Assembly (NCBI GenBank): GCA_965222615.1
Contig: CBDCUI010000008.1
Span: forward strand, 256,001 to 320,000
Direction of reading: 5' to 3'
Length of the DNA: 64,000 bases
DNA from: Gammaproteobacteria bacterium
GTDB taxonomy: Bacteria > Pseudomonadota > Gammaproteobacteria > UBA4575
The notes beneath the pieces are model-generated. The model made no database searches and was not told the origin of the DNA. It saw only the letters and a list, made by a program, of their open reading frames with translations. A program made the translations under genes and the position numbers. Shown here piece after piece: positions 1-64,000 of this stretch. Within the stretch, counting starts at the first letter, position 1. Each line of letters begins with the position of its first letter.

Positions 1-2
1 TT

Positions 3-1349
3 GGCGTAGGGGATAATATTTCCTCGGATGACACCTCACAAGATGGACGCAACCAAAGCCAAGGATATACTCCGATTCTCAACGATTTACTGACACAGTC
101 TAAATCTTATCCCCATACGGTAGTCAATAAGGGAGTGTCAGGACACAAATCGATTGAGGGTTTAAGTTTATTGCCCTCGATTATAGCTGAGCATCCAGAC
201 GCACGGTTTTATCTCATTCAATATGGCACCAATGATGCCACAGGGGGCGGTGTGATCCCTGTTCCGTCGGGTCTTGGCTTAAATTCAGGTGACCCAGGTT
301 ATCCAGGCACCTATAAACACAATATGCAACAGATTATCGATCTAATTAGAAACTCTTCTGGGGTGAGTAAGGAGCCCTATTTAGCCAAATTGCCATATGC
401 ACCCACTGCACCAAACCTGAGTCAGCGGATGGCTGAATATAATTTAGTAATTGATGAGCTCGTCTCTGCGAATTCCATTGCCGTGACACCGCCGGATTTC
501 TATGCATATTTTCAAGCTAATCCGAACCAGTTCCATGACAATGTCCACCCAAATGGGGCAGGGTATCAGGGTATGGCTGGACTATGGGCGAATTCGCTGA
601 GTTCCTTTAATCAGGCACCTAATGGTGTCATTAACAGCCCTACATCGAGTGTCAGCATCAATGTAGGCCAGTCTGTGAGTTTTACCGGTACGGGTTCTGA
701 TCCAGACGGTGATACTTCTTTAACGTATTTTTGGTATTTCGGGGGTGGCGCACCCAATTCCACCGCAGAAGATCCTGGACCGGTTCAATTCAATAATCCC
801 GGTACATATAACGTTACCTTTACCGTTACTGATTCTTTAGGCTTAGCAGATCCAACCCCAGCGCAGCGTACGATTGTAGTTGGAGGTGGCTCCAGTGGCG
901 GTGTTATTCCCCAGTCGGGTTGGAGTCTTTTATATGTAGATAGTGAGCAGTTACCGGAATTTCCGGCCACCAATGCCTTTGATGGGGATCCTAGTACGAA
1001 ATGGCACACCGCGATGGGTAGTTCGAATCCGGGGCATCCGCATGAGATCCAAATCGATTTAGGCGCCATTTACGACATTGATGGTTTTCGTTATTTGCCA
1101 CGTCAATGGCCTGAGAGCAAAGATGGAACGATATATAGATATAGCTTTTATGTGAGTGGGGATGGAGTAAATTGGCTCAAAGTACTAGATGGTTCCTTTA
1201 AACCAAAAAATCGTACTGAGAAAGAAGTATTATTTTCGACGCAGACAGCACGCTATATAAGGCTAGTGGCTAAAAAAGAGATTCAGGGAAATCCTTGGAC
1301 CTCTATGGCTGAATTGAATGTTCTTGGTGTGTTCTCTTCTGGGCCTTAA
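3..1349 (+). CDS. 5'-truncated multidomain protein: SGNH/GDSL hydrolase + PKD + F5/8 type C (CBM32-like)
   Basis: Frame is open from the window edge (GVGDNISSDD...NKGVSG). SGNH blocks GTND and DNVHPN; PKD motif SDPDG..Y.W.FG...PGTYNVTFTVTD; discoidin motif AFDGDPSTKWH..IDLG..ARYIRL. Confidence 0.8.
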   Translation, partial: GVGDNISSDDTSQDGRNQSQGYTPILNDLLTQSKSYPHTVVNKGVSGHKSIEGLSLLPSIIAEHPDARFYLIQYGTNDATGGGVIPVPSGLGLNSGDPGYPGTYKHNMQQIIDLIRNSSGVSKEPYLAKLPYAPTAPNLSQRMAEYNLVIDELVSANSIAVTPPDFYAYFQANPNQFHDNVHPNGAGYQGMAGLWANSLSSFNQAPNGVINSPTSSVSINVGQSVSFTGTGSDPDGDTSLTYFWYFGGGAPNSTAEDPGPVQFNNPGTYNVTFTVTDSLGLADPTPAQRTIVVGGGSSGGVIPQSGWSLLYVDSEQLPEFPATNAFDGDPSTKWHTAMGSSNPGHPHEIQIDLGAIYDIDGFRYLPRQWPESKDGTIYRYSFYVSGDGVNWLKVLDGSFKPKNRTEKEVLFSTQTARYIRLVAKKEIQGNPWTSMAELNVLGVFSSGP

Positions 1350-1362
1350 GAGGTAAGTTGTC

Positions 1363-1767
1363 ATGCTTAAAAAAATTATTCTATGCGGCTTTGTGATAAT
1401 AGGCATACTGCATGTAACAGCTGTATTACCTGCTGAAGACCCTATTATCGATAATACAATAACACCATTTTTTGAAGCATTAAAAAATGGAGACGTAAAA
1501 ACTATAGAAACTTATATTGATGAACCATTGTATTCACAAATCAAAGTGCTGTTAACAAAAAACCAAAAATATCCAGAATATCTACGTAAATACTATACAG
1601 ATACATATGTGGATGTTACCGGCATTAAAGATCTAACAGATAAAAAGAAAGATGTGAATGTAGAAATTCATTTTCCTGATAATTACATTGAAGCGATAAT
1701 CTTACATCTAAGTCAAGTAAGTACTGGTGAATGGAAGATCACAGAACAGACAGTAATAACTAATTAA
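1363..1767 (+). CDS. Hypothetical exported protein (possibly NTF2-like)
   Basis: GAGG RBS, signal-peptide-like N-terminus, FFEALKNGD...EWKI pattern. Confidence 0.6.
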   Translation: MLKKIILCGFVIIGILHVTAVLPAEDPIIDNTITPFFEALKNGDVKTIETYIDEPLYSQIKVLLTKNQKYPEYLRKYYTDTYVDVTGIKDLTDKKKDVNVEIHFPDNYIEAIILHLSQVSTGEWKITEQTVITN

Positions 1768-2286
1768 CACTTTATTTATATAACTGCATTTACTTTTATA
1801 AAGTAACACTTAGATTAGGTTTAGCTTAAATTTCTCTAATCTTAAATTACCTTAAATTTCCAATCCTAAGCTATGATTTATTCTAGAGAGCAAATACGAA
1901 CAGCAAAACAACATGGTAAAGCAGCTTTTACATTTTACAAATCAGTGCTTATTAAATACAAAACTAGATTAAGTTTAACCAAATAGTGTTATCATTCTTC
2001 TTATTAAGTCTCAATATTACTAGCTTTATCATCTTAAATCGCACCCAACCTGAATTAGATCAGATTAGCTATTTTTAAATAGCATAATTAGTAAAAGTAT
2101 TGCCTAGCACACTTACAGATGTTAATTATAAGTGTCGATAAAGAATCAGATATATTTGATATCCAGTCCAACTGGAATCGAGGCCTCACAAGTGAGAAGA
2201 TAGTTTTGTAATTAATTTCTTTTGTATTGATGTGTAGGCTCTATCTTATGAAGAGTATTTCTAAGCTACTGTTTTAAATATTAGAT

Positions 2287-2952
2287 ATGTCTTTTGGATT
2301 AAAACGAGCATGGTCAGTATTTTGGATGCGCCTTTCCGGTATAAGCAAGTTTGGGAAGGTGGCAACGTGGCTAGCGAGTCTATTTACACCGCCGTATATT
2401 GGACGACGTAAACTCGCTGCTCTTCATCCGAACGGATATATTTCTCCATTTGCAACTATTCACCATAATTCCTTTTTTTCATCGAAAAAAGTTTTTATAG
2501 ATGATTACGTTTTGATTTATCAAGCTAAAGAGGGGGGAGAAGTCATGTTAGCAGAGGATGTTAATATATATCGGAACACTATTATGCAAACTGGTGAATG
2601 CGGTACTATCCAAATAGGTGCATTCACTGCCATACAGCCGCATTGCAATTTTTCAGCATATGTTTCTTCTATCATAATAGGTGAACATGTACAGATTGCG
2701 CCTAGGTGTAGTTTTTATTCATACAACCACGGTTTTAAAAAAGATCAATCAATATATAGTCAGCCACTAGAATCAAAAGGCGACATTGTGATAGAAGACG
2801 GTGCTTGGTTAGGTGTTGGGGTAACTGTATTAGATAATGTGAAAATTGGTGCAGGTGCTGTTATTGGCGCAGGTGCAGTTGTTACTAGTGATGTTCCAGA
2901 AGGCACGATTGCTACAGGGGTGCCAGCAAAAATCATAGGCACGAGAAAATAA
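2287..2952 (+). CDS. Hexapeptide-repeat acyl/O-acetyltransferase
   Basis: IVIEDGAWLGVGVTVLDNVKIGAGAVIGAGAVVTSDVP...GVPAK left-handed beta-helix signature. Confidence 0.9.
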   Translation: MSFGLKRAWSVFWMRLSGISKFGKVATWLASLFTPPYIGRRKLAALHPNGYISPFATIHHNSFFSSKKVFIDDYVLIYQAKEGGEVMLAEDVNIYRNTIMQTGECGTIQIGAFTAIQPHCNFSAYVSSIIIGEHVQIAPRCSFYSYNHGFKKDQSIYSQPLESKGDIVIEDGAWLGVGVTVLDNVKIGAGAVIGAGAVVTSDVPEGTIATGVPAKIIGTRK

Positions 2953-3011
2953 GCCATGAATTTGTATTTTTAAAAAAGTTAGTTCATCAGACAAGTATTA
3001 AGCTTTGATAA

Positions 3012-3986
3012 ATGTCTTCAAGCAGCCCATTGGTAAGTATAGTAACGCCAGTTTATAACGGTGAGAAATATTTATCGGAGTGCATCGAAAGTATTTTAAA
3101 TCAGTCATATGAGCACTGGGAGTACGTCATAGTTAACAATTGTAGTACAGACCGCACATTAGAAATTGCTCAACAATATGCACAACGTGAATCAAAAATA
3201 AGAGTTAGTACTAATAAAAAATTTTTAGATTTAATGCCAAACTGGAATCATGCCCTTAGACAAATTTCAACGAAGAGTAAATATTGCAAAGTAGTTCATG
3301 CGGATGACTTATTGTGGCCGGACTGTATTGAAAAAATGGTACTCCTTGCTGAAAAAAATCCTTCAGTAAGCATCATTGGGTCGTATTACCTCAAAGGAAA
3401 GCAAGTAAAGGGGATTGGCATTCCTTATCCTACATCTGTGATTTCAGGACATGACATTTGTCGATCAACTTTAAGAAAAGATTATTATGTTTTTGGGTCT
3501 CCATCCTCTACACTAATACGATCAAATTTAATTCAAGGTAAGGAAAAATTTTACAATGAAGATAATTATCATGCGGACGTAGAAGTTTGTTTTGAAATAT
3601 TAAAAGATTTTGATTTTGGATTTGTGCATCAGATATTAAGCTACACCAGAATGCATGATGATACCCAGACATCGACCAAAGCTGAAAAATTAGATACCAA
3701 TATGCTTGAGAATTTGAAGATGTTTGTAAAATATGGTCCTATGTATCTAGATGATATTGAATATCAGAATTGTTTGGGAAAAAGATTAAGAGCCTATAGA
3801 AACAAGCTTGGGAAAAGTTATTTAAATGGTAGAAATAAGGATTACATTCAATATCATAAAGTAGGATTAGATAAAATCGGAATAACTTTTGGAAGCAAAG
3901 ATATAGCTTTTGCCATTATTTCACAAATTCTAGATAAAATACTTAACCCAAAGAGAACAGTTGAGCAAATCTTTAAAAGGTTTTAA
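3012..3986 (+). CDS. Glycosyltransferase family 2
   Basis: PLVSIVTPVYNGEKYL..CIESIL.Q, VNNCSTD, HADD. Confidence 0.92.
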   Translation: MSSSSPLVSIVTPVYNGEKYLSECIESILNQSYEHWEYVIVNNCSTDRTLEIAQQYAQRESKIRVSTNKKFLDLMPNWNHALRQISTKSKYCKVVHADDLLWPDCIEKMVLLAEKNPSVSIIGSYYLKGKQVKGIGIPYPTSVISGHDICRSTLRKDYYVFGSPSSTLIRSNLIQGKEKFYNEDNYHADVEVCFEILKDFDFGFVHQILSYTRMHDDTQTSTKAEKLDTNMLENLKMFVKYGPMYLDDIEYQNCLGKRLRAYRNKLGKSYLNGRNKDYIQYHKVGLDKIGITFGSKDIAFAIISQILDKILNPKRTVEQIFKRF

Positions 3987-4039
3987 TTATAATATGTTTG
4001 CGCTGTGTATCTGGCAGGTAAAGTATAGCGTTATAAACA

Positions 4040-5080
4040 CTAATTAGATACATACTCGTATAAAGTTTTAATTTTTTTTGCCACATTTGGCCAGGAAAAA
4101 TTCATTGCGTGTGTTCTGCTATTGTGACTAAGCTCATGAAGTTCTTTTTTATTTCCATGCAGTGAATAAATGATGTCTGCTAAAGTTTTTGAGTCTCCTT
4201 TAGGGGCGAGCACACTACAATTATTGGTTATATAATCTTTAACGCCAGGTAGGTCAGTGGTGATTATCGGTAAACCACATGACATACCTTCCAAAAGTGC
4301 GTTGTTTGCAGTGCAATCTAACAGAGGTAGAAGTAGTATGTCAGCTGACTGATAAAGATGAAGTAATTCTTCATCGTTGATAGAGCTATAAAAATCAACA
4401 TTTTCCATACCATTAAAATTAGTACGATATTTATCTGGAGCAACAATTATAAATTGTATCTCTTTTGATTTAAGCGATTTAGCTACGTTTGCTAGAGTTT
4501 GAAAGTCTCGAAGATGACCTCCAACAGATATACAACGTAAGTTTTCATGTTTATTTTTCTTTACATTGGGGTGGAAATAATCTGTATCAATACCATGTGG
4601 TACAAAGTGAACGCGTTCAGACCCAACTATGTCTGCAAAAAAGTCATACTGAACTGTAGAAACAACAACTATTGCATCGAGTAACTTAAGAAACTTATAG
4701 TCAGTGATAAGTTCTTTAAAGCGACTAGGTGGAGTATGGTAAGTGCAAATTATATAATTTTTTGGTTTGAGAGACTTAAATTTTCCAAGGTATCTAAAAG
4801 AATTTTCTCCATAGAGAAAGTGAAAAATCTGTTGGTTGCTTATCATCCACTTCTGAGCGGCATTCACTTCGGTTATGAAATTTGCACGGCGATACCAAAG
4901 AGATCTCGAACTCTTTATTTTTGATAAGAATAAGCGCACTAACACTCTTTGTGGCAGTGTTAAATTTTTTGTTGTGGTTATGACATCTGCATCTAGATAA
5001 CTTACCAATTGATCATAACCAGATACGTTTGCATGATGTTGCATCCTCAATGTAATAATATTTACGTTTAAATCATGCAT
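4040..5080 (-). CDS. Glycosyltransferase family 4
   Basis: VPHGIDTDYF; NNALLEGMSCGLPIITTD; FSW. Confidence 0.9.
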   Translation of the reverse strand: MHDLNVNIITLRMQHHANVSGYDQLVSYLDADVITTTKNLTLPQRVLVRLFLSKIKSSRSLWYRRANFITEVNAAQKWMISNQQIFHFLYGENSFRYLGKFKSLKPKNYIICTYHTPPSRFKELITDYKFLKLLDAIVVVSTVQYDFFADIVGSERVHFVPHGIDTDYFHPNVKKNKHENLRCISVGGHLRDFQTLANVAKSLKSKEIQFIIVAPDKYRTNFNGMENVDFYSSINDEELLHLYQSADILLLPLLDCTANNALLEGMSCGLPIITTDLPGVKDYITNNCSVLAPKGDSKTLADIIYSLHGNKKELHELSHNSRTHAMNFSWPNVAKKIKTLYEYVSN

Positions 5081-5477
5081 TATGCTTAGTCAGGCTTATT
5101 TAAAGTATGTTAAATAAATTTAGCTTAATTTTATGATGAAATGTACTAAAAAGCATAAAGATAAATTCGATTTTTAAGTTTTTCTATGATCCGATAATAA
5201 TTATCAGTAAAAGTGTATAGGTCGTCTGATATTAACCAAACATGATTGAAAACCATGTACTACTATGTTATCAACGGTGCTAACTCTTAAAGTAATTTTG
5301 CTTGATCTATTAGTGCGTAACAGTACTTATAAAATGTATAGTTCTTCTATGATTTGCGCCTTAGTATTAAACAAAATAAGTAGTCTGCGATAATAAAGCT
5401 TATAATATAAAGCCACAATTATTTATAAAAACATTTAAATTATTATTTATCAAACCAGAAATATTATCAATTTATGC

Positions 5478-6383
5478 ATGAATAAAAAATCTTATCCAAA
5501 CTTTTTATGCATAGGAGCACAAAAAGCTGGTACTACTTGGCTCTTTATTAACTTGCTTCAGCATCCGGAGATTTGGTTGCCGCCTATTAAAGAAATTCAT
5601 TATTTGAGTCGATTAGATCAAGGTAAGTTAGCAGGCTTTAAGCGCCTTATGGTAAAAGGATGGCGGCAAAAGTTATATCACACTTTTAAACGCGATATTA
5701 CTAATTTTTCTTACCGTAATCTCGTTTGGGATTTTAAATATTACTTTGGGTTAAGAAGCGATAGATGGTATGAGTCTATTTTTGAGCCAGGAAGAAATAA
5801 AATTTCGGGTGATATAACACCAGCCTATTCAAAAATGGATGGACGTGCAGTTGCTCATGCGTATTCAATTATGCCACAAGCAAAAATCATTTTTATAATG
5901 CGAGATCCGATTGAACGGGCGTGGTCACATGTAAAAATGAGTTTTGATAAAAAAAGAGACCTTTACAAGAAAAGTGGTGGGAATTTTGATGATATTGATA
6001 ATAGTGTCTTGACTCAGCATTTTAACAAAAAGGAAGTGGTGCTAAGGGGGAACTATTTAAGAACGATTAGAATTTGGGAAAGCCATTATCCTCTAGAACA
6101 GATTTTCTACGCATTTAACGAAGATATAGCGCGTCGCCCACGAGAATTATTATTAGAGATTTATAGATTTATTGGGGTTACTGCGGAAGATTCATATATC
6201 CCTAAGCAAGTTGAAAGGAAAGTGACAGCAGGTAGCGGTTATAAAATACCACTTGCCGTGAATAAGTACCTGGCTGAGTTTTATTACGATCAGATTGAGC
6301 AATTAGCAAAACGATTTTCATCACTCGAAACAAATTACCCAGAAGAGTGGCTCAATAAAGCAGAAGGGGTGCTTCGCTCATGA
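5478..6383 (+). CDS. Sulfotransferase family protein
   Basis: 5'-PSB loop IGAQKAGTTWL, KEIHY, 3'-PB RDPIERAWS. Confidence 0.9.
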   Translation: MNKKSYPNFLCIGAQKAGTTWLFINLLQHPEIWLPPIKEIHYLSRLDQGKLAGFKRLMVKGWRQKLYHTFKRDITNFSYRNLVWDFKYYFGLRSDRWYESIFEPGRNKISGDITPAYSKMDGRAVAHAYSIMPQAKIIFIMRDPIERAWSHVKMSFDKKRDLYKKSGGNFDDIDNSVLTQHFNKKEVVLRGNYLRTIRIWESHYPLEQIFYAFNEDIARRPRELLLEIYRFIGVTAEDSYIPKQVERKVTAGSGYKIPLAVNKYLAEFYYDQIEQLAKRFSSLETNYPEEWLNKAEGVLRS

Positions 6384-6457
6384 AGAGAATATATACAGTA
6401 TAATTTAAAAATTAGATAAACTTCAGAATATAGTTTGAAATTAAGTTCAGTAAGTAA

Positions 6458-7291
6458 ATGACTTTGTCTAGTTTAAAGTATGTGAAATTAAATAATTTAA
6501 ATATTGATCTTAGTCATTTCCCTAATTTTTTGGTTATTGGTCCACAGCGTACGGGAACTACCTGGTTGTATAAAAATCTTATTCGACATCCAGAAGTGTT
6601 CATGAGTAAAGAAAAAGAAATTCATTTTTTTAATATGTTAAACAAGACTCAACATGTTAAATACAGATCAGCTGATTTGGGCTGGTATTTGAAGTTCTTT
6701 TACGACACACCACTTTCCTATGTGCAAAAGTATCTAAGCTGCTACCTAAGATATCAAAAGGTGTATAAGCCAAAGATTAGAGGAGAAGCTTGTGCAAGCT
6801 ATGCCGCTATGGAAGAAGATTTGGTTTCGGAGGTGATTACACTAAATCCAGAAATAAAGATCATTCTCATGATCAGAGATCCTTTGCAAAGAGCATGGTC
6901 ACATGCAAAAAAGGATTTAGTAAAACGTAGAAGATTGCAATCCATAAATGAAGTTTCCGAAGATGAGATCGAGTATTTTCTCAAAGATCCGTATCAGGTT
7001 GCATGTGGAAAGTACACAATGGCAATCGATAAATGGTCAACACAGCTACAAGATGGAAACCTCTTTATTGGTTTGTTTGATGAAATTATTCATGCTCCTA
7101 AGGAATTACTTAAAAAAATCTTCATCTTTCTAGGATTAGACTACGATGCAGCCTATGTTCAAGCTGCAGAAGTACAAGTCAATACCACTAGTACAGATAC
7201 TCTACCTTTGCAATATAGTAAAATGTTATACGCAATTTTTCAGGATGAATTAGAGGAACTTAATTCTAGATATGGATTCCATTGGGATTGA
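6458..7291 (+). CDS. Sulfotransferase family protein
   Basis: IGPQRTGTTWL, KEIHFF, RDPLQRAWS. Confidence 0.9.
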   Translation: MTLSSLKYVKLNNLNIDLSHFPNFLVIGPQRTGTTWLYKNLIRHPEVFMSKEKEIHFFNMLNKTQHVKYRSADLGWYLKFFYDTPLSYVQKYLSCYLRYQKVYKPKIRGEACASYAAMEEDLVSEVITLNPEIKIILMIRDPLQRAWSHAKKDLVKRRRLQSINEVSEDEIEYFLKDPYQVACGKYTMAIDKWSTQLQDGNLFIGLFDEIIHAPKELLKKIFIFLGLDYDAAYVQAAEVQVNTTSTDTLPLQYSKMLYAIFQDELEELNSRYGFHWD

Positions 7292-7447
7292 ATTAGCCAA
7301 CTGACTTTCGCAAACTCTCATTGGTATGAGGTAATGCACACTTTTTTAGTTAATAGTCAGCTACACTATGTGGTTGTTTATCAATGTAGTTAATTTCTTT
7401 TTATCGATGAATATGTTTTTCGCGGTTACTTTGTTAAATAAATACAA

Positions 7448-8662
7448 GTGAAAATAGTCCTCTACGTCAATACTTTCCTGCCACATGTGGGAGGGCGAGA
7501 GCTTGTTGTGCATCATCTGGCTCTGGCATTCAAGGGTCTAGGGCATCAAGTGAGAGTAGTTGGCCCTTCTTCTTGGTGGCGTACTAGAGGAGTTAAGTAT
7601 GAGTATCCCGTTCATCGTTATCCAACTTTTGCGGGTCGCAAATCATTAGCTAAACCCGGAATTAAAGCGCGGTTGCGTGAAGCAGAACTTCTTTTGCAAC
7701 TAGCTGTAGATTTGAAAATATGGGGCTGTGACATTATACATGCACATACAACTCACCCATCAGGCTATATTGCGACACGACTTAAAAAAAAGGGATCACA
7801 GACACCAGTAATCATCACGCCACACGGGATCGATATTCATCAGATTCCTGAGATTGGTCACGGCAAAAGACTGAATCCATTTTTACAACCAAAAATAGAA
7901 CAGGTATTACAAGATGCAGATGCCCTAACGGCAATCAGCGGTAGTATACGCGCGTCGCTTTTAGATGCGGGCGCTAACCCGAATAAAATATATCAAATAC
8001 CAAATGGAGTAGATATTAAACGTTTTCAACAGAAAACTAATACTGATGTTCGTAAATCTTTATCGCTACCAGAAGATGCGCGTTTGATCGTAACAGTAGG
8101 CAATTACAATCCGCGTAAGGGGCATGAGGTGCTAATCAACACGATGCCTTCAGTATTGAAACAAGAGCCTCGAGCAAAATTAGTGATTGTGGGTCGTGGT
8201 ACTAATGTTTTGAATTCTTTGGTTCAAAAACTTGGGTTAAATGATAGTGTCTTACTTTTGGGAGAGGTTAAGCTTCCTGCGAAACCAAACATGTATGAAG
8301 GAGGAGACAGGTTGGTTGATATTTATCGTAACAGTAGTGTCTACGTATCAGCTGGTATCGAAGAAGGTGCCGAGGGTCTTTCCTTAGCAGTCTTAGAAGC
8401 AATGGCATCAGGTTTGCCTATTATTGGTACTGATGTTTCAGGTAATAGGGATATTATTTTAAATGGAGAAAATGGTTTTCTGGTCCCTCCGTCAGATTCT
8501 CATCGATTATCAGATAAAATTCTAGAGATATTAAAAAATAATCATGTCCAAAATGAAATGGGAGACAAAGCCTTACAGACTGTACAAGATTTTAGTTGGG
8601 AAAAAATTGCCACTATGTATTTAGAACTTTATAAACAAATGTCTAGAATACAGAATGCATGA
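7448..8662 (+). CDS. Glycosyltransferase family 4
   Basis: IPNGVD, KGHE, EGLSLAVLEAMASGLPII. Confidence 0.92.
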   Translation: MKIVLYVNTFLPHVGGRELVVHHLALAFKGLGHQVRVVGPSSWWRTRGVKYEYPVHRYPTFAGRKSLAKPGIKARLREAELLLQLAVDLKIWGCDIIHAHTTHPSGYIATRLKKKGSQTPVIITPHGIDIHQIPEIGHGKRLNPFLQPKIEQVLQDADALTAISGSIRASLLDAGANPNKIYQIPNGVDIKRFQQKTNTDVRKSLSLPEDARLIVTVGNYNPRKGHEVLINTMPSVLKQEPRAKLVIVGRGTNVLNSLVQKLGLNDSVLLLGEVKLPAKPNMYEGGDRLVDIYRNSSVYVSAGIEEGAEGLSLAVLEAMASGLPIIGTDVSGNRDIILNGENGFLVPPSDSHRLSDKILEILKNNHVQNEMGDKALQTVQDFSWEKIATMYLELYKQMSRIQNA

Positions 8663-9479
8663 AGTGATGTATACGCATACTCATACACAAAATATACGTC
8701 CGATCAAAACATGGGCGCAATTTGATCGTAATATACGTTCAAAGGGATGTCGTCTATTAGATAAACTAGATAATTTTCCTAAATCAATTTTAGTTGCAGG
8801 TTGCCAACGTTCAGGAACAACTATTTTAGCTAGACTGATTACACAAAACGAGGAAATGGTCAATTACTGGTTTGGTCAAGATGATGAACTTGATGCGGCA
8901 TTAATACTTTCAGGGCATGTTAATCACAAACCCAGAGGTAGATACTGTTTTCAGACTACTTATCTCAACAATTGTGTGGAAGAATATTTTTCACATCAAG
9001 ATTTCAAATTGATATGGGTGCTGCGAAATCCTTTTTCAGTAGTATATTCTATGTTACACAACTGGCGCCGCTCTGCTCTTAATCGGCTTTTTAAATCATG
9101 TGGGTCAAAAATTCTTAATGGCAAGGAAAAACAAAGGTACAATCGATATGGGGTTTGGGCGACTAGACGAATTCATCGTGCTTGTTTTTCTTATAACGCT
9201 AAGGTGTCTCAAATATATGCGTTACAGAAAAATCTTAGTTCTGATCGATTACTGATTATTGACTATGAAGATTTAATTGCTGACAAGCAATATATGCTAA
9301 GCGCCATATATAAGTTTGCAGATCTAAAATTTAGTGACCACTATGCATTGCAATTAAGTGATAAGAGTGCAAACAAAGCAACCCGCTATCAGTCAAGTAA
9401 GGAAGCTGCATACGTAAAGTCTTTTTGCCAACCAGTTTATGATGAGGCCAAAGCACTGTTGTCAATTCGACCTGCTTAG
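8655..9479 (+). CDS. Sulfotransferase family protein
   Basis: AGCQRSGTT, RNPFSVVYS, YEDL; overlaps the upstream stop. Confidence 0.85.
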   Translation: MHEVMYTHTHTQNIRPIKTWAQFDRNIRSKGCRLLDKLDNFPKSILVAGCQRSGTTILARLITQNEEMVNYWFGQDDELDAALILSGHVNHKPRGRYCFQTTYLNNCVEEYFSHQDFKLIWVLRNPFSVVYSMLHNWRRSALNRLFKSCGSKILNGKEKQRYNRYGVWATRRIHRACFSYNAKVSQIYALQKNLSSDRLLIIDYEDLIADKQYMLSAIYKFADLKFSDHYALQLSDKSANKATRYQSSKEAAYVKSFCQPVYDEAKALLSIRPA

Positions 9480-9512
9480 CTCATATTTACATTTACGTGA
9501 ACACAAATAAAA

Positions 9513-10805
9513 ATGTCTTCTACTGCATATAACTCTGATTCAAAACTAAATATATTGTTTATTAGTTCAGATAAGTATCCACCTTTTCGTCCTGCAGCTA
9601 AGGCTATATATATGGAAGAGCTTCCCATGAGGGGTTATCGAATTGATTGGCTTTTACAGTCAGAGGGTGCTTGTAATAGTGATTACACTACTGTGAATGG
9701 TAGTGGAACTATTTACGTTGGTGCAACAGATTTGGGAAATTCGAGATTGTCGCGTATAAAAAAGCATATGCTTGATATCATTAATGATTACAAGTTATTT
9801 AAACTTGCAAAGCAGCGTCAATATGATGTGATACAGGTTAAAGATAAGTATTTGTCAACTTTAATGGCCATTGTTGCTGCAAAAAAGTTTGGAATTCCTC
9901 TGGTTTTTTGGATTGCTTTCCCTCATGCAGAAGCCTCGATTTATGAATCTAAAAAAGGCATAGCTAGATATAAGATTTTATATTGGCTTAGGGGATATAT
10001 TTTAAAGTTTCTACTTTACAAAATTATCTTTCCCGCAGCTGATCATGCATTTGTTCAGAGTGAACAAATGAAGCGGGATATCATCAATGAAGGAATTCAA
10101 GGCGAGAAGCTAACACCCATTCCGGGCTCAGTAAATTTAGAAGTAATACCATACAAAAAAAGGCCTACTACAAGTTCTAAAGTTGATGCTGATTCTATGG
10201 ATCAAAGTATTGTTTACCTTGGAACATTAAACCGGATGAGGCAACTTGATTTCATTATCAAAGCTTTTCAAATAGTCTTCGAGCAGTACCAGGAGGTTAA
10301 GCTCTATATGATTGGAAAAGGTGATATGGAGGATGATGAAATTTTTCTAAAATCCATAGTAGCTGAATTAGGGCTAAAAGAGGCAGTTGTGTTCACAGGG
10401 TATATGCCAATGAAAAAAGCATGGCAATACATTGAAAATGCTTCTGTATGTCTTTCCCCTTATTTTCCTACTCCAATTCTTAACTCAACTTCTCCTACCA
10501 AATTGATCGAATACATGGCGATGGGAAAAGCAGTAGTTGGAAATGATCACCCTGAACAAAAGCTTGTGATTGAACAAAGTGGAGCAGGAATTTGCACACC
10601 ATGGGAGGAGGCCGCATTTGCTCAGGCTATAATTACTTTATTAAAGAATCCAATCGAGACCAATACTATGGGGCTGAAGGGGAGACAGTATGTAGAAAAA
10701 TATCGTAGTAATAGTGCAATGGCTGGCGTAGTAGACACCACATATAAGCGAATTTGCGGTATTGACAATGTACAGATTATGACAGATTCAAGTCGCTTAG
10801 CTTAA
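9513..10805 (+). CDS. Glycosyltransferase family 4
   Basis: SPTKLIEYMAMGKAVV; YLGTL. Confidence 0.9.
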   Translation: MSSTAYNSDSKLNILFISSDKYPPFRPAAKAIYMEELPMRGYRIDWLLQSEGACNSDYTTVNGSGTIYVGATDLGNSRLSRIKKHMLDIINDYKLFKLAKQRQYDVIQVKDKYLSTLMAIVAAKKFGIPLVFWIAFPHAEASIYESKKGIARYKILYWLRGYILKFLLYKIIFPAADHAFVQSEQMKRDIINEGIQGEKLTPIPGSVNLEVIPYKKRPTTSSKVDADSMDQSIVYLGTLNRMRQLDFIIKAFQIVFEQYQEVKLYMIGKGDMEDDEIFLKSIVAELGLKEAVVFTGYMPMKKAWQYIENASVCLSPYFPTPILNSTSPTKLIEYMAMGKAVVGNDHPEQKLVIEQSGAGICTPWEEAAFAQAIITLLKNPIETNTMGLKGRQYVEKYRSNSAMAGVVDTTYKRICGIDNVQIMTDSSRLA

Positions 10806-10833
10806 GATCTCAATATAAATAGATGAGTTAAAA

Positions 10834-12054
10834 GTGTCTGGATTGCAAACAGATCAACACGATTTTATAGACGAAATTCGTTATGCCTATGTGAAAAACG
10901 GTGATGTCGTTGCACAGTTTGAAAGAATCTTAGCGGCTGGAGCTAAAAAAATAACTAGTGGGCCAGATGCTTTCATTTACGATTTTTTGCAAGCCGTGCA
11001 GAATAATCCAAAGCTACTTCTATCCAGAAGCACACGTAATGCCTTATTTCAAAAAGATGAAAGTGCAGTAAAGGCTAGAGTGTTTATGGAGCGCGGGCCT
11101 CATTTAGGTAGATTATTGCAAGGACCTGTCTCAACTATTCGGATTTTTTTGCATTTACTCTTATTTAGACCGCAACGAATATTGTGTGGAACCACAGGGG
11201 GCCCGTTGTGGGCTTGTTTTGTTATATCAAAGATTTTTTCTTCTCCATTGGTGCATTCTAGGCATAATCGAGTTTCCAGCAATGCAGAATCTTGGCACCG
11301 AAAGTTGTCGTTATGTATTGATCGTTGGTGCATTTGTCGTCTACAAGCCGTTATTTGCCATGGCCCTTTTCTTAAACAAGAGCTTTTGGATGTAGGTGTA
11401 CCAAAACATCGAATTTTCGAATTCGATGTGAGCTTTGATGATTTGCTCAAATGCAAACAGGAAGACCTGATAGCGTCTTACTACACAGATCTTATAGATT
11501 CTAGATTTATCTTGTACTTTGGTCGTATTGAGACTAATAAGGGGATTTTCGATCTATTAACTGCTTACATAGAAATACTTAAAGAAGATTCAAGTTTACA
11601 GCTAGTTTATGTAGGTACTGGATCGCAAATAGAAACACTTAAAGCCAAGATTGAAAAAGCTGGTTTATCTAAAAAAGTATTATTATTGGGAAAAGTTCCC
11701 CATGATGATCTTGTGCACATTATCAAGCTGAGTATTGCTGTGGTAACGCCTACTCGCTCTGATTTCCCTGAAGGTCGATGTATGGCTGCTATGGAGAGTT
11801 TAGTAATGGGAGTTCCTGTTATCGCACCAAATTTTGGTCCATTTCCATACTTGATTAACCATGGTTTGAATGGCTTACTGTATATCCCAGATTCAGTTCA
11901 AGATCTGAAATTAAAAATTTCAAATTTGTTGAGTGATAATGATCTATATATGAACTTGTCTGAAGGAGCGTGTAAAAGTGGGAAGCAACTAATGAATTCA
12001 GTTTCATTTAGTCAAGCAGTTAAAAATGCTTTTTCATTAAAAGATGTAAATTAA
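10834..12054 (+). CDS. Glycosyltransferase family 4
   Basis: YFGRIETNKG; EGRCMAAMESLVMGVPVI. Confidence 0.88.
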   Translation: MSGLQTDQHDFIDEIRYAYVKNGDVVAQFERILAAGAKKITSGPDAFIYDFLQAVQNNPKLLLSRSTRNALFQKDESAVKARVFMERGPHLGRLLQGPVSTIRIFLHLLLFRPQRILCGTTGGPLWACFVISKIFSSPLVHSRHNRVSSNAESWHRKLSLCIDRWCICRLQAVICHGPFLKQELLDVGVPKHRIFEFDVSFDDLLKCKQEDLIASYYTDLIDSRFILYFGRIETNKGIFDLLTAYIEILKEDSSLQLVYVGTGSQIETLKAKIEKAGLSKKVLLLGKVPHDDLVHIIKLSIAVVTPTRSDFPEGRCMAAMESLVMGVPVIAPNFGPFPYLINHGLNGLLYIPDSVQDLKLKISNLLSDNDLYMNLSEGACKSGKQLMNSVSFSQAVKNAFSLKDVN

Positions 12055-12070
12055 TTCAAAGGAATGGAAA

Positions 12071-12940
12071 TTGACGAGCCAGTTTCAATTGTGGAAGGAT
12101 AGAGCGCAGCGAGTACATGCAAGATCGTTACTTGCAGCTAATGATATAAGACGTGCATTTAATTGGTATGTTATGAATGACCGCGTTCATTACAAACAAC
12201 ATAGTCAAAATATTATAAATGATCATAAATGGTGTTTTATTGTTGGTTGCAATAATTCGGGTACCAGCCTAGTGCAAAGAATTCTGGAGCAATCCGGCCA
12301 GATAAGCACATTCCCTTTTGAGGGGCAACGTTACACTAGAACCTTAACACGTGCTTACAAACGTGGATATGAGCGTGTATGGAGTGAATATTTAAAGGAT
12401 CTTCGACTTACACAAGAAGATTCAAAAGCATGTGTGCCACGACTGGTTCACGATTGGGTAGAGTCAATGAAATCTCCACTTAGGGGAATAATTGTAGAAA
12501 AAACCACGGCGAATGCTGTACGAATGACTTGGTTACAAGAAGTATTTCCAAATAGTTATTTTATTGGAATTGTACGTAACGGTTATGCAGTAACAGAGGG
12601 TATTCGAAGAAAAGGAGGTAAGTCAGTCGAGCGTGGGGCTCGGCATTGGGATCTTGTAAATAAGATAATGATCAACGATGCGAAATCCGTAGCTAATTAT
12701 TTGGAAGTTCATTATGAAGATATAGCTGAAAGAAAACCAGACAGTATTCAAAAGTTAGCAAAATTTATTGATCTTGATAGTAAGCACTTTAATTTAGAAA
12801 CTTCCCGTGGACAAACTATTCGCAACTTTAATCATGAAAGCATTCAAAGGCTCTCTCGTGATGATATCGAAACCATACGATCTATTGCTGGAGAAATGCT
12901 TGAATATCACGGTTATTCGGCCTTAGTGGAAGGCGTATAA
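12071..12940 (+). CDS. Sulfotransferase family protein
   Basis: VGCNNSGTS, VEKT, RNGYAV, YED. Confidence 0.85.
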   Translation: MTSQFQLWKDRAQRVHARSLLAANDIRRAFNWYVMNDRVHYKQHSQNIINDHKWCFIVGCNNSGTSLVQRILEQSGQISTFPFEGQRYTRTLTRAYKRGYERVWSEYLKDLRLTQEDSKACVPRLVHDWVESMKSPLRGIIVEKTTANAVRMTWLQEVFPNSYFIGIVRNGYAVTEGIRRKGGKSVERGARHWDLVNKIMINDAKSVANYLEVHYEDIAERKPDSIQKLAKFIDLDSKHFNLETSRGQTIRNFNHESIQRLSRDDIETIRSIAGEMLEYHGYSALVEGV

Positions 12941-12971
12941 AGAATATTTTGAATGAGAACTAATTCAGGGA

Positions 12972-13784
12972 GTGTTTATGAAAACTTCGTTTATATATAT
13001 AGCATCCCTAAGGCGTACTGGCTCTACAGTGCTTAGCGAAGCGTTGACATCTCTCCCAGAGCGTTTCATCTTTAGGGAACCAAAGCTCGCAAAAAATAGA
13101 TTTACTGCAAAAAAGAGCGATATTGAACTATTGCGAAAATATGGAATCGACCTGCAGCCATTTGTAGATCGCTGGTCAAAAAAATCACCCATTCAACGAT
13201 GGGTAAAACATGGAAAGCTTATTTCAAAATTCAAATCAGAAATAATGCCACAGTTGCTTGCAGTTATTTCCCAAATTGGCGTAAAGGAAATCCATCATAG
13301 TAACTGGAAAGCATATTATTCCCACTTCCCTGATATGAAAATCATATTAACTGCACGAGATCCTAGGGATATATATATCTCCGTATACAATCGAGCAATT
13401 AAAGGCATAGGCACCTTTAAGTCGGGGTTATCTGCTAAGCAACTTGCGCGTGATTTAAATCGGGAATTTAAATGTCAGTTACAGATGTTCGATACAGGCT
13501 CAAGTATGAAAGTACGCTACGAGGATTTTTGTTTAGATAAAACAATCTTAAGCAATATATTGTCGTTTGTCGGAGATCAGTCGAATGCCATAGGTGATAT
13601 AGGTGCATTTAATGCTTTAAATCCTATTCGTCAAGAGGAATATAAGCTGCATGGAAATAAAATTTCAGATATTCGAGTTAACAGGTGGCAGCACGAGTCT
13701 GATTTAGAGGTTGTTGCTAATGCTCAGAAAGTATTCACATTAATGCCGGAATACACAGAGTTTTGGGGGTATAGGAGAGATTAA
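12972..13784 (+). CDS. Sulfotransferase family protein
   Basis: SLRRTGST, EP, RDPRDIYIS, RYEDF. Confidence 0.85.
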   Translation: MFMKTSFIYIASLRRTGSTVLSEALTSLPERFIFREPKLAKNRFTAKKSDIELLRKYGIDLQPFVDRWSKKSPIQRWVKHGKLISKFKSEIMPQLLAVISQIGVKEIHHSNWKAYYSHFPDMKIILTARDPRDIYISVYNRAIKGIGTFKSGLSAKQLARDLNREFKCQLQMFDTGSSMKVRYEDFCLDKTILSNILSFVGDQSNAIGDIGAFNALNPIRQEEYKLHGNKISDIRVNRWQHESDLEVVANAQKVFTLMPEYTEFWGYRRD

Positions 13785-13786
13785 TC

Positions 13787-14905
13787 TTGTGTTCCAAAAC
13801 AGCTAAAGAAAAAAAAGTTATCTGCATTATCATGGGAGGGCATTTTTCCGTCACGATTGGGGGAGCGCAATATCAAGCCAAATGCATTGTAGATGAGCTT
13901 AAGAAAGTCGAGAATTATGAAATTTACTATCTCGCGCGTGCTGTAGATTCCCAGTTTTATCCGCAAGGTTACCAAATTGTTAAAATTGCTGAACATAAAG
14001 GCTTAAGAAGGTATGCATTTTTTTTTGATGCTAGACGGTTACTTCGCCTTTTGAAAGATATTCGGCCAGATGTGATTTATCAGCGAGGATTAAAGTCTTA
14101 CACTGGGATTGCAGCTTATTATGCAAACAGACATTCTTGCAAAATGATTTTTCATACTGCCCATGATCGCAATGTGCAACCTAAAGTAACGAACTGGCTT
14201 ACACTACAGCTCCCTTTTCAAATCATTGAGAATTCAATTGCAGAATATGGTCTGAAAATGGTGGAGCATATTGTGGTTCAGACAAAACAACAGGCTGATA
14301 TGTTGCATAGTAATTATCAACGTGAGGTATCTGCCATTATTCCTAATTTTCATCCTTTACCTCACGAGACGATTGATAAGTCTGGGCCGATAAAAGTAGT
14401 GTGGGTTGCAAATTTTAAACCGATGAAACGTCCTGAGATTTTTGTGAAGTTAGCAAAAGATCTCCAGTATATTGATAAAGTAGAATTTATTATGGTGGGG
14501 AGGACAGGAGAGTCCAAATTATATGAAAATTTGCATAAAGAGATTTTACAACTGAAAAATCTAAATTATCTTGGTGAGATTCCGATTGAAGATGTGAACG
14601 AGTTACTAGCGTTGGCTCATATTTTTGTTAATACGAGTGTAGCAGAAGGGTTCCCTAATACCTTTATACAAGCCTGGATGCGCAAAGTACCCGTCGTTAG
14701 TATGACATTTAATGCTGATAATGTTCTGGATAAAAATGATATTGGATTTTTCGGAGGAACATATGAAGGTTTAAAGGCTGCTGTAAAAAAGTTGATAGAA
14801 GATAAAAAATTACAGTGCGAGATGGGGGAGCGGGCTCAGTCCTATGCCTTTGAGCATTATTCACCTAGAAATGTAAAAAAATTGATTTCTCTAATAGAGA
14901 GCTAA
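13787..14905 (+). CDS. Glycosyltransferase family 4
   Basis: WVANFKPMKRPE; EGFPNTFIQAW..VPVVS; start codon uncertain. Confidence 0.88.
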   Translation: MCSKTAKEKKVICIIMGGHFSVTIGGAQYQAKCIVDELKKVENYEIYYLARAVDSQFYPQGYQIVKIAEHKGLRRYAFFFDARRLLRLLKDIRPDVIYQRGLKSYTGIAAYYANRHSCKMIFHTAHDRNVQPKVTNWLTLQLPFQIIENSIAEYGLKMVEHIVVQTKQQADMLHSNYQREVSAIIPNFHPLPHETIDKSGPIKVVWVANFKPMKRPEIFVKLAKDLQYIDKVEFIMVGRTGESKLYENLHKEILQLKNLNYLGEIPIEDVNELLALAHIFVNTSVAEGFPNTFIQAWMRKVPVVSMTFNADNVLDKNDIGFFGGTYEGLKAAVKKLIEDKKLQCEMGERAQSYAFEHYSPRNVKKLISLIES

Positions 14906-14917
14906 TGAAGGATTAAA

Positions 14918-15844
14918 GTGTCTAAGATCATTATACATTTAGGGTTACACAAAACGGCAACTGGAACGCTACAACGGCAGTTTTTCCCTGCGTGTGAAGG
15001 ATTAAATCTTCTCACTACTAGAAAACCAATGATAAAGGCATTTGTAGAAGAGGTCACGAGGCGTGATCCACTTTTTTTTGATATAGAAAAAGCTAAAGAG
15101 CTTTTTTTTTCTGAAGTTAATACACAAAAAATAAACCTGTTATCGAATGAATCTTTATCGGGGCCGCCATATGCAGGTGTTATTGAAGCGGGCCTGGATC
15201 ACCGTTCACCAGTGCTACGTAATTTAGCTAGTGTATTACCAGATTCCAAAGTGATATTAGTGTTGCGAAAGCAAGATGCACTTGCAAAATCGTTTTATCG
15301 ACAATACCTCAAATCTGGTGGTACTCGAGGAGTGCGGAGATTTTATGGTTTCGAAACAGATAAGGGTCCAGCGTTGATGTCCTTAGATCGCTTTATTTAT
15401 TCTAAATATGTCGATGCAATCGTTACTTTTTTTCGGGCGGAGGTTTTAATATTACCGTTTGAAGAATTCATTCGAAATCAGCCCTTATTCCTGAAAAAAA
15501 TTACCAATTTTATAGGCGTACCCATGCCTAATATTGAGCTTAAGCAGGAGAACGCTACACGTCTTGGTCCGCTAGGCATGGAAGTCAGTCGTATGTTGAA
15601 TCATTTGTTCCGTAGTTTGCTTAATCCTGGTGGAATATTGCCAGGAATTGACCCGGCACGAGAAGGAGCTAATTATCGAATAAGCCCAGTTCAATTATTG
15701 CATGACAAATGGCCTAAAGCTGGCAAAATCAAAGAAGGTGAGGTTTTTCAAGTTGCATCTCAAATATTTAAGATGGTGCAAGAAGATAATGAAGTGCTGG
15801 ATAATAAATTTAATCTGAATCTTAAAAGCTATAACTATTATTAG
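14918..15844 (+). CDS. Sulfotransferase-like protein (paralogue 1)
   Basis: HLGLHKTATGTLQ, SNESLS, LRKQD...SFYRQ. Confidence 0.78.
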   Translation: MSKIIIHLGLHKTATGTLQRQFFPACEGLNLLTTRKPMIKAFVEEVTRRDPLFFDIEKAKELFFSEVNTQKINLLSNESLSGPPYAGVIEAGLDHRSPVLRNLASVLPDSKVILVLRKQDALAKSFYRQYLKSGGTRGVRRFYGFETDKGPALMSLDRFIYSKYVDAIVTFFRAEVLILPFEEFIRNQPLFLKKITNFIGVPMPNIELKQENATRLGPLGMEVSRMLNHLFRSLLNPGGILPGIDPAREGANYRISPVQLLHDKWPKAGKIKEGEVFQVASQIFKMVQEDNEVLDNKFNLNLKSYNYY

Positions 15845-15929
15845 TGTTAAATAATAGTAAATGTTTAATCTATATATAACTTGCCAAATTTTATCTATTT
15901 TAATGATCTAGTGTGATCTTGTAGTAAAA

Positions 15930-16853
15930 GTGACAAATATATTTCTGCATATTGGCTTGCATAAAACTGCAACAACCACCTTACAGCAGCAGTTTTTCCC
16001 AGTTTGCAAAGAGTTGAATTATATTTCTAGAGTGCCTGTTATCAGTGAATTCAAGCGTGCAGTAGTAACCAGTGACCCGATATTTTATGATGCTGAAAAT
16101 CAACGCAAACTGTTATCTCCATATTTGCATCATGATCTTCCAAATCTGTTATCTGCTGAATCTTTTTCTGGTGCTTTATACGCTGGATTAATAAAGCATG
16201 GCTTAGACCATCGTTCTTCAATATTAGAAAATTTAAAGGCATCGCTACCGGAGGCTAGAATCATTATTGTTTTGAGAAGACAAGATAGGCTCGCAAGATC
16301 TTTATATCGACAATATCTTAAGCGAGGTGGGACGGCAAGCGTAGATAAATTTTATGGACTTGATACCAAAACAACAGCTATGTTTCCCTTGAATCGTTTT
16401 CGATTTAGCCCGTATGTTGACAAGCTTGCGAGTTGTTTTCCGGCTGGCGTTCTAGTACTTGTTTTTGAAGAATTTTTAGAACAACAATCTGTATTTCTAA
16501 AAAAATTATGTGATTTTATAGATATACCAGTACCAAATATCGTGCTTACAAAGAGCAACCAGACTAGTTTGGGGCCTGCTGGTATGGAACTTAGCCGTAT
16601 CTTAAACAAGTTTTTTAAGAGTCACTTAAATCCAGATGCATTAATACCCAAGATCCCGAAGATAAGAAACCGTTACATTGAATGGACTTGGCCTTCATTT
16701 ATACTGCATGAACATTGGCCTTTTCGAGGCACTCACAATATAGAAAGTCAGCTTTATAAAATAAGTGATGTGATTTTAGATAGAGTTCGTGACGACAACC
16801 GCATTCTTGATAATCGCTATAATCTTGATCTTAGCAGGTATAATTATTATTGA
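15930..16853 (+). CDS. Sulfotransferase-like protein (paralogue 2)
   Basis: HIGLHKTATTTLQ, SAESFS, LRRQD...SLYRQ; collinear with the upstream gene. Confidence 0.78.
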   Translation: MTNIFLHIGLHKTATTTLQQQFFPVCKELNYISRVPVISEFKRAVVTSDPIFYDAENQRKLLSPYLHHDLPNLLSAESFSGALYAGLIKHGLDHRSSILENLKASLPEARIIIVLRRQDRLARSLYRQYLKRGGTASVDKFYGLDTKTTAMFPLNRFRFSPYVDKLASCFPAGVLVLVFEEFLEQQSVFLKKLCDFIDIPVPNIVLTKSNQTSLGPAGMELSRILNKFFKSHLNPDALIPKIPKIRNRYIEWTWPSFILHEHWPFRGTHNIESQLYKISDVILDRVRDDNRILDNRYNLDLSRYNYY

Positions 16854-16998
16854 ACCTGACCCATATAAAATAGGTAATATTTATTTTATCAAATAGCGAA
16901 AAATCAATAATCAGATTATTGAGCCTCTATCTAATTTTCTTAGCTTCATATTCTGTTTTTTTATTGACCATGAGGTCTAGGTATAGAGTGCAAGGCCC

Positions 16999-17940
16999 TT
17001 AATTATTGGTTATACGGATATTTGTTGGCGGTTTAAGTGTGTCATTAGCAGATGTTGACACTGATGCATTGCCACTAGGTGCGACATCGTTATACTTTGC
17101 ATTTGATCCTTTAGCAATGCGTAGTTCATCATGGTAGAAAGTTCGGCTTACGATGTCGGCATCGTAACTTATACCTGCAGCATTCTTTTTTCGCCAATCC
17201 GTTTTATATAATCCAATTTTCATATAAGGTGCTTTTTGGTCATTATAATTGTTAGGCCCAGCCTTGCTGATTACTTTTTTACCGTCTTTCCAAACTTCTA
17301 GAATGCCATCACCTTTATAAGACCACTTTATATGAAATACCCAATCTATCCATTTACCACGTTGATAGCTTCCCAAATCCCAGTGTTTGGTGCCTAATTC
17401 CGGATCATGTTTTGAGCCAATAGCATTAGGGTTCCAGCGATTTACTACTACAAGTTTTGTGTTATGAATCTGTAACGATAAGGGAGGTCCACCAATACCA
17501 CCATTCGTTTCTCCCAGATGTTGGTCAGGGGAATGGTGCCACTGTAATATAGTATCTCCTGCGCGCGAGTCGGGGGAATGATTATTAGGAATTAATACAC
17601 TAATGCCGTACCAGTAATGTTGACCCTGTTGAGTATTTTCTCTAACTTCACCTCGGGGAACTGCTTCAGTTCGATATGAAACATCACTTGTCTTGCGATT
17701 TAAATAGGTTTTGAGCGCTTTTTTACCTGATCGGGTATATTCAGTAGTAATAACTGTACAGTTTCCTGAGCAACGTCCCCACTTATTAGAATTTGGAGGA
17801 TTATTTACTGAACCACTTTCGAAATCTTCATTAAATATCATTGTGGCAAACACTGACTGCATACATGCAATCGTTACTAATAAGCCTAATAAAAGTATTA
17901 CATTTAAAACGGATAACGATTTGAGCTTAGTTATAAACAC
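16999..17940 (-). CDS. Exported polysaccharide lyase family protein (heparin lyase I-like jelly roll)
   Basis: Signal peptide; EDFESG, RTE, WYGIS, QWH, GKWIDWVFHIKWS..G.LEVWKDG, PYMKIGLY, DE.RI. Confidence 0.8.
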   Translation of the reverse strand: MFITKLKSLSVLNVILLLGLLVTIACMQSVFATMIFNEDFESGSVNNPPNSNKWGRCSGNCTVITTEYTRSGKKALKTYLNRKTSDVSYRTEAVPRGEVRENTQQGQHYWYGISVLIPNNHSPDSRAGDTILQWHHSPDQHLGETNGGIGGPPLSLQIHNTKLVVVNRWNPNAIGSKHDPELGTKHWDLGSYQRGKWIDWVFHIKWSYKGDGILEVWKDGKKVISKAGPNNYNDQKAPYMKIGLYKTDWRKKNAAGISYDADIVSRTFYHDELRIAKGSNAKYNDVAPSGNASVSTSANDTLKPPTNIRITNN

Positions 17941-18261
17941 AGTGCCTCCACAAAAAGTTGAAGTTTTTTAAATTTAGGTAACAGAAATTAAATGTTATTA
18001 TTACGTTATTATTAAATTCTTAAGGTATAAGATTGTAACTAGAAAAATAGTACTAACTTAGTTTTTAGCTAATCAAGTACTAAATATAGCAAATCAAATA
18101 ACCGCATTCATGTATATATCAATATCTAGGACGAATGGTTACATTTTCTTGATATACGGTTCTGTATAGCTTGCAACAACTATTTATAAATAGTGGGTCT
18201 ATTTCAGATACGAATGTCGGTCATTATCAGCGGTTGTCAATGAGATTTAACACCTAGATTT

Positions 18262-19611
18262 ATGCAGTTTTTAGTCTATTTGCTCTTTGCAAGTATTTTT
18301 CTGCTTGATTTTCTGGAGCGGTACGATTTTATCGTTCGCCAAATGACATGGATACCTGAGTTGTTATCGATGGTTGCCTTACTTATTGTGCTACTCAGAG
18401 CATCAAGACAAAAAGTAGTTTTTATAAGCTTTCCCTACCTCATCCTTTTCTTGATGATTGGCTTACATATACTTTTGGGTGTGATATTAAACAATACACC
18501 TCTATTTGCTTTGTTTAGTGGAATTCGTGCTTATTTTAGGTATCTTCCGTTTTTTCTGCTGCCGGCGGTATTTGCATTTAGTGAGACCGATATGGCAAAA
18601 CAATTAAAGCTGTTACTTATATTTTCTATTTTGCAATTACCTGTTGCTCTCTATCAACGTTTTATAGAGTCAGCAGGTTTATTGACAGGAGATTATGTGG
18701 GTGGGACCTTGCAAAATCCTGCACATTTATCCACTTATTTACTTTGTGCAGTGTCTTTTGTTATAGCTTTTTATCTGAAAAAGAGGTTATCACTTGGTCA
18801 ATTCTGTATATTGCTGGTTATACTGTTTTTACCAACAACACTTAATGAATCAAAAGGCTCATTAATTTTATTACCTTTCGCTTTATTAGCGCCTGTGTTT
18901 TTTTTAGGCCGTGGAAAAAAGAGGTTAAAAAATTTAATGGGTATAGGGTTAATAGGGATAGTTTTTCTGAGTGTATTCATTCCTGTATATGACCATTTTA
19001 TGAAGCCACGATGGGGGTATGGGATAGTAGAGTTTTTTACTACCGAAGGGCGAGTTTTAGGTTATCTAAAAAAGAGTGAGCGTAAAATAGAAGAAGGGAA
19101 AGAAGGGCGTATTGATTCAATCATTTTGTCTTATGAGGCACTCTCGAAAGATCCTGTAAAGCTTGTTTTTGGATTTGGTATCGGTAATGTATCCAAGTCA
19201 TTTCTAGGGGATAAATTTGCAGGAGAATACAATGAGACGTATGGGGAATTGAAGGGTCCAACTCTACCTCATCTACTTTGGGAAATTGGGTACTTGGGAG
19301 CCGCATTCATGATTGTGTTTTGTTTTTTGATTCTACGTGATGCGCTATACCTTAGAAATCAACCCGGGTTAGTGAGCGCTATTGGGCTAGGATGGGCTAG
19401 TGTCATGATAGTATTCATGGTAGCTCTTATGTATAAGAATATGATTTATTCAAATGTTCTAGGGTATCTGTCGTGGTATTTTTCCGGATATGTGATGGCT
19501 ACTGCAGTGCGATTTAGAGCTTTCGCGCATAATCCATTATCGACAATAGAGCAGCAATCTTCGCTGCATGATCAGCAGAGAAAAAGAACAGGTTTAGCTA
19601 ATCTCAGGTGA
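18262..19611 (+). CDS. Multi-pass membrane protein, Wzy/O-antigen ligase-like
   Basis: About 10-12 hydrophobic segments, GTL.N, FGFGIG and L.EIG.LG motifs; locus context. Confidence 0.7.
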   Translation: MQFLVYLLFASIFLLDFLERYDFIVRQMTWIPELLSMVALLIVLLRASRQKVVFISFPYLILFLMIGLHILLGVILNNTPLFALFSGIRAYFRYLPFFLLPAVFAFSETDMAKQLKLLLIFSILQLPVALYQRFIESAGLLTGDYVGGTLQNPAHLSTYLLCAVSFVIAFYLKKRLSLGQFCILLVILFLPTTLNESKGSLILLPFALLAPVFFLGRGKKRLKNLMGIGLIGIVFLSVFIPVYDHFMKPRWGYGIVEFFTTEGRVLGYLKKSERKIEEGKEGRIDSIILSYEALSKDPVKLVFGFGIGNVSKSFLGDKFAGEYNETYGELKGPTLPHLLWEIGYLGAAFMIVFCFLILRDALYLRNQPGLVSAIGLGWASVMIVFMVALMYKNMIYSNVLGYLSWYFSGYVMATAVRFRAFAHNPLSTIEQQSSLHDQQRKRTGLANLR

Positions 19612-19712
19612 TATGGTTGGAAATTTCTAAAACTGCCGAAGCATACTTATAAATTAGAATGTTTACTCATTAGATACTGTCACATACCTAGTACCAATAT
19701 AGATACAAAATC

Positions 19713-20561
19713 ATGCAGTCGGAGAAGAATGGAACGTATTTAAAGAATGAAAGAGAGATTCTGGCGTTTGCACATATAGGCAAAACTGGTGGAACAACCT
19801 TAATACATATTCTTCGGCATAATTATTTTGCTAGATGTATTGATGTTGTACCGTTTTCAAAAGTGGACGATAAAATTTTTCGTGCAGATGATATGAGAAA
19901 AATTTTGCGAATAAATCCGTTTACAGAATGTATAATGGGGCATTCTGTTAAACCACATAGTGATCTAACAGAGACATTCCCCAACGTTAAATATATCACA
20001 TTACTAAGAGACCCTATTCACAGGTGTATATCACAATATCAGCAACGTGTTAGAAAATATGGGTTTGTAAATTTTGAGGAATTTCTCACTCGTGAGTGGT
20101 TACGTAATTTGCAAACTAGATTTATCGCTGGAAGAGAAGATATAACTCAAGCAAAAGCAATATTATCTGAAAGGATTTCTCTTGTAGGGTTATTAGAGAA
20201 CTTTGATGAATTTTTAGTATTACTTTCAAAGAAAGTATTACCGAAAACTTTTAATCCAGCATATAAAATTAAACGTGAATCAAAAAACAAGGATGCTAAG
20301 AATAGACTACTACGCAAACATTTGGAGCAGATTAAAGAATTGCATCAACTTGATTTGGAGCTATATAAATATGCCAAAGAAGAGCTGATTCCTGAATATA
20401 AAAAGTCATATGGTGATAGTTTTGAGCGCGATGTTCAAAATTTTAAGCAAGCAAATCAGGCAATAAATCGCACAAATGGAAAACACTATGCGGATTACTT
20501 GCTTAGAAAACTATATTATGAGCCGGCAAAAGCATTTGTCAGGTTACTTCCAATGGCGTAA
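19713..20561 (+). CDS. Sulfotransferase family 2 protein
   Basis: HIGKTGGTT, GH, LRDPIHRCISQY, NLQTR, LDLELY. Confidence 0.88.
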   Translation: MQSEKNGTYLKNEREILAFAHIGKTGGTTLIHILRHNYFARCIDVVPFSKVDDKIFRADDMRKILRINPFTECIMGHSVKPHSDLTETFPNVKYITLLRDPIHRCISQYQQRVRKYGFVNFEEFLTREWLRNLQTRFIAGREDITQAKAILSERISLVGLLENFDEFLVLLSKKVLPKTFNPAYKIKRESKNKDAKNRLLRKHLEQIKELHQLDLELYKYAKEELIPEYKKSYGDSFERDVQNFKQANQAINRTNGKHYADYLLRKLYYEPAKAFVRLLPMA

Positions 20562-20662
20562 TCTCAAAACGAGTGTGTTTTGACCGTTATACTAAAATTA
20601 ATTTGCTATACAACACATAACGAGACCAAGGTGCGGACTGAGGCAAGGTTTTAGAGAAGCGG

Positions 20663-21535
20663 ATGACACTGCCAAACTTCATTATTATAGGTGCTAAAAA
20701 AGCTGGCACTACCTCATTATATAATTATTGCGATCAGCATCCAGATGTGTATATGAGTCCATTAAAAGAAGCGCGATTTTTTATGTACGATGAGACTAAT
20801 CCAGAACATCGAAGAAAGCCAAATCAAGTATTTCCAATAAGAACCACCGATCAGTATCAAGCGTTATTTGCTGACGCAAGAGGTCAGAAAATACGTGGTG
20901 AAGCATCGCCCGGATATCTGGTTAGTAGAGTGGCTCCAGATAAAATGCATGCTCTAATTCCGAACGTAAAACTAGCAGTGAGCTTACGTAATCCAGCTGA
21001 CCGCGCATACTCGAACTATTTGATGAGAGTACGTTCGGGTCAAGAGATATGGTGTTTAGATAATATTGTTAATGAGCAAGCTCACTGGTTACAAACAAGT
21101 TTCTACTATGAGAATATAAAGAGATATTTTGACCTTTTCTCACATGAACAAATCCACGTTATTCTTTATGACGATCTCAGAAGAGATGGGGTATATGTAG
21201 CAAGAGACTTATACAAATTTTTGGGTGTAGATGAGCAATTTCTTCCAGATGTATCATTCCACTATAATGTTAGTGGTATTCCAAAAACTAAATTATTGCA
21301 CCGAATATATAGTAGACTTTATCAAAATCATCCTAGATTTAAAATTATAGTTAAAAAATTCTTGCCTCAAAAAGTGCGTCGCACGGTTACTAAGATAAGG
21401 CAATCTAATTTAAAGAAACCACCCTCTCTTCCACCTGCTTTACGCAATGAGTTAGTTAGATATTACAAGGAAGATGTGTTGAGGTTGCAGGAGTTGATTC
21501 AACGTGATCTTTCAGGCTGGCTGCAAACTTCGTGA
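20663..21535 (+). CDS. Sulfotransferase family protein
   Basis: PNFIIIGAKKAGTTSL, GEASPGY, LRNPADRAYS. Confidence 0.92.
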   Translation: MTLPNFIIIGAKKAGTTSLYNYCDQHPDVYMSPLKEARFFMYDETNPEHRRKPNQVFPIRTTDQYQALFADARGQKIRGEASPGYLVSRVAPDKMHALIPNVKLAVSLRNPADRAYSNYLMRVRSGQEIWCLDNIVNEQAHWLQTSFYYENIKRYFDLFSHEQIHVILYDDLRRDGVYVARDLYKFLGVDEQFLPDVSFHYNVSGIPKTKLLHRIYSRLYQNHPRFKIIVKKFLPQKVRRTVTKIRQSNLKKPPSLPPALRNELVRYYKEDVLRLQELIQRDLSGWLQTS

Positions 21536-21789
21536 AACAGATCGCTACTCGAGTAACATTGTAGCAATATAATTATTTAGGGTACTAGTTCTTAGGTTAA
21601 AAAGTGTTTTCCTGAGTTAATCATTCTACAGTTAAAGCACTGGGAATAAAATTGAAAGGCGGTTTATGTACTTTACTGATGAAGATGTTTTTTTAAGCTA
21701 AGCTTACTTAATATGGTAATTTTAATATAGCTTGGGCTTACAATTAACTGAAAGGGCTCGAGTTAATATAAAAGAAGCTTGATTGTATA

Positions 21790-22887
21790 GTGATGACTGG
21801 TAATAAAAAACTAAGGATCTTAATGTTTGGACCTGCCCTTGATGCTGCATCAGGTATAGCAGCTGTAGTGAATAATTGGAAGATTGCGGAGTTAGATGAG
21901 TTTGTTAGCTTAAGATATATTCCCACTATAGATTTTAATGGTCCTGGCCGATATTTTTTAAAACTAAGTAATGGAATTCGTTCATACATAAAATTTCTAC
22001 TTACAAAGCAAGGTGATTACGATTTAATTCATATACACCTCGCTCATGGCACAAGTTTTTACCGAAAGTTTGTAATTTTCTTAATAGGATATTTAAGAAA
22101 AGATTTAATACTTATTCATTTGCATGGCTCGGATTTTGAAATATTTTATACAACAGGTGGACGCCTGCGGAAAAAAATTATTTCATGGATGTTTGATCAT
22201 GCAAATGCATTAATCGTATTATCTAAAAAATGGAAAGAATTTGCTCAGAGTATATGCAGTAACGATAGCATTTATATACTATATAATGGAGCGCTTCCAG
22301 AATTATTTGCACCAAAAATTTGCAACTCAAATAAAATTAACATTTTATTTATGGGAGAATTAGGAGCGCGAAAGGGTTCTTATGATTTAGTAAATGCATT
22401 TAATTCAATGTGTAATAAAATTCCTAATGTTTTCCTTATTCTTGGGGGGGATGGTGAAATTGATAAAACTCGTATTCTAATTAAGAAAAAAGGTATATAT
22501 AACAAAGTAAAGTTAAAAGGTTGGATATCTGGAAAAGAAAAAATTGATGCATTTCGAAATGCCGATATATATGTATTGCCTTCTTATAACGAAGGGTTGC
22601 CTGTTTCAATCTTGGAAGCTATGGCAGCTGGATTGCCGATTATTTCCACCCCAGTAGGTGGTATATCTGAGGCTGTTATTCAAGGAGTGAATGGGTATTT
22701 AATACATCCAGGTGATTGTAATTCATTATCAGAGGCTCTTGAAAAACTCTGTAGTGATGATCAATTGAGAAAACGTATGGGTATAGAAAGCCTTCGGTTG
22801 GTCAATGAAAATTTTCATTTAGTTAAAATTGTTGGCGAACTTGAAAAGATCTATAAACAAATATGGAAAGCTAAATTAGTAAACTAA
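21790..22887 (+). CDS. Glycosyltransferase family 4
   Basis: HLHGS; LPSYNEGLPVSILEAMAAGLPIISTPVGG. Confidence 0.92.
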   Translation: MMTGNKKLRILMFGPALDAASGIAAVVNNWKIAELDEFVSLRYIPTIDFNGPGRYFLKLSNGIRSYIKFLLTKQGDYDLIHIHLAHGTSFYRKFVIFLIGYLRKDLILIHLHGSDFEIFYTTGGRLRKKIISWMFDHANALIVLSKKWKEFAQSICSNDSIYILYNGALPELFAPKICNSNKINILFMGELGARKGSYDLVNAFNSMCNKIPNVFLILGGDGEIDKTRILIKKKGIYNKVKLKGWISGKEKIDAFRNADIYVLPSYNEGLPVSILEAMAAGLPIISTPVGGISEAVIQGVNGYLIHPGDCNSLSEALEKLCSDDQLRKRMGIESLRLVNENFHLVKIVGELEKIYKQIWKAKLVN

Positions 22888-23274
22888 TCTATATTCAATG
22901 CCCTGGTCTTTATATAGGATTGAAGTAAAATATTTGCTGTAATACTAATTTTAAAAGGCGCCTAAAATACTAGTATAGGAATTGAGACATCATACGCATA
23001 TTTATTTAAATGATATTCTATAGTTACATTCTTATTATCAACCACCACATTTTTAATCAATATATTACTACAAGGTAATTTCGAATATGATGATTTTTCA
23101 TAAGTTAGGTTATGAATTGGTATTACTAAATTTACCCCAAATATTTGTAGTAGCCTGATGAGTCAAACTCAAATTTCATTCTGTTTGTAAGTTTGTGTGT
23201 ACCAACATCGTAGAATCTGATTGGGACTTTTGCTTTTAGTACTCTATAAAACATTTGAAAGAAGGAAATAATTA

Positions 23275-25167
23275 ATGTGTGGTATAGCTGGTGTTATTGG
23301 AGCGCAGGGTGCTGATTGGATTAAGGCAATGGTGAATGTCCAATCTCATAGAGGGCCTGATGATTATGGAAGTGTAGTTTTCAATGATAAAGGGGTTTCA
23401 CTAGGACATAGACGATTAAGTATCATCGACCTTAGTCCTGGTGGTCACCAGCCGATGGCAAATTCTAATAAAGACATTTGGGTAACATACAATGGAGAAA
23501 TTTATAATTATAAAAATATTCGTACTGAACTAATACAAAAAGGGCATAAGTTTCGAACACAAAGTGACACTGAAGTACTTCTATTAGCTTATGAAGAATG
23601 GGGTGAAAAATGCCTTGAGAAATTCAATGGGATGTTTGCTTTTGCTATATACGACTCTCGTAACAACAAAATATTTGCGGCTAGAGATCGCATTGGAATT
23701 AAACCTTTTTATTATTATCAAAAAGATGAACTGTTTGTTTTTGCTTCAGAGATAAAAGCTATTTTTGAATGTCCATTAGTCATAAAACAGCCTGATTATG
23801 CGGCCCTCATGACTCCTGCAAGATACCAGGTGCATCCGTGCACAGGGTTCAAAAATATTTTTAAATTACTACCGGCACATTACATCGTTTATAAAAATGG
23901 CAAGCTGACAATAAATCGGTATTGGGATTTTAACATTCAAGAACAAGGACATGGGCGGCTTGATGATCTTACTGCAGAGCTAGATGAACTAATCAATGAT
24001 GCGGCTCAAATGCAAATGATTGCAGATGTGCCTGTTGGAGCATTTCTTAGTGGAGGTCTGGATTCCTCTCTAATTTGCGCTTTAATGAGGAAAAATACAG
24101 AGCAGGATCTTCATGCGTTTACGATTCGATTTTCAGATAGTGATCAAAAGCATGAAAGGATGCCAGATGATAGTTACTATGCCAAAAAGGTTTCACGGCA
24201 TCTTGATTTCAAATATCACGAATTCGAAATTAAGCCTGATATAGAGAACCTTTTAACTAAACTGATTTGGCATTTGGATGAGCCGCTATCAGATTCTGCT
24301 GCAATTAATACATACTTAATGTCTAAGGCTGCACGTGATGAAGGCATAGTAGTATTGCTAAACGGCATGGGGGCAGATGAAGTATTTGGTGGATACCGAA
24401 AGCATATGGCTTGTTTGCATGCTGAACACTATCAGAAAATAATACCGGGGTTTCTTCGAAAAATAATTGAGAACTTTTTTGCCTCGATACCTGTTGCAAC
24501 TACATCTAGAGGGTTTAAAACTCTTCGTTGGGCAAAACGATTTTTTTCTTTTGCCTCTTTGTCTCAATTAGAGCGATATTTAGCTTCAGATTTAGCCTTG
24601 TCTAAAGAGCAGTTCGAACAGTTAATGAGGCATGCCCATTATAAAGAATCGATATATTATAAAAAACATGAAGAGTATTTTAATGAATACGAAAGTAGCT
24701 TACTCACAAAGATGTGCATTAATGATACAAAACTATTTCTACCTGAGCATAATCTTACATACACTGATAAAGCAACTATGGGAGCAAGTATAGAAAGTCG
24801 CCCACCTTTAACTGATCATCGTGTAATCGAATTTATGTTTTCACTTGCTCCAAAATTTCGTATTAATAATCTACATCAAAAGTTTCTATTAAAAAAAGTA
24901 GCAGAAAAATATCTCCCCCACGATATCATTTACCGACCAAAAGCATCATTTGGATCACCTTTGAGGAGTTGGATTCGAGGCGCACTTGCGCCTATGATCG
25001 CTGATATTCTTTCGGAAACTAATATACAGACAAGAGAACTTTACAACCCTAAAATGGTTGCAAAGATTATTGAACAAAATCGTAAGGGACTCGAAGATAA
25101 TTCACTAGTTATCTTAAATATCCTGACAACTGAACTTTGGTATCGAATGCACTTTAGTAGAACGTAA
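23275..25167 (+). CDS. asnB: Asparagine synthase (glutamine-hydrolysing) family amidotransferase
   Basis: N-terminal MCGIAG, HRGPD, HRRLSIID, NGEIYN, LSGGLDSS, G.GADE. Confidence 0.93.
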   Translation: MCGIAGVIGAQGADWIKAMVNVQSHRGPDDYGSVVFNDKGVSLGHRRLSIIDLSPGGHQPMANSNKDIWVTYNGEIYNYKNIRTELIQKGHKFRTQSDTEVLLLAYEEWGEKCLEKFNGMFAFAIYDSRNNKIFAARDRIGIKPFYYYQKDELFVFASEIKAIFECPLVIKQPDYAALMTPARYQVHPCTGFKNIFKLLPAHYIVYKNGKLTINRYWDFNIQEQGHGRLDDLTAELDELINDAAQMQMIADVPVGAFLSGGLDSSLICALMRKNTEQDLHAFTIRFSDSDQKHERMPDDSYYAKKVSRHLDFKYHEFEIKPDIENLLTKLIWHLDEPLSDSAAINTYLMSKAARDEGIVVLLNGMGADEVFGGYRKHMACLHAEHYQKIIPGFLRKIIENFFASIPVATTSRGFKTLRWAKRFFSFASLSQLERYLASDLALSKEQFEQLMRHAHYKESIYYKKHEEYFNEYESSLLTKMCINDTKLFLPEHNLTYTDKATMGASIESRPPLTDHRVIEFMFSLAPKFRINNLHQKFLLKKVAEKYLPHDIIYRPKASFGSPLRSWIRGALAPMIADILSETNIQTRELYNPKMVAKIIEQNRKGLEDNSLVILNILTTELWYRMHFSRT

Positions 25168-25252
25168 ACAATACGTTTTATACTGTCCAAGAGTATAGAT
25201 GGATGTAATTATCAGCTTTTACAAGTTTTTTGAAAAATTTTAGAGGGTTGCC

Positions 25253-27445
25253 ATGAAACAAATTAGCCAGAACTATAAAACTGGGCGAATAAGTTTAGAG
25301 GAGGTAAACGCCCCTGCGGCTAAAGGGGGAGGTATTCTGGTTCAGACGCAATTTAGTGTCATTTCTGCAGGTACAGAAGGAATGAAAGCCAAAGAAGGTA
25401 ATATGTCTTATATAGGTAAGGCCAGAGCTAGACCTGATCAGGTTAAGAAAGTAATTCAGTCTGTTCAGCAACAGGGCCTTAAATCCACTTACGAAAAGGT
25501 AATGAATAAATTGGACTCGCTTACACCGTTGGGATACTCGTTATCAGGTGTAGTTATTGAAGTTCAACCAGGTGCAGAGGAGTTTCAACTTGGACAACGA
25601 GTTGCTTGTGCAGGAGCAGGTTATGCAAATCATGCTGAAGTTAATTTCGTGCCTAAAAATTTAGTAGTGCCAGTTCCAGATAATGTAGCAATGGAACATG
25701 CCGCTTTTACTACTATTGGAGCAATTTCAATGCAAGGTTTTCGTCAAGCGCAAATGCAGCTTGGTGAAACGGCATGTGTTATTGGCTTAGGTCTACTTGG
25801 TCAGTTATTGGTACAGATACTCAAGGCGTCAGGTGTAAATGTAATAGGGATTGATCTAATGAAGTCTCGCTGTGAATTGGCAGAATCTTTAGGTGCTACG
25901 TTTGCTATGATCCCTGATGATTCAGGACTTTTAAATAGTATTAATAGGGTAACCAATAATATTGGTATTGATTGTTCATTTATAACTGCTGGAGGAAATA
26001 CAAACGCACCTATTGAACTTGCAGTCAAAATAGCTCGAGATCGAGGGCGAATAGTAGATATAGGTAAAACAAAGCTTGATTTAATGTGGAATGATTTTTA
26101 TGAGAAAGAGTTAGATATAAAATTTTCTCGCTCATATGGTCCTGGTCGTTACGATCCAAATTATGAAGAAAACGGAACTGATTATCCTATTGGTTATGTA
26201 CGCTGGACAGAACAACGAAACATGTCTTCTTTCTTACAATTAATTAGTGAAGATAAAATCTTAATAGATCCAATAATAACTTCAGTTCATCCTTTTTCTG
26301 AAGCCGAGAAAGTTTACACTGACCTTATAAAAGGAAAAGATTCAGTATTAGGTATTGTATTTAAACATGCAGAACAAGTTTCTGCTAATAAATCATTACC
26401 TGAGTTTAGCGATAGTTTAAAAGTTAGTAGAGAAAAATCTAACAAACAATATGTTGGGCTAGGTGTTATAGGAGCAGGTAATTATGCATCAAGCATGTTG
26501 CTACCACACTTGGCTAAAATAGATGAAGTGGAGTTTAAAGTAGTTTCCACAGCAACGAGTTTATCAGCTGCTAATGCAGCTAGAAAATTCAACTTTGAGC
26601 GAACCAGTACAGACTATAAAACCGTCTTAGATTCTCAGGATGTAGATGCAATTATAATTGCGACGCGTCATTCGTCTCATGCATCGATGGTTGCTGAAGC
26701 ATTGTATACAGAAAAGACTGTTTATGTAGAAAAACCTCTAGCAATTGATTTAAATGGACTTGAATTAGTGCGCCATGCAGTTAGCGAAACTGGCAATGAA
26801 CGTCTAATGGTGGGTTTTAACCGAAGATTTTCACCTTTAATGAAAAAGATAATTGATTTGGTCGATGAAAATTCCAAACCACTAGTAGTCAACTATAGAG
26901 TTCATGCGGGACAAATCGAATCAGGTTCATGGTATTTAGATCCTAGTCATGGGTCACGATTTGTGGGTGAGGCAGGCCATTTTTTTGATGTGTTTTCCGC
27001 TATTATCAAGGCGCGTCCAATATCTGTGATGGCAAGGTCATTAAGGCCAGAAAAAATTACTCATGATGATATGGAAAATGTTTGTGTGCTAGTCAATTAC
27101 GAGGATGGTTCAGTAGCAAACTTATCTTATTTAACTCAGGGTGGAGCAAAATTACCAAAGGAGTACTTAGAGATCTGTGGGGGGGGAAAGACAATACAGC
27201 TGCATAATTTTGAACGTGTTGTCATTTACGATCAAAATAAAAAGTATGTACATAAAACAAAAGGATTAGATAAAGGTCAATATGAAGAAATGAATGAGTT
27301 CATATCATCCATTATAAATAATTCGGTTATGCCTATATCTCTAGAAAGTATATTTGATACTACCCTTCTAACTTTGGCGACTGAAAAATCATTAGTTGTT
27401 GGAAAAGTAATAGATTTGGCCGAGTATTGGACAGAGTTGGAATAA
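25253..27445 (+). CDS. Bi-domain oxidoreductase (Zn-dehydrogenase-like + Gfo/Idh/MocA)
   Basis: ISAGTE, GLGLLG, SRSYGPGRYD; second domain GVIGAGNYA, VEKPLA, VGFNRRF. Confidence 0.9.
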   Translation: MKQISQNYKTGRISLEEVNAPAAKGGGILVQTQFSVISAGTEGMKAKEGNMSYIGKARARPDQVKKVIQSVQQQGLKSTYEKVMNKLDSLTPLGYSLSGVVIEVQPGAEEFQLGQRVACAGAGYANHAEVNFVPKNLVVPVPDNVAMEHAAFTTIGAISMQGFRQAQMQLGETACVIGLGLLGQLLVQILKASGVNVIGIDLMKSRCELAESLGATFAMIPDDSGLLNSINRVTNNIGIDCSFITAGGNTNAPIELAVKIARDRGRIVDIGKTKLDLMWNDFYEKELDIKFSRSYGPGRYDPNYEENGTDYPIGYVRWTEQRNMSSFLQLISEDKILIDPIITSVHPFSEAEKVYTDLIKGKDSVLGIVFKHAEQVSANKSLPEFSDSLKVSREKSNKQYVGLGVIGAGNYASSMLLPHLAKIDEVEFKVVSTATSLSAANAARKFNFERTSTDYKTVLDSQDVDAIIIATRHSSHASMVAEALYTEKTVYVEKPLAIDLNGLELVRHAVSETGNERLMVGFNRRFSPLMKKIIDLVDENSKPLVVNYRVHAGQIESGSWYLDPSHGSRFVGEAGHFFDVFSAIIKARPISVMARSLRPEKITHDDMENVCVLVNYEDGSVANLSYLTQGGAKLPKEYLEICGGGKTIQLHNFERVVIYDQNKKYVHKTKGLDKGQYEEMNEFISSIINNSVMPISLESIFDTTLLTLATEKSLVVGKVIDLAEYWTELE

Positions 27446-27515
27446 GATAAACGAAATATAAGAAAATCCGATAATTGTGTTCACACTGTGATTTAAATAA
27501 ATTATTGAAGTAAAA

Positions 27516-29483
27516 CTAAGAAGAAAATGTTGGTTTGAAATGAATGATAGATTCGGTACTATTTTTTAATGTTCCCTCGAAGACAAGTCTGGGAGCGGTC
27601 ACAATATGGTTAAATTCTTCAGAATACCAGCCTTGTATCGGTTGTTGCTGCCCTTGTTTAATTGAACTTTTCAAATAATCTGTTGGGCTTTCTACTTTTA
27701 ATATACTTTTATTGCCTTGAAAAATAATCCATACATTATTTTGCTTAACAATCTTTAACTCGGGATGTATTAAAAAACCAATTTCTACAGGTAACTCATT
27801 AGCAACACCATGTAGACTATCTTTGACAATAAAATTCCCGTTTGAATGTTGTTGTACTTGTCGTCTATGGCGAGCATTAAATTTTTTTTCATATCCGTCA
27901 TGTTCTGCGATAAGATTTAAATACTCTGTTTCACTATCATATTTAAGTAATATGCTATTTGCCTTTGTCCCCCAGTTAAAAGTACCTGAAATTTGACTTG
28001 AGTCTTTTCCATCAATAGATAAAGTATTGTGTGCCAATGTACTGCGCATATAATCACGCCAATGGCCTCCAGAATGATAAAGGTAAGTTCCAGCATCAAC
28101 TAAAATAGGAAATCCATTAATGTGAAGCCATATTGCTAGAGCATCTGCATGACCATGTGCAGCTATAGATAAATAACCAAGAGGACCATGGTCAATCACG
28201 AGAAGATATTCGGTATCATTCACATGAGTCCTAGAAATTGTATATCCTCCTTGTTTAAAGCATTTAACGCCTTGTAAAGGTTTGAATACATAATTAGTTT
28301 TCCCAAATACTGCTTCACGCAGATGTGGAACATAGACTGGAGGAGATAAATCTTTTCGTTGGGCCGAACTTGCAATACAAGAAAGTATAGACGTTACATA
28401 TAGCTCATTTGAGATTTGAGAATAAATTACTTTTCCTTCATCATCATCACCTATGCGTGGTTGATTACCACGTTTATCGGTTAACCAACGAATAAACTCA
28501 CCCGCTTTCTCGATACGATGCCAATATTGATGCGGAAAGTCATCATCGAGCTGTTTACCAACTATGCCACAAAGAAGTAACCATTCAAGTGTAAAAGCTG
28601 TATAAGTCGGTGACTGTTCTGCTCCAACTCCATCTTCATAAATTTGTTTAGATACTTCTTTAATTAGAGTCTTCTTGCCATATGCTCTCCATTTATCAGC
28701 ACTTAACATATAGGGAGCTAATTTACCTAACAGATATAAAGCACTAGCTTCCGCAATAAGGTGGTTATTGGCAGAGGAATATCGTGATGGGAACCGCATT
28801 AGCCAATAACCGTGAAAAGCTAATGACATATGGATTTTATTTTTTTGCTGTGAAGTGAATAGACTATCATCTACAAGAGAGATAACTATCAATATGCTGA
28901 CAACTCTACAAGCAAGTTCAATGCCTGATGCCCAGTTGATCCCTTTGGTTGGAGAGTTATTGTCTATCCAGTCTTCTATTTCACTGAGGCAAAATTTTGC
29001 AAGCTGTTCATTTTTATCTAAAACAGATAAAGCTGCTAATGGCTGTAAATATTGAAGTCGATTTAATTCCCAAACATATTTTACATCTCCAAATTCTTTT
29101 GTATTTCTATAATTAATTTGGAAACAATAAGTATTATAAGGCCATTGTTTTTTTGAAATTGGATCTAGGTGCCAGATACTGGATGTAGAAATATCAGGCC
29201 AGTCAATGCCTAAAAACTGGAAATGTTTATTAATGGTCGATTTGGCTAAATCTCTCCATTCTTGTACTAATTTATCATTATTTTGAAAATTATTTAATCC
29301 ATCCCCAATGCCTGGAAGTTTTGGTAGACTGAGATTTTTATCGAAATCATAGATAAGGTTTGGGATATAAGAACGAGACACTATACGTTTCCATTGCTCT
29401 TTAAATCGGTGCAGAATTTCTAGAAACGACATCGAAGAAAGCCGCTTTCTGTGCCATCGTAGTCGTAACAAGAAATTATTCAC
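27516..29483 (-). CDS. Heparinase II/III family protein
   Basis: DVKYVWELNR, NNHLIAE, EQSP.Y, IGDDDEG, AHGHADAL, VDAGTY.Y, RSTLAHNT. Confidence 0.88.
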   Translation of the reverse strand: MNNFLLRLRWHRKRLSSMSFLEILHRFKEQWKRIVSRSYIPNLIYDFDKNLSLPKLPGIGDGLNNFQNNDKLVQEWRDLAKSTINKHFQFLGIDWPDISTSSIWHLDPISKKQWPYNTYCFQINYRNTKEFGDVKYVWELNRLQYLQPLAALSVLDKNEQLAKFCLSEIEDWIDNNSPTKGINWASGIELACRVVSILIVISLVDDSLFTSQQKNKIHMSLAFHGYWLMRFPSRYSSANNHLIAEASALYLLGKLAPYMLSADKWRAYGKKTLIKEVSKQIYEDGVGAEQSPTYTAFTLEWLLLCGIVGKQLDDDFPHQYWHRIEKAGEFIRWLTDKRGNQPRIGDDDEGKVIYSQISNELYVTSILSCIASSAQRKDLSPPVYVPHLREAVFGKTNYVFKPLQGVKCFKQGGYTISRTHVNDTEYLLVIDHGPLGYLSIAAHGHADALAIWLHINGFPILVDAGTYLYHSGGHWRDYMRSTLAHNTLSIDGKDSSQISGTFNWGTKANSILLKYDSETEYLNLIAEHDGYEKKFNARHRRQVQQHSNGNFIVKDSLHGVANELPVEIGFLIHPELKIVKQNNVWIIFQGNKSILKVESPTDYLKSSIKQGQQQPIQGWYSEEFNHIVTAPRLVFEGTLKNSTESIIHFKPTFSS

Positions 29484-29650
29484 AGTTTTATGAAGTCAAA
29501 TATGATAGAAGATAGTTGCATAATTTATAAAAAAATTGTCATGATAGATTAATTATACGAACTTTCTTAGTATTCATTAGTGTTAATTCCTCTATAATTA
29601 TTTTATTAGGATGTACTTTTATATAAAACTTTAAGATCAGGTATAAATTA

Positions 29651-30964
29651 GTGAAAATTAGTATTTTTGGATTGGGCTATGTTGGTGTAGTCTCGGCCGG
29701 ATGTTTAGCAAATAATGGTCATGAGATAATAGGAATAGACCCGAATCAAACCAAAGTTGATTTAATAAATCAAGGAAAGTCACCCATAGTTGAAAAAGAC
29801 ATTGGAGAGATAATTTTCTCTGCCGTCAAGGAGAAAAAGTTACAGGCAACAAAAGATGTCAATGAAGCAATAAACAATACCGAGATTTCCCTTATTTGTG
29901 TTGGTACCCCAAGTCAAAGTAACGGTAATTTAGATCTTAAATATGTGCAAGGTGTATGTAAGCAGATCGGGACAACATTACGTGATAAAAATGAATTTCA
30001 TATCGTCGTTGCTCGAAGTACTATGCTACCAGGGAGTATGGTAAATACTGTAATTCCAACTTTAGAAAAAGCATCTGGGAAAAAAGCGGGTATCGATTTT
30101 GGAGTATGTAATAATCCAGAATTTTTAAGAGAAGGAACCGCAGTTCACGATTTTTATAATCCACCAAAGACAGTTATAGGAGAAAGTGACGAAAAAAGCG
30201 GGAATGCAGTTGCTGTGCTTTATAAAGATATAGATGCTCCTCTAATTCGTACAGATGTAAAAATAGCGGAAATGGTTAAATATGTTGACAATGTATGGCA
30301 TGCACTCAAGGTTGGGTTTGCAAATGAGATAGGAAATATTTGCAAACAACTAGAGCTTGATGGACATAAAGTGATGGATATTTTTTGTCAAGATCAAAAA
30401 TTAAACTTGTCTCCGTATTATCTTAAACCTGGTTATGCATTTGGTGGTTCTTGTTTACCAAAAGATGTTCGTGCGTTAGCATACAAAGCGCAAAGCCTTG
30501 ATCTAAATCTGCCAATCTTAAATGCGATACTTCCCAGTAATCAATTGCAGATAGAAAATGGGATAGGGATGGTTATTGAAGCTGGACATAAGAATATCGG
30601 GATACTTGGCATGAGCTTTAAGGCTGGCACCGATGATCTTAGAGAAAGTCCAATAGTAGAAATGATTGAGCGTCTATTGGGTAAAGGCTATGATATTCGT
30701 ATTTATGATCAAAATGTAAATATTGCTGCTTTGATGGGGGCTAACAGAGATTACATTCTTAATCACATTCCGCATATTTCTAAATTGCTATGTAAAACAC
30801 TTGATGAGGTTCTTGAGCATTCCAATACCGTTGTAATTGGAAATGGAGATGAAGCATTTAAAAATTTAAATGGTAAGCTAAATTCACAACAGGTGATAAT
30901 TGATCTTGTAAAAATTGCAGAGCTTGATGCGGCGGGGGGTCGTTATCATGGCATCTGTTGGTAA
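29651..30964 (+). CDS. UDP-glucose/GDP-mannose dehydrogenase family, AlgD-like
   Basis: IFGLGYVG, CVGTPS, NPEFLREG, FGGSCLPKD, FKAGTDDLRESP, C-terminal GICW. Confidence 0.92.
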   Translation: MKISIFGLGYVGVVSAGCLANNGHEIIGIDPNQTKVDLINQGKSPIVEKDIGEIIFSAVKEKKLQATKDVNEAINNTEISLICVGTPSQSNGNLDLKYVQGVCKQIGTTLRDKNEFHIVVARSTMLPGSMVNTVIPTLEKASGKKAGIDFGVCNNPEFLREGTAVHDFYNPPKTVIGESDEKSGNAVAVLYKDIDAPLIRTDVKIAEMVKYVDNVWHALKVGFANEIGNICKQLELDGHKVMDIFCQDQKLNLSPYYLKPGYAFGGSCLPKDVRALAYKAQSLDLNLPILNAILPSNQLQIENGIGMVIEAGHKNIGILGMSFKAGTDDLRESPIVEMIERLLGKGYDIRIYDQNVNIAALMGANRDYILNHIPHISKLLCKTLDEVLEHSNTVVIGNGDEAFKNLNGKLNSQQVIIDLVKIAELDAAGGRYHGICW

Positions 30965-32150
30965 ACAAAGAAAAGTTCTCATTATTGTAGAAAACCTACC
31001 CGTACCATTTGATCGTAGAGTTTGGCAAGAGGCAACTACTTTACATAATTCAGGGTATCAGGTATCTATTATCTGCCCAAAGACTAAAGATTATTTCAAG
31101 GGTTTTGAGATTATTGACGGTATCTATATATATCGTCACCCACTTGTAATTGAGGCTAAAGGTGCATTTGGTTATGTGTTGGAGTACTCAATGGCTCTTT
31201 TTTGGCAGTTTATCCTCTCAATACGAGTGTCTGTGACACGTGGATTTGATGCCATACATGCCTGCAATCCTCCAGACAATATTTTTTTAATTGGTTTGAT
31301 TTTCAAATTATTTGGTAAAAAATTTTTATTTGATCATCATGATATTAATCCAGAGCTCTATGAGGCTAAGTTTGGGCGAAGAGATTTTTTTTATAAACTC
31401 ATGCTCTTATGGGAGAGATGGACGTTTCGAACTGCTGATGTCTCAATTGCGACAAATGAATCGTATAAAAAAATTGCCATACAAAGAGGTGGTATGGACA
31501 AAAATAAGGTATATGTTGTTCGAAGTGGGCCAAATTTGAATAGATTAAAAATCATGCCACCATCTAATCAGCTAAAGTGTGGACGAGATTATTTAGTTGG
31601 GTATGTTGGCGTGATGGGCAGGCAAGAAGGCATCGACTACTTACTTAGAACAGCACAGTATATTGTTCGAGAATTAAAGCGTACCGACATACATTTTGGT
31701 TTAGTGGGTGGCGGAACAGAACTGGGGAAAATGATGGATTATGCAAGAGAGTTAGAAGTAAACGAGTTTGTTACATTTACTGGAAGAGTCCCTGATGAAG
31801 AAATGTTGCGTATGCTCAATACGGCAGATGTATGCGTTAATCCTGATGTTGCCAATGAAATGAATGATAAATCGACTATGAATAAAGTCATGGAATATAT
31901 GGCACTTGGCAAACCTATTGTCCAATTTGATTTAACTGAAGGACGCTATTCAGCCAAAGAAGCATCACTTTATGCCAGGCATAATGATGAAAAGGATTTT
32001 GCTCTGAAAATTCTACAGTTACTAGATAATAAAAATTTGCGTGAAAAGATGGGTGAATTCGGGCGTAAGCGTGTACTTAATGAACTTTCATGGGAATACG
32101 AAGCCCCAAAATTACTTGCTGCCTATGAAGCGTTGTTGGGAGTGAATTAG
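30948..32150 (+). CDS. Glycosyltransferase family 4
   Basis: VENLPVPFDRRVWQE, HACNPPD, STMNKVMEYMA; ATG at 30948 preferred over the track start. Confidence 0.9.
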   Translation: MASVGKQRKVLIIVENLPVPFDRRVWQEATTLHNSGYQVSIICPKTKDYFKGFEIIDGIYIYRHPLVIEAKGAFGYVLEYSMALFWQFILSIRVSVTRGFDAIHACNPPDNIFLIGLIFKLFGKKFLFDHHDINPELYEAKFGRRDFFYKLMLLWERWTFRTADVSIATNESYKKIAIQRGGMDKNKVYVVRSGPNLNRLKIMPPSNQLKCGRDYLVGYVGVMGRQEGIDYLLRTAQYIVRELKRTDIHFGLVGGGTELGKMMDYARELEVNEFVTFTGRVPDEEMLRMLNTADVCVNPDVANEMNDKSTMNKVMEYMALGKPIVQFDLTEGRYSAKEASLYARHNDEKDFALKILQLLDNKNLREKMGEFGRKRVLNELSWEYEAPKLLAAYEALLGVN

Positions 32151-32278
32151 CAAAAATTATTGTTCTTATTCTCTAATCTAGATCATTTTATAATAGCTTA
32201 ATTAAATGAGCACTTTTGTAAATCGCTTTTAATAAAAATGATTAGTTAGCTACTTGCTTTAAAATCAGATTGTAGACA

Positions 32279-33271
32279 CTAACTCCCACTTACATCAGCA
32301 AGAAAGTTAGTAGCATTATTTTCATTAGTGCCAAAATAAACATAATAACCATCAACGTCTCCACTAACCTTATCCCAAGAAACGGTTAAGCTCTGGTCAT
32401 TGTTGATTGTTCCACATATGGTCTTAGAAAAATCAGATTCCGTTACGGTATTGTATGATTTAATACTAAAACAAACACTTTTTCCTTTTTCTAAACCCAG
32501 ATCGAGTAACGGATTAGTTGTGTGAGAACGTACGTTTTCTCCAAGAGTATCCGGTGATACTTCGAGAGATGTATCTTTAGTGGAACTGTATGTATCAGGA
32601 GTACTTGTAGAGAGTGCCGCACCTATTAGTGTGGCAGCCTCAAGACTTATATAGCTTCTAACATTATTATCATACCGATTGGTAAGTGTGTATCTTATAG
32701 TTAAGGTTTGCCCACTTGAAGCAGCTCGATAATTTAAAGTGTAAATGCGGCTACTTTTATCGCTAAGCTGTTTGATTTGAGTAGTGAAGGGAGTCGTACT
32801 TCCGTCACTTAAAGCAACCTCAAGTTGGCCACTTGCTTTTTTAATTCCTACAAACAGCTTCAAGGTTTTAGTCGTAGTATCTGCTGGTACTTTTAGTTCA
32901 AATCCGTTTCCAATTTTTAATATACGAAAAGCACTTTTGGTTGAATTATTGGTGTTGAGCGTTCCATCGGTCCATGAATAGTTGCTAGCAGTGCCATATA
33001 ATTCTCTAGGAGTTTCGTTGCCTATAATGGCAACATCACTGATCTGTGGTATAACTCCTGTCTTACGATCAGTTAAGGCGGGTCGCGGACCATAGTGAAC
33101 CCAATCGTCTGATCCGCTGGAAAGATATACTTCGTATGGGCTTTTACCCGACGCTACAGAAAGGGCGCCTGTATTACTATTGGCTTGGACAGTTGATATA
33201 AAGGATAAATCGATTAAATGGCTTAGTGTTAATGTTATAACGAAACCAAGCAATTTCACAGTACTTTTCAT
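32279..33271 (-). CDS. Exported protein: uncharacterised beta-rich domain + C-terminal permuted FN3-like domain (paralogue A)
   Basis: ATG 33271 with GGAG upstream, matching the start of paralogue B; signal-like segment to VQA; shared C-terminal domain. Confidence 0.75.
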   Translation of the reverse strand: MKSTVKLLGFVITLTLSHLIDLSFISTVQANSNTGALSVASGKSPYEVYLSSGSDDWVHYGPRPALTDRKTGVIPQISDVAIIGNETPRELYGTASNYSWTDGTLNTNNSTKSAFRILKIGNGFELKVPADTTTKTLKLFVGIKKASGQLEVALSDGSTTPFTTQIKQLSDKSSRIYTLNYRAASSGQTLTIRYTLTNRYDNNVRSYISLEAATLIGAALSTSTPDTYSSTKDTSLEVSPDTLGENVRSHTTNPLLDLGLEKGKSVCFSIKSYNTVTESDFSKTICGTINNDQSLTVSWDKVSGDVDGYYVYFGTNENNATNFLADVSGS

Positions 33272-33437
33272 ATTCCAACTCCGATTCAAATTGACAGAAA
33301 TGAGGGCAAGTCCATTTCCCCTTTTCTTTAAACGGCTTCTAATCCAATTAGAATTATCTTTAGTTAAACTTCAGCAACATACATCTTTAAAACTAATAAA
33401 TATTTTAGTAAACCTTCATTCTAATAAAGCAGTAATC

Positions 33438-33453
33438 TGTGGAATCTATCACA
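33438..33453. promoter_or_regulatory. CRP/FNR-family box
   Basis: TGTGG-AATCTA-TCACA, one mismatch to TGTGA-N6-TCACA, upstream of paralogue A. Confidence 0.4.
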
Positions 33454-33635
33454 GAAATTATTTATAGAAATTGTCAACTGATGGCGGTGGTAGTATTTTC
33501 ATGATGAACTGGTTATTAATTTGAATATGGGAGTTAAGAATTACAGAGGAGCATCAAATCATATTATTAACATGGATTAAAAGAATTTAATGTTGCTTTT
33601 TATAATTTCAGTTGTTTTGTCAAGTATTAGAATTA

Positions 33636-34082
33636 TTAGCTTTCGATTACATCTGCAAGGAAGTTAGCAACATTATTTTTGTTCTTGCCAAAATAAACAT
33701 AGTAACCGTCAACATTTCCAATAACGTCTTCCCATGAAAGGATTAAGCTATTATCGTTGTTGATTTTTCCACATATGGCTTTTGAGAAATCAGATTCTGT
33801 GACGTTATTATATGATTTAAGTCGAAAACAGATGTTTTCACCTTTTTCTAATCCAAGGTCACGTAGGGGATTTATTTCAATTGAGTTAGGTAACCCTGAG
33901 GTCAAGGGAGGTGTTGTTTTTGGTGTGCGTTTAAATTCTGTATTGGGTTTGGCCCCAGGTGTCGCTGAAGCTATATTAGGTACACCTTCGGCGGTAGATG
34001 GTGAACTACTATCACCACCGCACCCATAAAGACTAAATGTGATTACCACATATAGAGCAAGCAATTTTACAGTGCATTTCAT
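33636..34082 (-). CDS. Lipoprotein with Pro/Thr linker + permuted FN3-like domain (paralogue B)
   Basis: Lipobox LYG|C followed by GGDSSS; P/T-rich linker; shared C-terminal domain. Confidence 0.78.
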   Translation of the reverse strand: MKCTVKLLALYVVITFSLYGCGGDSSSPSTAEGVPNIASATPGAKPNTEFKRTPKTTPPLTSGLPNSIEINPLRDLGLEKGENICFRLKSYNNVTESDFSKAICGKINNDNSLILSWEDVIGNVDGYYVYFGKNKNNVANFLADVIES

Positions 34083-34315
34083 TTTCCAACTCCGATAAAA
34101 TATTGCTTACATTGAATAAATCATCCGGATCTTCTCAATGTAGAATTTTTAGCAAAACAAATCTTAGTTTATAACTAAAGTAATAATTCTCCTTCTAGAA
34201 TAAATGGTACAAAAGAATAGTTTGTGTGGTGCATGATATCTTGTAATAGATTTATTATTTTATTGTAACTATTAAATTATAAATTAATTGTAAATTGTTT
34301 ATTAAGTTTGCTAGC

Positions 34316-34900
34316 TCATAACACATCAGTAAGAAAATTATTAGTACGTTTGGCTGAGCTTCCAAAATATACATGGTAGCCTATTGTAGGGCCTGAACTT
34401 TCAGCCCAAGAGAGCTTAAAATTCTTTGAATTTTTTATGTAAGTACATGCGGGCGATGAAAATGCTGATATTTCTGTGTTTGAATAAGCTTTCACTCTAA
34501 AACATACATAGCCCTTATCAATTCCAAGATCACGTAATGGATTGATATTAGTGTGAGTTGGTGGGGCGCCATTTTTTACGATTTTCTTCTTAGAAGTTTT
34601 CTTTTTAGCGGTCTTTTTCTTCTTAGAAGTTTTCTTTTTAGCAGCTTTTTTCTTCTTAGAAGTTTTCTTTTTAGCGGTCTTTTTCTTCTTAGAAGTTTTC
34701 TTTTTAGCAGTCTTTTTCTTCTTAGCAGCTTTCTTTTTAGCAGCTTTTTTCTTTGCCGCAGCTTTGGTATTTACTTTAGAATTGGATATTTCATTTGATT
34801 TAGCGAAGCTACTTGGTGGGCTAATAAATCCTGTAAGGCTTACTAATAAAAACGTTAAAACCAAGGGCCGCATTAGTTTTACAAGAGAGCTAGAATTCAA
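34316..34900 (-). CDS. Exported Lys-rich protein + permuted FN3-like domain (paralogue C)
   Basis: GAGGAGG RBS 5 nt before TTG; hydrophobic signal to SFA; KKKKTAKKKTS repeats; shared C-terminal domain. Confidence 0.78.
   Translation of the reverse strand: MNSSSLVKLMRPLVLTFLLVSLTGFISPPSSFAKSNEISNSKVNTKAAAKKKAAKKKAAKKKKTAKKKTSKKKKTAKKKTSKKKKAAKKKTSKKKKTAKKKTSKKKIVKNGAPPTHTNINPLRDLGIDKGYVCFRVKAYSNTEISAFSSPACTYIKNSKNFKLSWAESSGPTIGYHVYFGSSAKRTNNFLTDVL
34582..34765 (-). repeat. Coding tandem repeat: about 4 x 33 bp (KKKK[T/A]AKKKTS) plus AAKKK units
   Basis: Repeated ttttcttcttagaagttttctttttagc on the + strand. Confidence 0.9.
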
Positions 34901-35047
34901 GTTATCCTCCTCAAATTGAAATAGAGTTTTATTTTTTGATTGGTTATTGAAATCTTTGTGAGACTAGTTGGGAATAGTAGGACACAGTTAGTTGGTATTC
35001 TCATAATTTTATGAAGAATCAAATGCTTATTGTCTGTTCAAAAATTT

Positions 35048-35063
35048 TGTGAACCCTATCACA
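35048..35063. promoter_or_regulatory. Consensus CRP-family box
   Basis: TGTGA-ACCCTA-TCACA with AT-rich flanks, between divergent paralogue C and wcaJ. Confidence 0.55.
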
Positions 35064-35576
35064 GTAAAAAAGTGAAAAAATTGCTATCCAGGTGAGCGGT
35101 ATAATTTTATCGATGAAGTGTTATTAAACAATAGTTGTTTATTGGTAACCAAAATAATTGTAATCAGCTACAATCGAGATTAATAATTGGTTTAAGTTGG
35201 TTTAAAGTAAATCCAGATGATTTAAATTTATTAATTTTCATAGAGTTACTGACAAGACCTAATAGGCTTTATAGAAAAATTGATTTTGTATTCGCAATGC
35301 TTAAATTAATTACACAAAACAAAGTCATAGTACTCAAATAAGGTACTCTTGACGGTTTCAGATATAGCTCTTTTTAGAGGTGCGGCTTTAGCAGCTTTAC
35401 TTTAAGAGCTGACCTAATAAAGAAATGAGGTTGGTATGGCGTATATGATTTTTGGCTTAAATTCGTTAAGGGATACTTATGGAAACAGAAGTGATTCACA
35501 GCTATTTAGAAGCCATTCTGGTAAATTTTATTCGCAAAACCCGTAAAGCAAGGTATTTCTAATAAGCTTAATCAAG

Positions 35577-37028
35577 ATGAGGCGTAAACAAGAAGTGGTC
35601 GAAAAATCACAAGCGTTATCAGTAGCTTCAAGTGGTTATTTGCCTCGAACGATAACCTTTGGACTGATTAAATTGTGGAGTTGGCTCACCCCGCCATTAG
35701 TTGCTGTAGCAACTTTATTACTTACCATGGCCTTATATGACATCCCCATGAGGGATGCATATCAGAATCTTGCAGTGATTACTTTCCTGGTCACGTTTTT
35801 TATATTTCGTGAAGTTGAATCGGTTAGACCAAAAGACGATAGTGGCTTTCAATCTAACACTAGTAATCTTCTATTGGCTTGGACCTTGATTGTAGGTGTT
35901 TTGCTTCTTATTGGCTACGCTACGAAATATTCCCATATTTACTCTCGTTTAGCTCTGTTCACATGGTTTACGATTACTCCCTTACCACTCCTGCTATCGC
36001 AAATAGCACTTAACCGTCTCAATATTGCTTTGGTACAAAGTACGGGGAATACGCGTAGAGCAGTAGTCGCTGGCGTAACAGAAATAAGTCGCAGATTGGT
36101 GAAACAGTTTGTACAAGACGAAAATCTTGCGACGGAATTTATAGGATATTTTGAAGATCGTAATGCAGAACGTATAGGGTCATTGGAGCATGGCAGAGTA
36201 ATTGGAGATCTCAGCAGTTTATCTGATTATGTCACTCAGAATAATATCGATGTGATTTATATTACTTTACCTATTCGACATCTCGAGCGTACTAAAAAGT
36301 TACTAGACAAATTACATGATACAACCGCATCAATTTATTTTGTGCCAGATATATTTGTATTCGATTTAATTCAAGCTCGTACCTATAATATAAATGGCAT
36401 CCCCGCTGTGTCATTATGCGAAACACCTTTTGTTGGTTTATCAGGCGTATTAAAACATGTAAGTGATTTTGTGATTGCAGGCATCGCAGTGACGTTAACC
36501 GCGCCACTCATGCTTTTGATAGCATTAGGCATCAAGCTTACCTCTAAAGGACCTATATTTTTTAAACAGCGTCGCTATGGTTTAGATGGCCATGAAATTA
36601 TTGTGTATAAGTTTCGTACCATGCATGTTTCTGAAGATGACGATGAGATCACGCAAGTCACACGTAATGATCCACGGGTTACCAAGTTAGGGGCTTTTTT
36701 AAGAAAATATTCGTTAGATGAGCTTCCTCAGTTTATCAATGTTCTGCAAGGCAGAATGAGTGTAGTAGGGCCGCGACCCCATGCTGTGGTACATAACGAA
36801 ACTTATCGAAAAGTTATTAAAGGTTACATGATACGACATAAAGTATTACCTGGTATAACGGGTTTGGCTCAAGTAAGTGGTCTACGTGGTGAGACTAGTA
36901 AGGTCAAACATATGGAAGAACGAATTGAATTAGATCTCGACTATCTTAGACATTGGTCATTACAGTTGGATATCCAGATTATATTTAAGACGATTATGAC
37001 AGTCTTAAGTAGCAAGAACGCCTACTAA
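35577..37028 (+). CDS. wcaJ: Undecaprenyl-phosphate glucose phosphotransferase (priming transferase)
   Basis: N-terminal TMs; FFKQRRYG, YKFRTM, DPRVT, SLDELPQFINVLQG.MSVVGPRPHA, PGITGLAQV. Confidence 0.9.
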   Translation: MRRKQEVVEKSQALSVASSGYLPRTITFGLIKLWSWLTPPLVAVATLLLTMALYDIPMRDAYQNLAVITFLVTFFIFREVESVRPKDDSGFQSNTSNLLLAWTLIVGVLLLIGYATKYSHIYSRLALFTWFTITPLPLLLSQIALNRLNIALVQSTGNTRRAVVAGVTEISRRLVKQFVQDENLATEFIGYFEDRNAERIGSLEHGRVIGDLSSLSDYVTQNNIDVIYITLPIRHLERTKKLLDKLHDTTASIYFVPDIFVFDLIQARTYNINGIPAVSLCETPFVGLSGVLKHVSDFVIAGIAVTLTAPLMLLIALGIKLTSKGPIFFKQRRYGLDGHEIIVYKFRTMHVSEDDDEITQVTRNDPRVTKLGAFLRKYSLDELPQFINVLQGRMSVVGPRPHAVVHNETYRKVIKGYMIRHKVLPGITGLAQVSGLRGETSKVKHMEERIELDLDYLRHWSLQLDIQIIFKTIMTVLSSKNAY

Positions 37029-37119
37029 AATAGCCATTCACAATGGTAGAATGAGAGTGATCTTTTAATGATCTTGTTAACTATTTTAAGCTTCATAAAC
37101 AGGTTATTGTTAATAAAAA

Positions 37120-37641
37120 ATGATTTTAACAAAACTACATCCTGCTTGGTTATTGGGTACGGTATTTCTTTTAGCAATTTTCCGTTTTGTGCCGCATCCA
37201 CCAAATGCAACCCCTATCATAGCTATGGCATTATTTGCAGGAGCTGTATTCAGTAAGCGTATATATGCATATTTAGTACCACTTGCAGCAATGCTATTTA
37301 GTGATTTAGTGTTAGGCTTTCACAGCACAATTTTGTATGTTTATATAGCTGTTATTGCCGCAGTTTTACTCGGTAGTACACTAAAAAAGATATCTGTATT
37401 CAGGCTGGGCATAATCACAATTACTGCCTCATTTATTTTTTATCTTATAACTAATTTTGGCGCTTGGCTTCACCATGATATGTATTCACAAAATTGGTTG
37501 GGTTTAATACAAGCCTATATCGCTGGGCTGCCTTTTTTTCGCAATAGCATAATTGCCAATCTAATGTTTACGTATCTGACTTTTTATGGCCTTGCATGGT
37601 TAGAGAATGAGTTTTCTTTTCCAAGAATTGCCCAGCATTGA
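37120..37641 (+). CDS. DUF6580-like putative membrane transport protein
   Basis: R.VPHPPN.TPI.AMALF.GA, SD..LG, F..ITNFG.W, Y.AGLPFF.N. Confidence 0.75.
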   Translation: MILTKLHPAWLLGTVFLLAIFRFVPHPPNATPIIAMALFAGAVFSKRIYAYLVPLAAMLFSDLVLGFHSTILYVYIAVIAAVLLGSTLKKISVFRLGIITITASFIFYLITNFGAWLHHDMYSQNWLGLIQAYIAGLPFFRNSIIANLMFTYLTFYGLAWLENEFSFPRIAQH

Positions 37642-37703
37642 ACCAGTCTTACACTTGACCAATTTTTCTTTCAAATAATTGCAGTTGACAACTACGCCAA
37701 AAA

Positions 37704-37746
37704 TGCGTGCTCAGTCACAAAATATTGTTATATCTTTATTTACAGT
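37704..37746 (+). promoter_or_regulatory. Putative class II CRP/FNR-type promoter
   Basis: TGCGT-GCTCAG-TCACA (37704-37719) and TACAGT (37741-37746); box centre at -41.5 for a start at 37753. Confidence 0.4.
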
Positions 37747-37752
37747 AGATGT

Positions 37753-37840
37753 GCTGTTTATAAGCTTTATGGATATTGCAGTTCATCTCCTGGCAAGGAT
37801 GCCTTAACCCATGGGTTGGTTCACCGCCCATGGGTTTTTT
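37753..37840 (+). ncRNA. Candidate sRNA of about 88 nt
   Basis: Promoter geometry above, CATCTCCT anti-SD-like motif, GGCA-AGGA-TGCC hairpin, strong terminator, no ORF in the track. Confidence 0.4.
37806..37840 (+). terminator. Rho-independent terminator
   Basis: AACCCATGGG...CCCATGGGTT stem running into a T tract. Confidence 0.75.
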
Positions 37841-38010
37841 GCTTTTAGGCAGTCTGTTTTTTAATACTTCGTTATAATAATTTTTTGTAGCTTTCATTAA
37901 CGATTTTGTTAGCTTCAGCCTGTAAAAATTATTTTGCTTTGTTTTGTATAAATATACTTGCTCAGATAAGTTAGATTTGAGCTTCTTCCTTAGTGTGTGA
38001 TAGAGATGTT

Positions 38011-38790
38011 TTAAAGCTGACGACGAGTACCAAGAAGAATATCATTGGCTCTCAACTGCTTAAGCGCTTGTTCGCCACCTTTGTAAACTAATTCTGGGTT
38101 AGGGTGATTAATTTGCTTAACGATTTCATCCAATAGTTCTTGGCCAGTTTTATCATTTTCACTCTCAATCAATCCCACTAGCATTGCAGTAATGGGATTT
38201 AATTCCATAAAGCCTACTTTATCTTGACGATCCCGATAAATTATAAGAAATGTAGGTTGTTCACTAGCCTGCTTGGGTTGAAAGCTGGGTTTTATTTTAT
38301 GTACTGGGTAATTATAAGTATGTATTTGCGCAAGAGTGGATAATACTGGTATTCCTTTAACTAAATCACCGTTTAGATCAACATTAGATTCATCAAGTTC
38401 CAGTGTGGAAAATGATAAATCAATTTCAATCCATTCATAGTGGGCTAATTCTTTAATAAAGACTGGATCTTCAGGTTGAAGCTTACGTTCGTATTGTAGA
38501 TAACCGAGAAACTCCCTAGAAATGTCTTTGAAATAAGGAGTTGTTGATTGATGATTTGCAAAAAAATCTCTGACCATTCTATGCCAATCTTCATCATTAT
38601 AAAGTTTACGTAATACTGGAAATGCATTAGCGATAAAATTCTGAATATTTCGATAGAAAAGTCCTCGATAAATCTCCATACGTCGATCTTCAATATCAGA
38701 TGGTGCAGTCGCATGATCAGGATCTCTTAAATGTGCTGTAAATTCGTATTGAATTTTTTTAAAAGCAGCGTTTTCACTCTCTTTGTTCAT
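38011..38790 (-). CDS. hvfC: DUF2063-family MNIO partner protein (HvfC/BufC-like)
   Basis: Q.EF.AHLRDP, RRMEIYR.LFY.NI, FPVL, H.S.TPYF..I..EFL, ELAHYEW; directly downstream of DUF692. Confidence 0.88.
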   Translation of the reverse strand: MNKESENAAFKKIQYEFTAHLRDPDHATAPSDIEDRRMEIYRGLFYRNIQNFIANAFPVLRKLYNDEDWHRMVRDFFANHQSTTPYFKDISREFLGYLQYERKLQPEDPVFIKELAHYEWIEIDLSFSTLELDESNVDLNGDLVKGIPVLSTLAQIHTYNYPVHKIKPSFQPKQASEQPTFLIIYRDRQDKVGFMELNPITAMLVGLIESENDKTGQELLDEIVKQINHPNPELVYKGGEQALKQLRANDILLGTRRQL

Positions 38791-38804
38791 GATTAATTAA
38801 AAAC

Positions 38805-39671
38805 TTAACTTACTTGAGCAAGGGATGCTAAAGAGTTGCCCCACTTTTCTTGTAAATTTCGAATGATATGAACTTCTTTCATTAAAGCATCAATAGGAGG
38901 AATATTGAAATCACGCTCAAGTAAAGTTGGTATCACGCCAAATGATTCATAAGTTTTGTCTAGAATTTTCCACACAGGATCAATTACATCAGATCCATGA
39001 GTATCGACAATTAAATCTTCGGCTTCATTAAAATGTCCGGCAACGTGAATATAGGTAATTCGTTCACTGGGCAAGGCCAGTAAAAATTCAATGGGGTCAT
39101 AGTTGTGATTTACAGAATTAACATAGATGTTGTTCACATCCAGTAAAAAATCACAGTCCGCTTCTTTTACTACTTCATTAATGAAATCAATTTCATCCAT
39201 TTCTTTCCCAGGGGCTGCATAATAAGAAATATTCTCAACAGCGATTTTTCTTTCAAGTATTTCTTGCACACGTCTGATTCTGCTAGCTACATAATGCACT
39301 GCTTCTTCCGTAAATGGAATGGGCATAAGATCATACAGGTGTCCATCATCAGAGCAATAACTTAAGTGTTCACTGTAACAGCGAATATTATGTTCATCGA
39401 TAAATTCTTTTACATCGCGAACTAAAGATTCATCTAATGGAGCCGGACCGCCTAGCGATAAAGATAAGCCATGCGTAACAAAAGGAACCTTTTCGGTAAA
39501 TGCGCGAAAGCGTTTGCCCAATTTTCCACCGATCCCGATCCAGTTTTCAGGGGCAACTTCCATAAAGTCGATACCCGCGGGGAAATTATCTTCCAACTCG
39601 TTTAACAAATCGCGACGCAAACCCAGGCCAGAACCCGTTATGGGATATGTTTTTTGTGGATTGGTATTCAT
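38805..39671 (-). CDS. hvfB: DUF692 multinuclear non-heme iron oxidative enzyme (MNIO, HvfB/BufB-like)
   Basis: GLGLRR, EVAPENW, HGLSLSLG, SEHLS, YDLMP.PF, ENISYY, LLDVNNIYVN, HVAGH, DTHG, LLERD. Confidence 0.93.
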   Translation of the reverse strand: MNTNPQKTYPITGSGLGLRRDLLNELEDNFPAGIDFMEVAPENWIGIGGKLGKRFRAFTEKVPFVTHGLSLSLGGPAPLDESLVRDVKEFIDEHNIRCYSEHLSYCSDDGHLYDLMPIPFTEEAVHYVASRIRRVQEILERKIAVENISYYAAPGKEMDEIDFINEVVKEADCDFLLDVNNIYVNSVNHNYDPIEFLLALPSERITYIHVAGHFNEAEDLIVDTHGSDVIDPVWKILDKTYESFGVIPTLLERDFNIPPIDALMKEVHIIRNLQEKWGNSLASLAQVS

Positions 39672-39892
39672 GAGATATTTATTCCTTTCCTTTGGCTAAA
39701 TAGACCTTGTATCAATAGATGAGCTTACACATTAAGGCTATTTTATTTGTGTTGTATTCTAACAGAATCTAAAAATCGCTAAGTGTTTGATTAGATTAAG
39801 GCGATAAAAGTTCACTTATAAAATGATGTAAACTATGGAATCCTGAGTTGTAGGCTGTATCCAATAATATTAATGATAAGCGTTAGTTGATG

Positions 39893-40723
39893 TTAAGGGT
39901 GTGCCAAAAAATACCAATTAATTTCTTGTTTTCGGTACCAGTTAGTTTCAACTTGTCGCGTAAATTGGTTTAGAGCAAGTGGTTTTTTGTTGTGTAACCA
40001 GTCGCCTAGAAGCGAAATTTTTAGCGAACATTGATCGACCAATAGCTTATATATTTGATCCGAGTCACTGGTTCGATTGCGACCATGTTCAAACACTATA
40101 TATGGCTTATTTCTTTTAATTAAATCAAATGCTCCGGATAATAATTTTAGTTGAGCGCCTTCTACGTCAATTTTTATAAAATCTATGTTATGTTCATCTG
40201 GAATAATACTATCCAATTTATCCGTTTTTACACTTATTGCCTGTACCTGATCACTGCTATCATAAGAGGTATTCAAATCTAAACTACTTATCCCTGGACT
40301 ATTGAGTCTATGATAGAAGGTGCACTTTCCTGGTTGGTCACTTAATGCAAGTTCATAGATATTTACGGTTGGAAAATTGTTTTTGAGTTCTGATGCTAAC
40401 TTAGGAATTGGTTCGAATGCATAATGATGCCCATTTGGAGCTATTTTCATAATTTCTTTCAATATGCTGCCCTTATGTGCCCCAGCATCTATACAGTTCG
40501 AGTCATCGGCAAGAACTCGCGACATAATTTCTATAGTCTGACGATCATATAGTCTATTTAATCTATTAAGGCGAGGACGGCGTCTTTGCCTAATTTCACG
40601 TGCAAATTTTTTTGCAACAGGTTCAATAGCTGTTCCTTTAATAGCTTTTTTAGTTAATGCATACATACAATTTTTCTGTAGATGTTTAAAAAATAATTCT
40701 ATAATTATTTTGTAATGTGGCAA
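39893..40723 (-). CDS. FkbM family methyltransferase
   Basis: IDAGAHKG, AFEP, LD, IDFIKIDVEGA, FEH; start uncertain. Confidence 0.88.
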   Translation of the reverse strand: MPHYKIIIELFFKHLQKNCMYALTKKAIKGTAIEPVAKKFAREIRQRRRPRLNRLNRLYDRQTIEIMSRVLADDSNCIDAGAHKGSILKEIMKIAPNGHHYAFEPIPKLASELKNNFPTVNIYELALSDQPGKCTFYHRLNSPGISSLDLNTSYDSSDQVQAISVKTDKLDSIIPDEHNIDFIKIDVEGAQLKLLSGAFDLIKRNKPYIVFEHGRNRTSDSDQIYKLLVDQCSLKISLLGDWLHNKKPLALNQFTRQVETNWYRKQEINWYFLAHP

Positions 40724-40777
40724 TAAATTTCTACTTACTTTTCATAATTTAATTACATTTAATATAAGGAAATAACG

Positions 40778-41431
40778 TCATTTATCACGAAAGGCTTTAG
40801 CGAGCCAATAGTCAATACTGAAATATTTTCCAGCACCGATGAAAAACAACACTAACAACATTATAAAATAAGTGGCAGCAAACTCGATACCATTATTTAA
40901 TACGACAAAACTACCTTTTTCAGTAAGCCAGTTGAAATTACCATGCTTTTTTAATAAGGATTTTGCTGCACTCACTCGTTTGCCAACTTCTTCACTGTTC
41001 TCCAGGCTACGCTTAGCTGCGGGAATACCAAGTGACGCAAGAGGTTTTGCAGTGCTTGTCTCAGGGTCCCCAGGCGCAACAGCAAACCAGCCTTTGTCCC
41101 AGTGCACCGCAAAAATAGCTACTAACATCGTAATCATTAATGGAATTGCAAACCAACGTACTGCAAAACCAAAAAGTAATGCTATGCCACCTATTAATTC
41201 TGTCAAAGCAGCGAGATAAGCTAGTAGCATGGGTGCTGGCAACCCTAATCCCCAATCAGGATTTCCAAGCCAATCTGCAAAACTATCAATACCAGAAAGT
41301 TTGGTTAAACCCGCAGCAATGAAAATCGGTGCTAGATACAAGCGCAATGCAAGTGGCCCAAGGAAATCAATACTGCGAAATTTATCTAGTATATTTTGTA
41401 ATGAATTCGCAGTTGTGATTAGTGCTGACAT
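40778..41431 (-). CDS. hvfX: DoxX-family membrane protein (HvfX-like)
   Basis: PLALRLYLAPIF, WLGNPDWGLGLP.P, AVHW..GW, HGNFNWLTEKGSFVVLNNGIEFAATY. Confidence 0.82.
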   Translation of the reverse strand: MSALITTANSLQNILDKFRSIDFLGPLALRLYLAPIFIAAGLTKLSGIDSFADWLGNPDWGLGLPAPMLLAYLAALTELIGGIALLFGFAVRWFAIPLMITMLVAIFAVHWDKGWFAVAPGDPETSTAKPLASLGIPAAKRSLENSEEVGKRVSAAKSLLKKHGNFNWLTEKGSFVVLNNGIEFAATYFIMLLVLFFIGAGKYFSIDYWLAKAFRDK

Positions 41432-41473
41432 ATGGATTCTCCTAAATAGTTATAATTGTATTGCTGACACGAT

Positions 41474-42973
41474 CTACGTTGCAGTGGGTTCCGGATATAA
41501 CTCATCTAGGGGTATAGATTTGCCATCTGGTCGCACCATACGTGCGTGAAAGCGACGCAACTGACGTGGTTCATGTACACCGCATGAATGAGCAATAACG
41601 CCTACTTCATAGACCATGTTTTTAGTGTAATTCCTTACACGTTCGGCCTTGATTTCAGGATCTAAACCAGTTTGCAGCTTTTTGTCATGTGTAGTAATTC
41701 CAGTCGGACAAGTATTTTTATTACACTGTAAGGCTTGGATACATCCCAAAGAAAACATGAAGCCACGTGCAGAAACAACAAAATCTGCACCTACGGCAAA
41801 GGCCCAGGCAACATCAGCAGGGGTAATTAGCTTACCTGAAGTAATGATTTTTATTCGATCACGCAAGCCATGTACTTTTAAGCGATCGACCACTAAAGGT
41901 AGACTTTCTTCAATGGGTAAGCCCATATAATCAATTAAGCTCATCGGGGCTGCACCAGTGCCGCCGTCAGCACTGTCGATGGTGATAAAATCAGGAGCCT
42001 GTTCAATGCCGCGTGCTTTTATAATATCTAACAAATTATCGATCCAACCGTAGGCGCCTACGACAGTCTTAAATCCTACAGGCTTGCCCGTAACCATGCG
42101 AATACGGATAAGCATGTCTAGCAAATCATCAACCGAGTCAATTTCAGGGTGACGATTTGGACTGATGGAATCTTTTCCCACAGGGATGCCGCGAATTTTT
42201 GAGATTTCTTCGTTAACTTTCCTTCCCGGTAGAATACCCCCTTTGCCCGGTTTGGCGCCCTGGCTTAGTTTAAGCTCAAACATTTTTACTTGATCATGTG
42301 CTGCTACTTCCTGCAATTTTTTATCGCTCAAATTTCCTTGAGTATTTCGGACACCATATTTAGCAGTTCCAATTTGAAACACGATGTCAGCTCCACCCTC
42401 TAGATGGTAAGGGGACAAACCACCTTCACCTGTATTCATCCAGCAACCCGCCATACGCGCTCCGTTTGAAAGTGCTAACACGGCCGGTGTCGAAATCGCG
42501 CCATAACTCATTCCAGAAATATTGAAAATTGAGCTTGTTGTATAGGAATGTTTCGCATAAGGCCCAATGGTGACATCGCTGGTGGGAACGGCGTCTTCAT
42601 CTAGGGTAGGAAAGGGGCAGTTCACAAATAATACCGTTCCGGTTGGGCGTAAGTCTCGTGTCGATCCAAATGCTACAGTGTTGTCAACATTTTTTGCGGC
42701 GCGATATACCCAGGATCGTTGCGCACGATTGAAAGGAAGTTCCTCTCGGTCCATTGCAAAAAAGTATTGGCGGAAAAATTCGCCTAATTCTTCAAAGAAA
42801 TAACGAAATCGGCCGATAACGGGAAAGTTATGACGAATTGCATGTGCGCGTTGAGATTTATCAATGATATATAAAACAGCAACCGCAATAACTAATATGC
42901 CTAGAGCAAAAATAAATAGTATGGCTGCGACTTCAAGAAAACGTAGTAGAAAAGTAGGTAATTCAGCCATCAT
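41474..42973 (-). CDS. FMN-binding glutamate synthase family protein with N-terminal TM
   Basis: ISGMSYGA, NTGEGG, ELKLSQGAKPGKGG, DGGTGAAP, GCIQALQCNKNTCPTGITT. Confidence 0.9.
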   Translation of the reverse strand: MMAELPTFLLRFLEVAAILFIFALGILVIAVAVLYIIDKSQRAHAIRHNFPVIGRFRYFFEELGEFFRQYFFAMDREELPFNRAQRSWVYRAAKNVDNTVAFGSTRDLRPTGTVLFVNCPFPTLDEDAVPTSDVTIGPYAKHSYTTSSIFNISGMSYGAISTPAVLALSNGARMAGCWMNTGEGGLSPYHLEGGADIVFQIGTAKYGVRNTQGNLSDKKLQEVAAHDQVKMFELKLSQGAKPGKGGILPGRKVNEEISKIRGIPVGKDSISPNRHPEIDSVDDLLDMLIRIRMVTGKPVGFKTVVGAYGWIDNLLDIIKARGIEQAPDFITIDSADGGTGAAPMSLIDYMGLPIEESLPLVVDRLKVHGLRDRIKIITSGKLITPADVAWAFAVGADFVVSARGFMFSLGCIQALQCNKNTCPTGITTHDKKLQTGLDPEIKAERVRNYTKNMVYEVGVIAHSCGVHEPRQLRRFHARMVRPDGKSIPLDELYPEPTAT

Positions 42974-43288
42974 AACTTCCCCTTTTTATAGTTATCGTTA
43001 ATGCGTGTGGGATAGATGAACGGGAAACTACGCAAATTATTTCATCACATTATCTCGTATATGGCCCTAGCAATAAATCATATTCTGCTAGTTTTTTGAC
43101 AGTAGTTATTTATTTTTTCAATGAAGTGAGTTTTTGTATATTAATTATGACGGTATCTATAACATGAGCAGAGTACAATTAACTTAATGTAATAAAATTT
43201 CAATATCACGGTCTATTTTAGCAATGCAATTCAACATCAGTATAAGAGATAAAGAATAACCATGAATAAGAATTATCTGGGGAATTAG

Positions 43289-44941
43289 ATGAAAGCATCA
43301 GACCTATTTGTTAAATGTCTTGAAGAAGAAAACATAGAATACATATTCGGTGTTCCTGGTGAAGAGAATGCCGATTTTATGATCTCACTTGAAAATACTG
43401 ACAAGATCAAGTTTATTCTTACGCGCCATGAGCAAGGTGCGGCTTTCATGGCTGAAATCTATGGACGTTTAACTGGGAATCCAGCTGGATGTCTAGGTAC
43501 TCTTGGTCCAGGTGCGACAAATTTAATTACTGGTGTTGCCGATTCGAACATGGATCGTGCGCCAATGTTAGTACTGACTGGTCAAGGTTCAACGTTGCGT
43601 CTGCATAAAGAGTCACATCAAATTATGGACGTAGTAAAAATGTTTGAACCCGTTACCAAATGGGCAACTACGGTATTACATCCAGAAACTATTCCTGAAA
43701 TTGTGCGCAAAGCAGTTCGAATTGCACGTACTGAAAAACCCGGTGCGGTGCATATCGAATTGCCGGAAGATCTTGCCAAAGAAGATACAACGGTTAAACC
43801 AATGGTTCCACAACGCTTTATGCGTTCGGTTCCAGATGAGATTGTAATTGATAATGCCTTTGAAATGATTGCAACAAGTAACCGTCCTATTATTTTAGTA
43901 GGCAACGGTTGCGTACGTTCAGGAGCAAGTGAAAAGTTACGTAAGTTTTGTGAACTTACAAAAATTGGTGCAATGAGTACCTTTATGGCAAAAGGTTGCA
44001 TAGATAAAGGCTCTGAGCAATGTTTATTTACTATTGGTTTGGGTAGTCGTGATCGCATGTCTTTCTTAATAGATGAAGCAGACGTTGTGATTACACTTGG
44101 CTTCGACATGGTTGAATATCATCCAAAGTTGTGGAATCCAAACTGCGATAAGAAAATTATTCACGCGGATATTTTGCCTGCCGAAATCGATCAAAATTAT
44201 CATCCGCAAATCGAATTGATTGGGGACTTAAATCATACCCTTGAGGAATTGTATTTACGTGCAAAGGCCAGGGCTAAGTTTTACTATGACACCACAACAC
44301 AGCAGAAAATTCGCCAGGAGATGATAGAAGATCTTGCTGAATATAAAGACGATGACACTAAGGGAAGTATTCGTCCTCAAAAAGCTATCTGGGATGCGCG
44401 TCAAGTTTTAGGGCCTAATGATATTTTGTTATCTGATGTCGGTGCACACAAAATGTGGGTTGCACGTTACTTTCATTGTCATCAACCCAACACATGTTTA
44501 ATTCCAAATGGGTTTTGTTCCATGGGGTTTGCCTTACCTGGTGCAATTGCTGCTAATTTAGTTTATCCGGAGCGAAGGATTTTGGGTATTGCCGGGGATG
44601 CGGGTTTTTTAATGAATGTACAAGAGATGGAAACTGCCAAACGTCTAAACAGTAATATTGTGGTGATGGTTTGGGAAGATAAGGAATATGGGTTGATTGC
44701 ATGGAAGCAGCAAAATGAATTTGGCAAGCATACCGATTTAGCTTTCGATAACCCAGATTGGGAAATACTTGCCAAATCATTTGGGTGGAATGGCTATTTT
44801 GTCGATGATAGTAAGACGTTACAAGCAACCCTCGAGCATGCATTTAATGACGGTGCGCCAAGTCTTGTGGTGGTGCCAATTGACTATCGTGAAAACATGC
44901 TTCTCACTAAGCGTTTAGGTGAATTAACTCTGCCTATGTAA
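43289..44941 (+). CDS. ThDP-dependent enzyme, acetolactate synthase large-subunit family (2-oxoglutarate decarboxylase-like)
   Basis: FGVPGEEN, RHEQGAAFMA, LGPGATN, ESHQ, DVGAHKMW, GDAGFLMN. Confidence 0.88.
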   Translation: MKASDLFVKCLEEENIEYIFGVPGEENADFMISLENTDKIKFILTRHEQGAAFMAEIYGRLTGNPAGCLGTLGPGATNLITGVADSNMDRAPMLVLTGQGSTLRLHKESHQIMDVVKMFEPVTKWATTVLHPETIPEIVRKAVRIARTEKPGAVHIELPEDLAKEDTTVKPMVPQRFMRSVPDEIVIDNAFEMIATSNRPIILVGNGCVRSGASEKLRKFCELTKIGAMSTFMAKGCIDKGSEQCLFTIGLGSRDRMSFLIDEADVVITLGFDMVEYHPKLWNPNCDKKIIHADILPAEIDQNYHPQIELIGDLNHTLEELYLRAKARAKFYYDTTTQQKIRQEMIEDLAEYKDDDTKGSIRPQKAIWDARQVLGPNDILLSDVGAHKMWVARYFHCHQPNTCLIPNGFCSMGFALPGAIAANLVYPERRILGIAGDAGFLMNVQEMETAKRLNSNIVVMVWEDKEYGLIAWKQQNEFGKHTDLAFDNPDWEILAKSFGWNGYFVDDSKTLQATLEHAFNDGAPSLVVVPIDYRENMLLTKRLGELTLPM

Positions 44942-44946
44942 AAACC

Positions 44947-46392
44947 ATGGCTACAAAGAAAACTTATTCATTGATGCTGCATCAGTCTTCACCTCGGGCA
45001 GGGTTACTTAAAGTTTATGCACCTTATGATCGTTCTGTTATTGCCGAAGTAGAAACCGCAAATATAGAGCATGTAAATCAGGCCTTGTATACGGCGTATT
45101 CACTTTATCGAGATAAGAGTACTTGGTTACCTTTGCATCAACGTATCGAAATTCTTGAAGCTACTGCTAGCATCATGCAAGAAGAGCAGGAGTTTCTAGC
45201 AGTAGAAGCAGCTCGTGAAGGCGGCAAACCGTTAATTGATTCTAAAGTTGAAGTGGCACGTGCAATCGATGGCATTCATTTATGTATTGAAACGTTGAAA
45301 ACTGACCAAGGTGAGGTCATACCCATGGGTCTGTCTGCTTCTTCGGTGAACCGTTTAGCGGTTACACAAAAAGAACCGATTGGTGTAGTGGTCGCAGTGA
45401 GTGCATTTAACCATCCGCTAAATCTCATTGTGCACCAAGTGGCAGCTGCAGTAGCAGTGGGTTGCCCGGCAATCGTCAAACCTGCGGAAGATACGCCACT
45501 TTCATGCCTACACTTTGTTGATATTTTATGGCGTGCTGGGTTACCCACTGAATGGTGCCAAGCGATCGTTCCTGAGAGCATCGATGTTGCAGAAAAACTG
45601 GTTATCGATGAACGCGTTGGGTTTTTTTCCTTTATAGGCAGTGCCAAAGTAGGTTGGATGTTGCGATCTAAACTAGCACCGGGAGTGCGTTGTGCATTAG
45701 AACATGGCGGGGCAGCACCAGTAATTATGGCAGAAGACACAGATGTCGAAATGGCAGTGCAAAAGCTTGGTAAGGGGGGTTTCTACCATGCTGGACAAGT
45801 ATGTGTTTCCGTACAACGTGTATTTGCACATAAAACCTTAGTCAATACGTTTATTGAACAACTTGCTAATTATGCGCAACAACAGCGTATTGGTGATCCA
45901 ACTTCAGCAGATACCGATGTTGGACCATTGATTCGCCCTGCTGAAGCGGAGCGTATAGATAGTTGGGTGAGCGAAGCAAAGAGCGAAGGAGCACAATGTA
46001 TAACTGGTGGTAATGCTATAAGTGAAACATGTTACGAATGTACAGTGTTGGCGCGACCTTCGCTAGATAGCAAAGTGAGCACGGCAGAAATATTTGGGCC
46101 AGTAATATGTGCCTATGAATATGAAGATTTAGATTGGGCAATACAACAAGCTAACGCCTTGCCGTATGCGTTTCAGGCCGCTGTATTTACGAATGATATT
46201 AATACAGCGATGCGTGTGTACAAGCACATCGATGCTTCTGCAGTAATGCTTAATGATCACACTGCGTTTCGTGTTGACGGTATGCCATTTGCTGGCCTAA
46301 AACATTCCGGTCTTGGAGTAGGCGGCATTCCTTATACCATGGAGGATATGCAGGTAAATAAAATGCTGGTTATGAATTCGCCCGAGCTATAA
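44947..46392 (+). CDS. Aldehyde dehydrogenase family protein
   Basis: FNHP, VKPA, FIGS, LEHGG, GQVCVS, EIFGPV; 5 nt after the upstream gene. Confidence 0.92.
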   Translation: MATKKTYSLMLHQSSPRAGLLKVYAPYDRSVIAEVETANIEHVNQALYTAYSLYRDKSTWLPLHQRIEILEATASIMQEEQEFLAVEAAREGGKPLIDSKVEVARAIDGIHLCIETLKTDQGEVIPMGLSASSVNRLAVTQKEPIGVVVAVSAFNHPLNLIVHQVAAAVAVGCPAIVKPAEDTPLSCLHFVDILWRAGLPTEWCQAIVPESIDVAEKLVIDERVGFFSFIGSAKVGWMLRSKLAPGVRCALEHGGAAPVIMAEDTDVEMAVQKLGKGGFYHAGQVCVSVQRVFAHKTLVNTFIEQLANYAQQQRIGDPTSADTDVGPLIRPAEAERIDSWVSEAKSEGAQCITGGNAISETCYECTVLARPSLDSKVSTAEIFGPVICAYEYEDLDWAIQQANALPYAFQAAVFTNDINTAMRVYKHIDASAVMLNDHTAFRVDGMPFAGLKHSGLGVGGIPYTMEDMQVNKMLVMNSPEL

Positions 46393-46415
46393 ATATATTT
46401 TTGAGCTAGTGAAAT

Positions 46416-46447
46416 AAAAAACGGCGAATCAATGATTCGCCGTTTTA
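46416..46447. terminator. Bidirectional terminator between convergent ALDH and hvfA
   Basis: AAAACGGCGAATC-AAT-GATTCGCCGTTTT perfect inverted repeat. Confidence 0.85.
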
Positions 46448-46468
46448 ATTTAGTGAGTTTAGGTTAGC

Positions 46469-46852
46469 TTAGCTTCCGCACTTGCCTTCGCCACATTTGC
46501 CTTCAGCATCTTTACCTTCGCCACATTTGCCTTCGCCGCACTTGCCTTCGGCATCTTTACCTTCACCACACTTGCCTTCACCGCATTTACCTTCACCGCA
46601 CTTGCCTTCGGCATCTTTGCCTTCACCACACTTGCCTTCACCGCATTTACCTTCGGCGTCTTTACCTTCACCGCACTTGCCTTCGCCACATTTTCCTTCT
46701 ACATGGCCATCAGCAACCATGTAACCAGAAGATAAAGGTGTGATTTCAAATGGATTTGATTCTGCATTTGCAGCAGGGATGGTGAATGCGCTCGCAGCAA
46801 GAGCTGCGCCAACCGCAGCAGCTAGTGGTTTGAGTTCAGTTTTTTTAGACAT
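46469..46852 (-). CDS. hvfA: EGKCG-repeat RiPP precursor (HvfA/oxazolin-like)
   Basis: AGGAG RBS; signal peptide to ANA; NPF...LSSGY; 11 EGKCG + 4 EGKDA. Confidence 0.88.
   Translation of the reverse strand: MSKKTELKPLAAAVGAALAASAFTIPAANAESNPFEITPLSSGYMVADGHVEGKCGEGKCGEGKDAEGKCGEGKCGEGKDAEGKCGEGKCGEGKCGEGKDAEGKCGEGKCGEGKDAEGKCGEGKCGS
46475..46699 (-). repeat. 15 x 15-bp coding tandem repeat
   Basis: Uninterrupted EGK(CG/DA) pentapeptides with synonymous variation. Confidence 0.9.
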
Positions 46853-47070
46853 GTCTTAATCTCCTGTACATGTTGTTTATTGGAAGTATTTTAGAATCAA
46901 GTGATTTCTCTTTTAGCAGACCGATTTCTGTTAGTTTTTATTTCATAGTCTTTAAAAAAGACCTATAAACTACTTTGCTGTATGAATACTTACAGTCTTT
47001 CTCGATATTTGAGTGGAATGTCTCGCTAAAGTTCTATTATGACTGATTTGCCTTAAAAAATATAAGCTTT

Positions 47071-47709
47071 TCATTTGCTTAGCGTCTTTTGGCGGTATTC
47101 ACATAGGTCAAAAATTGCGCATGCGCCACATTTAGGTTTACGTGCTACACATGTATAGCGCCCGTGCAATATAAGCCAGTGATGGGCATGCAGCTTGTAT
47201 TCTTCCGGTACAAACTTTTCCAAACGCTGCTCCACCTCTAGAACATTTTTCCCTGGTGCAATACCCGTGCGGTTAGCAACGCGAAAAATATGCGTATCAA
47301 CCGCAATCGTGACTTGTCCAAAGGCATTATTTAACACTACGTTCGCTGTTTTTCGGCCGACTCCTGGTAGCGTCTGCAGCGTTTCGCGATCTCGAGGGAT
47401 TCGCCCCCTATGTTTATCAATTAAAAGTTGACTGGTTTTAATAATATTTTTTGCTTTACTGTTATATAAGCCAATTGATTTGATATATCTTTTTAATTTC
47501 GATTCGCCCAAGGCAAGCATTTTTTTCGGTGTGTTCGCGACCTTGAAGAGATCTTTGGTGGCTTTATTTACGCTGACATCGGTAGCTTGTGCAGATAACA
47601 TCACAGCCACTAAAAGCTCGTAATTAGACTTATGTTTGAGTTCTGTTTTAGGTGCTGGATTTGCTTTTTTTAGACGACGAAAAATTTCAGTACGTTTTTC
47701 TTTATTCAT
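47071..47709 (-). CDS. nth: Endonuclease III
   Basis: LSAQATD, LPGVGRKTANV, VDTH, C-X6-C-X2-C-X5-C. Confidence 0.96.
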   Translation of the reverse strand: MNKEKRTEIFRRLKKANPAPKTELKHKSNYELLVAVMLSAQATDVSVNKATKDLFKVANTPKKMLALGESKLKRYIKSIGLYNSKAKNIIKTSQLLIDKHRGRIPRDRETLQTLPGVGRKTANVVLNNAFGQVTIAVDTHIFRVANRTGIAPGKNVLEVEQRLEKFVPEEYKLHAHHWLILHGRYTCVARKPKCGACAIFDLCEYRQKTLSK

Positions 47710-47727
47710 ATCTAGTTTTTGAATAGA

Positions 47728-48120
47728 TTAACGGTCTAATAACTCGTGTTTCTTACGTTCAAATGATTCTTGTTTTTCTTGTTTTATTTTCTTAAGTCTG
47801 AGTGAACGTTGCTTTTTATTATTTCGTGATAAGACTGCAAATTTGTTCTTTAATTTTCGTAATTCAGTAGAAGATAGTTCCTTACTTAGTTCTTCAAATT
47901 GGGTGTTGTTGTCTAGTTCGATACAGTCTACAGGACAGGGCGGTATACAGAGTTTGCAACCAGTGCAATATTGTGTGAGCACCGTGTGCATATGCTTTGC
48001 AACACCACTAATGGCGTCGAAAGGACAGGCTTTAATACATAATGTGCAACCTATGCATTCTTCTTCAATAATGCGGGCCACATATTTACCAGTTGGAATT
48101 TCATAATATTTCTTGTCCAC
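47728..48120 (-). CDS. Short RnfB/RsxB-like 2x[4Fe-4S] protein
   Basis: [34 protein letters not shown]; lies between metG and nth. Confidence 0.8.
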
Positions 48121-48129
48121 TTCAAGAGG

Positions 48130-48166
48130 CTTTGATTTATTAACGAAATATCAGAATAAATCAGAG
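48130..48166. repeat. Inverted repeat resembling the ends of the 55.9 kb element
   Basis: CTTTGATTTATT...AATAAATCAGAG (11/12 match). Confidence 0.45.
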
Positions 48167-48176
48167 TTTTCCGAAA

Positions 48177-50231
48177 TTATTTCACGCGCATCCCTGGTGT
48201 GGCGCCACTATCCGGTTGCAACAAAAAAATGTCTTCATCACCAGGGCCTGCAGCCAATACCATTCCTTCTGACATACCAAAGCGCATTTTACGTGGGGCT
48301 AAATTAGCTACCACAACGGTTAAGCGACCTTCAATTGCATCGGGAGAGTATGCAGATTTAATACCTGCAAAAACTGTGCGTTGGACATTTCCGGTAGGTT
48401 CACCCAAATCTAGAGTTAATTTAAGTAGTTTATCTGCCCCTTCGACATGTTCGGCCTTAACAATTTTTGCGATTCTAAAATCCAATTTTGCAAAGTCTGC
48501 AAATGTGATTTCTTCACTGATTGGGTCAGTAGCGACAGGTGATGTATCTTGTTTAGATTCTTCAATCATTTTACTTACCGATTCTTTTTCAATGCGTGTG
48601 ATTAGGGGTGTAAATTTGTTAATTTGATGGCCTTCGGACAACGTACTTCCACTGGTTAAATCTTGCCAAGTTAAAGACGTATTTAAGAAAGCTTCAGATT
48701 TTTCAGCAAGTTCTGGCATTACAGGCTTTAAATATCCAATCAACAAACGATACATATTCAGACCAAAGCTACATATTTGATGAACATCCTCTCGCTTAGA
48801 TTCATCTTTGATTTTCTTCCACGGTTCATGCTGATCGATTAAGACATTGGTGGTGTCGGCTATATTCATGACTTTATTTATGGCCATGGAATATTGTCTA
48901 TTTTCGTAAAAGGATCTAATGTCATCACCCGCTTTACTTGTGGCTTCATTAAACAAACCATTGCATTGATTAGAAGGAAAAGTACCTGTCAATTTTCCGT
49001 CAAAGTGTTTTGTTATAAAACCTGCACAACGACTTGCAATATTGACTAACTTACCCACTACATCGCTATTCACACGTTGTTGAAAATCATCCAGATTTAA
49101 ATCAATGTCATTAATTCCGTTGCCTAGCTTGGCAGCAAAATAATAACGTAAATATTCTGGGTTTAAATGATCAAGATAGGTGCGGGCCTTGATGAAAGTA
49201 CCGCGTGATTTTGACATCTTTTGTCCATCGACTGTTAGAAAACCATGACAGTACACAGCGGTTGGGATTCTATAGTTAGCGCCATGCAGCATCGCAGGCC
49301 AAAACAACATATGAAAGTAGGCAATGTCTTTGCCGATAAAGTGATATACCTCATGTGTTTCTTTGTTTTTTGGGTCCCAAAAATCTTCAAATTTAAAGTT
49401 ATATTTGTTCTTAGCCGGATCATCACAGTATTTTTGGAAACTTGCTATGTAACCTATCGGTGCGTCTAACCAAACGTAAAAATATTTTCCAGGAGCATCT
49501 GGGATTTCAAAACCAAAATAAGGGGCATCTCTTGATATATCCCAGTCTTGTAAGCCTGCTTGAAACCACTCTTTAAGTTTATTGGTTATTTCTGGTTGCA
49601 AAGGTTCGCTTTCAATCCAATCGTGCAACATCTCTTTAAAGTCATTTAATTTGAAAAAATAATGCAGATTTTCTTTTTCGATCGGAGTTGCACCGCTAAG
49701 TGCTGAATAGGGATTAATCAAGTCGGCTGGAGTATAAGTGGTGCCGCATGACTCACAGTTGTCGCCATACTGATCTTTAGTATGACATTTTGGGCATTCA
49801 CCTTTAACAAATCGATCGGGTAAAAATACTTTATCTTTTGGGTCATATAAATCTACAACAGTCTTAGTAGTGATATGGTCATTTTCTTTTAAGCGTTCGT
49901 AGATACGTATTGCGTGTAATCTATTTTCTTCAGAGTGAGTAGAGTGATAGTTATCAAATACTATATGAAAATCTGCGAAATCTTCTTCGTGTTCAATTTT
50001 TACTTTTGCAATGAGTTCTTCTGGCGAAATATCTTCTTGTTGTGCTTTGAGCATAATAGGTGTGCCGTGAGCATCATCCGCACAAATGTAAATACAATTA
50101 TGTCCACACATCTGCTGAAATCGTGCCCAAATATCAGTTTGGATATACTCAACAAGATGCCCAATATGAATGGGCCCATTTGCATAGGGCAGTGCACTTG
50201 TAACAAGTATGTTTCGTTTAAGCTTTGTCAT
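48177..50231 (-). CDS. metG: Methionine--tRNA ligase
   Basis: [13 protein letters not shown], Zn knuckle, KMSKS, C-terminal OB-fold tRNA-binding domain. Confidence 0.97.
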
Positions 50232-50406
50232 TGACTTACGATTATTTTAGCGGTCGACACCTTAACAGTTTGGAGAAAATACCGCTATTTTTTACGGTAG
50301 TATTAATCAACTGAGCTACTCATATCGGGATCTTTGCAGTTAAAGATTGCGTGATATAGTTAATGTTAATCTACATACCAGCCCATATTCTAGGAGCATA
50401 AAAAGA

Positions 50407-51495
50407 ATGGCCGAGCTTAACAAAGAGCAGGTAGAAGCTGTACTCAAACAAATTCAAGATCCATATATTGGCAAAGATCTCGTTGCTGCTAATACCGTAA
50501 AAAAAATTGAAGCTGAAGGTGGCAAAGTCGATGTCACAGTAAAATTTGGTTATCCAGCTAAGGGCATAGCAGGTGAATTGACCAAACAAATTGAAACCAA
50601 GGTAATTGAAGCTGGTGCCGAAAGTGTTACTGTGGATATGGGTTGGAATATAGAGGCTCACACAGTCCAAAAAAGTCTTAAGCCACTAGAAAATATTAAA
50701 AATGTAATTGCTATCGCATCGGGTAAAGGTGGTGTGGGCAAGTCTACCACTGCGGTTAACTTTGCTCTGGCCTTGTCGATGGAAGGCGCTATGGTGGGTG
50801 TATTAGATGCCGATATCTATGGCCCAAGTCAGCCTCGTATGCTTGGGGTAAGTGGCCAGCCTAAATCCAATGATGGCAAAAGCTTGGAGCCTATGGAGGC
50901 CCATGGACTGCAAGCCATGTCAATCGGTTTTTTGATCGATGAAGAAACCCCTATGATTTGGCGGGGGCCAATGGTGACTCAGGCCTTAGAACAATTACTG
51001 AACGATACACGCTGGCGTGGACTCGATTATCTTGTCGTCGATTTGCCACCGGGAACAGGTGATGTGCAGTTGACACTGGCACAAAAAATACCTGTTAGTG
51101 GAGCGATCATCGTGACTACTCCACAAGATATTGCTTTGCTTGATGCACGCAAGGGTCTTAAGATGTTTGAGAAAGTAGAAGTACCAGTACTTGGTGTGGT
51201 TGAAAATATGAGCATTCACATCTGTAGTGAATGTGGTCATGAAGAACCGATTTTTGGCGAAGGTGGCGGACAACGTATGGCAGATGAGTCGGGTGTTGAA
51301 GTACTAGGGGCATTACCATTAGATATTAATATTCGTGAACAAGTCGATAGTGGCAATCCTACGGTTGCTTCGCAACCGCAAAGTCGTGTAGCGGAGATTT
51401 ACCGAGAAATTGCGCGCAAAGCCGCCGCCAAATTAGCAGCATCAGGTAAAGACTATAGTGCGAAGTTTCCTAAAATTGTTATTCAAAACACTTAG
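50407..51495 (+). CDS. apbC: Fe-S cluster carrier ApbC/Mrp
   Basis: ASGKGGVGKSTT, DADIYGPS, WRGPM, DLPPGTGD, CSEC; ATG 50407 after AGGAG. Confidence 0.95.
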   Translation: MAELNKEQVEAVLKQIQDPYIGKDLVAANTVKKIEAEGGKVDVTVKFGYPAKGIAGELTKQIETKVIEAGAESVTVDMGWNIEAHTVQKSLKPLENIKNVIAIASGKGGVGKSTTAVNFALALSMEGAMVGVLDADIYGPSQPRMLGVSGQPKSNDGKSLEPMEAHGLQAMSIGFLIDEETPMIWRGPMVTQALEQLLNDTRWRGLDYLVVDLPPGTGDVQLTLAQKIPVSGAIIVTTPQDIALLDARKGLKMFEKVEVPVLGVVENMSIHICSECGHEEPIFGEGGGQRMADESGVEVLGALPLDINIREQVDSGNPTVASQPQSRVAEIYREIARKAAAKLAASGKDYSAKFPKIVIQNT

Positions 51496-51636
51496 AAATG
51501 CACTTTTTCAAAATAGTGTTGTCAACTCAGTGATTAAGACACAAAGTGTAACATGTGTGTAGCTTTTTAACGCTATTGAAAAAAGCTACTATGTATAGTG
51601 CTATTTTTTTGATCATTGTATTAAGGATAGTTTCCG

Positions 51637-52107
51637 ATGTTAAAAAATTTATTGTTGCTTGTTAGCTTTATATTATTTTTTATAAGTGGTTGTGCATCAC
51701 TAGATCAGCGTTTACACCCAATTCAGCCCAATGTAATGGTAGACGATATAGAAATTGAAGATGCGTCGTTGTCGGGCATTACGGCGTTGCTTACTTTAAA
51801 TATAGAAAATCCAAACAAGTTTGCATTGAATGCTAAGGGTCTTGACTATGTCATGAGTGTGTCAGGAGTAGATATAATTAGTGGTGAAAATGCACAAAGT
51901 ATGTCGGTACCGGCACTAGGACAAGGAAAAATCGAAGTGCCCGTCAGATTGAGTTATGCCTCGTTATTTGAGGCTATTCCAAAAATCGTGGAAACGGGTA
52001 TAGCTTCTTATAATTTTTCTGGCAGTATTCACACTCGGTTATTTAATATCCCGTTTGATAAAACGGATGAATTTAAATTACCGTATGTTGGTAGTTCTTC
52101 TAATTAA
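51637..52107 (+). CDS. LEA type 2 family lipoprotein
   Basis: Lipobox ISG|C; L.IENPN.F.L...LDY. Confidence 0.82.
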   Translation: MLKNLLLLVSFILFFISGCASLDQRLHPIQPNVMVDDIEIEDASLSGITALLTLNIENPNKFALNAKGLDYVMSVSGVDIISGENAQSMSVPALGQGKIEVPVRLSYASLFEAIPKIVETGIASYNFSGSIHTRLFNIPFDKTDEFKLPYVGSSSN

Positions 52108-52138
52108 TTCTTAGGGTAAAATTTTTTGAGATTATTTT

Positions 52139-52705
52139 ATGGCGATTAAATCTGATCGCTGGATTCGTAAAATGGCGAAAGAGCATGGCATGATTGAGCC
52201 GTTTGAGTCGGGTCAAGTACGTGAGAATGGTCATGGTCGAATGATTTCGTACGGCACATCCAGTTATGGTTACGATGTGCGTTGTGCCGACCAATTTAAA
52301 ATCTTCACCAATATTAATTCTGCAATCGTTGACCCAAAGGGATTTGATGAAAATAGTTTTGTTGATTTGCAGGGTAATGAATGTGTAATCCCACCTAATT
52401 CTTTTGTTCTAGCTAGCACAGTAGAATACTTTCGCATTCCACGTTCGGTTCTGACAGTTTGTTTAGGTAAATCTACTTATGCGCGCTGTGGGATAATCGT
52501 AAACGTCACACCACTTGAGCCAGAGTGGGAAGGGCATGTGACACTAGAATTTTCCAATACTACACCCTTACCAGCAAAAATTTATGCGAATGAAGGGGTT
52601 GCGCAAATGTTATTTTTTGAATCGGATGAAATATGTGAAACCTCTTATAAAGATCGAGGTGGAAAGTATCAAGGCCAAAAAGGCGTAACGTTGCCAAAAG
52701 CATGA
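52139..52705 (+). CDS. dcd: dCTP deaminase
   Basis: [28 protein letters not shown]. Confidence 0.96.
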
Positions 52706-52746
52706 AACGTAATAGCTGAAGAGAGTTAGATCTTTTTAGAGAATGG

Positions 52747-54105
52747 CTACAATAGCAACCAGGTTGCTAGTCCTAGAAAAGCAAAGATTCCAATTACATC
52801 AGTAATGGTTGTGAGCACAACGCCACCGGCTATGGCGGGGTCGATATCAAGTTTGCGCAGAATGATTGGAATGGTGACGCCGGCAAAGGCTGCGCAGATT
52901 AAATTCGCCATCATGGCTGCAGCGATAATGCCACCCATCTTAAGATCTTTAAACCAAACGATAACCACCAGTGCAACAATTAGTGCCCATGCCATACCAT
53001 TCAATATTCCGACTGCAAGTTCTTTCGTTAGTAATAGTTTTGAGTTACTTCTACCAACTTGGCCAAGGGCAAGACCGCGGATAACAAGTGTTAGGGTTTG
53101 GCTGCCGGCGATGCCTCCCATGCTGGCAACAACAGGGATGAGAATGGCCAACACGATGATTTTTTCCAAGGTCACTTGAAATAGGCTAATCACCCATGCT
53201 GCGAGAAAAGCAGTGACTAAATTGACACCCAACCATATCGCACGACGCCGTGTCGATGCCACGACAGGACCAAATAAATCTTCTTCTTCGGATAGGCCAG
53301 CCATGCTAAATACGGAGTGTTCGGCTTCCTCACGGATTACGTCAACCACATCGTCAATGGTAATACGTCCAATTAACTTATTATTCTCATCAACGACTGC
53401 GGCAGAAACGAGATCTAGATCTTCAAATGATTTTGCAACCATTAAGGCATCGGTATTGGCTTCAAATGCGTCTATATTATCTTCCAATACATCGCGCACC
53501 AGTTCAGTTGGTTTATGGGTAAGTACTTTAGACAGTGCTAAAGTGCCAATGTAATGATCATAACGGTCTACCACAAATAGCGAATCGGTAGCAGGCGGTA
53601 ATTCGCCACGAGCACGCAGGTATCGCAATACCACGTCGAGGGTGACATCACGTCTTACTGTTACAGTATCTGTATTCATTAACCCGCCAGCAGTATCTTC
53701 ATCGTAAGACAACACCGCTTCCAGGCGTTGACGGTCTTGATGATCCATGCCTGCAAGCGCTTGTTGAGTTACCGTGTCAGGTAGATCTGCAAGGAGATCA
53801 GCTAAGTCATCGATTTCTAAACCTTCAGTGGCAGATACCAACGCATCGCTGTCCATGAGTTTGATCAAACCGTTGCGAACTTCATCTCCTACATTTAAAA
53901 GGATTTCACCATCATCATCATGATCGAGCATATTCCATACAATGCTGCGCTGAGAGTGAGGCAGCGCTTCTAATAGGTTAGCGATCTCGGCAGGATGTAG
54001 TGCATTTAAAATACGGCGCGCACGTTGCATAGTGCCTGTTTGTAAGGCATCTCCAATGACCTTTAAAGTATGGTCTTGAGTTTGTGCTGCTGCAGTTTCG
54101 GACAT
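52747..54105 (-). CDS. mgtE: Magnesium transporter MgtE
   Basis: N-domain, CBS pair (TAGGLM), MGGIAGSQT, IDPA...TTITD. Confidence 0.95.
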   Translation of the reverse strand: MSETAAAQTQDHTLKVIGDALQTGTMQRARRILNALHPAEIANLLEALPHSQRSIVWNMLDHDDDGEILLNVGDEVRNGLIKLMDSDALVSATEGLEIDDLADLLADLPDTVTQQALAGMDHQDRQRLEAVLSYDEDTAGGLMNTDTVTVRRDVTLDVVLRYLRARGELPPATDSLFVVDRYDHYIGTLALSKVLTHKPTELVRDVLEDNIDAFEANTDALMVAKSFEDLDLVSAAVVDENNKLIGRITIDDVVDVIREEAEHSVFSMAGLSEEEDLFGPVVASTRRRAIWLGVNLVTAFLAAWVISLFQVTLEKIIVLAILIPVVASMGGIAGSQTLTLVIRGLALGQVGRSNSKLLLTKELAVGILNGMAWALIVALVVIVWFKDLKMGGIIAAAMMANLICAAFAGVTIPIILRKLDIDPAIAGGVVLTTITDVIGIFAFLGLATWLLL

Positions 54106-54199
54106 TTTTTATTATTAGCGTTGAGAAATTGAATATGCGCGGCAAGTGTAACTGCTTGTTACCAACTTGCCAAAGAAAGTGTTTGGTGGCTAGTGCAAT

Positions 54200-55930
54200 T
54201 TATTCGTTGAGCGCATCCACCATAGGCCCAATTTTACTAGGCACCATGGTGCTCAAAATTTTCTTAGCAGGCTTTTCTAATTCCGATATTTTACTTTTAT
54301 TGATAATTTGTTTGATTTCTAGCAAGTTTGATGGGTGAGCACTGAATTCTTGTAAACCCATACCGAGAAGAAGGCGCGTGTATCGTGAATCTCCAGCCAT
54401 TTCGCCACACATGGCTACAGGTATTTTGGCGCGTCGACCGGCTTGTAAAGTTAAATTGATTAGCTTTAGTACTGACGGATGTAAAGGATCATAGAGGTAG
54501 TTCACTTGATCATCAATGCGGTCTATAGCGAGTGTATATTGAATTAAGTCATTGGTACCGATAGATAGAAAATCTAATTGTTTTGCTAATATATTGGCAG
54601 AAAGTGCAGCAGCTGGAACTTCTATCATCGCACCAACAGGTATTTCAGGATCAAAATTTTTATCTTCGTTTTTTAATTCACGTTTTGCTTGATCCAAAAT
54701 CGCTAATGATTGTTCAAGTTCAGTATGACTGGTGATCATAGGTAACAAAATTCTAACTGGGCCTGTTGAAGAGGCGCGTAATATTGCTCGTAACTGTTGT
54801 TTAAATAACTCGGTATCTTTCAGCGATCTTCTAATTGCACGTAAACCTAATGCGGGGTTCTGAGTTAAAGGACCTTGAAAATCTGGGTCAAATTCTTTTT
54901 CAGCGCCTAAATCCAGCGTCCGAATCGTTAAGGGTTTCCCTTTCAAGGCACGAATAACTTTACGATAGGCATTTAACTGCTCGGTTTCATCTGCTGGTTC
55001 TTCACGATCGATGTACAAAAATTCAGTACGATACAAACCAACCCCATCTGCACCAGATTGTTTTAAAGCATTGATATCTTCTGCAAGCTCAATATTCGCT
55101 TGTAGGCTAATTCTTTGGCCGTCACGGGATTTGGCTGAGATATTGCGCAGGGATTCAAGCTTGCGTCGCGCTTCTTTTTGATCACGTTGTTTTTGTCGAT
55201 ATTGCTTAATCGTATTTTCATCGATCCCGGCTAATACCATGCCGTCAGCACCATCGATCACCACATGTTCTTCTTGCATGAGTAATAATCGAGCATTTTG
55301 TATGCCGACTACAGCTGGTATACCAAGGCTGCGTGCTAATATCGCAGTATGCGATAGTGGTCCACCTAACTCAGTGATAAAGCCCGCGATATTTTGGTTT
55401 TGCATGACAACCGTATCTGCAGGCGTGAGGTCGTCAGCGACAATGATGCTGCCCTTCAAAGGCTGCGCTTTCATTTCTACTGTATATTGTTGATCCTTGA
55501 GAATTTGTTGGATTAAGTTAATAACATGCTCTACATCATTAATACGTGTACGCAGATAATCGTCTTCCATCTGTTCAAAAACAGATACTAATTTATCGCG
55601 TTGTTGTTTAAGTGCCCATTCTGCATTGCACTGTTGTTCTTGAATAATTTCAATCGGCACTTTACGCATCATCGAGTCTTTAATCATAAGGATGTGAGAA
55701 TCGATGAAAGAGGCAACGTCTTTTGGTGCGTCTTCTGGAATTGTGTCTTGAATGCTGGCTAATTGATTGGATGCTTCGTCTAATGCAGTTAAGTAACGTT
55801 CAATCTCTGCGTCAATTTCAGTTTCATCCAGTTTGCGTTCAAATACTTCAGGCGCACCGCGGCTTAATAGGTGCACATTGCCGATGGCAATGCCTCTCGA
55901 TACGCCTATTCCTGAAACAATTAGCGCCAT
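54200..55930 (-). CDS. ptsI: PTS enzyme I (no GAF domain)
   Basis: SHTAILARS, GLYRTEF, RTLDLG, SIGTNDL.QY, CGEMAGD. Confidence 0.93.
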   Translation of the reverse strand: MALIVSGIGVSRGIAIGNVHLLSRGAPEVFERKLDETEIDAEIERYLTALDEASNQLASIQDTIPEDAPKDVASFIDSHILMIKDSMMRKVPIEIIQEQQCNAEWALKQQRDKLVSVFEQMEDDYLRTRINDVEHVINLIQQILKDQQYTVEMKAQPLKGSIIVADDLTPADTVVMQNQNIAGFITELGGPLSHTAILARSLGIPAVVGIQNARLLLMQEEHVVIDGADGMVLAGIDENTIKQYRQKQRDQKEARRKLESLRNISAKSRDGQRISLQANIELAEDINALKQSGADGVGLYRTEFLYIDREEPADETEQLNAYRKVIRALKGKPLTIRTLDLGAEKEFDPDFQGPLTQNPALGLRAIRRSLKDTELFKQQLRAILRASSTGPVRILLPMITSHTELEQSLAILDQAKRELKNEDKNFDPEIPVGAMIEVPAAALSANILAKQLDFLSIGTNDLIQYTLAIDRIDDQVNYLYDPLHPSVLKLINLTLQAGRRAKIPVAMCGEMAGDSRYTRLLLGMGLQEFSAHPSNLLEIKQIINKSKISELEKPAKKILSTMVPSKIGPMVDALNE

Positions 55931-55937
55931 ATTTAGT

Positions 55938-56131
55938 TAAGGAAACTCTGATTGATCATGATACTTCGTTAAAAAATATCTCAAAATGCTCGTGTATTAG
56001 CATATACACTCCGCTTTGACTCGCACCTTCCTGGTGCTCGGCCTGCGGCTAGCAGAGCTTCCCAAATCTGCTCCCGGCAGATTTGTCTTGATATTTTTTG
56101 CCTCGTCTCATAAGAAATCAGAGCTTTTTTA
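55938..56131. mobile_element. MITE-like element containing a nested GC-rich palindromic unit (56018-56087)
   Basis: Terminal IR TAAGGAAACTCTGATT / AATCAGAGCTTTTTTA (13/16); internal IR AAAAAATATC / GATATTTTTT; several hairpins. Confidence 0.65.
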
Positions 56132-56146
56132 GCCTTTTCTGGAAAT

Positions 56147-56416
56147 TTATTCATCTTCATCAAAATAATTATTAAATAGTTTTTCTATACTTGTCAGAGC
56201 TTCTTGTTCATCATCTCCGTTTGCCATGACGGTTACAATAGAGCCCTTACTTGCGGCTAGCATCATTACCCCCATGATACTTTTGCCATTTATTTTTTTA
56301 TTTTCTTTTTCTAAGAATATTTCGCTTTGAAAATTTGAAGCAAGTGCTACTAACTTTGCAGCAGCACGCGCATGCAGTCCAAGCTTATTGATAATTTTTA
56401 GATCTTTATTTACCAT
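56147..56416 (-). CDS. ptsH: HPr/NPr family phosphocarrier
   Basis: GLHARAA, KSIMGVMML. Confidence 0.92.
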   Translation of the reverse strand: MVNKDLKIINKLGLHARAAAKLVALASNFQSEIFLEKENKKINGKSIMGVMMLAASKGSIVTVMANGDDEQEALTSIEKLFNNYFDEDE

Positions 56417-56437
56417 TAAAATAAGTTCCTTGATCGC

Positions 56438-56818
56438 TTAGTCTATAATTCCGTCATGTCCACCGCTTATCGCTTTTTCAACGAGTTCATCCAAGCCCAG
56501 ATTCGGATAATTCAAGACTCGAATCAACATCGGTAAATTCATGCCTGCGATTACATGAGTGTTTTCAATACTATTAAGTTTGTGGCAGATATTGCTGGGT
56601 GTTGAGCCAAAAATATCCGTTAATATCAAAATGCCATCGCCGTCATCTAATTCTGTACAAAGTTTTTTTGCTTTACTCAGTATATCGTCGGGATTGCATG
56701 TATTCGATACCGATAGTGATTTGCACCTTAGAGGCAGCTTGCTTAACATGGTTTCAGCAGTAGCGATTAATTCATGGCCAACTCGTCCATGTGTAATAGT
56801 GAGTAATGAGACAGCCAT
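56438..56818 (-). CDS. PTS EIIA, mannose/fructose type
   Basis: ITHG, LTDIFGSTPSN, GMNLPML. Confidence 0.9.
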   Translation of the reverse strand: MAVSLLTITHGRVGHELIATAETMLSKLPLRCKSLSVSNTCNPDDILSKAKKLCTELDDGDGILILTDIFGSTPSNICHKLNSIENTHVIAGMNLPMLIRVLNYPNLGLDELVEKAISGGHDGIID

Positions 56819-56819
56819 A

Positions 56820-57683
56820 TTAGTGCTCTAAATCCCTGTGGCGGACCGAGACGTCTTTATCTTCAAAATTTTTGAAACGATCTGCTAAGTATTCTGCGAT
56901 ATGCACAGAGCGGTGTTGTCCACCTGTACAGCCGATGGAAACACTCAAGTAACTTCGATTTTCACGAATAAAATGTGGTAACCAGTATTCAATAAAACTA
57001 CCTATCGACTCGATCATTTGTTTCACTTCGTCATGTGATTGCAAATATTCGATCACTTCCAAATCATGGCCTGAGAGTTTACGTAAATGTTGCTCCCAAT
57101 AGGGGTTAGGCAAGCAGCGCACATCAAATACATAATCCGAATCATTTGGTACACCGTATTTAAAGCCAAAAGACTGCAAAAGCACAGTTAACTTGGTTGA
57201 TTTTTTACCGCAGACTTGTTCTGTAATGATGGATCGTAATTGGCGTACATTAGTTGAAGTTGTATCGATACGTAAATCTGCTAGTAGAGTCACTTCACCC
57301 AAAATTTGTTTTTCCATTTTTATTGCGTCAACCAATGGCAGGCCGTCTTTTGTAAGGGGGTGTTTACGCCTGGTTTCGCTATATCTTTGTATTAATGTTT
57401 CTTCTTCTGCTTCCAAGTAAATAAGTTCAATGTCAATACCTCTTTCTTTAAGTTCATTAATTATTTTTGGAAGCGAGAGAATATCTTGGCTGACGTTACG
57501 TGCATCTACTCCAATTGCTATTTTTTCGTAGAAACTTGGAGAAGCCGTAGTTAAATGCTCAATGCAAGTAAGTAACATGCTCAGTGGCATGTTATCGATG
57601 CAGTAAAAGTCATCATCCTCAAGTGTATTAATGGCAACAGATTTTCCTGAACCGGACAAACCGCTAACTAATACTAATCTCAT
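56820..57683 (-). CDS. rapZ: RNase adapter RapZ
   Basis: SGLSGSGKS, ETRRKHPL, SFGFKYG, DVRCLPNP, GCTGGQHRS. Confidence 0.95.
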   Translation of the reverse strand: MRLVLVSGLSGSGKSVAINTLEDDDFYCIDNMPLSMLLTCIEHLTTASPSFYEKIAIGVDARNVSQDILSLPKIINELKERGIDIELIYLEAEEETLIQRYSETRRKHPLTKDGLPLVDAIKMEKQILGEVTLLADLRIDTTSTNVRQLRSIITEQVCGKKSTKLTVLLQSFGFKYGVPNDSDYVFDVRCLPNPYWEQHLRKLSGHDLEVIEYLQSHDEVKQMIESIGSFIEYWLPHFIRENRSYLSVSIGCTGGQHRSVHIAEYLADRFKNFEDKDVSVRHRDLEH

Positions 57684-57689
57684 TATTAT

Positions 57690-58649
57690 TTACTGCATTG
57701 CATCTTTTTGACGTTGTACAAAATCTTCTCCGGCATTGTACCCATGTTTGATAAGCAAGTGATCACGTACCGCAGCTTCTACTAATACTGCAAGATTTCG
57801 CCCAGGTGCGACAGGTAAAGAAATGGCAGGTATATTTACTCCAAGAATATTGGTTGTTTTCTCAGACAATCTTATACGGTCTTCGCTTTTAGATGAGCTT
57901 TTCTTGGGTGGGAAAAGTTCAATGATTAATTTTAGATATTTATTCATTTTTATAGCACTGTCACCGTACATTTCACGTATGTTTAATACACCAAGTCCGC
58001 GCACTTCAAGAAAGTTTTGTAATAATTCAGGACATGTTCCGTTGATGGTATCCGGTGCAATTCTTGCAAATTCGGGTGCATCATCAGCGATCAGCCGATG
58101 GCCACGGCTAACCAGATCTAGTGCTAGTTCGCTTTTGCCTAAGCCACTTTGACCTGTGATTAAAACACCAACACTGATAACTTCCATAAACACGCCGTGT
58201 AGTGTTTCTTTTTCTGCTAAGGTCTGTGTCAAGTAATAGCGCAACTGATCAATCAGCTCATTGCTTGATAGACGTGAACAGATTATGGGTAAGTCATATT
58301 CGTCAGAATATTTTTTAAAATTTGCTGGTGGTTTTAGATTATCGGAAATGAAAATGGCTGCTGATTTTCTTTGAAATAATTTTGCAAGTGCATTTTTTAA
58401 TATACCTTCATCTGCTTGTTTAAAAAAATTGAGTTCTGTTTTTCCTAAAATTTGTGCCTGATTGGCATGGATTAAATTGAAGTACCCAACTAATCCCAAT
58501 TCTGATGATTTAAATGATAGGCGTACAAACCCTTTTTTGCTTCCCTTGTTTCCAGCCCACCATGATAATTTCAAATTATCTTGAATTTGTGAGAACAGGG
58601 CACTTGTAGAAAGAGCTACAGCATTGTTTTTAGAGTTAGACGCTGCCAT
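57690..58649 (-). CDS. hprK: HPr(Ser) kinase/phosphatase
   Basis: HGV, G.SGLGKSELAL, GHRLIADD, LEVRGLG, PVAPGRN. Confidence 0.95.
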   Translation of the reverse strand: MAASNSKNNAVALSTSALFSQIQDNLKLSWWAGNKGSKKGFVRLSFKSSELGLVGYFNLIHANQAQILGKTELNFFKQADEGILKNALAKLFQRKSAAIFISDNLKPPANFKKYSDEYDLPIICSRLSSNELIDQLRYYLTQTLAEKETLHGVFMEVISVGVLITGQSGLGKSELALDLVSRGHRLIADDAPEFARIAPDTINGTCPELLQNFLEVRGLGVLNIREMYGDSAIKMNKYLKLIIELFPPKKSSSKSEDRIRLSEKTTNILGVNIPAISLPVAPGRNLAVLVEAAVRDHLLIKHGYNAGEDFVQRQKDAMQ

Positions 58650-58737
58650 AGGTTGTATTTTATATTGCTCTTAAAAAGATCAAGAGCATAGGATATAAGC
58701 TTCAACAAAAATTACTACCGCGGCTAAATATCTAAAA

Positions 58738-59205
58738 TTATGCGGCGAGGTGTTTAGGATGTTGGCAAAGTAGTTGGTAAATGCATGCTGCATCTTTGCA
58801 TTTTTCAATTGATTGGCGAACATTTTCATTATCTAACAACTCTGCTAGGTTGGCTAATAATTCAAGGTGATCATCATTAGCATCTTCTGGAACTACCATG
58901 CAAAATAGGAATGTGACTGGAATATCATCTACTGCTTCAAAGTCGATGCCCTCCTTAAGCTTTAGCATGGATACATAAATTTTGTCTAGGTCTTCAATCC
59001 TGCAATGAGGGATTGCAATGCCTTTACCTAAAGCAGTACTGCCAAGTTTCTCACGTGCTAATAGAGCGTCGAGAATTTTACCTTTATTTAAACTTGTGTG
59101 CTGCTGTGCTAAAGATTCGCTTAACAGCTCAAGCGCTCTTTTTTTGCTGCTTACGGAAGTAGTAAAAACGATCCATTCTTCAGAGATGGTGTCTTTTAAA
59201 TACAT
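58738..59205 (-). CDS. ptsN: PTS EIIA-Ntr
   Basis: SKKRALE, REKLGST.LG.GIAIPH. Confidence 0.9.
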   Translation of the reverse strand: MYLKDTISEEWIVFTTSVSSKKRALELLSESLAQQHTSLNKGKILDALLAREKLGSTALGKGIAIPHCRIEDLDKIYVSMLKLKEGIDFEAVDDIPVTFLFCMVVPEDANDDHLELLANLAELLDNENVRQSIEKCKDAACIYQLLCQHPKHLAA

Positions 59206-59223
59206 TACTTTTCGCCGATTTGT

Positions 59224-59544
59224 TTAATTTAACGCGTGGTGCTGTACGTCGCCCTGGTGGTGGTCTTTTAGTTTTTCTTTATGTTTAACTATTTGTCTAT
59301 CTAATTTATCTACTAATGAATCAACTGCTGCATACATGCTTTCGTTACTTGCGTCTGCAAAAATTTTATTACCACTTACTTGCAATGACGCTTCTGCACG
59401 GTGAATGAGTTTTTCTACATTTAATATTACATGAATATTTATTACATGATCAAAATGTCTGGTCAAGCGCTCAAATTTTTTTTCAACATAGTCTTTTAGT
59501 GAGGATGTTACTTTAACGTGATGGCCAGTTATATTTATTTGCAT
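59224..59544 (-). CDS. hpf: Ribosome hibernation promoting factor
   Basis: MQINITGHH, MYAAVD.LVDKLDRQ..KHKEK; downstream of rpoN. Confidence 0.93.
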   Translation of the reverse strand: MQINITGHHVKVTSSLKDYVEKKFERLTRHFDHVINIHVILNVEKLIHRAEASLQVSGNKIFADASNESMYAAVDSLVDKLDRQIVKHKEKLKDHHQGDVQHHALN

Positions 59545-59604
59545 ACTTATTCCTTGTTGGCGCAGAATACTAGTAAATCACAGTCACAAATATATTAAAA
59601 CTAT

Positions 59605-61056
59605 TTAAGCATACTGTCTTCTTTCATTAGAAGGTGGTATTGCCATAGATTCACGGTATTTTGCAATGGTACGACGAGCAACACTGATGCCTTTTTGTTC
59701 AAGAATGGTGGCTATCTTATTGTCGCTCAATGGTTTTGTTTGATTTTCTTCGTTAATTAGCTTTTTAATCATTGCCCTTATTGCGGTAGCAGAACATATT
59801 CCCCCATCTTTTGTGTTGACATGACTAGAGAAAAAATATTTGAATTCAAAGATACCTCTAGGAGTATCCATGTATTTATTTGTGGTAACTCGTGAAATCG
59901 TAGATTCATGCATTTCTAGTTCTTCAGCGATATCCCTCAGCACTAAAGGACGCATCGCTTCTTCACCATATTCAAAAAAGCCCCTTTGATGTCTTACGAT
60001 TGAGGTGGCTACACGCATAAGCGTTTCGTTGCGGCTTTGTAGGCTTTTGATAAACCAGCGAGCTTCCTGTAGCTGATTGCGTAGGTAATCTGTTTCGTTA
60101 TTATTATTTGAGTTTTTTATTAGAGCTGAATAAACATCGTTAATGCGTAATTTTGGCGCACTATCCATGTTTAATTTTACCCGCCAAATACCTTCATGTT
60201 TGTCTACATAAACATCTGGAGCAATATATTCTGGTTTTTGTGCATTGATTAAATCACCAGGATGTGGGTGTAAGCTTTGAATGAGTGAAATCGAATTTTC
60301 AATTATATCTGTAGAAAATTTAGTCAGTTTGGTTAATTGTTTGTAATCTTTAGAAGCAACCAAATCTAAATGATTTGCAACCAGTAAGCGAGCTTCTGAC
60401 AGAAAAGGCGTGTCTTTAGGCATTTGCTGTAATTGAATATCTAAGCATTCTTGAAGACTACGTGCACCCGATCCAATCGGGTCCAATCGTTGTACAAATT
60501 TTAAAACAGCTTCAACTTCGTCTAACTCAATGTCAGAGTTTTTACTCAGATTTTCATGGATGCTCTCAATAGAGTCTTGTAAATAGCCAGAGTCATCTAA
60601 GGCATCGATTAAGCTATTAGCGATTATTTGGTCTTGATTTGAAAGTGAACTTAGCTCGATTTGCCACAAAAGATGTTCTTGCAAAGAGTCATATTCATCG
60701 TTGCTCTGATTTTCTAAGTAATCGGAGTAATCCTCTGTTGGCTGGCTGATGGGAATCTGGCCGGGTTCATAGACATCATCCCACTGACTGTCGACAGGTA
60801 ATTCATCAGGCAATGTACCGTCCGCAGTTATCTCTTGAATTTCATTGGTATCGTCATTGGATTCTGGTTTTTCAATAATCTGACTTTCTTCTGCTTGTTC
60901 ATCATCGGTTTCCAGCATAGGGTTACATTCAAAAGCTTCTTGAATCTCGGCTTTGAGTTCTAAGGATGATAATTGCAATAAGCGAATGGCTTGTTGCAGT
61001 TGTGGTGTCATGGTCAGCTGTTGACCGAGACGAACTTGAAGAGTTGGCTTCAACAT
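59605..61056 (-). CDS. rpoN: RNA polymerase sigma-54 factor
   Basis: QQLTMTPQLQQAIRLLQL, HESTISR, RpoN box ARRTIAKYR; ATG 61056 preferred over the track start. Confidence 0.96.
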   Translation of the reverse strand: MLKPTLQVRLGQQLTMTPQLQQAIRLLQLSSLELKAEIQEAFECNPMLETDDEQAEESQIIEKPESNDDTNEIQEITADGTLPDELPVDSQWDDVYEPGQIPISQPTEDYSDYLENQSNDEYDSLQEHLLWQIELSSLSNQDQIIANSLIDALDDSGYLQDSIESIHENLSKNSDIELDEVEAVLKFVQRLDPIGSGARSLQECLDIQLQQMPKDTPFLSEARLLVANHLDLVASKDYKQLTKLTKFSTDIIENSISLIQSLHPHPGDLINAQKPEYIAPDVYVDKHEGIWRVKLNMDSAPKLRINDVYSALIKNSNNNNETDYLRNQLQEARWFIKSLQSRNETLMRVATSIVRHQRGFFEYGEEAMRPLVLRDIAEELEMHESTISRVTTNKYMDTPRGIFEFKYFFSSHVNTKDGGICSATAIRAMIKKLINEENQTKPLSDNKIATILEQKGISVARRTIAKYRESMAIPPSNERRQYA

Positions 61057-61066
61057 GCCTAAAGTA

Positions 61067-61082
61067 TGGCATGAAAGTTGCT
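61067..61082 (+). promoter_or_regulatory. Sigma-54 -24/-12 site, antisense to and just upstream of rpoN
   Basis: TGGCATGAAAGTTGCT matches TGGCAC-N5-TTGCW with correct spacing. Confidence 0.6.
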
Positions 61083-61148
61083 TATGTTTAACTAGAAAAC
61101 CTACTATTCGTCGTCGAAATACCACCCACAATAGTGGGAAATACAAAC

Positions 61149-61168
61149 ATCGCCAAGTAATTGGCGAT
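61149..61168 (-). terminator. Hairpin after lptB, possible weak terminator
   Basis: ATCGCCAA-GTAA-TTGGCGAT; only a short T run on the minus strand. Confidence 0.35.
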
Positions 61169-61198
61169 AAGGTTTCCTATGACGATCGATGTTGCTAG

Positions 61199-61918
61199 TT
61201 AGAAACTGTTGCCTAAATAGACGTCTTGTACCTGCTTATTATTTAAAATACTTTCAGGTGTTCCCTCAGCAAGTGTTTGGCCTTCGTTTAGAATATAAGC
61301 GCGATTACAAATATCTAATGTCTCACGCACATTGTGATCCGTTATCAACAGTCCTATTTCTTGCTTGCGGAGGGTTTTCAGAATCCTTTGTATATCTTTA
61401 ACCGAAATCGGGTCAACTCCTGCAAAAGGTTCATCAAGTAAAATAAATTTGGGTTGCATGGCAAGTGCACGAGCAATTTCCGCACGGCGTCTTTCCCCTC
61501 CAGATAAACTTGTACCTTTTTGGTCGCGGATATGTTCAATTTGCAGATCAGATAACAAAGAATCACAAAGCTGTTTACGCTGGCTCTTTTTTAAATCACC
61601 TCTAGCCTCTAGGCTTACCATCACATTTTGTTCAACCGTAAGACCACGAAAAATAGATGCCTCTTGAGGAAGGTACCCTATGCCATGCTTGGCACGCATA
61701 TGCATAGGCATCTGCGTAATATTCAAGGTGTTTAAGAAAATATTTCCGGTGTTGCAATGAATCAATCCTACAAGCATGTAGAAGCATGTTGTTTTACCTG
61801 CACCATTCGGTCCCAGTAATCCTACAATTTCGCCAGATTTAATAGTTAGACTAACATCATCGACGACAACTCGCGCTTTGAATTGTTTGCGCAAGTTTTC
61901 TGCACTTAAATTATTCAT
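61199..61918 (-). CDS. lptB: LPS export ABC ATPase
   Basis: [42 protein letters not shown]. Confidence 0.96.
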
Positions 61919-61956
61919 GTACTAAACTACTTAGTGCGAGTTAATATGCGCCGGGT

Positions 61957-62484
61957 TTATTGCGCTTGCTCAGAATTACTTTGCTCTTTTATCGTTTCCG
62001 GAAGTACAGTGATGTTAACTCGATCATCTCCACTAGAACTGCCTGCGCTGACAATTTCTTTATCGGTATAGAAGACGATACGATCGCTAGCAAAGGTATT
62101 TCCTGCTTCCGTTAATTTAGCGTCATTTGTTAGCACTATTTCGTTAGAAGTTATGCTATATACCATTTTTTTTGCTTCGGCATTAATAAGTTTTCCGTCA
62201 TCTGTGATTTGTTTGAATGTGCTTAAGTTTCCTTCAGCTATGATTTTTTGTACTTTTTTGTTTGCGGTTTCTAAAATTACTTTTTCACCAGTAAGCTGCA
62301 TAGTTCCTTGAGTGATTTTAACATCACCACGATAAACACTTATTCCAGTTAAATCATTTATTTCTGCAGAATCTGCTTTGATATTAATAGGCTTACTTGC
62401 GTCATCAGATCTCGCTGCAATTCCGCTGCTGTAAGAACTTGTTAGTATTATCGATAAGATAAAAATTATGCGCTTAAGGATCAT
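61957..62484 (-). CDS. lptA: LPS transport periplasmic protein
   Basis: Signal peptide; D..KPI.I.AD, Y.GDV.ITQG; synteny; start approximate. Confidence 0.9.
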   Translation of the reverse strand: MILKRIIFILSIILTSSYSSGIAARSDDASKPINIKADSAEINDLTGISVYRGDVKITQGTMQLTGEKVILETANKKVQKIIAEGNLSTFKQITDDGKLINAEAKKMVYSITSNEIVLTNDAKLTEAGNTFASDRIVFYTDKEIVSAGSSSGDDRVNITVLPETIKEQSNSEQAQ

Positions 62485-63037
62485 AATAACCGGTAACATT
62501 GTTGTGTAAGTGAACGATCTGTGTATCTATGTCTAAGGTCATTCCTATGGCTTTAAGTTTTTGCTTGCCACGTTTGGCAGTTACTGGAGATTCTGTTGTG
62601 GCACGCTGTTTTTTTGGGTAAATAGTTAGTTTATCAGTGAATACTTCAAGTAGGTACGGATCATCTTCCGATTTAGGTTGCCTAATTACCACATCTCCAA
62701 CCAAGTTAATTATTTTATTGTCATCTTGTGTATTTCCTTTTAAGGATTTGGCAAATACTTTACTGCCATTGTTACGAAAAATTTCAATATCGGGTGATTC
62801 GAATTGGCTGCGTTTTTCGTCATCATATAACCAGTATTTAGGCGCATATAGCTTATATTGGGGCTTGCCATCGCTTGAGTTAATAATCATTTCAATATCG
62901 TTAAAGCTTACTGAGGGTCTGTCTGAAAGCGGCGGTGTTGATAATTCCATATACTCCGTGCGTTGGTTAAGAAACCACAGTGTCGCAGCAGCGCCGACGA
63001 TAATCAAACAACATAACCAAATTAATCTGAGCGACAT
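62474..63037 (-). CDS. lptC: LPS export periplasmic protein LptC
   Basis: Single N-terminal TM, beta-jellyroll-like remainder, located between kdsC and lptA. Confidence 0.85.
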   Translation of the reverse strand: MSLRLIWLCCLIIVGAAATLWFLNQRTEYMELSTPPLSDRPSVSFNDIEMIINSSDGKPQYKLYAPKYWLYDDEKRSQFESPDIEIFRNNGSKVFAKSLKGNTQDDNKIINLVGDVVIRQPKSEDDPYLLEVFTDKLTIYPKKQRATTESPVTAKRGKQKLKAIGMTLDIDTQIVHLHNNVTGYYDP

Positions 63038-63048
63038 AAAACAGTGTT

Positions 63049-63582
63049 TTACCGTAAATGATAAGTTTGTGCCTGTTCTAATAGACCCTGTGCAGCCAAA
63101 ATGAGTTCACACACTTCCCGTACCGCGCCATTCCCACCTGTAGCTGTAGTTTCCCAATGAGCATGTTGCTTTACAAATGAATTAGCATTAGCAACTGCAA
63201 TTGCTAAGCCACAACGAGACATTACTTGTAAGTCAACAATGTCATCTCCTACAAAGCACGTTTGTTGTTCGTTAATATTTAAGCTAGAAAGTAATTTCTG
63301 AAAAACAGTAAATTTATCTGTGCAGCCTTGGTGTACGTGTTTTACTTCTAGGTCTCGCATTCGATACTCAAGTGCTTTAGATTGTCTGCCCGTGATTACA
63401 CCAACGCTTACACCATAATGTTGCAGCAAACGGATACCGTGACCGTCATGAGTATTAAAAACTTTCATCTCATTACCATTAGAATCGAAGTAAAGTTTGC
63501 CGTCGGTGAGTACACCGTCAACATCAAACAGAGTCAAGCGTACTGATTTTGCACGTTCTAATATGTTGTTTGAATAATTCAC
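63049..63582 (-). CDS. kdsC: KDO 8-phosphate phosphatase
   Basis: FDVDGVLTDG, DG.GI, ITGR, GDDIVD, GG.GAVRE. Confidence 0.95.
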   Translation of the reverse strand: MNYSNNILERAKSVRLTLFDVDGVLTDGKLYFDSNGNEMKVFNTHDGHGIRLLQHYGVSVGVITGRQSKALEYRMRDLEVKHVHQGCTDKFTVFQKLLSSLNINEQQTCFVGDDIVDLQVMSRCGLAIAVANANSFVKQHAHWETTATGGNGAVREVCELILAAQGLLEQAQTYHLR

Positions 63583-63617
63583 TAGTATAAAAATATTTGT
63601 ATGAAATTCAAAATTCT

Positions 63618-64000
63618 CTATAAAGCCTGCATATAGATGTAAAACATATAAACGATATATGCACTGACAAATGCAATACTGTAAAAGCGTGGAATTCTTT
63701 TAGATGGTAAATATAATAATGCTAGCAAAAATAGCGCTAAAGTTGCGGCAAGCATAACCGGGAAATCACGGAAATAAATCTCACGAGGCACAGAGTAATT
63801 GGTAATTATACTTGCGATCCCGGTAACACCTAGAATATTAAAAATATTTGATCCAACTATATTTCCCAATGCAAGCTCGCTGTGTTTTTTCATTGCGCTC
63901 GAAATACAAGCGGCGAGTTCTGGTAAGCTCGTGCCGAGTGCAATTACTGTTAAACCGATAACCAAATCACTTACTCCTAGTTTTTCTGCAATCGAAACTG
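63618..64000 (-). CDS. Calcium/sodium antiporter (YrbG family), 5'-truncated
   Basis: GLTVIALGTSLPEL, GNIVGSNIFN; frame open to the window edge. Confidence 0.9.
   Translation of the reverse strand, partial: VSIAEKLGVSDLVIGLTVIALGTSLPELAACISSAMKKHSELALGNIVGSNIFNILGVTGIASIITNYSVPREIYFRDFPVMLAATLALFLLALLYLPSKRIPRFYSIAFVSAYIVYMFYIYMQAL

Follow-up and report, generated by a model that had tools for sequence, protein, structure and literature searches.

The 64,000-nucleotide stretch of DNA analysed here (the window), from an uncultured, marine-type gammaproteobacterium, carries, inside a polysaccharide locus rich in sulfotransferase genes, a gene for a predicted exported protein (the K-protein) that appears to consist of two parts, a disordered polylysine-like tract followed by a small, disulfide-bearing domain of circularly permuted fibronectin type III (FN3) type. 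This second part, the last ~77 residues of the protein, was overlooked by the initial annotation and is common to the next two genes on the same strand. By analogy with lysine-repeat proteins that bind sulfated glycans, we propose that the K-protein attaches by charge to the sulfated polymer that its own locus makes, probably as an arm of a three-protein tethering set, a reading to which we give about an even chance of being right. The parts of the gene are as follows.

34316..34900, minus strand: gene for the exported polycationic protein (K-protein), 194 aa from TTG 34900
34906..34912, minus strand: Shine-Dalgarno sequence GAGGAGG, 5 nt 5' of the TTG start
34802..34900, minus strand: predicted signal peptide, residues 1-33
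34583..34765, minus strand: polylysine-type tract, residues 46-106
34582..34753, unstranded: 33-bp tandem repeat array
34319..34573, minus strand: C-terminal circularly permuted FN3-like module, strands E-F-G then B-C-C', no A, with two conserved Cys

A second allele of the gene (contig C4, described below) retains the TTG start as well as the Shine-Dalgarno sequence, and gene callers elsewhere have used an alternative start at ATG 34873, giving 185 aa (P0004). By inspection and hydropathy, the N-terminus has the three parts of a Sec (type I) signal peptide: a basic n-region (K8/R11), an h-region (LVLTFLLVSLTGF) whose 13-residue hydrophobic core lies within the 10-15 residues expected of such signals and reaches a peak Kyte-Doolittle mean of 2.39, and a c-region, SPPSSFA before KS, with small residues at -3 and -1 that place the predicted cut between A33 and K34. 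The same pattern recurs in orthologues, in keeping with the hydrophobic signal-like segment that had initially been described ahead of the tract, and we conclude that the K-protein is Sec-exported as predicted from this signal peptide. No outer-membrane secretion or sorting signal (PEP-CTERM, T9SS CTD) was matched in the protein by Pfam or NCBIfam, and its C-terminus is a beta strand in the AlphaFold2 model, without the hydrophobic helix that PEP-CTERM needs; the Sec signal, the only export signal recognised, reaches by itself across the inner membrane. The surroundings of the gene gave little else. Promoter-like and terminator-like sites between 32000 and 35700 occurred at chance levels (16 against 14.6 expected, and 2 against 1.9, respectively), Rfam had no match in 32000-36000, and none among the RNA sequencing runs listed contained the sequence. 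An F/L-rich ORF of 81 aa lying antisense to the lysine tract (34553-34798, plus strand) is a mirror of the AAA/AAG codons and no gene.

The tract itself contains 38 Lys, 12 Ala, 7 Thr and 4 Ser with no Asp or Glu, a net charge of about +38 over 61 residues, which agrees with the initial count of about 38 lysines in 62 residues and no acidic one. The 33-bp tandem repeats reported at the same time were recovered by Tandem Repeats Finder (period 33, 5.2 copies, 92% matches, score 288) and code for 11-residue units, for example KTSKKKKTAKK. AlphaFold2 modelled the tract as disordered (pLDDT < 50), and it holds seven matches to XBBBXXBX, a heparin-binding sequence pattern. This genome (G000) is AT-rich and has K-rich tails on cytoplasmic proteins as well, so that lysine tracts arise easily in it. 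Three such proteins, none with an export signal, are a zinc-finger protein of DksA type whose N-terminus is a long AKK/PKK tract (C9:704695-705666), a stand-alone KRKT-repeat protein of ~160 aa (C7:124909-125397) and topoisomerase I, with a K-rich C-terminal tail (C7:659693-662137).

A composition of this kind naturally brings to mind the cytoplasmic histone-like DNA binders of the Hc1/Hc2/AlgP kind, and the protein had indeed been called histone-like. The AKK-type composition behind that name stands, and an HC2 label (PF07382) had been precomputed for one orthologue, P0008. However, hmmscan of the window protein against Pfam at E <= 0.01 gave no match to an Hc1, Hc2 or H1 model, returning only sub-threshold compositional hits to DUF4778, Vfa1 and PA26. 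A cytoplasmic role would also have to accommodate a signal peptide kept in orthologues, a disulfide-type FN3 module and exported paralogs. Since the K-protein carries an export signal, we do not regard it as a cytoplasmic DNA binder, and hold that identity to be extremely unlikely.

The repeat might have been an artefact of assembly, as the initial annotation had allowed. Public contigs that match the window exactly cover it piecewise in this region (34502-34611, 34615-34677 and 34681-34883), and a 151-nt record from a separate study covers 34623-34773 with 0 differences; no single public record spans the whole of the tract, and the copy number of 5.2 is as assembled. The same assembly holds a second copy of window positions 31842-37706, 85% identical, on the 7.5-kb contig C4. 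Its K gene has 91% DNA identity to that of the window, with 94% identity in the C-terminal region (residues 112-194), and its tract has been shortened by two 21-bp indels and rebuilt as (AAKKK)n. C1-C4 and C6, five of the assembly's six small contigs, are shadows of the three large contigs, to which they are 85-96% identical, the remaining one (C5) having no match of at least 300 bp to them. In public contigs the depth of the divergent allele is below that of the window allele (in X2, 7.4-9.6 against 22-27; in X1, 2 against 3.8-3.9). Because the small contigs shadow the large ones and the divergent allele is at lower depth, C4 is more likely a piece of a co-assembled second strain than a true second copy of the cassette, although these observations amount to a hint; a paralogous duplication of the cassette was set aside for the same reasons. 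Between the two probable co-assembled strains the tract differs in length by 14 residues, the C4 tract being the shorter. The pieces of the second strain would include C2 and C4, which carry a variant form of the polysaccharide genes.

Comparison across orthologues shows that the polycationic character first described for the window protein is kept while the repeat unit changes. Among the 20 K-clade members scored (P0014, whose pattern was missed, lies outside the 20 and is visibly K-rich), the net charge of the linker is between +9 and +50 in 16, with few or no acidic residues, +6 in one and +1 or less in three. The units vary by lineage (KSKSANKKKGK, KKSNSSKKKSKTA, KKSKSSKKKTA, AAKKKKSNKKS, KKKSTSKKKTT, AAKKV), and some orthologues have long ARATAKATAAKKA-type tracts of up to ~190 residues. 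Linkers of the lipoprotein clade in the same loci are near neutral (-4 to +2).

Another way to view the tract is as a neutral flexible spacer left by replication slippage in an AT-rich genome, with the module alone being of consequence. The other K-rich tracts of the genome would fit with this, as would the hypervariability of the tract and its absence from three of the 20 scored members (P0006, P0015 and P0038). Spacers in the lipoproteins, however, are P/T/S-rich and neutral, whereas 16 of the 20 K-clade members reach their charge of +9 to +50 with unrelated units. That charge is kept while the units are unrelated and the lipoprotein linkers are neutral points to selection on charge rather than to a slippage spacer, which we consider improbable, and argues for a tract conserved as charge rather than as sequence. 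The three members without a cationic tract nevertheless indicate that it is dispensable for the role of the module.

The module was modelled by AlphaFold2 (16-row alignment) as a beta-sandwich of six strands with a pLDDT of 88-97. Its cysteines, C133 and C152, are invariant in 14 modules and present also in small relatives with the canonical strand order (P0018-20, P0060, P0075, P0084 and P0101), and the invariance of the pair fits an oxidising, non-cytoplasmic compartment. When the module proteins of the window were compared with canonical relatives by BLASTP, six of six gave a pair of HSPs whose order was exchanged: strands E-F-G, the front half of the module that carries both Cys and the CF-R-K-Y motif, align to the extreme C-terminus of the canonical relatives, and the second half (B-C-C', W...GYxVYFG) aligns to a part upstream. 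The A strand is absent because only five residues link G to B. A profile made from the 14 modules and run against 1.84 billion representatives matched 1295 proteins at E <= 1e-3, mostly giant multi-FN3 proteins that were matched by separate half-profiles, and ~28 small proteins with one full-length C-terminal match, which constitute the permuted family. These profile matches place the parts of the module as homologues of FN3 (PF00041), and alignments and model together identify the whole as a circularly permuted FN3 domain. It would be a clear natural case of such a permutation, in which the canonical-order relatives can still be recognised by sequence. A relative of 285 aa (P0070) has the reversed arrangement: the permuted module follows the signal peptide at the N-terminus, and a short linker rich in K and N then leads to a beta-rich domain at the C-terminus.

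As a canonical FN3 domain, with strands A-B-C-C'-E-F-G and a model score above the cut-off, the module does not qualify: Pfam fn3 did not match the K-protein, and on a paralog it scored 16.5 bits against a cut-off of 25, over the B-C strands only. Neither Pfam nor NCBIfam has a model for the module, the latter giving far-sub-threshold compositional matches alone, and Protein Atlas returned FN3-flavoured leads at 0.91-0.93 and nothing beyond. Foldseek found no PDB match to the K-protein model at E <= 1e-3, and the wide VIA-align search reached a best Z of 6.0, to generic Ig/FN3-like sandwiches, which neither names the fold nor shows it to be new. Weak structural matches are to be expected here, because the aligners are sequential and the strand order is permuted.

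The two neighbouring genes that share the module are as follows.

33636..34082, minus strand: paralog 2, a lipoprotein of 148 aa with lipobox LYGC and Gly at +2, a neutral P/T/S linker and the permuted FN3 module
32279..33271, minus strand: paralog 3, 330 aa, with a signal peptide, a beta-sandwich of ~180 residues, an S/T linker and the permuted FN3 module

Because the module is common to these two exported paralogs, the K-protein would be one arm of a three-gene cassette. Paralog 2 is an outer-membrane-type lipoprotein, and its lipobox, LYGC and then GG, is kept in P0022, P0031, L015, L016 and L019. In paralog 3 the N-terminal domain (residues ~36-216) is modelled as a beta-sandwich at a pLDDT of ~90, with a hyaluronan-binding module (4d0q) as its top PDB match (E 3.7e-4, TM 0.44 on the target) and CBM22, 16, 61, 35 and a porphyran-binding CBM among the further matches. 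Since these fold matches are weak, 'CBM-like' is a label that we use as a lead only. Complex prediction for the lipoprotein module with the K-protein module gave a score of 0.00, which is no answer in either direction. The permuted FN3 module may be a common handle, carried by a polycation, a lipid-anchored lipoprotein and a carbohydrate-binding-like protein, and the three proteins, with their three holds (lipid, glycan-binding domain and polycation), would together tether or cross-link the polymer at the envelope.

The polymer in question would be the product of the surrounding genes, identified by their Pfam matches.

5478..21535, plus strand: sulfotransferase stretch, 7 ORFs over the Pfam cut-off and 1 borderline, among GT4 glycosyltransferases
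5478-6383, 6458-7291, 8655-9479, 12071-12940, 12972-13784, 19713-20561 and 20663-21535: the sulfotransferase ORFs
16999-17940, minus strand: polysaccharide lyase
27516-29483, minus strand: heparinase II/III-like protein
29651-30964, plus strand: UDP-glucose dehydrogenase
30915-32150, plus strand: GT4 glycosyltransferase
35577..37028, plus strand: priming sugar transferase (CoA_binding_3 and Bac_transf), divergent from the K-protein gene

The borderline sulfotransferase ORF (15930-16853) scores 27.0 bits against a gathering cut-off of 27 bits, and no stretch of it passes alone. With at least seven sulfotransferase genes, a UDP-glucose dehydrogenase, several GT4 glycosyltransferases, a heparinase-like protein and a lyase, the sulfated-polysaccharide setting proposed by the initial annotation is upheld. 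We infer the structure of the polymer and its sulfation from gene content alone; as UDP-glucose dehydrogenase is a source of uronate, the polymer is probably uronate-bearing. The genome's single Wza-type (Poly_export) match (C8:230596-230823) lies on the same contig ~25 kb before the window, so that the surface-polysaccharide region may span ~60 kb. At the edge of the locus, positions 135-1349 (plus strand) encode a GDSL-lipase/acylhydrolase joined to PKD and F5/8 type C (galactose-binding-like) domains, possibly a polymer-modifying esterase. On the other side, at 38011-41431 (minus strand), we noted a RiPP-modification-like set comprising DoxX, an FkbM-type methyltransferase, an MbnB/TglH/ChrH-family enzyme and a DUF2063/NGO1945 partner. 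This set also adjoins the locus in L009 and L020, and a search of 39671-39893 gave no convincing precursor ORF for the MbnB/DUF2063 pair.

Much of this arrangement recurs in relatives, which, where named, are uncultured MAGs labelled Thiotrichales or Gammaproteobacteria. On a closed MAG chromosome (L009) the upstream order is DoxX, MbnB-like, DUF2063, DUF6580 and priming transferase, followed divergently by the K-protein (235 aa), the lipoprotein and a third module protein with a GH115_C-like N-domain, and after the cassette by a GT4 glycosyltransferase, UDP-glucose dehydrogenase and a sulfotransferase. Two metagenome loci (L015 and L016) have the transferase, K-protein, lipoprotein, GT4 and sulfotransferases, with UDP-glucose dehydrogenase and a heparinase-like protein in L015 as well; L019 begins at the lipoprotein and continues in like order, and L020 ends in the K gene with the window's upstream genes present. 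The priming transferase is thus a neighbour of the K gene in L009, L015, L016 and L020, the contig-truncated copy in L016 matching CoA_binding_3 only. Four loci include the K gene together with 5 kb or more of the sequence downstream of it (the window, L009, L015 and L016). They are syntenic kin and not independent, and all four have sulfotransferases on that side, at distances of 0.8 to 12.8 kb from the gene.

Across the order's 56 genomes, which form one family, the module is present in six and its K-type form in four; the range of the K-protein is therefore narrow, being limited to a few uncultured genomes. At least three PF13469 matches are found in 5 of the 6 genomes with the module against 1 of the 50 without it, a comparison among kin rather than independent genomes. 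The exception, G022, holds a K-type protein and no visible sulfotransferase in an assembly of 240 contigs, while G008 and G020 have a lipoprotein-type gene beside sulfotransferases without a K-type protein. A 4.8-kb contig of a Thiotrichales-labelled MAG (L007) shows the K gene locally amplified, with four module genes in a row, one lipoprotein and three K-type, the cationic tracts of the latter being quite different from one another.

Taken with this setting, the tract could bind the sulfated, uronate-containing polysaccharide made by the locus electrostatically and independently of sequence, much as the lysine-rich repeats of the mycobacterial adhesin HBHA act on heparan sulfate, and expansion or contraction of the repeat would shift its length and charge between strains. 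The initial annotation had cast the protein as a secreted counter-ion. The export signal and the polycation kept in orthologues agree with that description, but the shared module makes the protein look like an arm of a cassette and not a free counter-ion. Polylysine, however, binds any polyanion, and the tract might instead fix the module to some other envelope or matrix polyanion, for instance extracellular DNA or the phosphates of lipopolysaccharide, leaving contact with the glycan to the FN3 module or the CBM-like paralog. The lipoprotein paralog is held to the membrane by its N-terminal anchor, so that the K tract could be an electrostatic equivalent, and a glycan-binding-like domain is already present in paralog 3. 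Such an anchor would nonetheless leave the strict linkage to sulfotransferase loci unexplained, as LPS and DNA occur in all relatives, and we rate it as unlikely, though with some weight.

Two further roles need to be weighed against binding of the locus's own polymer at the envelope. Given that only a Sec signal, and no outer-membrane secretion signal, is recognised, and that a single Wza-like gene lies on the same contig, the K-protein might stay in the periplasm and neutralise or chaperone the newly made sulfated chain as it travels to the Wza-type channel. We know of no precedent for protein escort of a nascent polysaccharide, however, a stoichiometric escort would be costly, and some lineages have the locus but do without the tract, making an escort quite improbable. 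Alternatively, the protein might be a secreted polycationic weapon or adhesin directed at other cells or at foreign sulfated glycans, from which the producer is protected by its own sulfated coat. Polycations such as polylysine and protamine are membrane-active, and lysine repeats of the HBHA type are adhesins for foreign sulfated glycans. The cassette nevertheless comes without a toxin, immunity or secretion-system gene, and the K gene lies inside a biosynthetic locus; we therefore find this role very unlikely.

Binding of the locus's own polymer by the K-protein can be extended to a more ambitious picture, which we regard as doubtful but worth stating. The sulfated polysaccharide would be held and condensed in a proteoglycan-like coat by the three proteins that share the permuted FN3 handle: one anchored in the outer membrane by its lipid, one gripping the glycan with its CBM-like domain, and the third a genetically tunable polylysine that neutralises and cross-links it by complex coacervation. 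If so, bacteria would have a counterpart to the animal matrices and secretory granules in which cationic proteins are paired with sulfated glycosaminoglycans. Few bacteria make sulfated exopolysaccharides, which are sought as heparin-like biomaterials, and we know of no account of what keeps polymers of such high charge at the cell, compacts them or organises them there. An exported polycation encoded by the locus itself, its charge kept while its repeats turn over, would, if the proposal holds, be a simple and testable organising principle, and the K-protein would be a natural polylysine-type reagent for sulfated glycans.

Among known systems, the Lys/Ala tandem repeats of chlamydial Hc1/Hc2 and of Pseudomonas AlgP (H1-like AKK/KPAA repeats) resemble the K-protein in composition, and AlgP is linked to an acidic exopolysaccharide, alginate. 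These are, however, cytoplasmic DNA binders or regulators without export signals, in contrast to the signal peptide and extracellular-type domain of the K-protein, which we accordingly place, as judged from its sequence, outside the Hc1/Hc2/AlgP group. PF00041 domains of secreted bacterial proteins match both halves of the module in their FN3 strands, and RbmA, the FN3-built matrix scaffold of Vibrio cholerae, is among its weak fold matches (Z 4.7); the module differs from both in placing E-F-G before B-C-C' and in missing the A strand. The cyanobacterial synechan xss cluster and that of Pontiella are likewise polysaccharide loci with several sulfotransferases, and their abstracts do not mention a dedicated polycationic protein. 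A word search of the open-access literature turned up neither this family, nor a naturally permuted FN3 domain, nor a matrix polycation that has a sulfated polymer as its partner.

The closest functional analogue of the K-protein would be the lysine-rich heparin-binding domain of HBHA. In HBHA the tract is C-terminal, behind a coiled coil at the N-terminus, and there is no classical signal peptide. One paper (PMC3293801) describes HBHA and the laminin-binding, histone-like protein as surface or exported proteins with disordered Lys/Ala tandem repeats through which sulfated glycans are bound by charge; in HBHA the lysine-rich repeats bind sulfated glycoconjugates and are polymorphic between species. 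The K-protein shares with such adhesins a Lys-rich tandem repeat (38 K/61), but no HBHA-like region is evident in the window protein when the two are compared by description, and we do not consider it a member of the HBHA family. Its tract lies between the signal peptide and the FN3-like domain and is far more lysine-dense than that of HBHA, and its presumed target is the cell's own polymer, whereas that of HBHA is host heparan sulfate. We rate the proposed binding of sulfated glycans by lysine repeats as known in kind, and the permuted FN3 module as what would be new.
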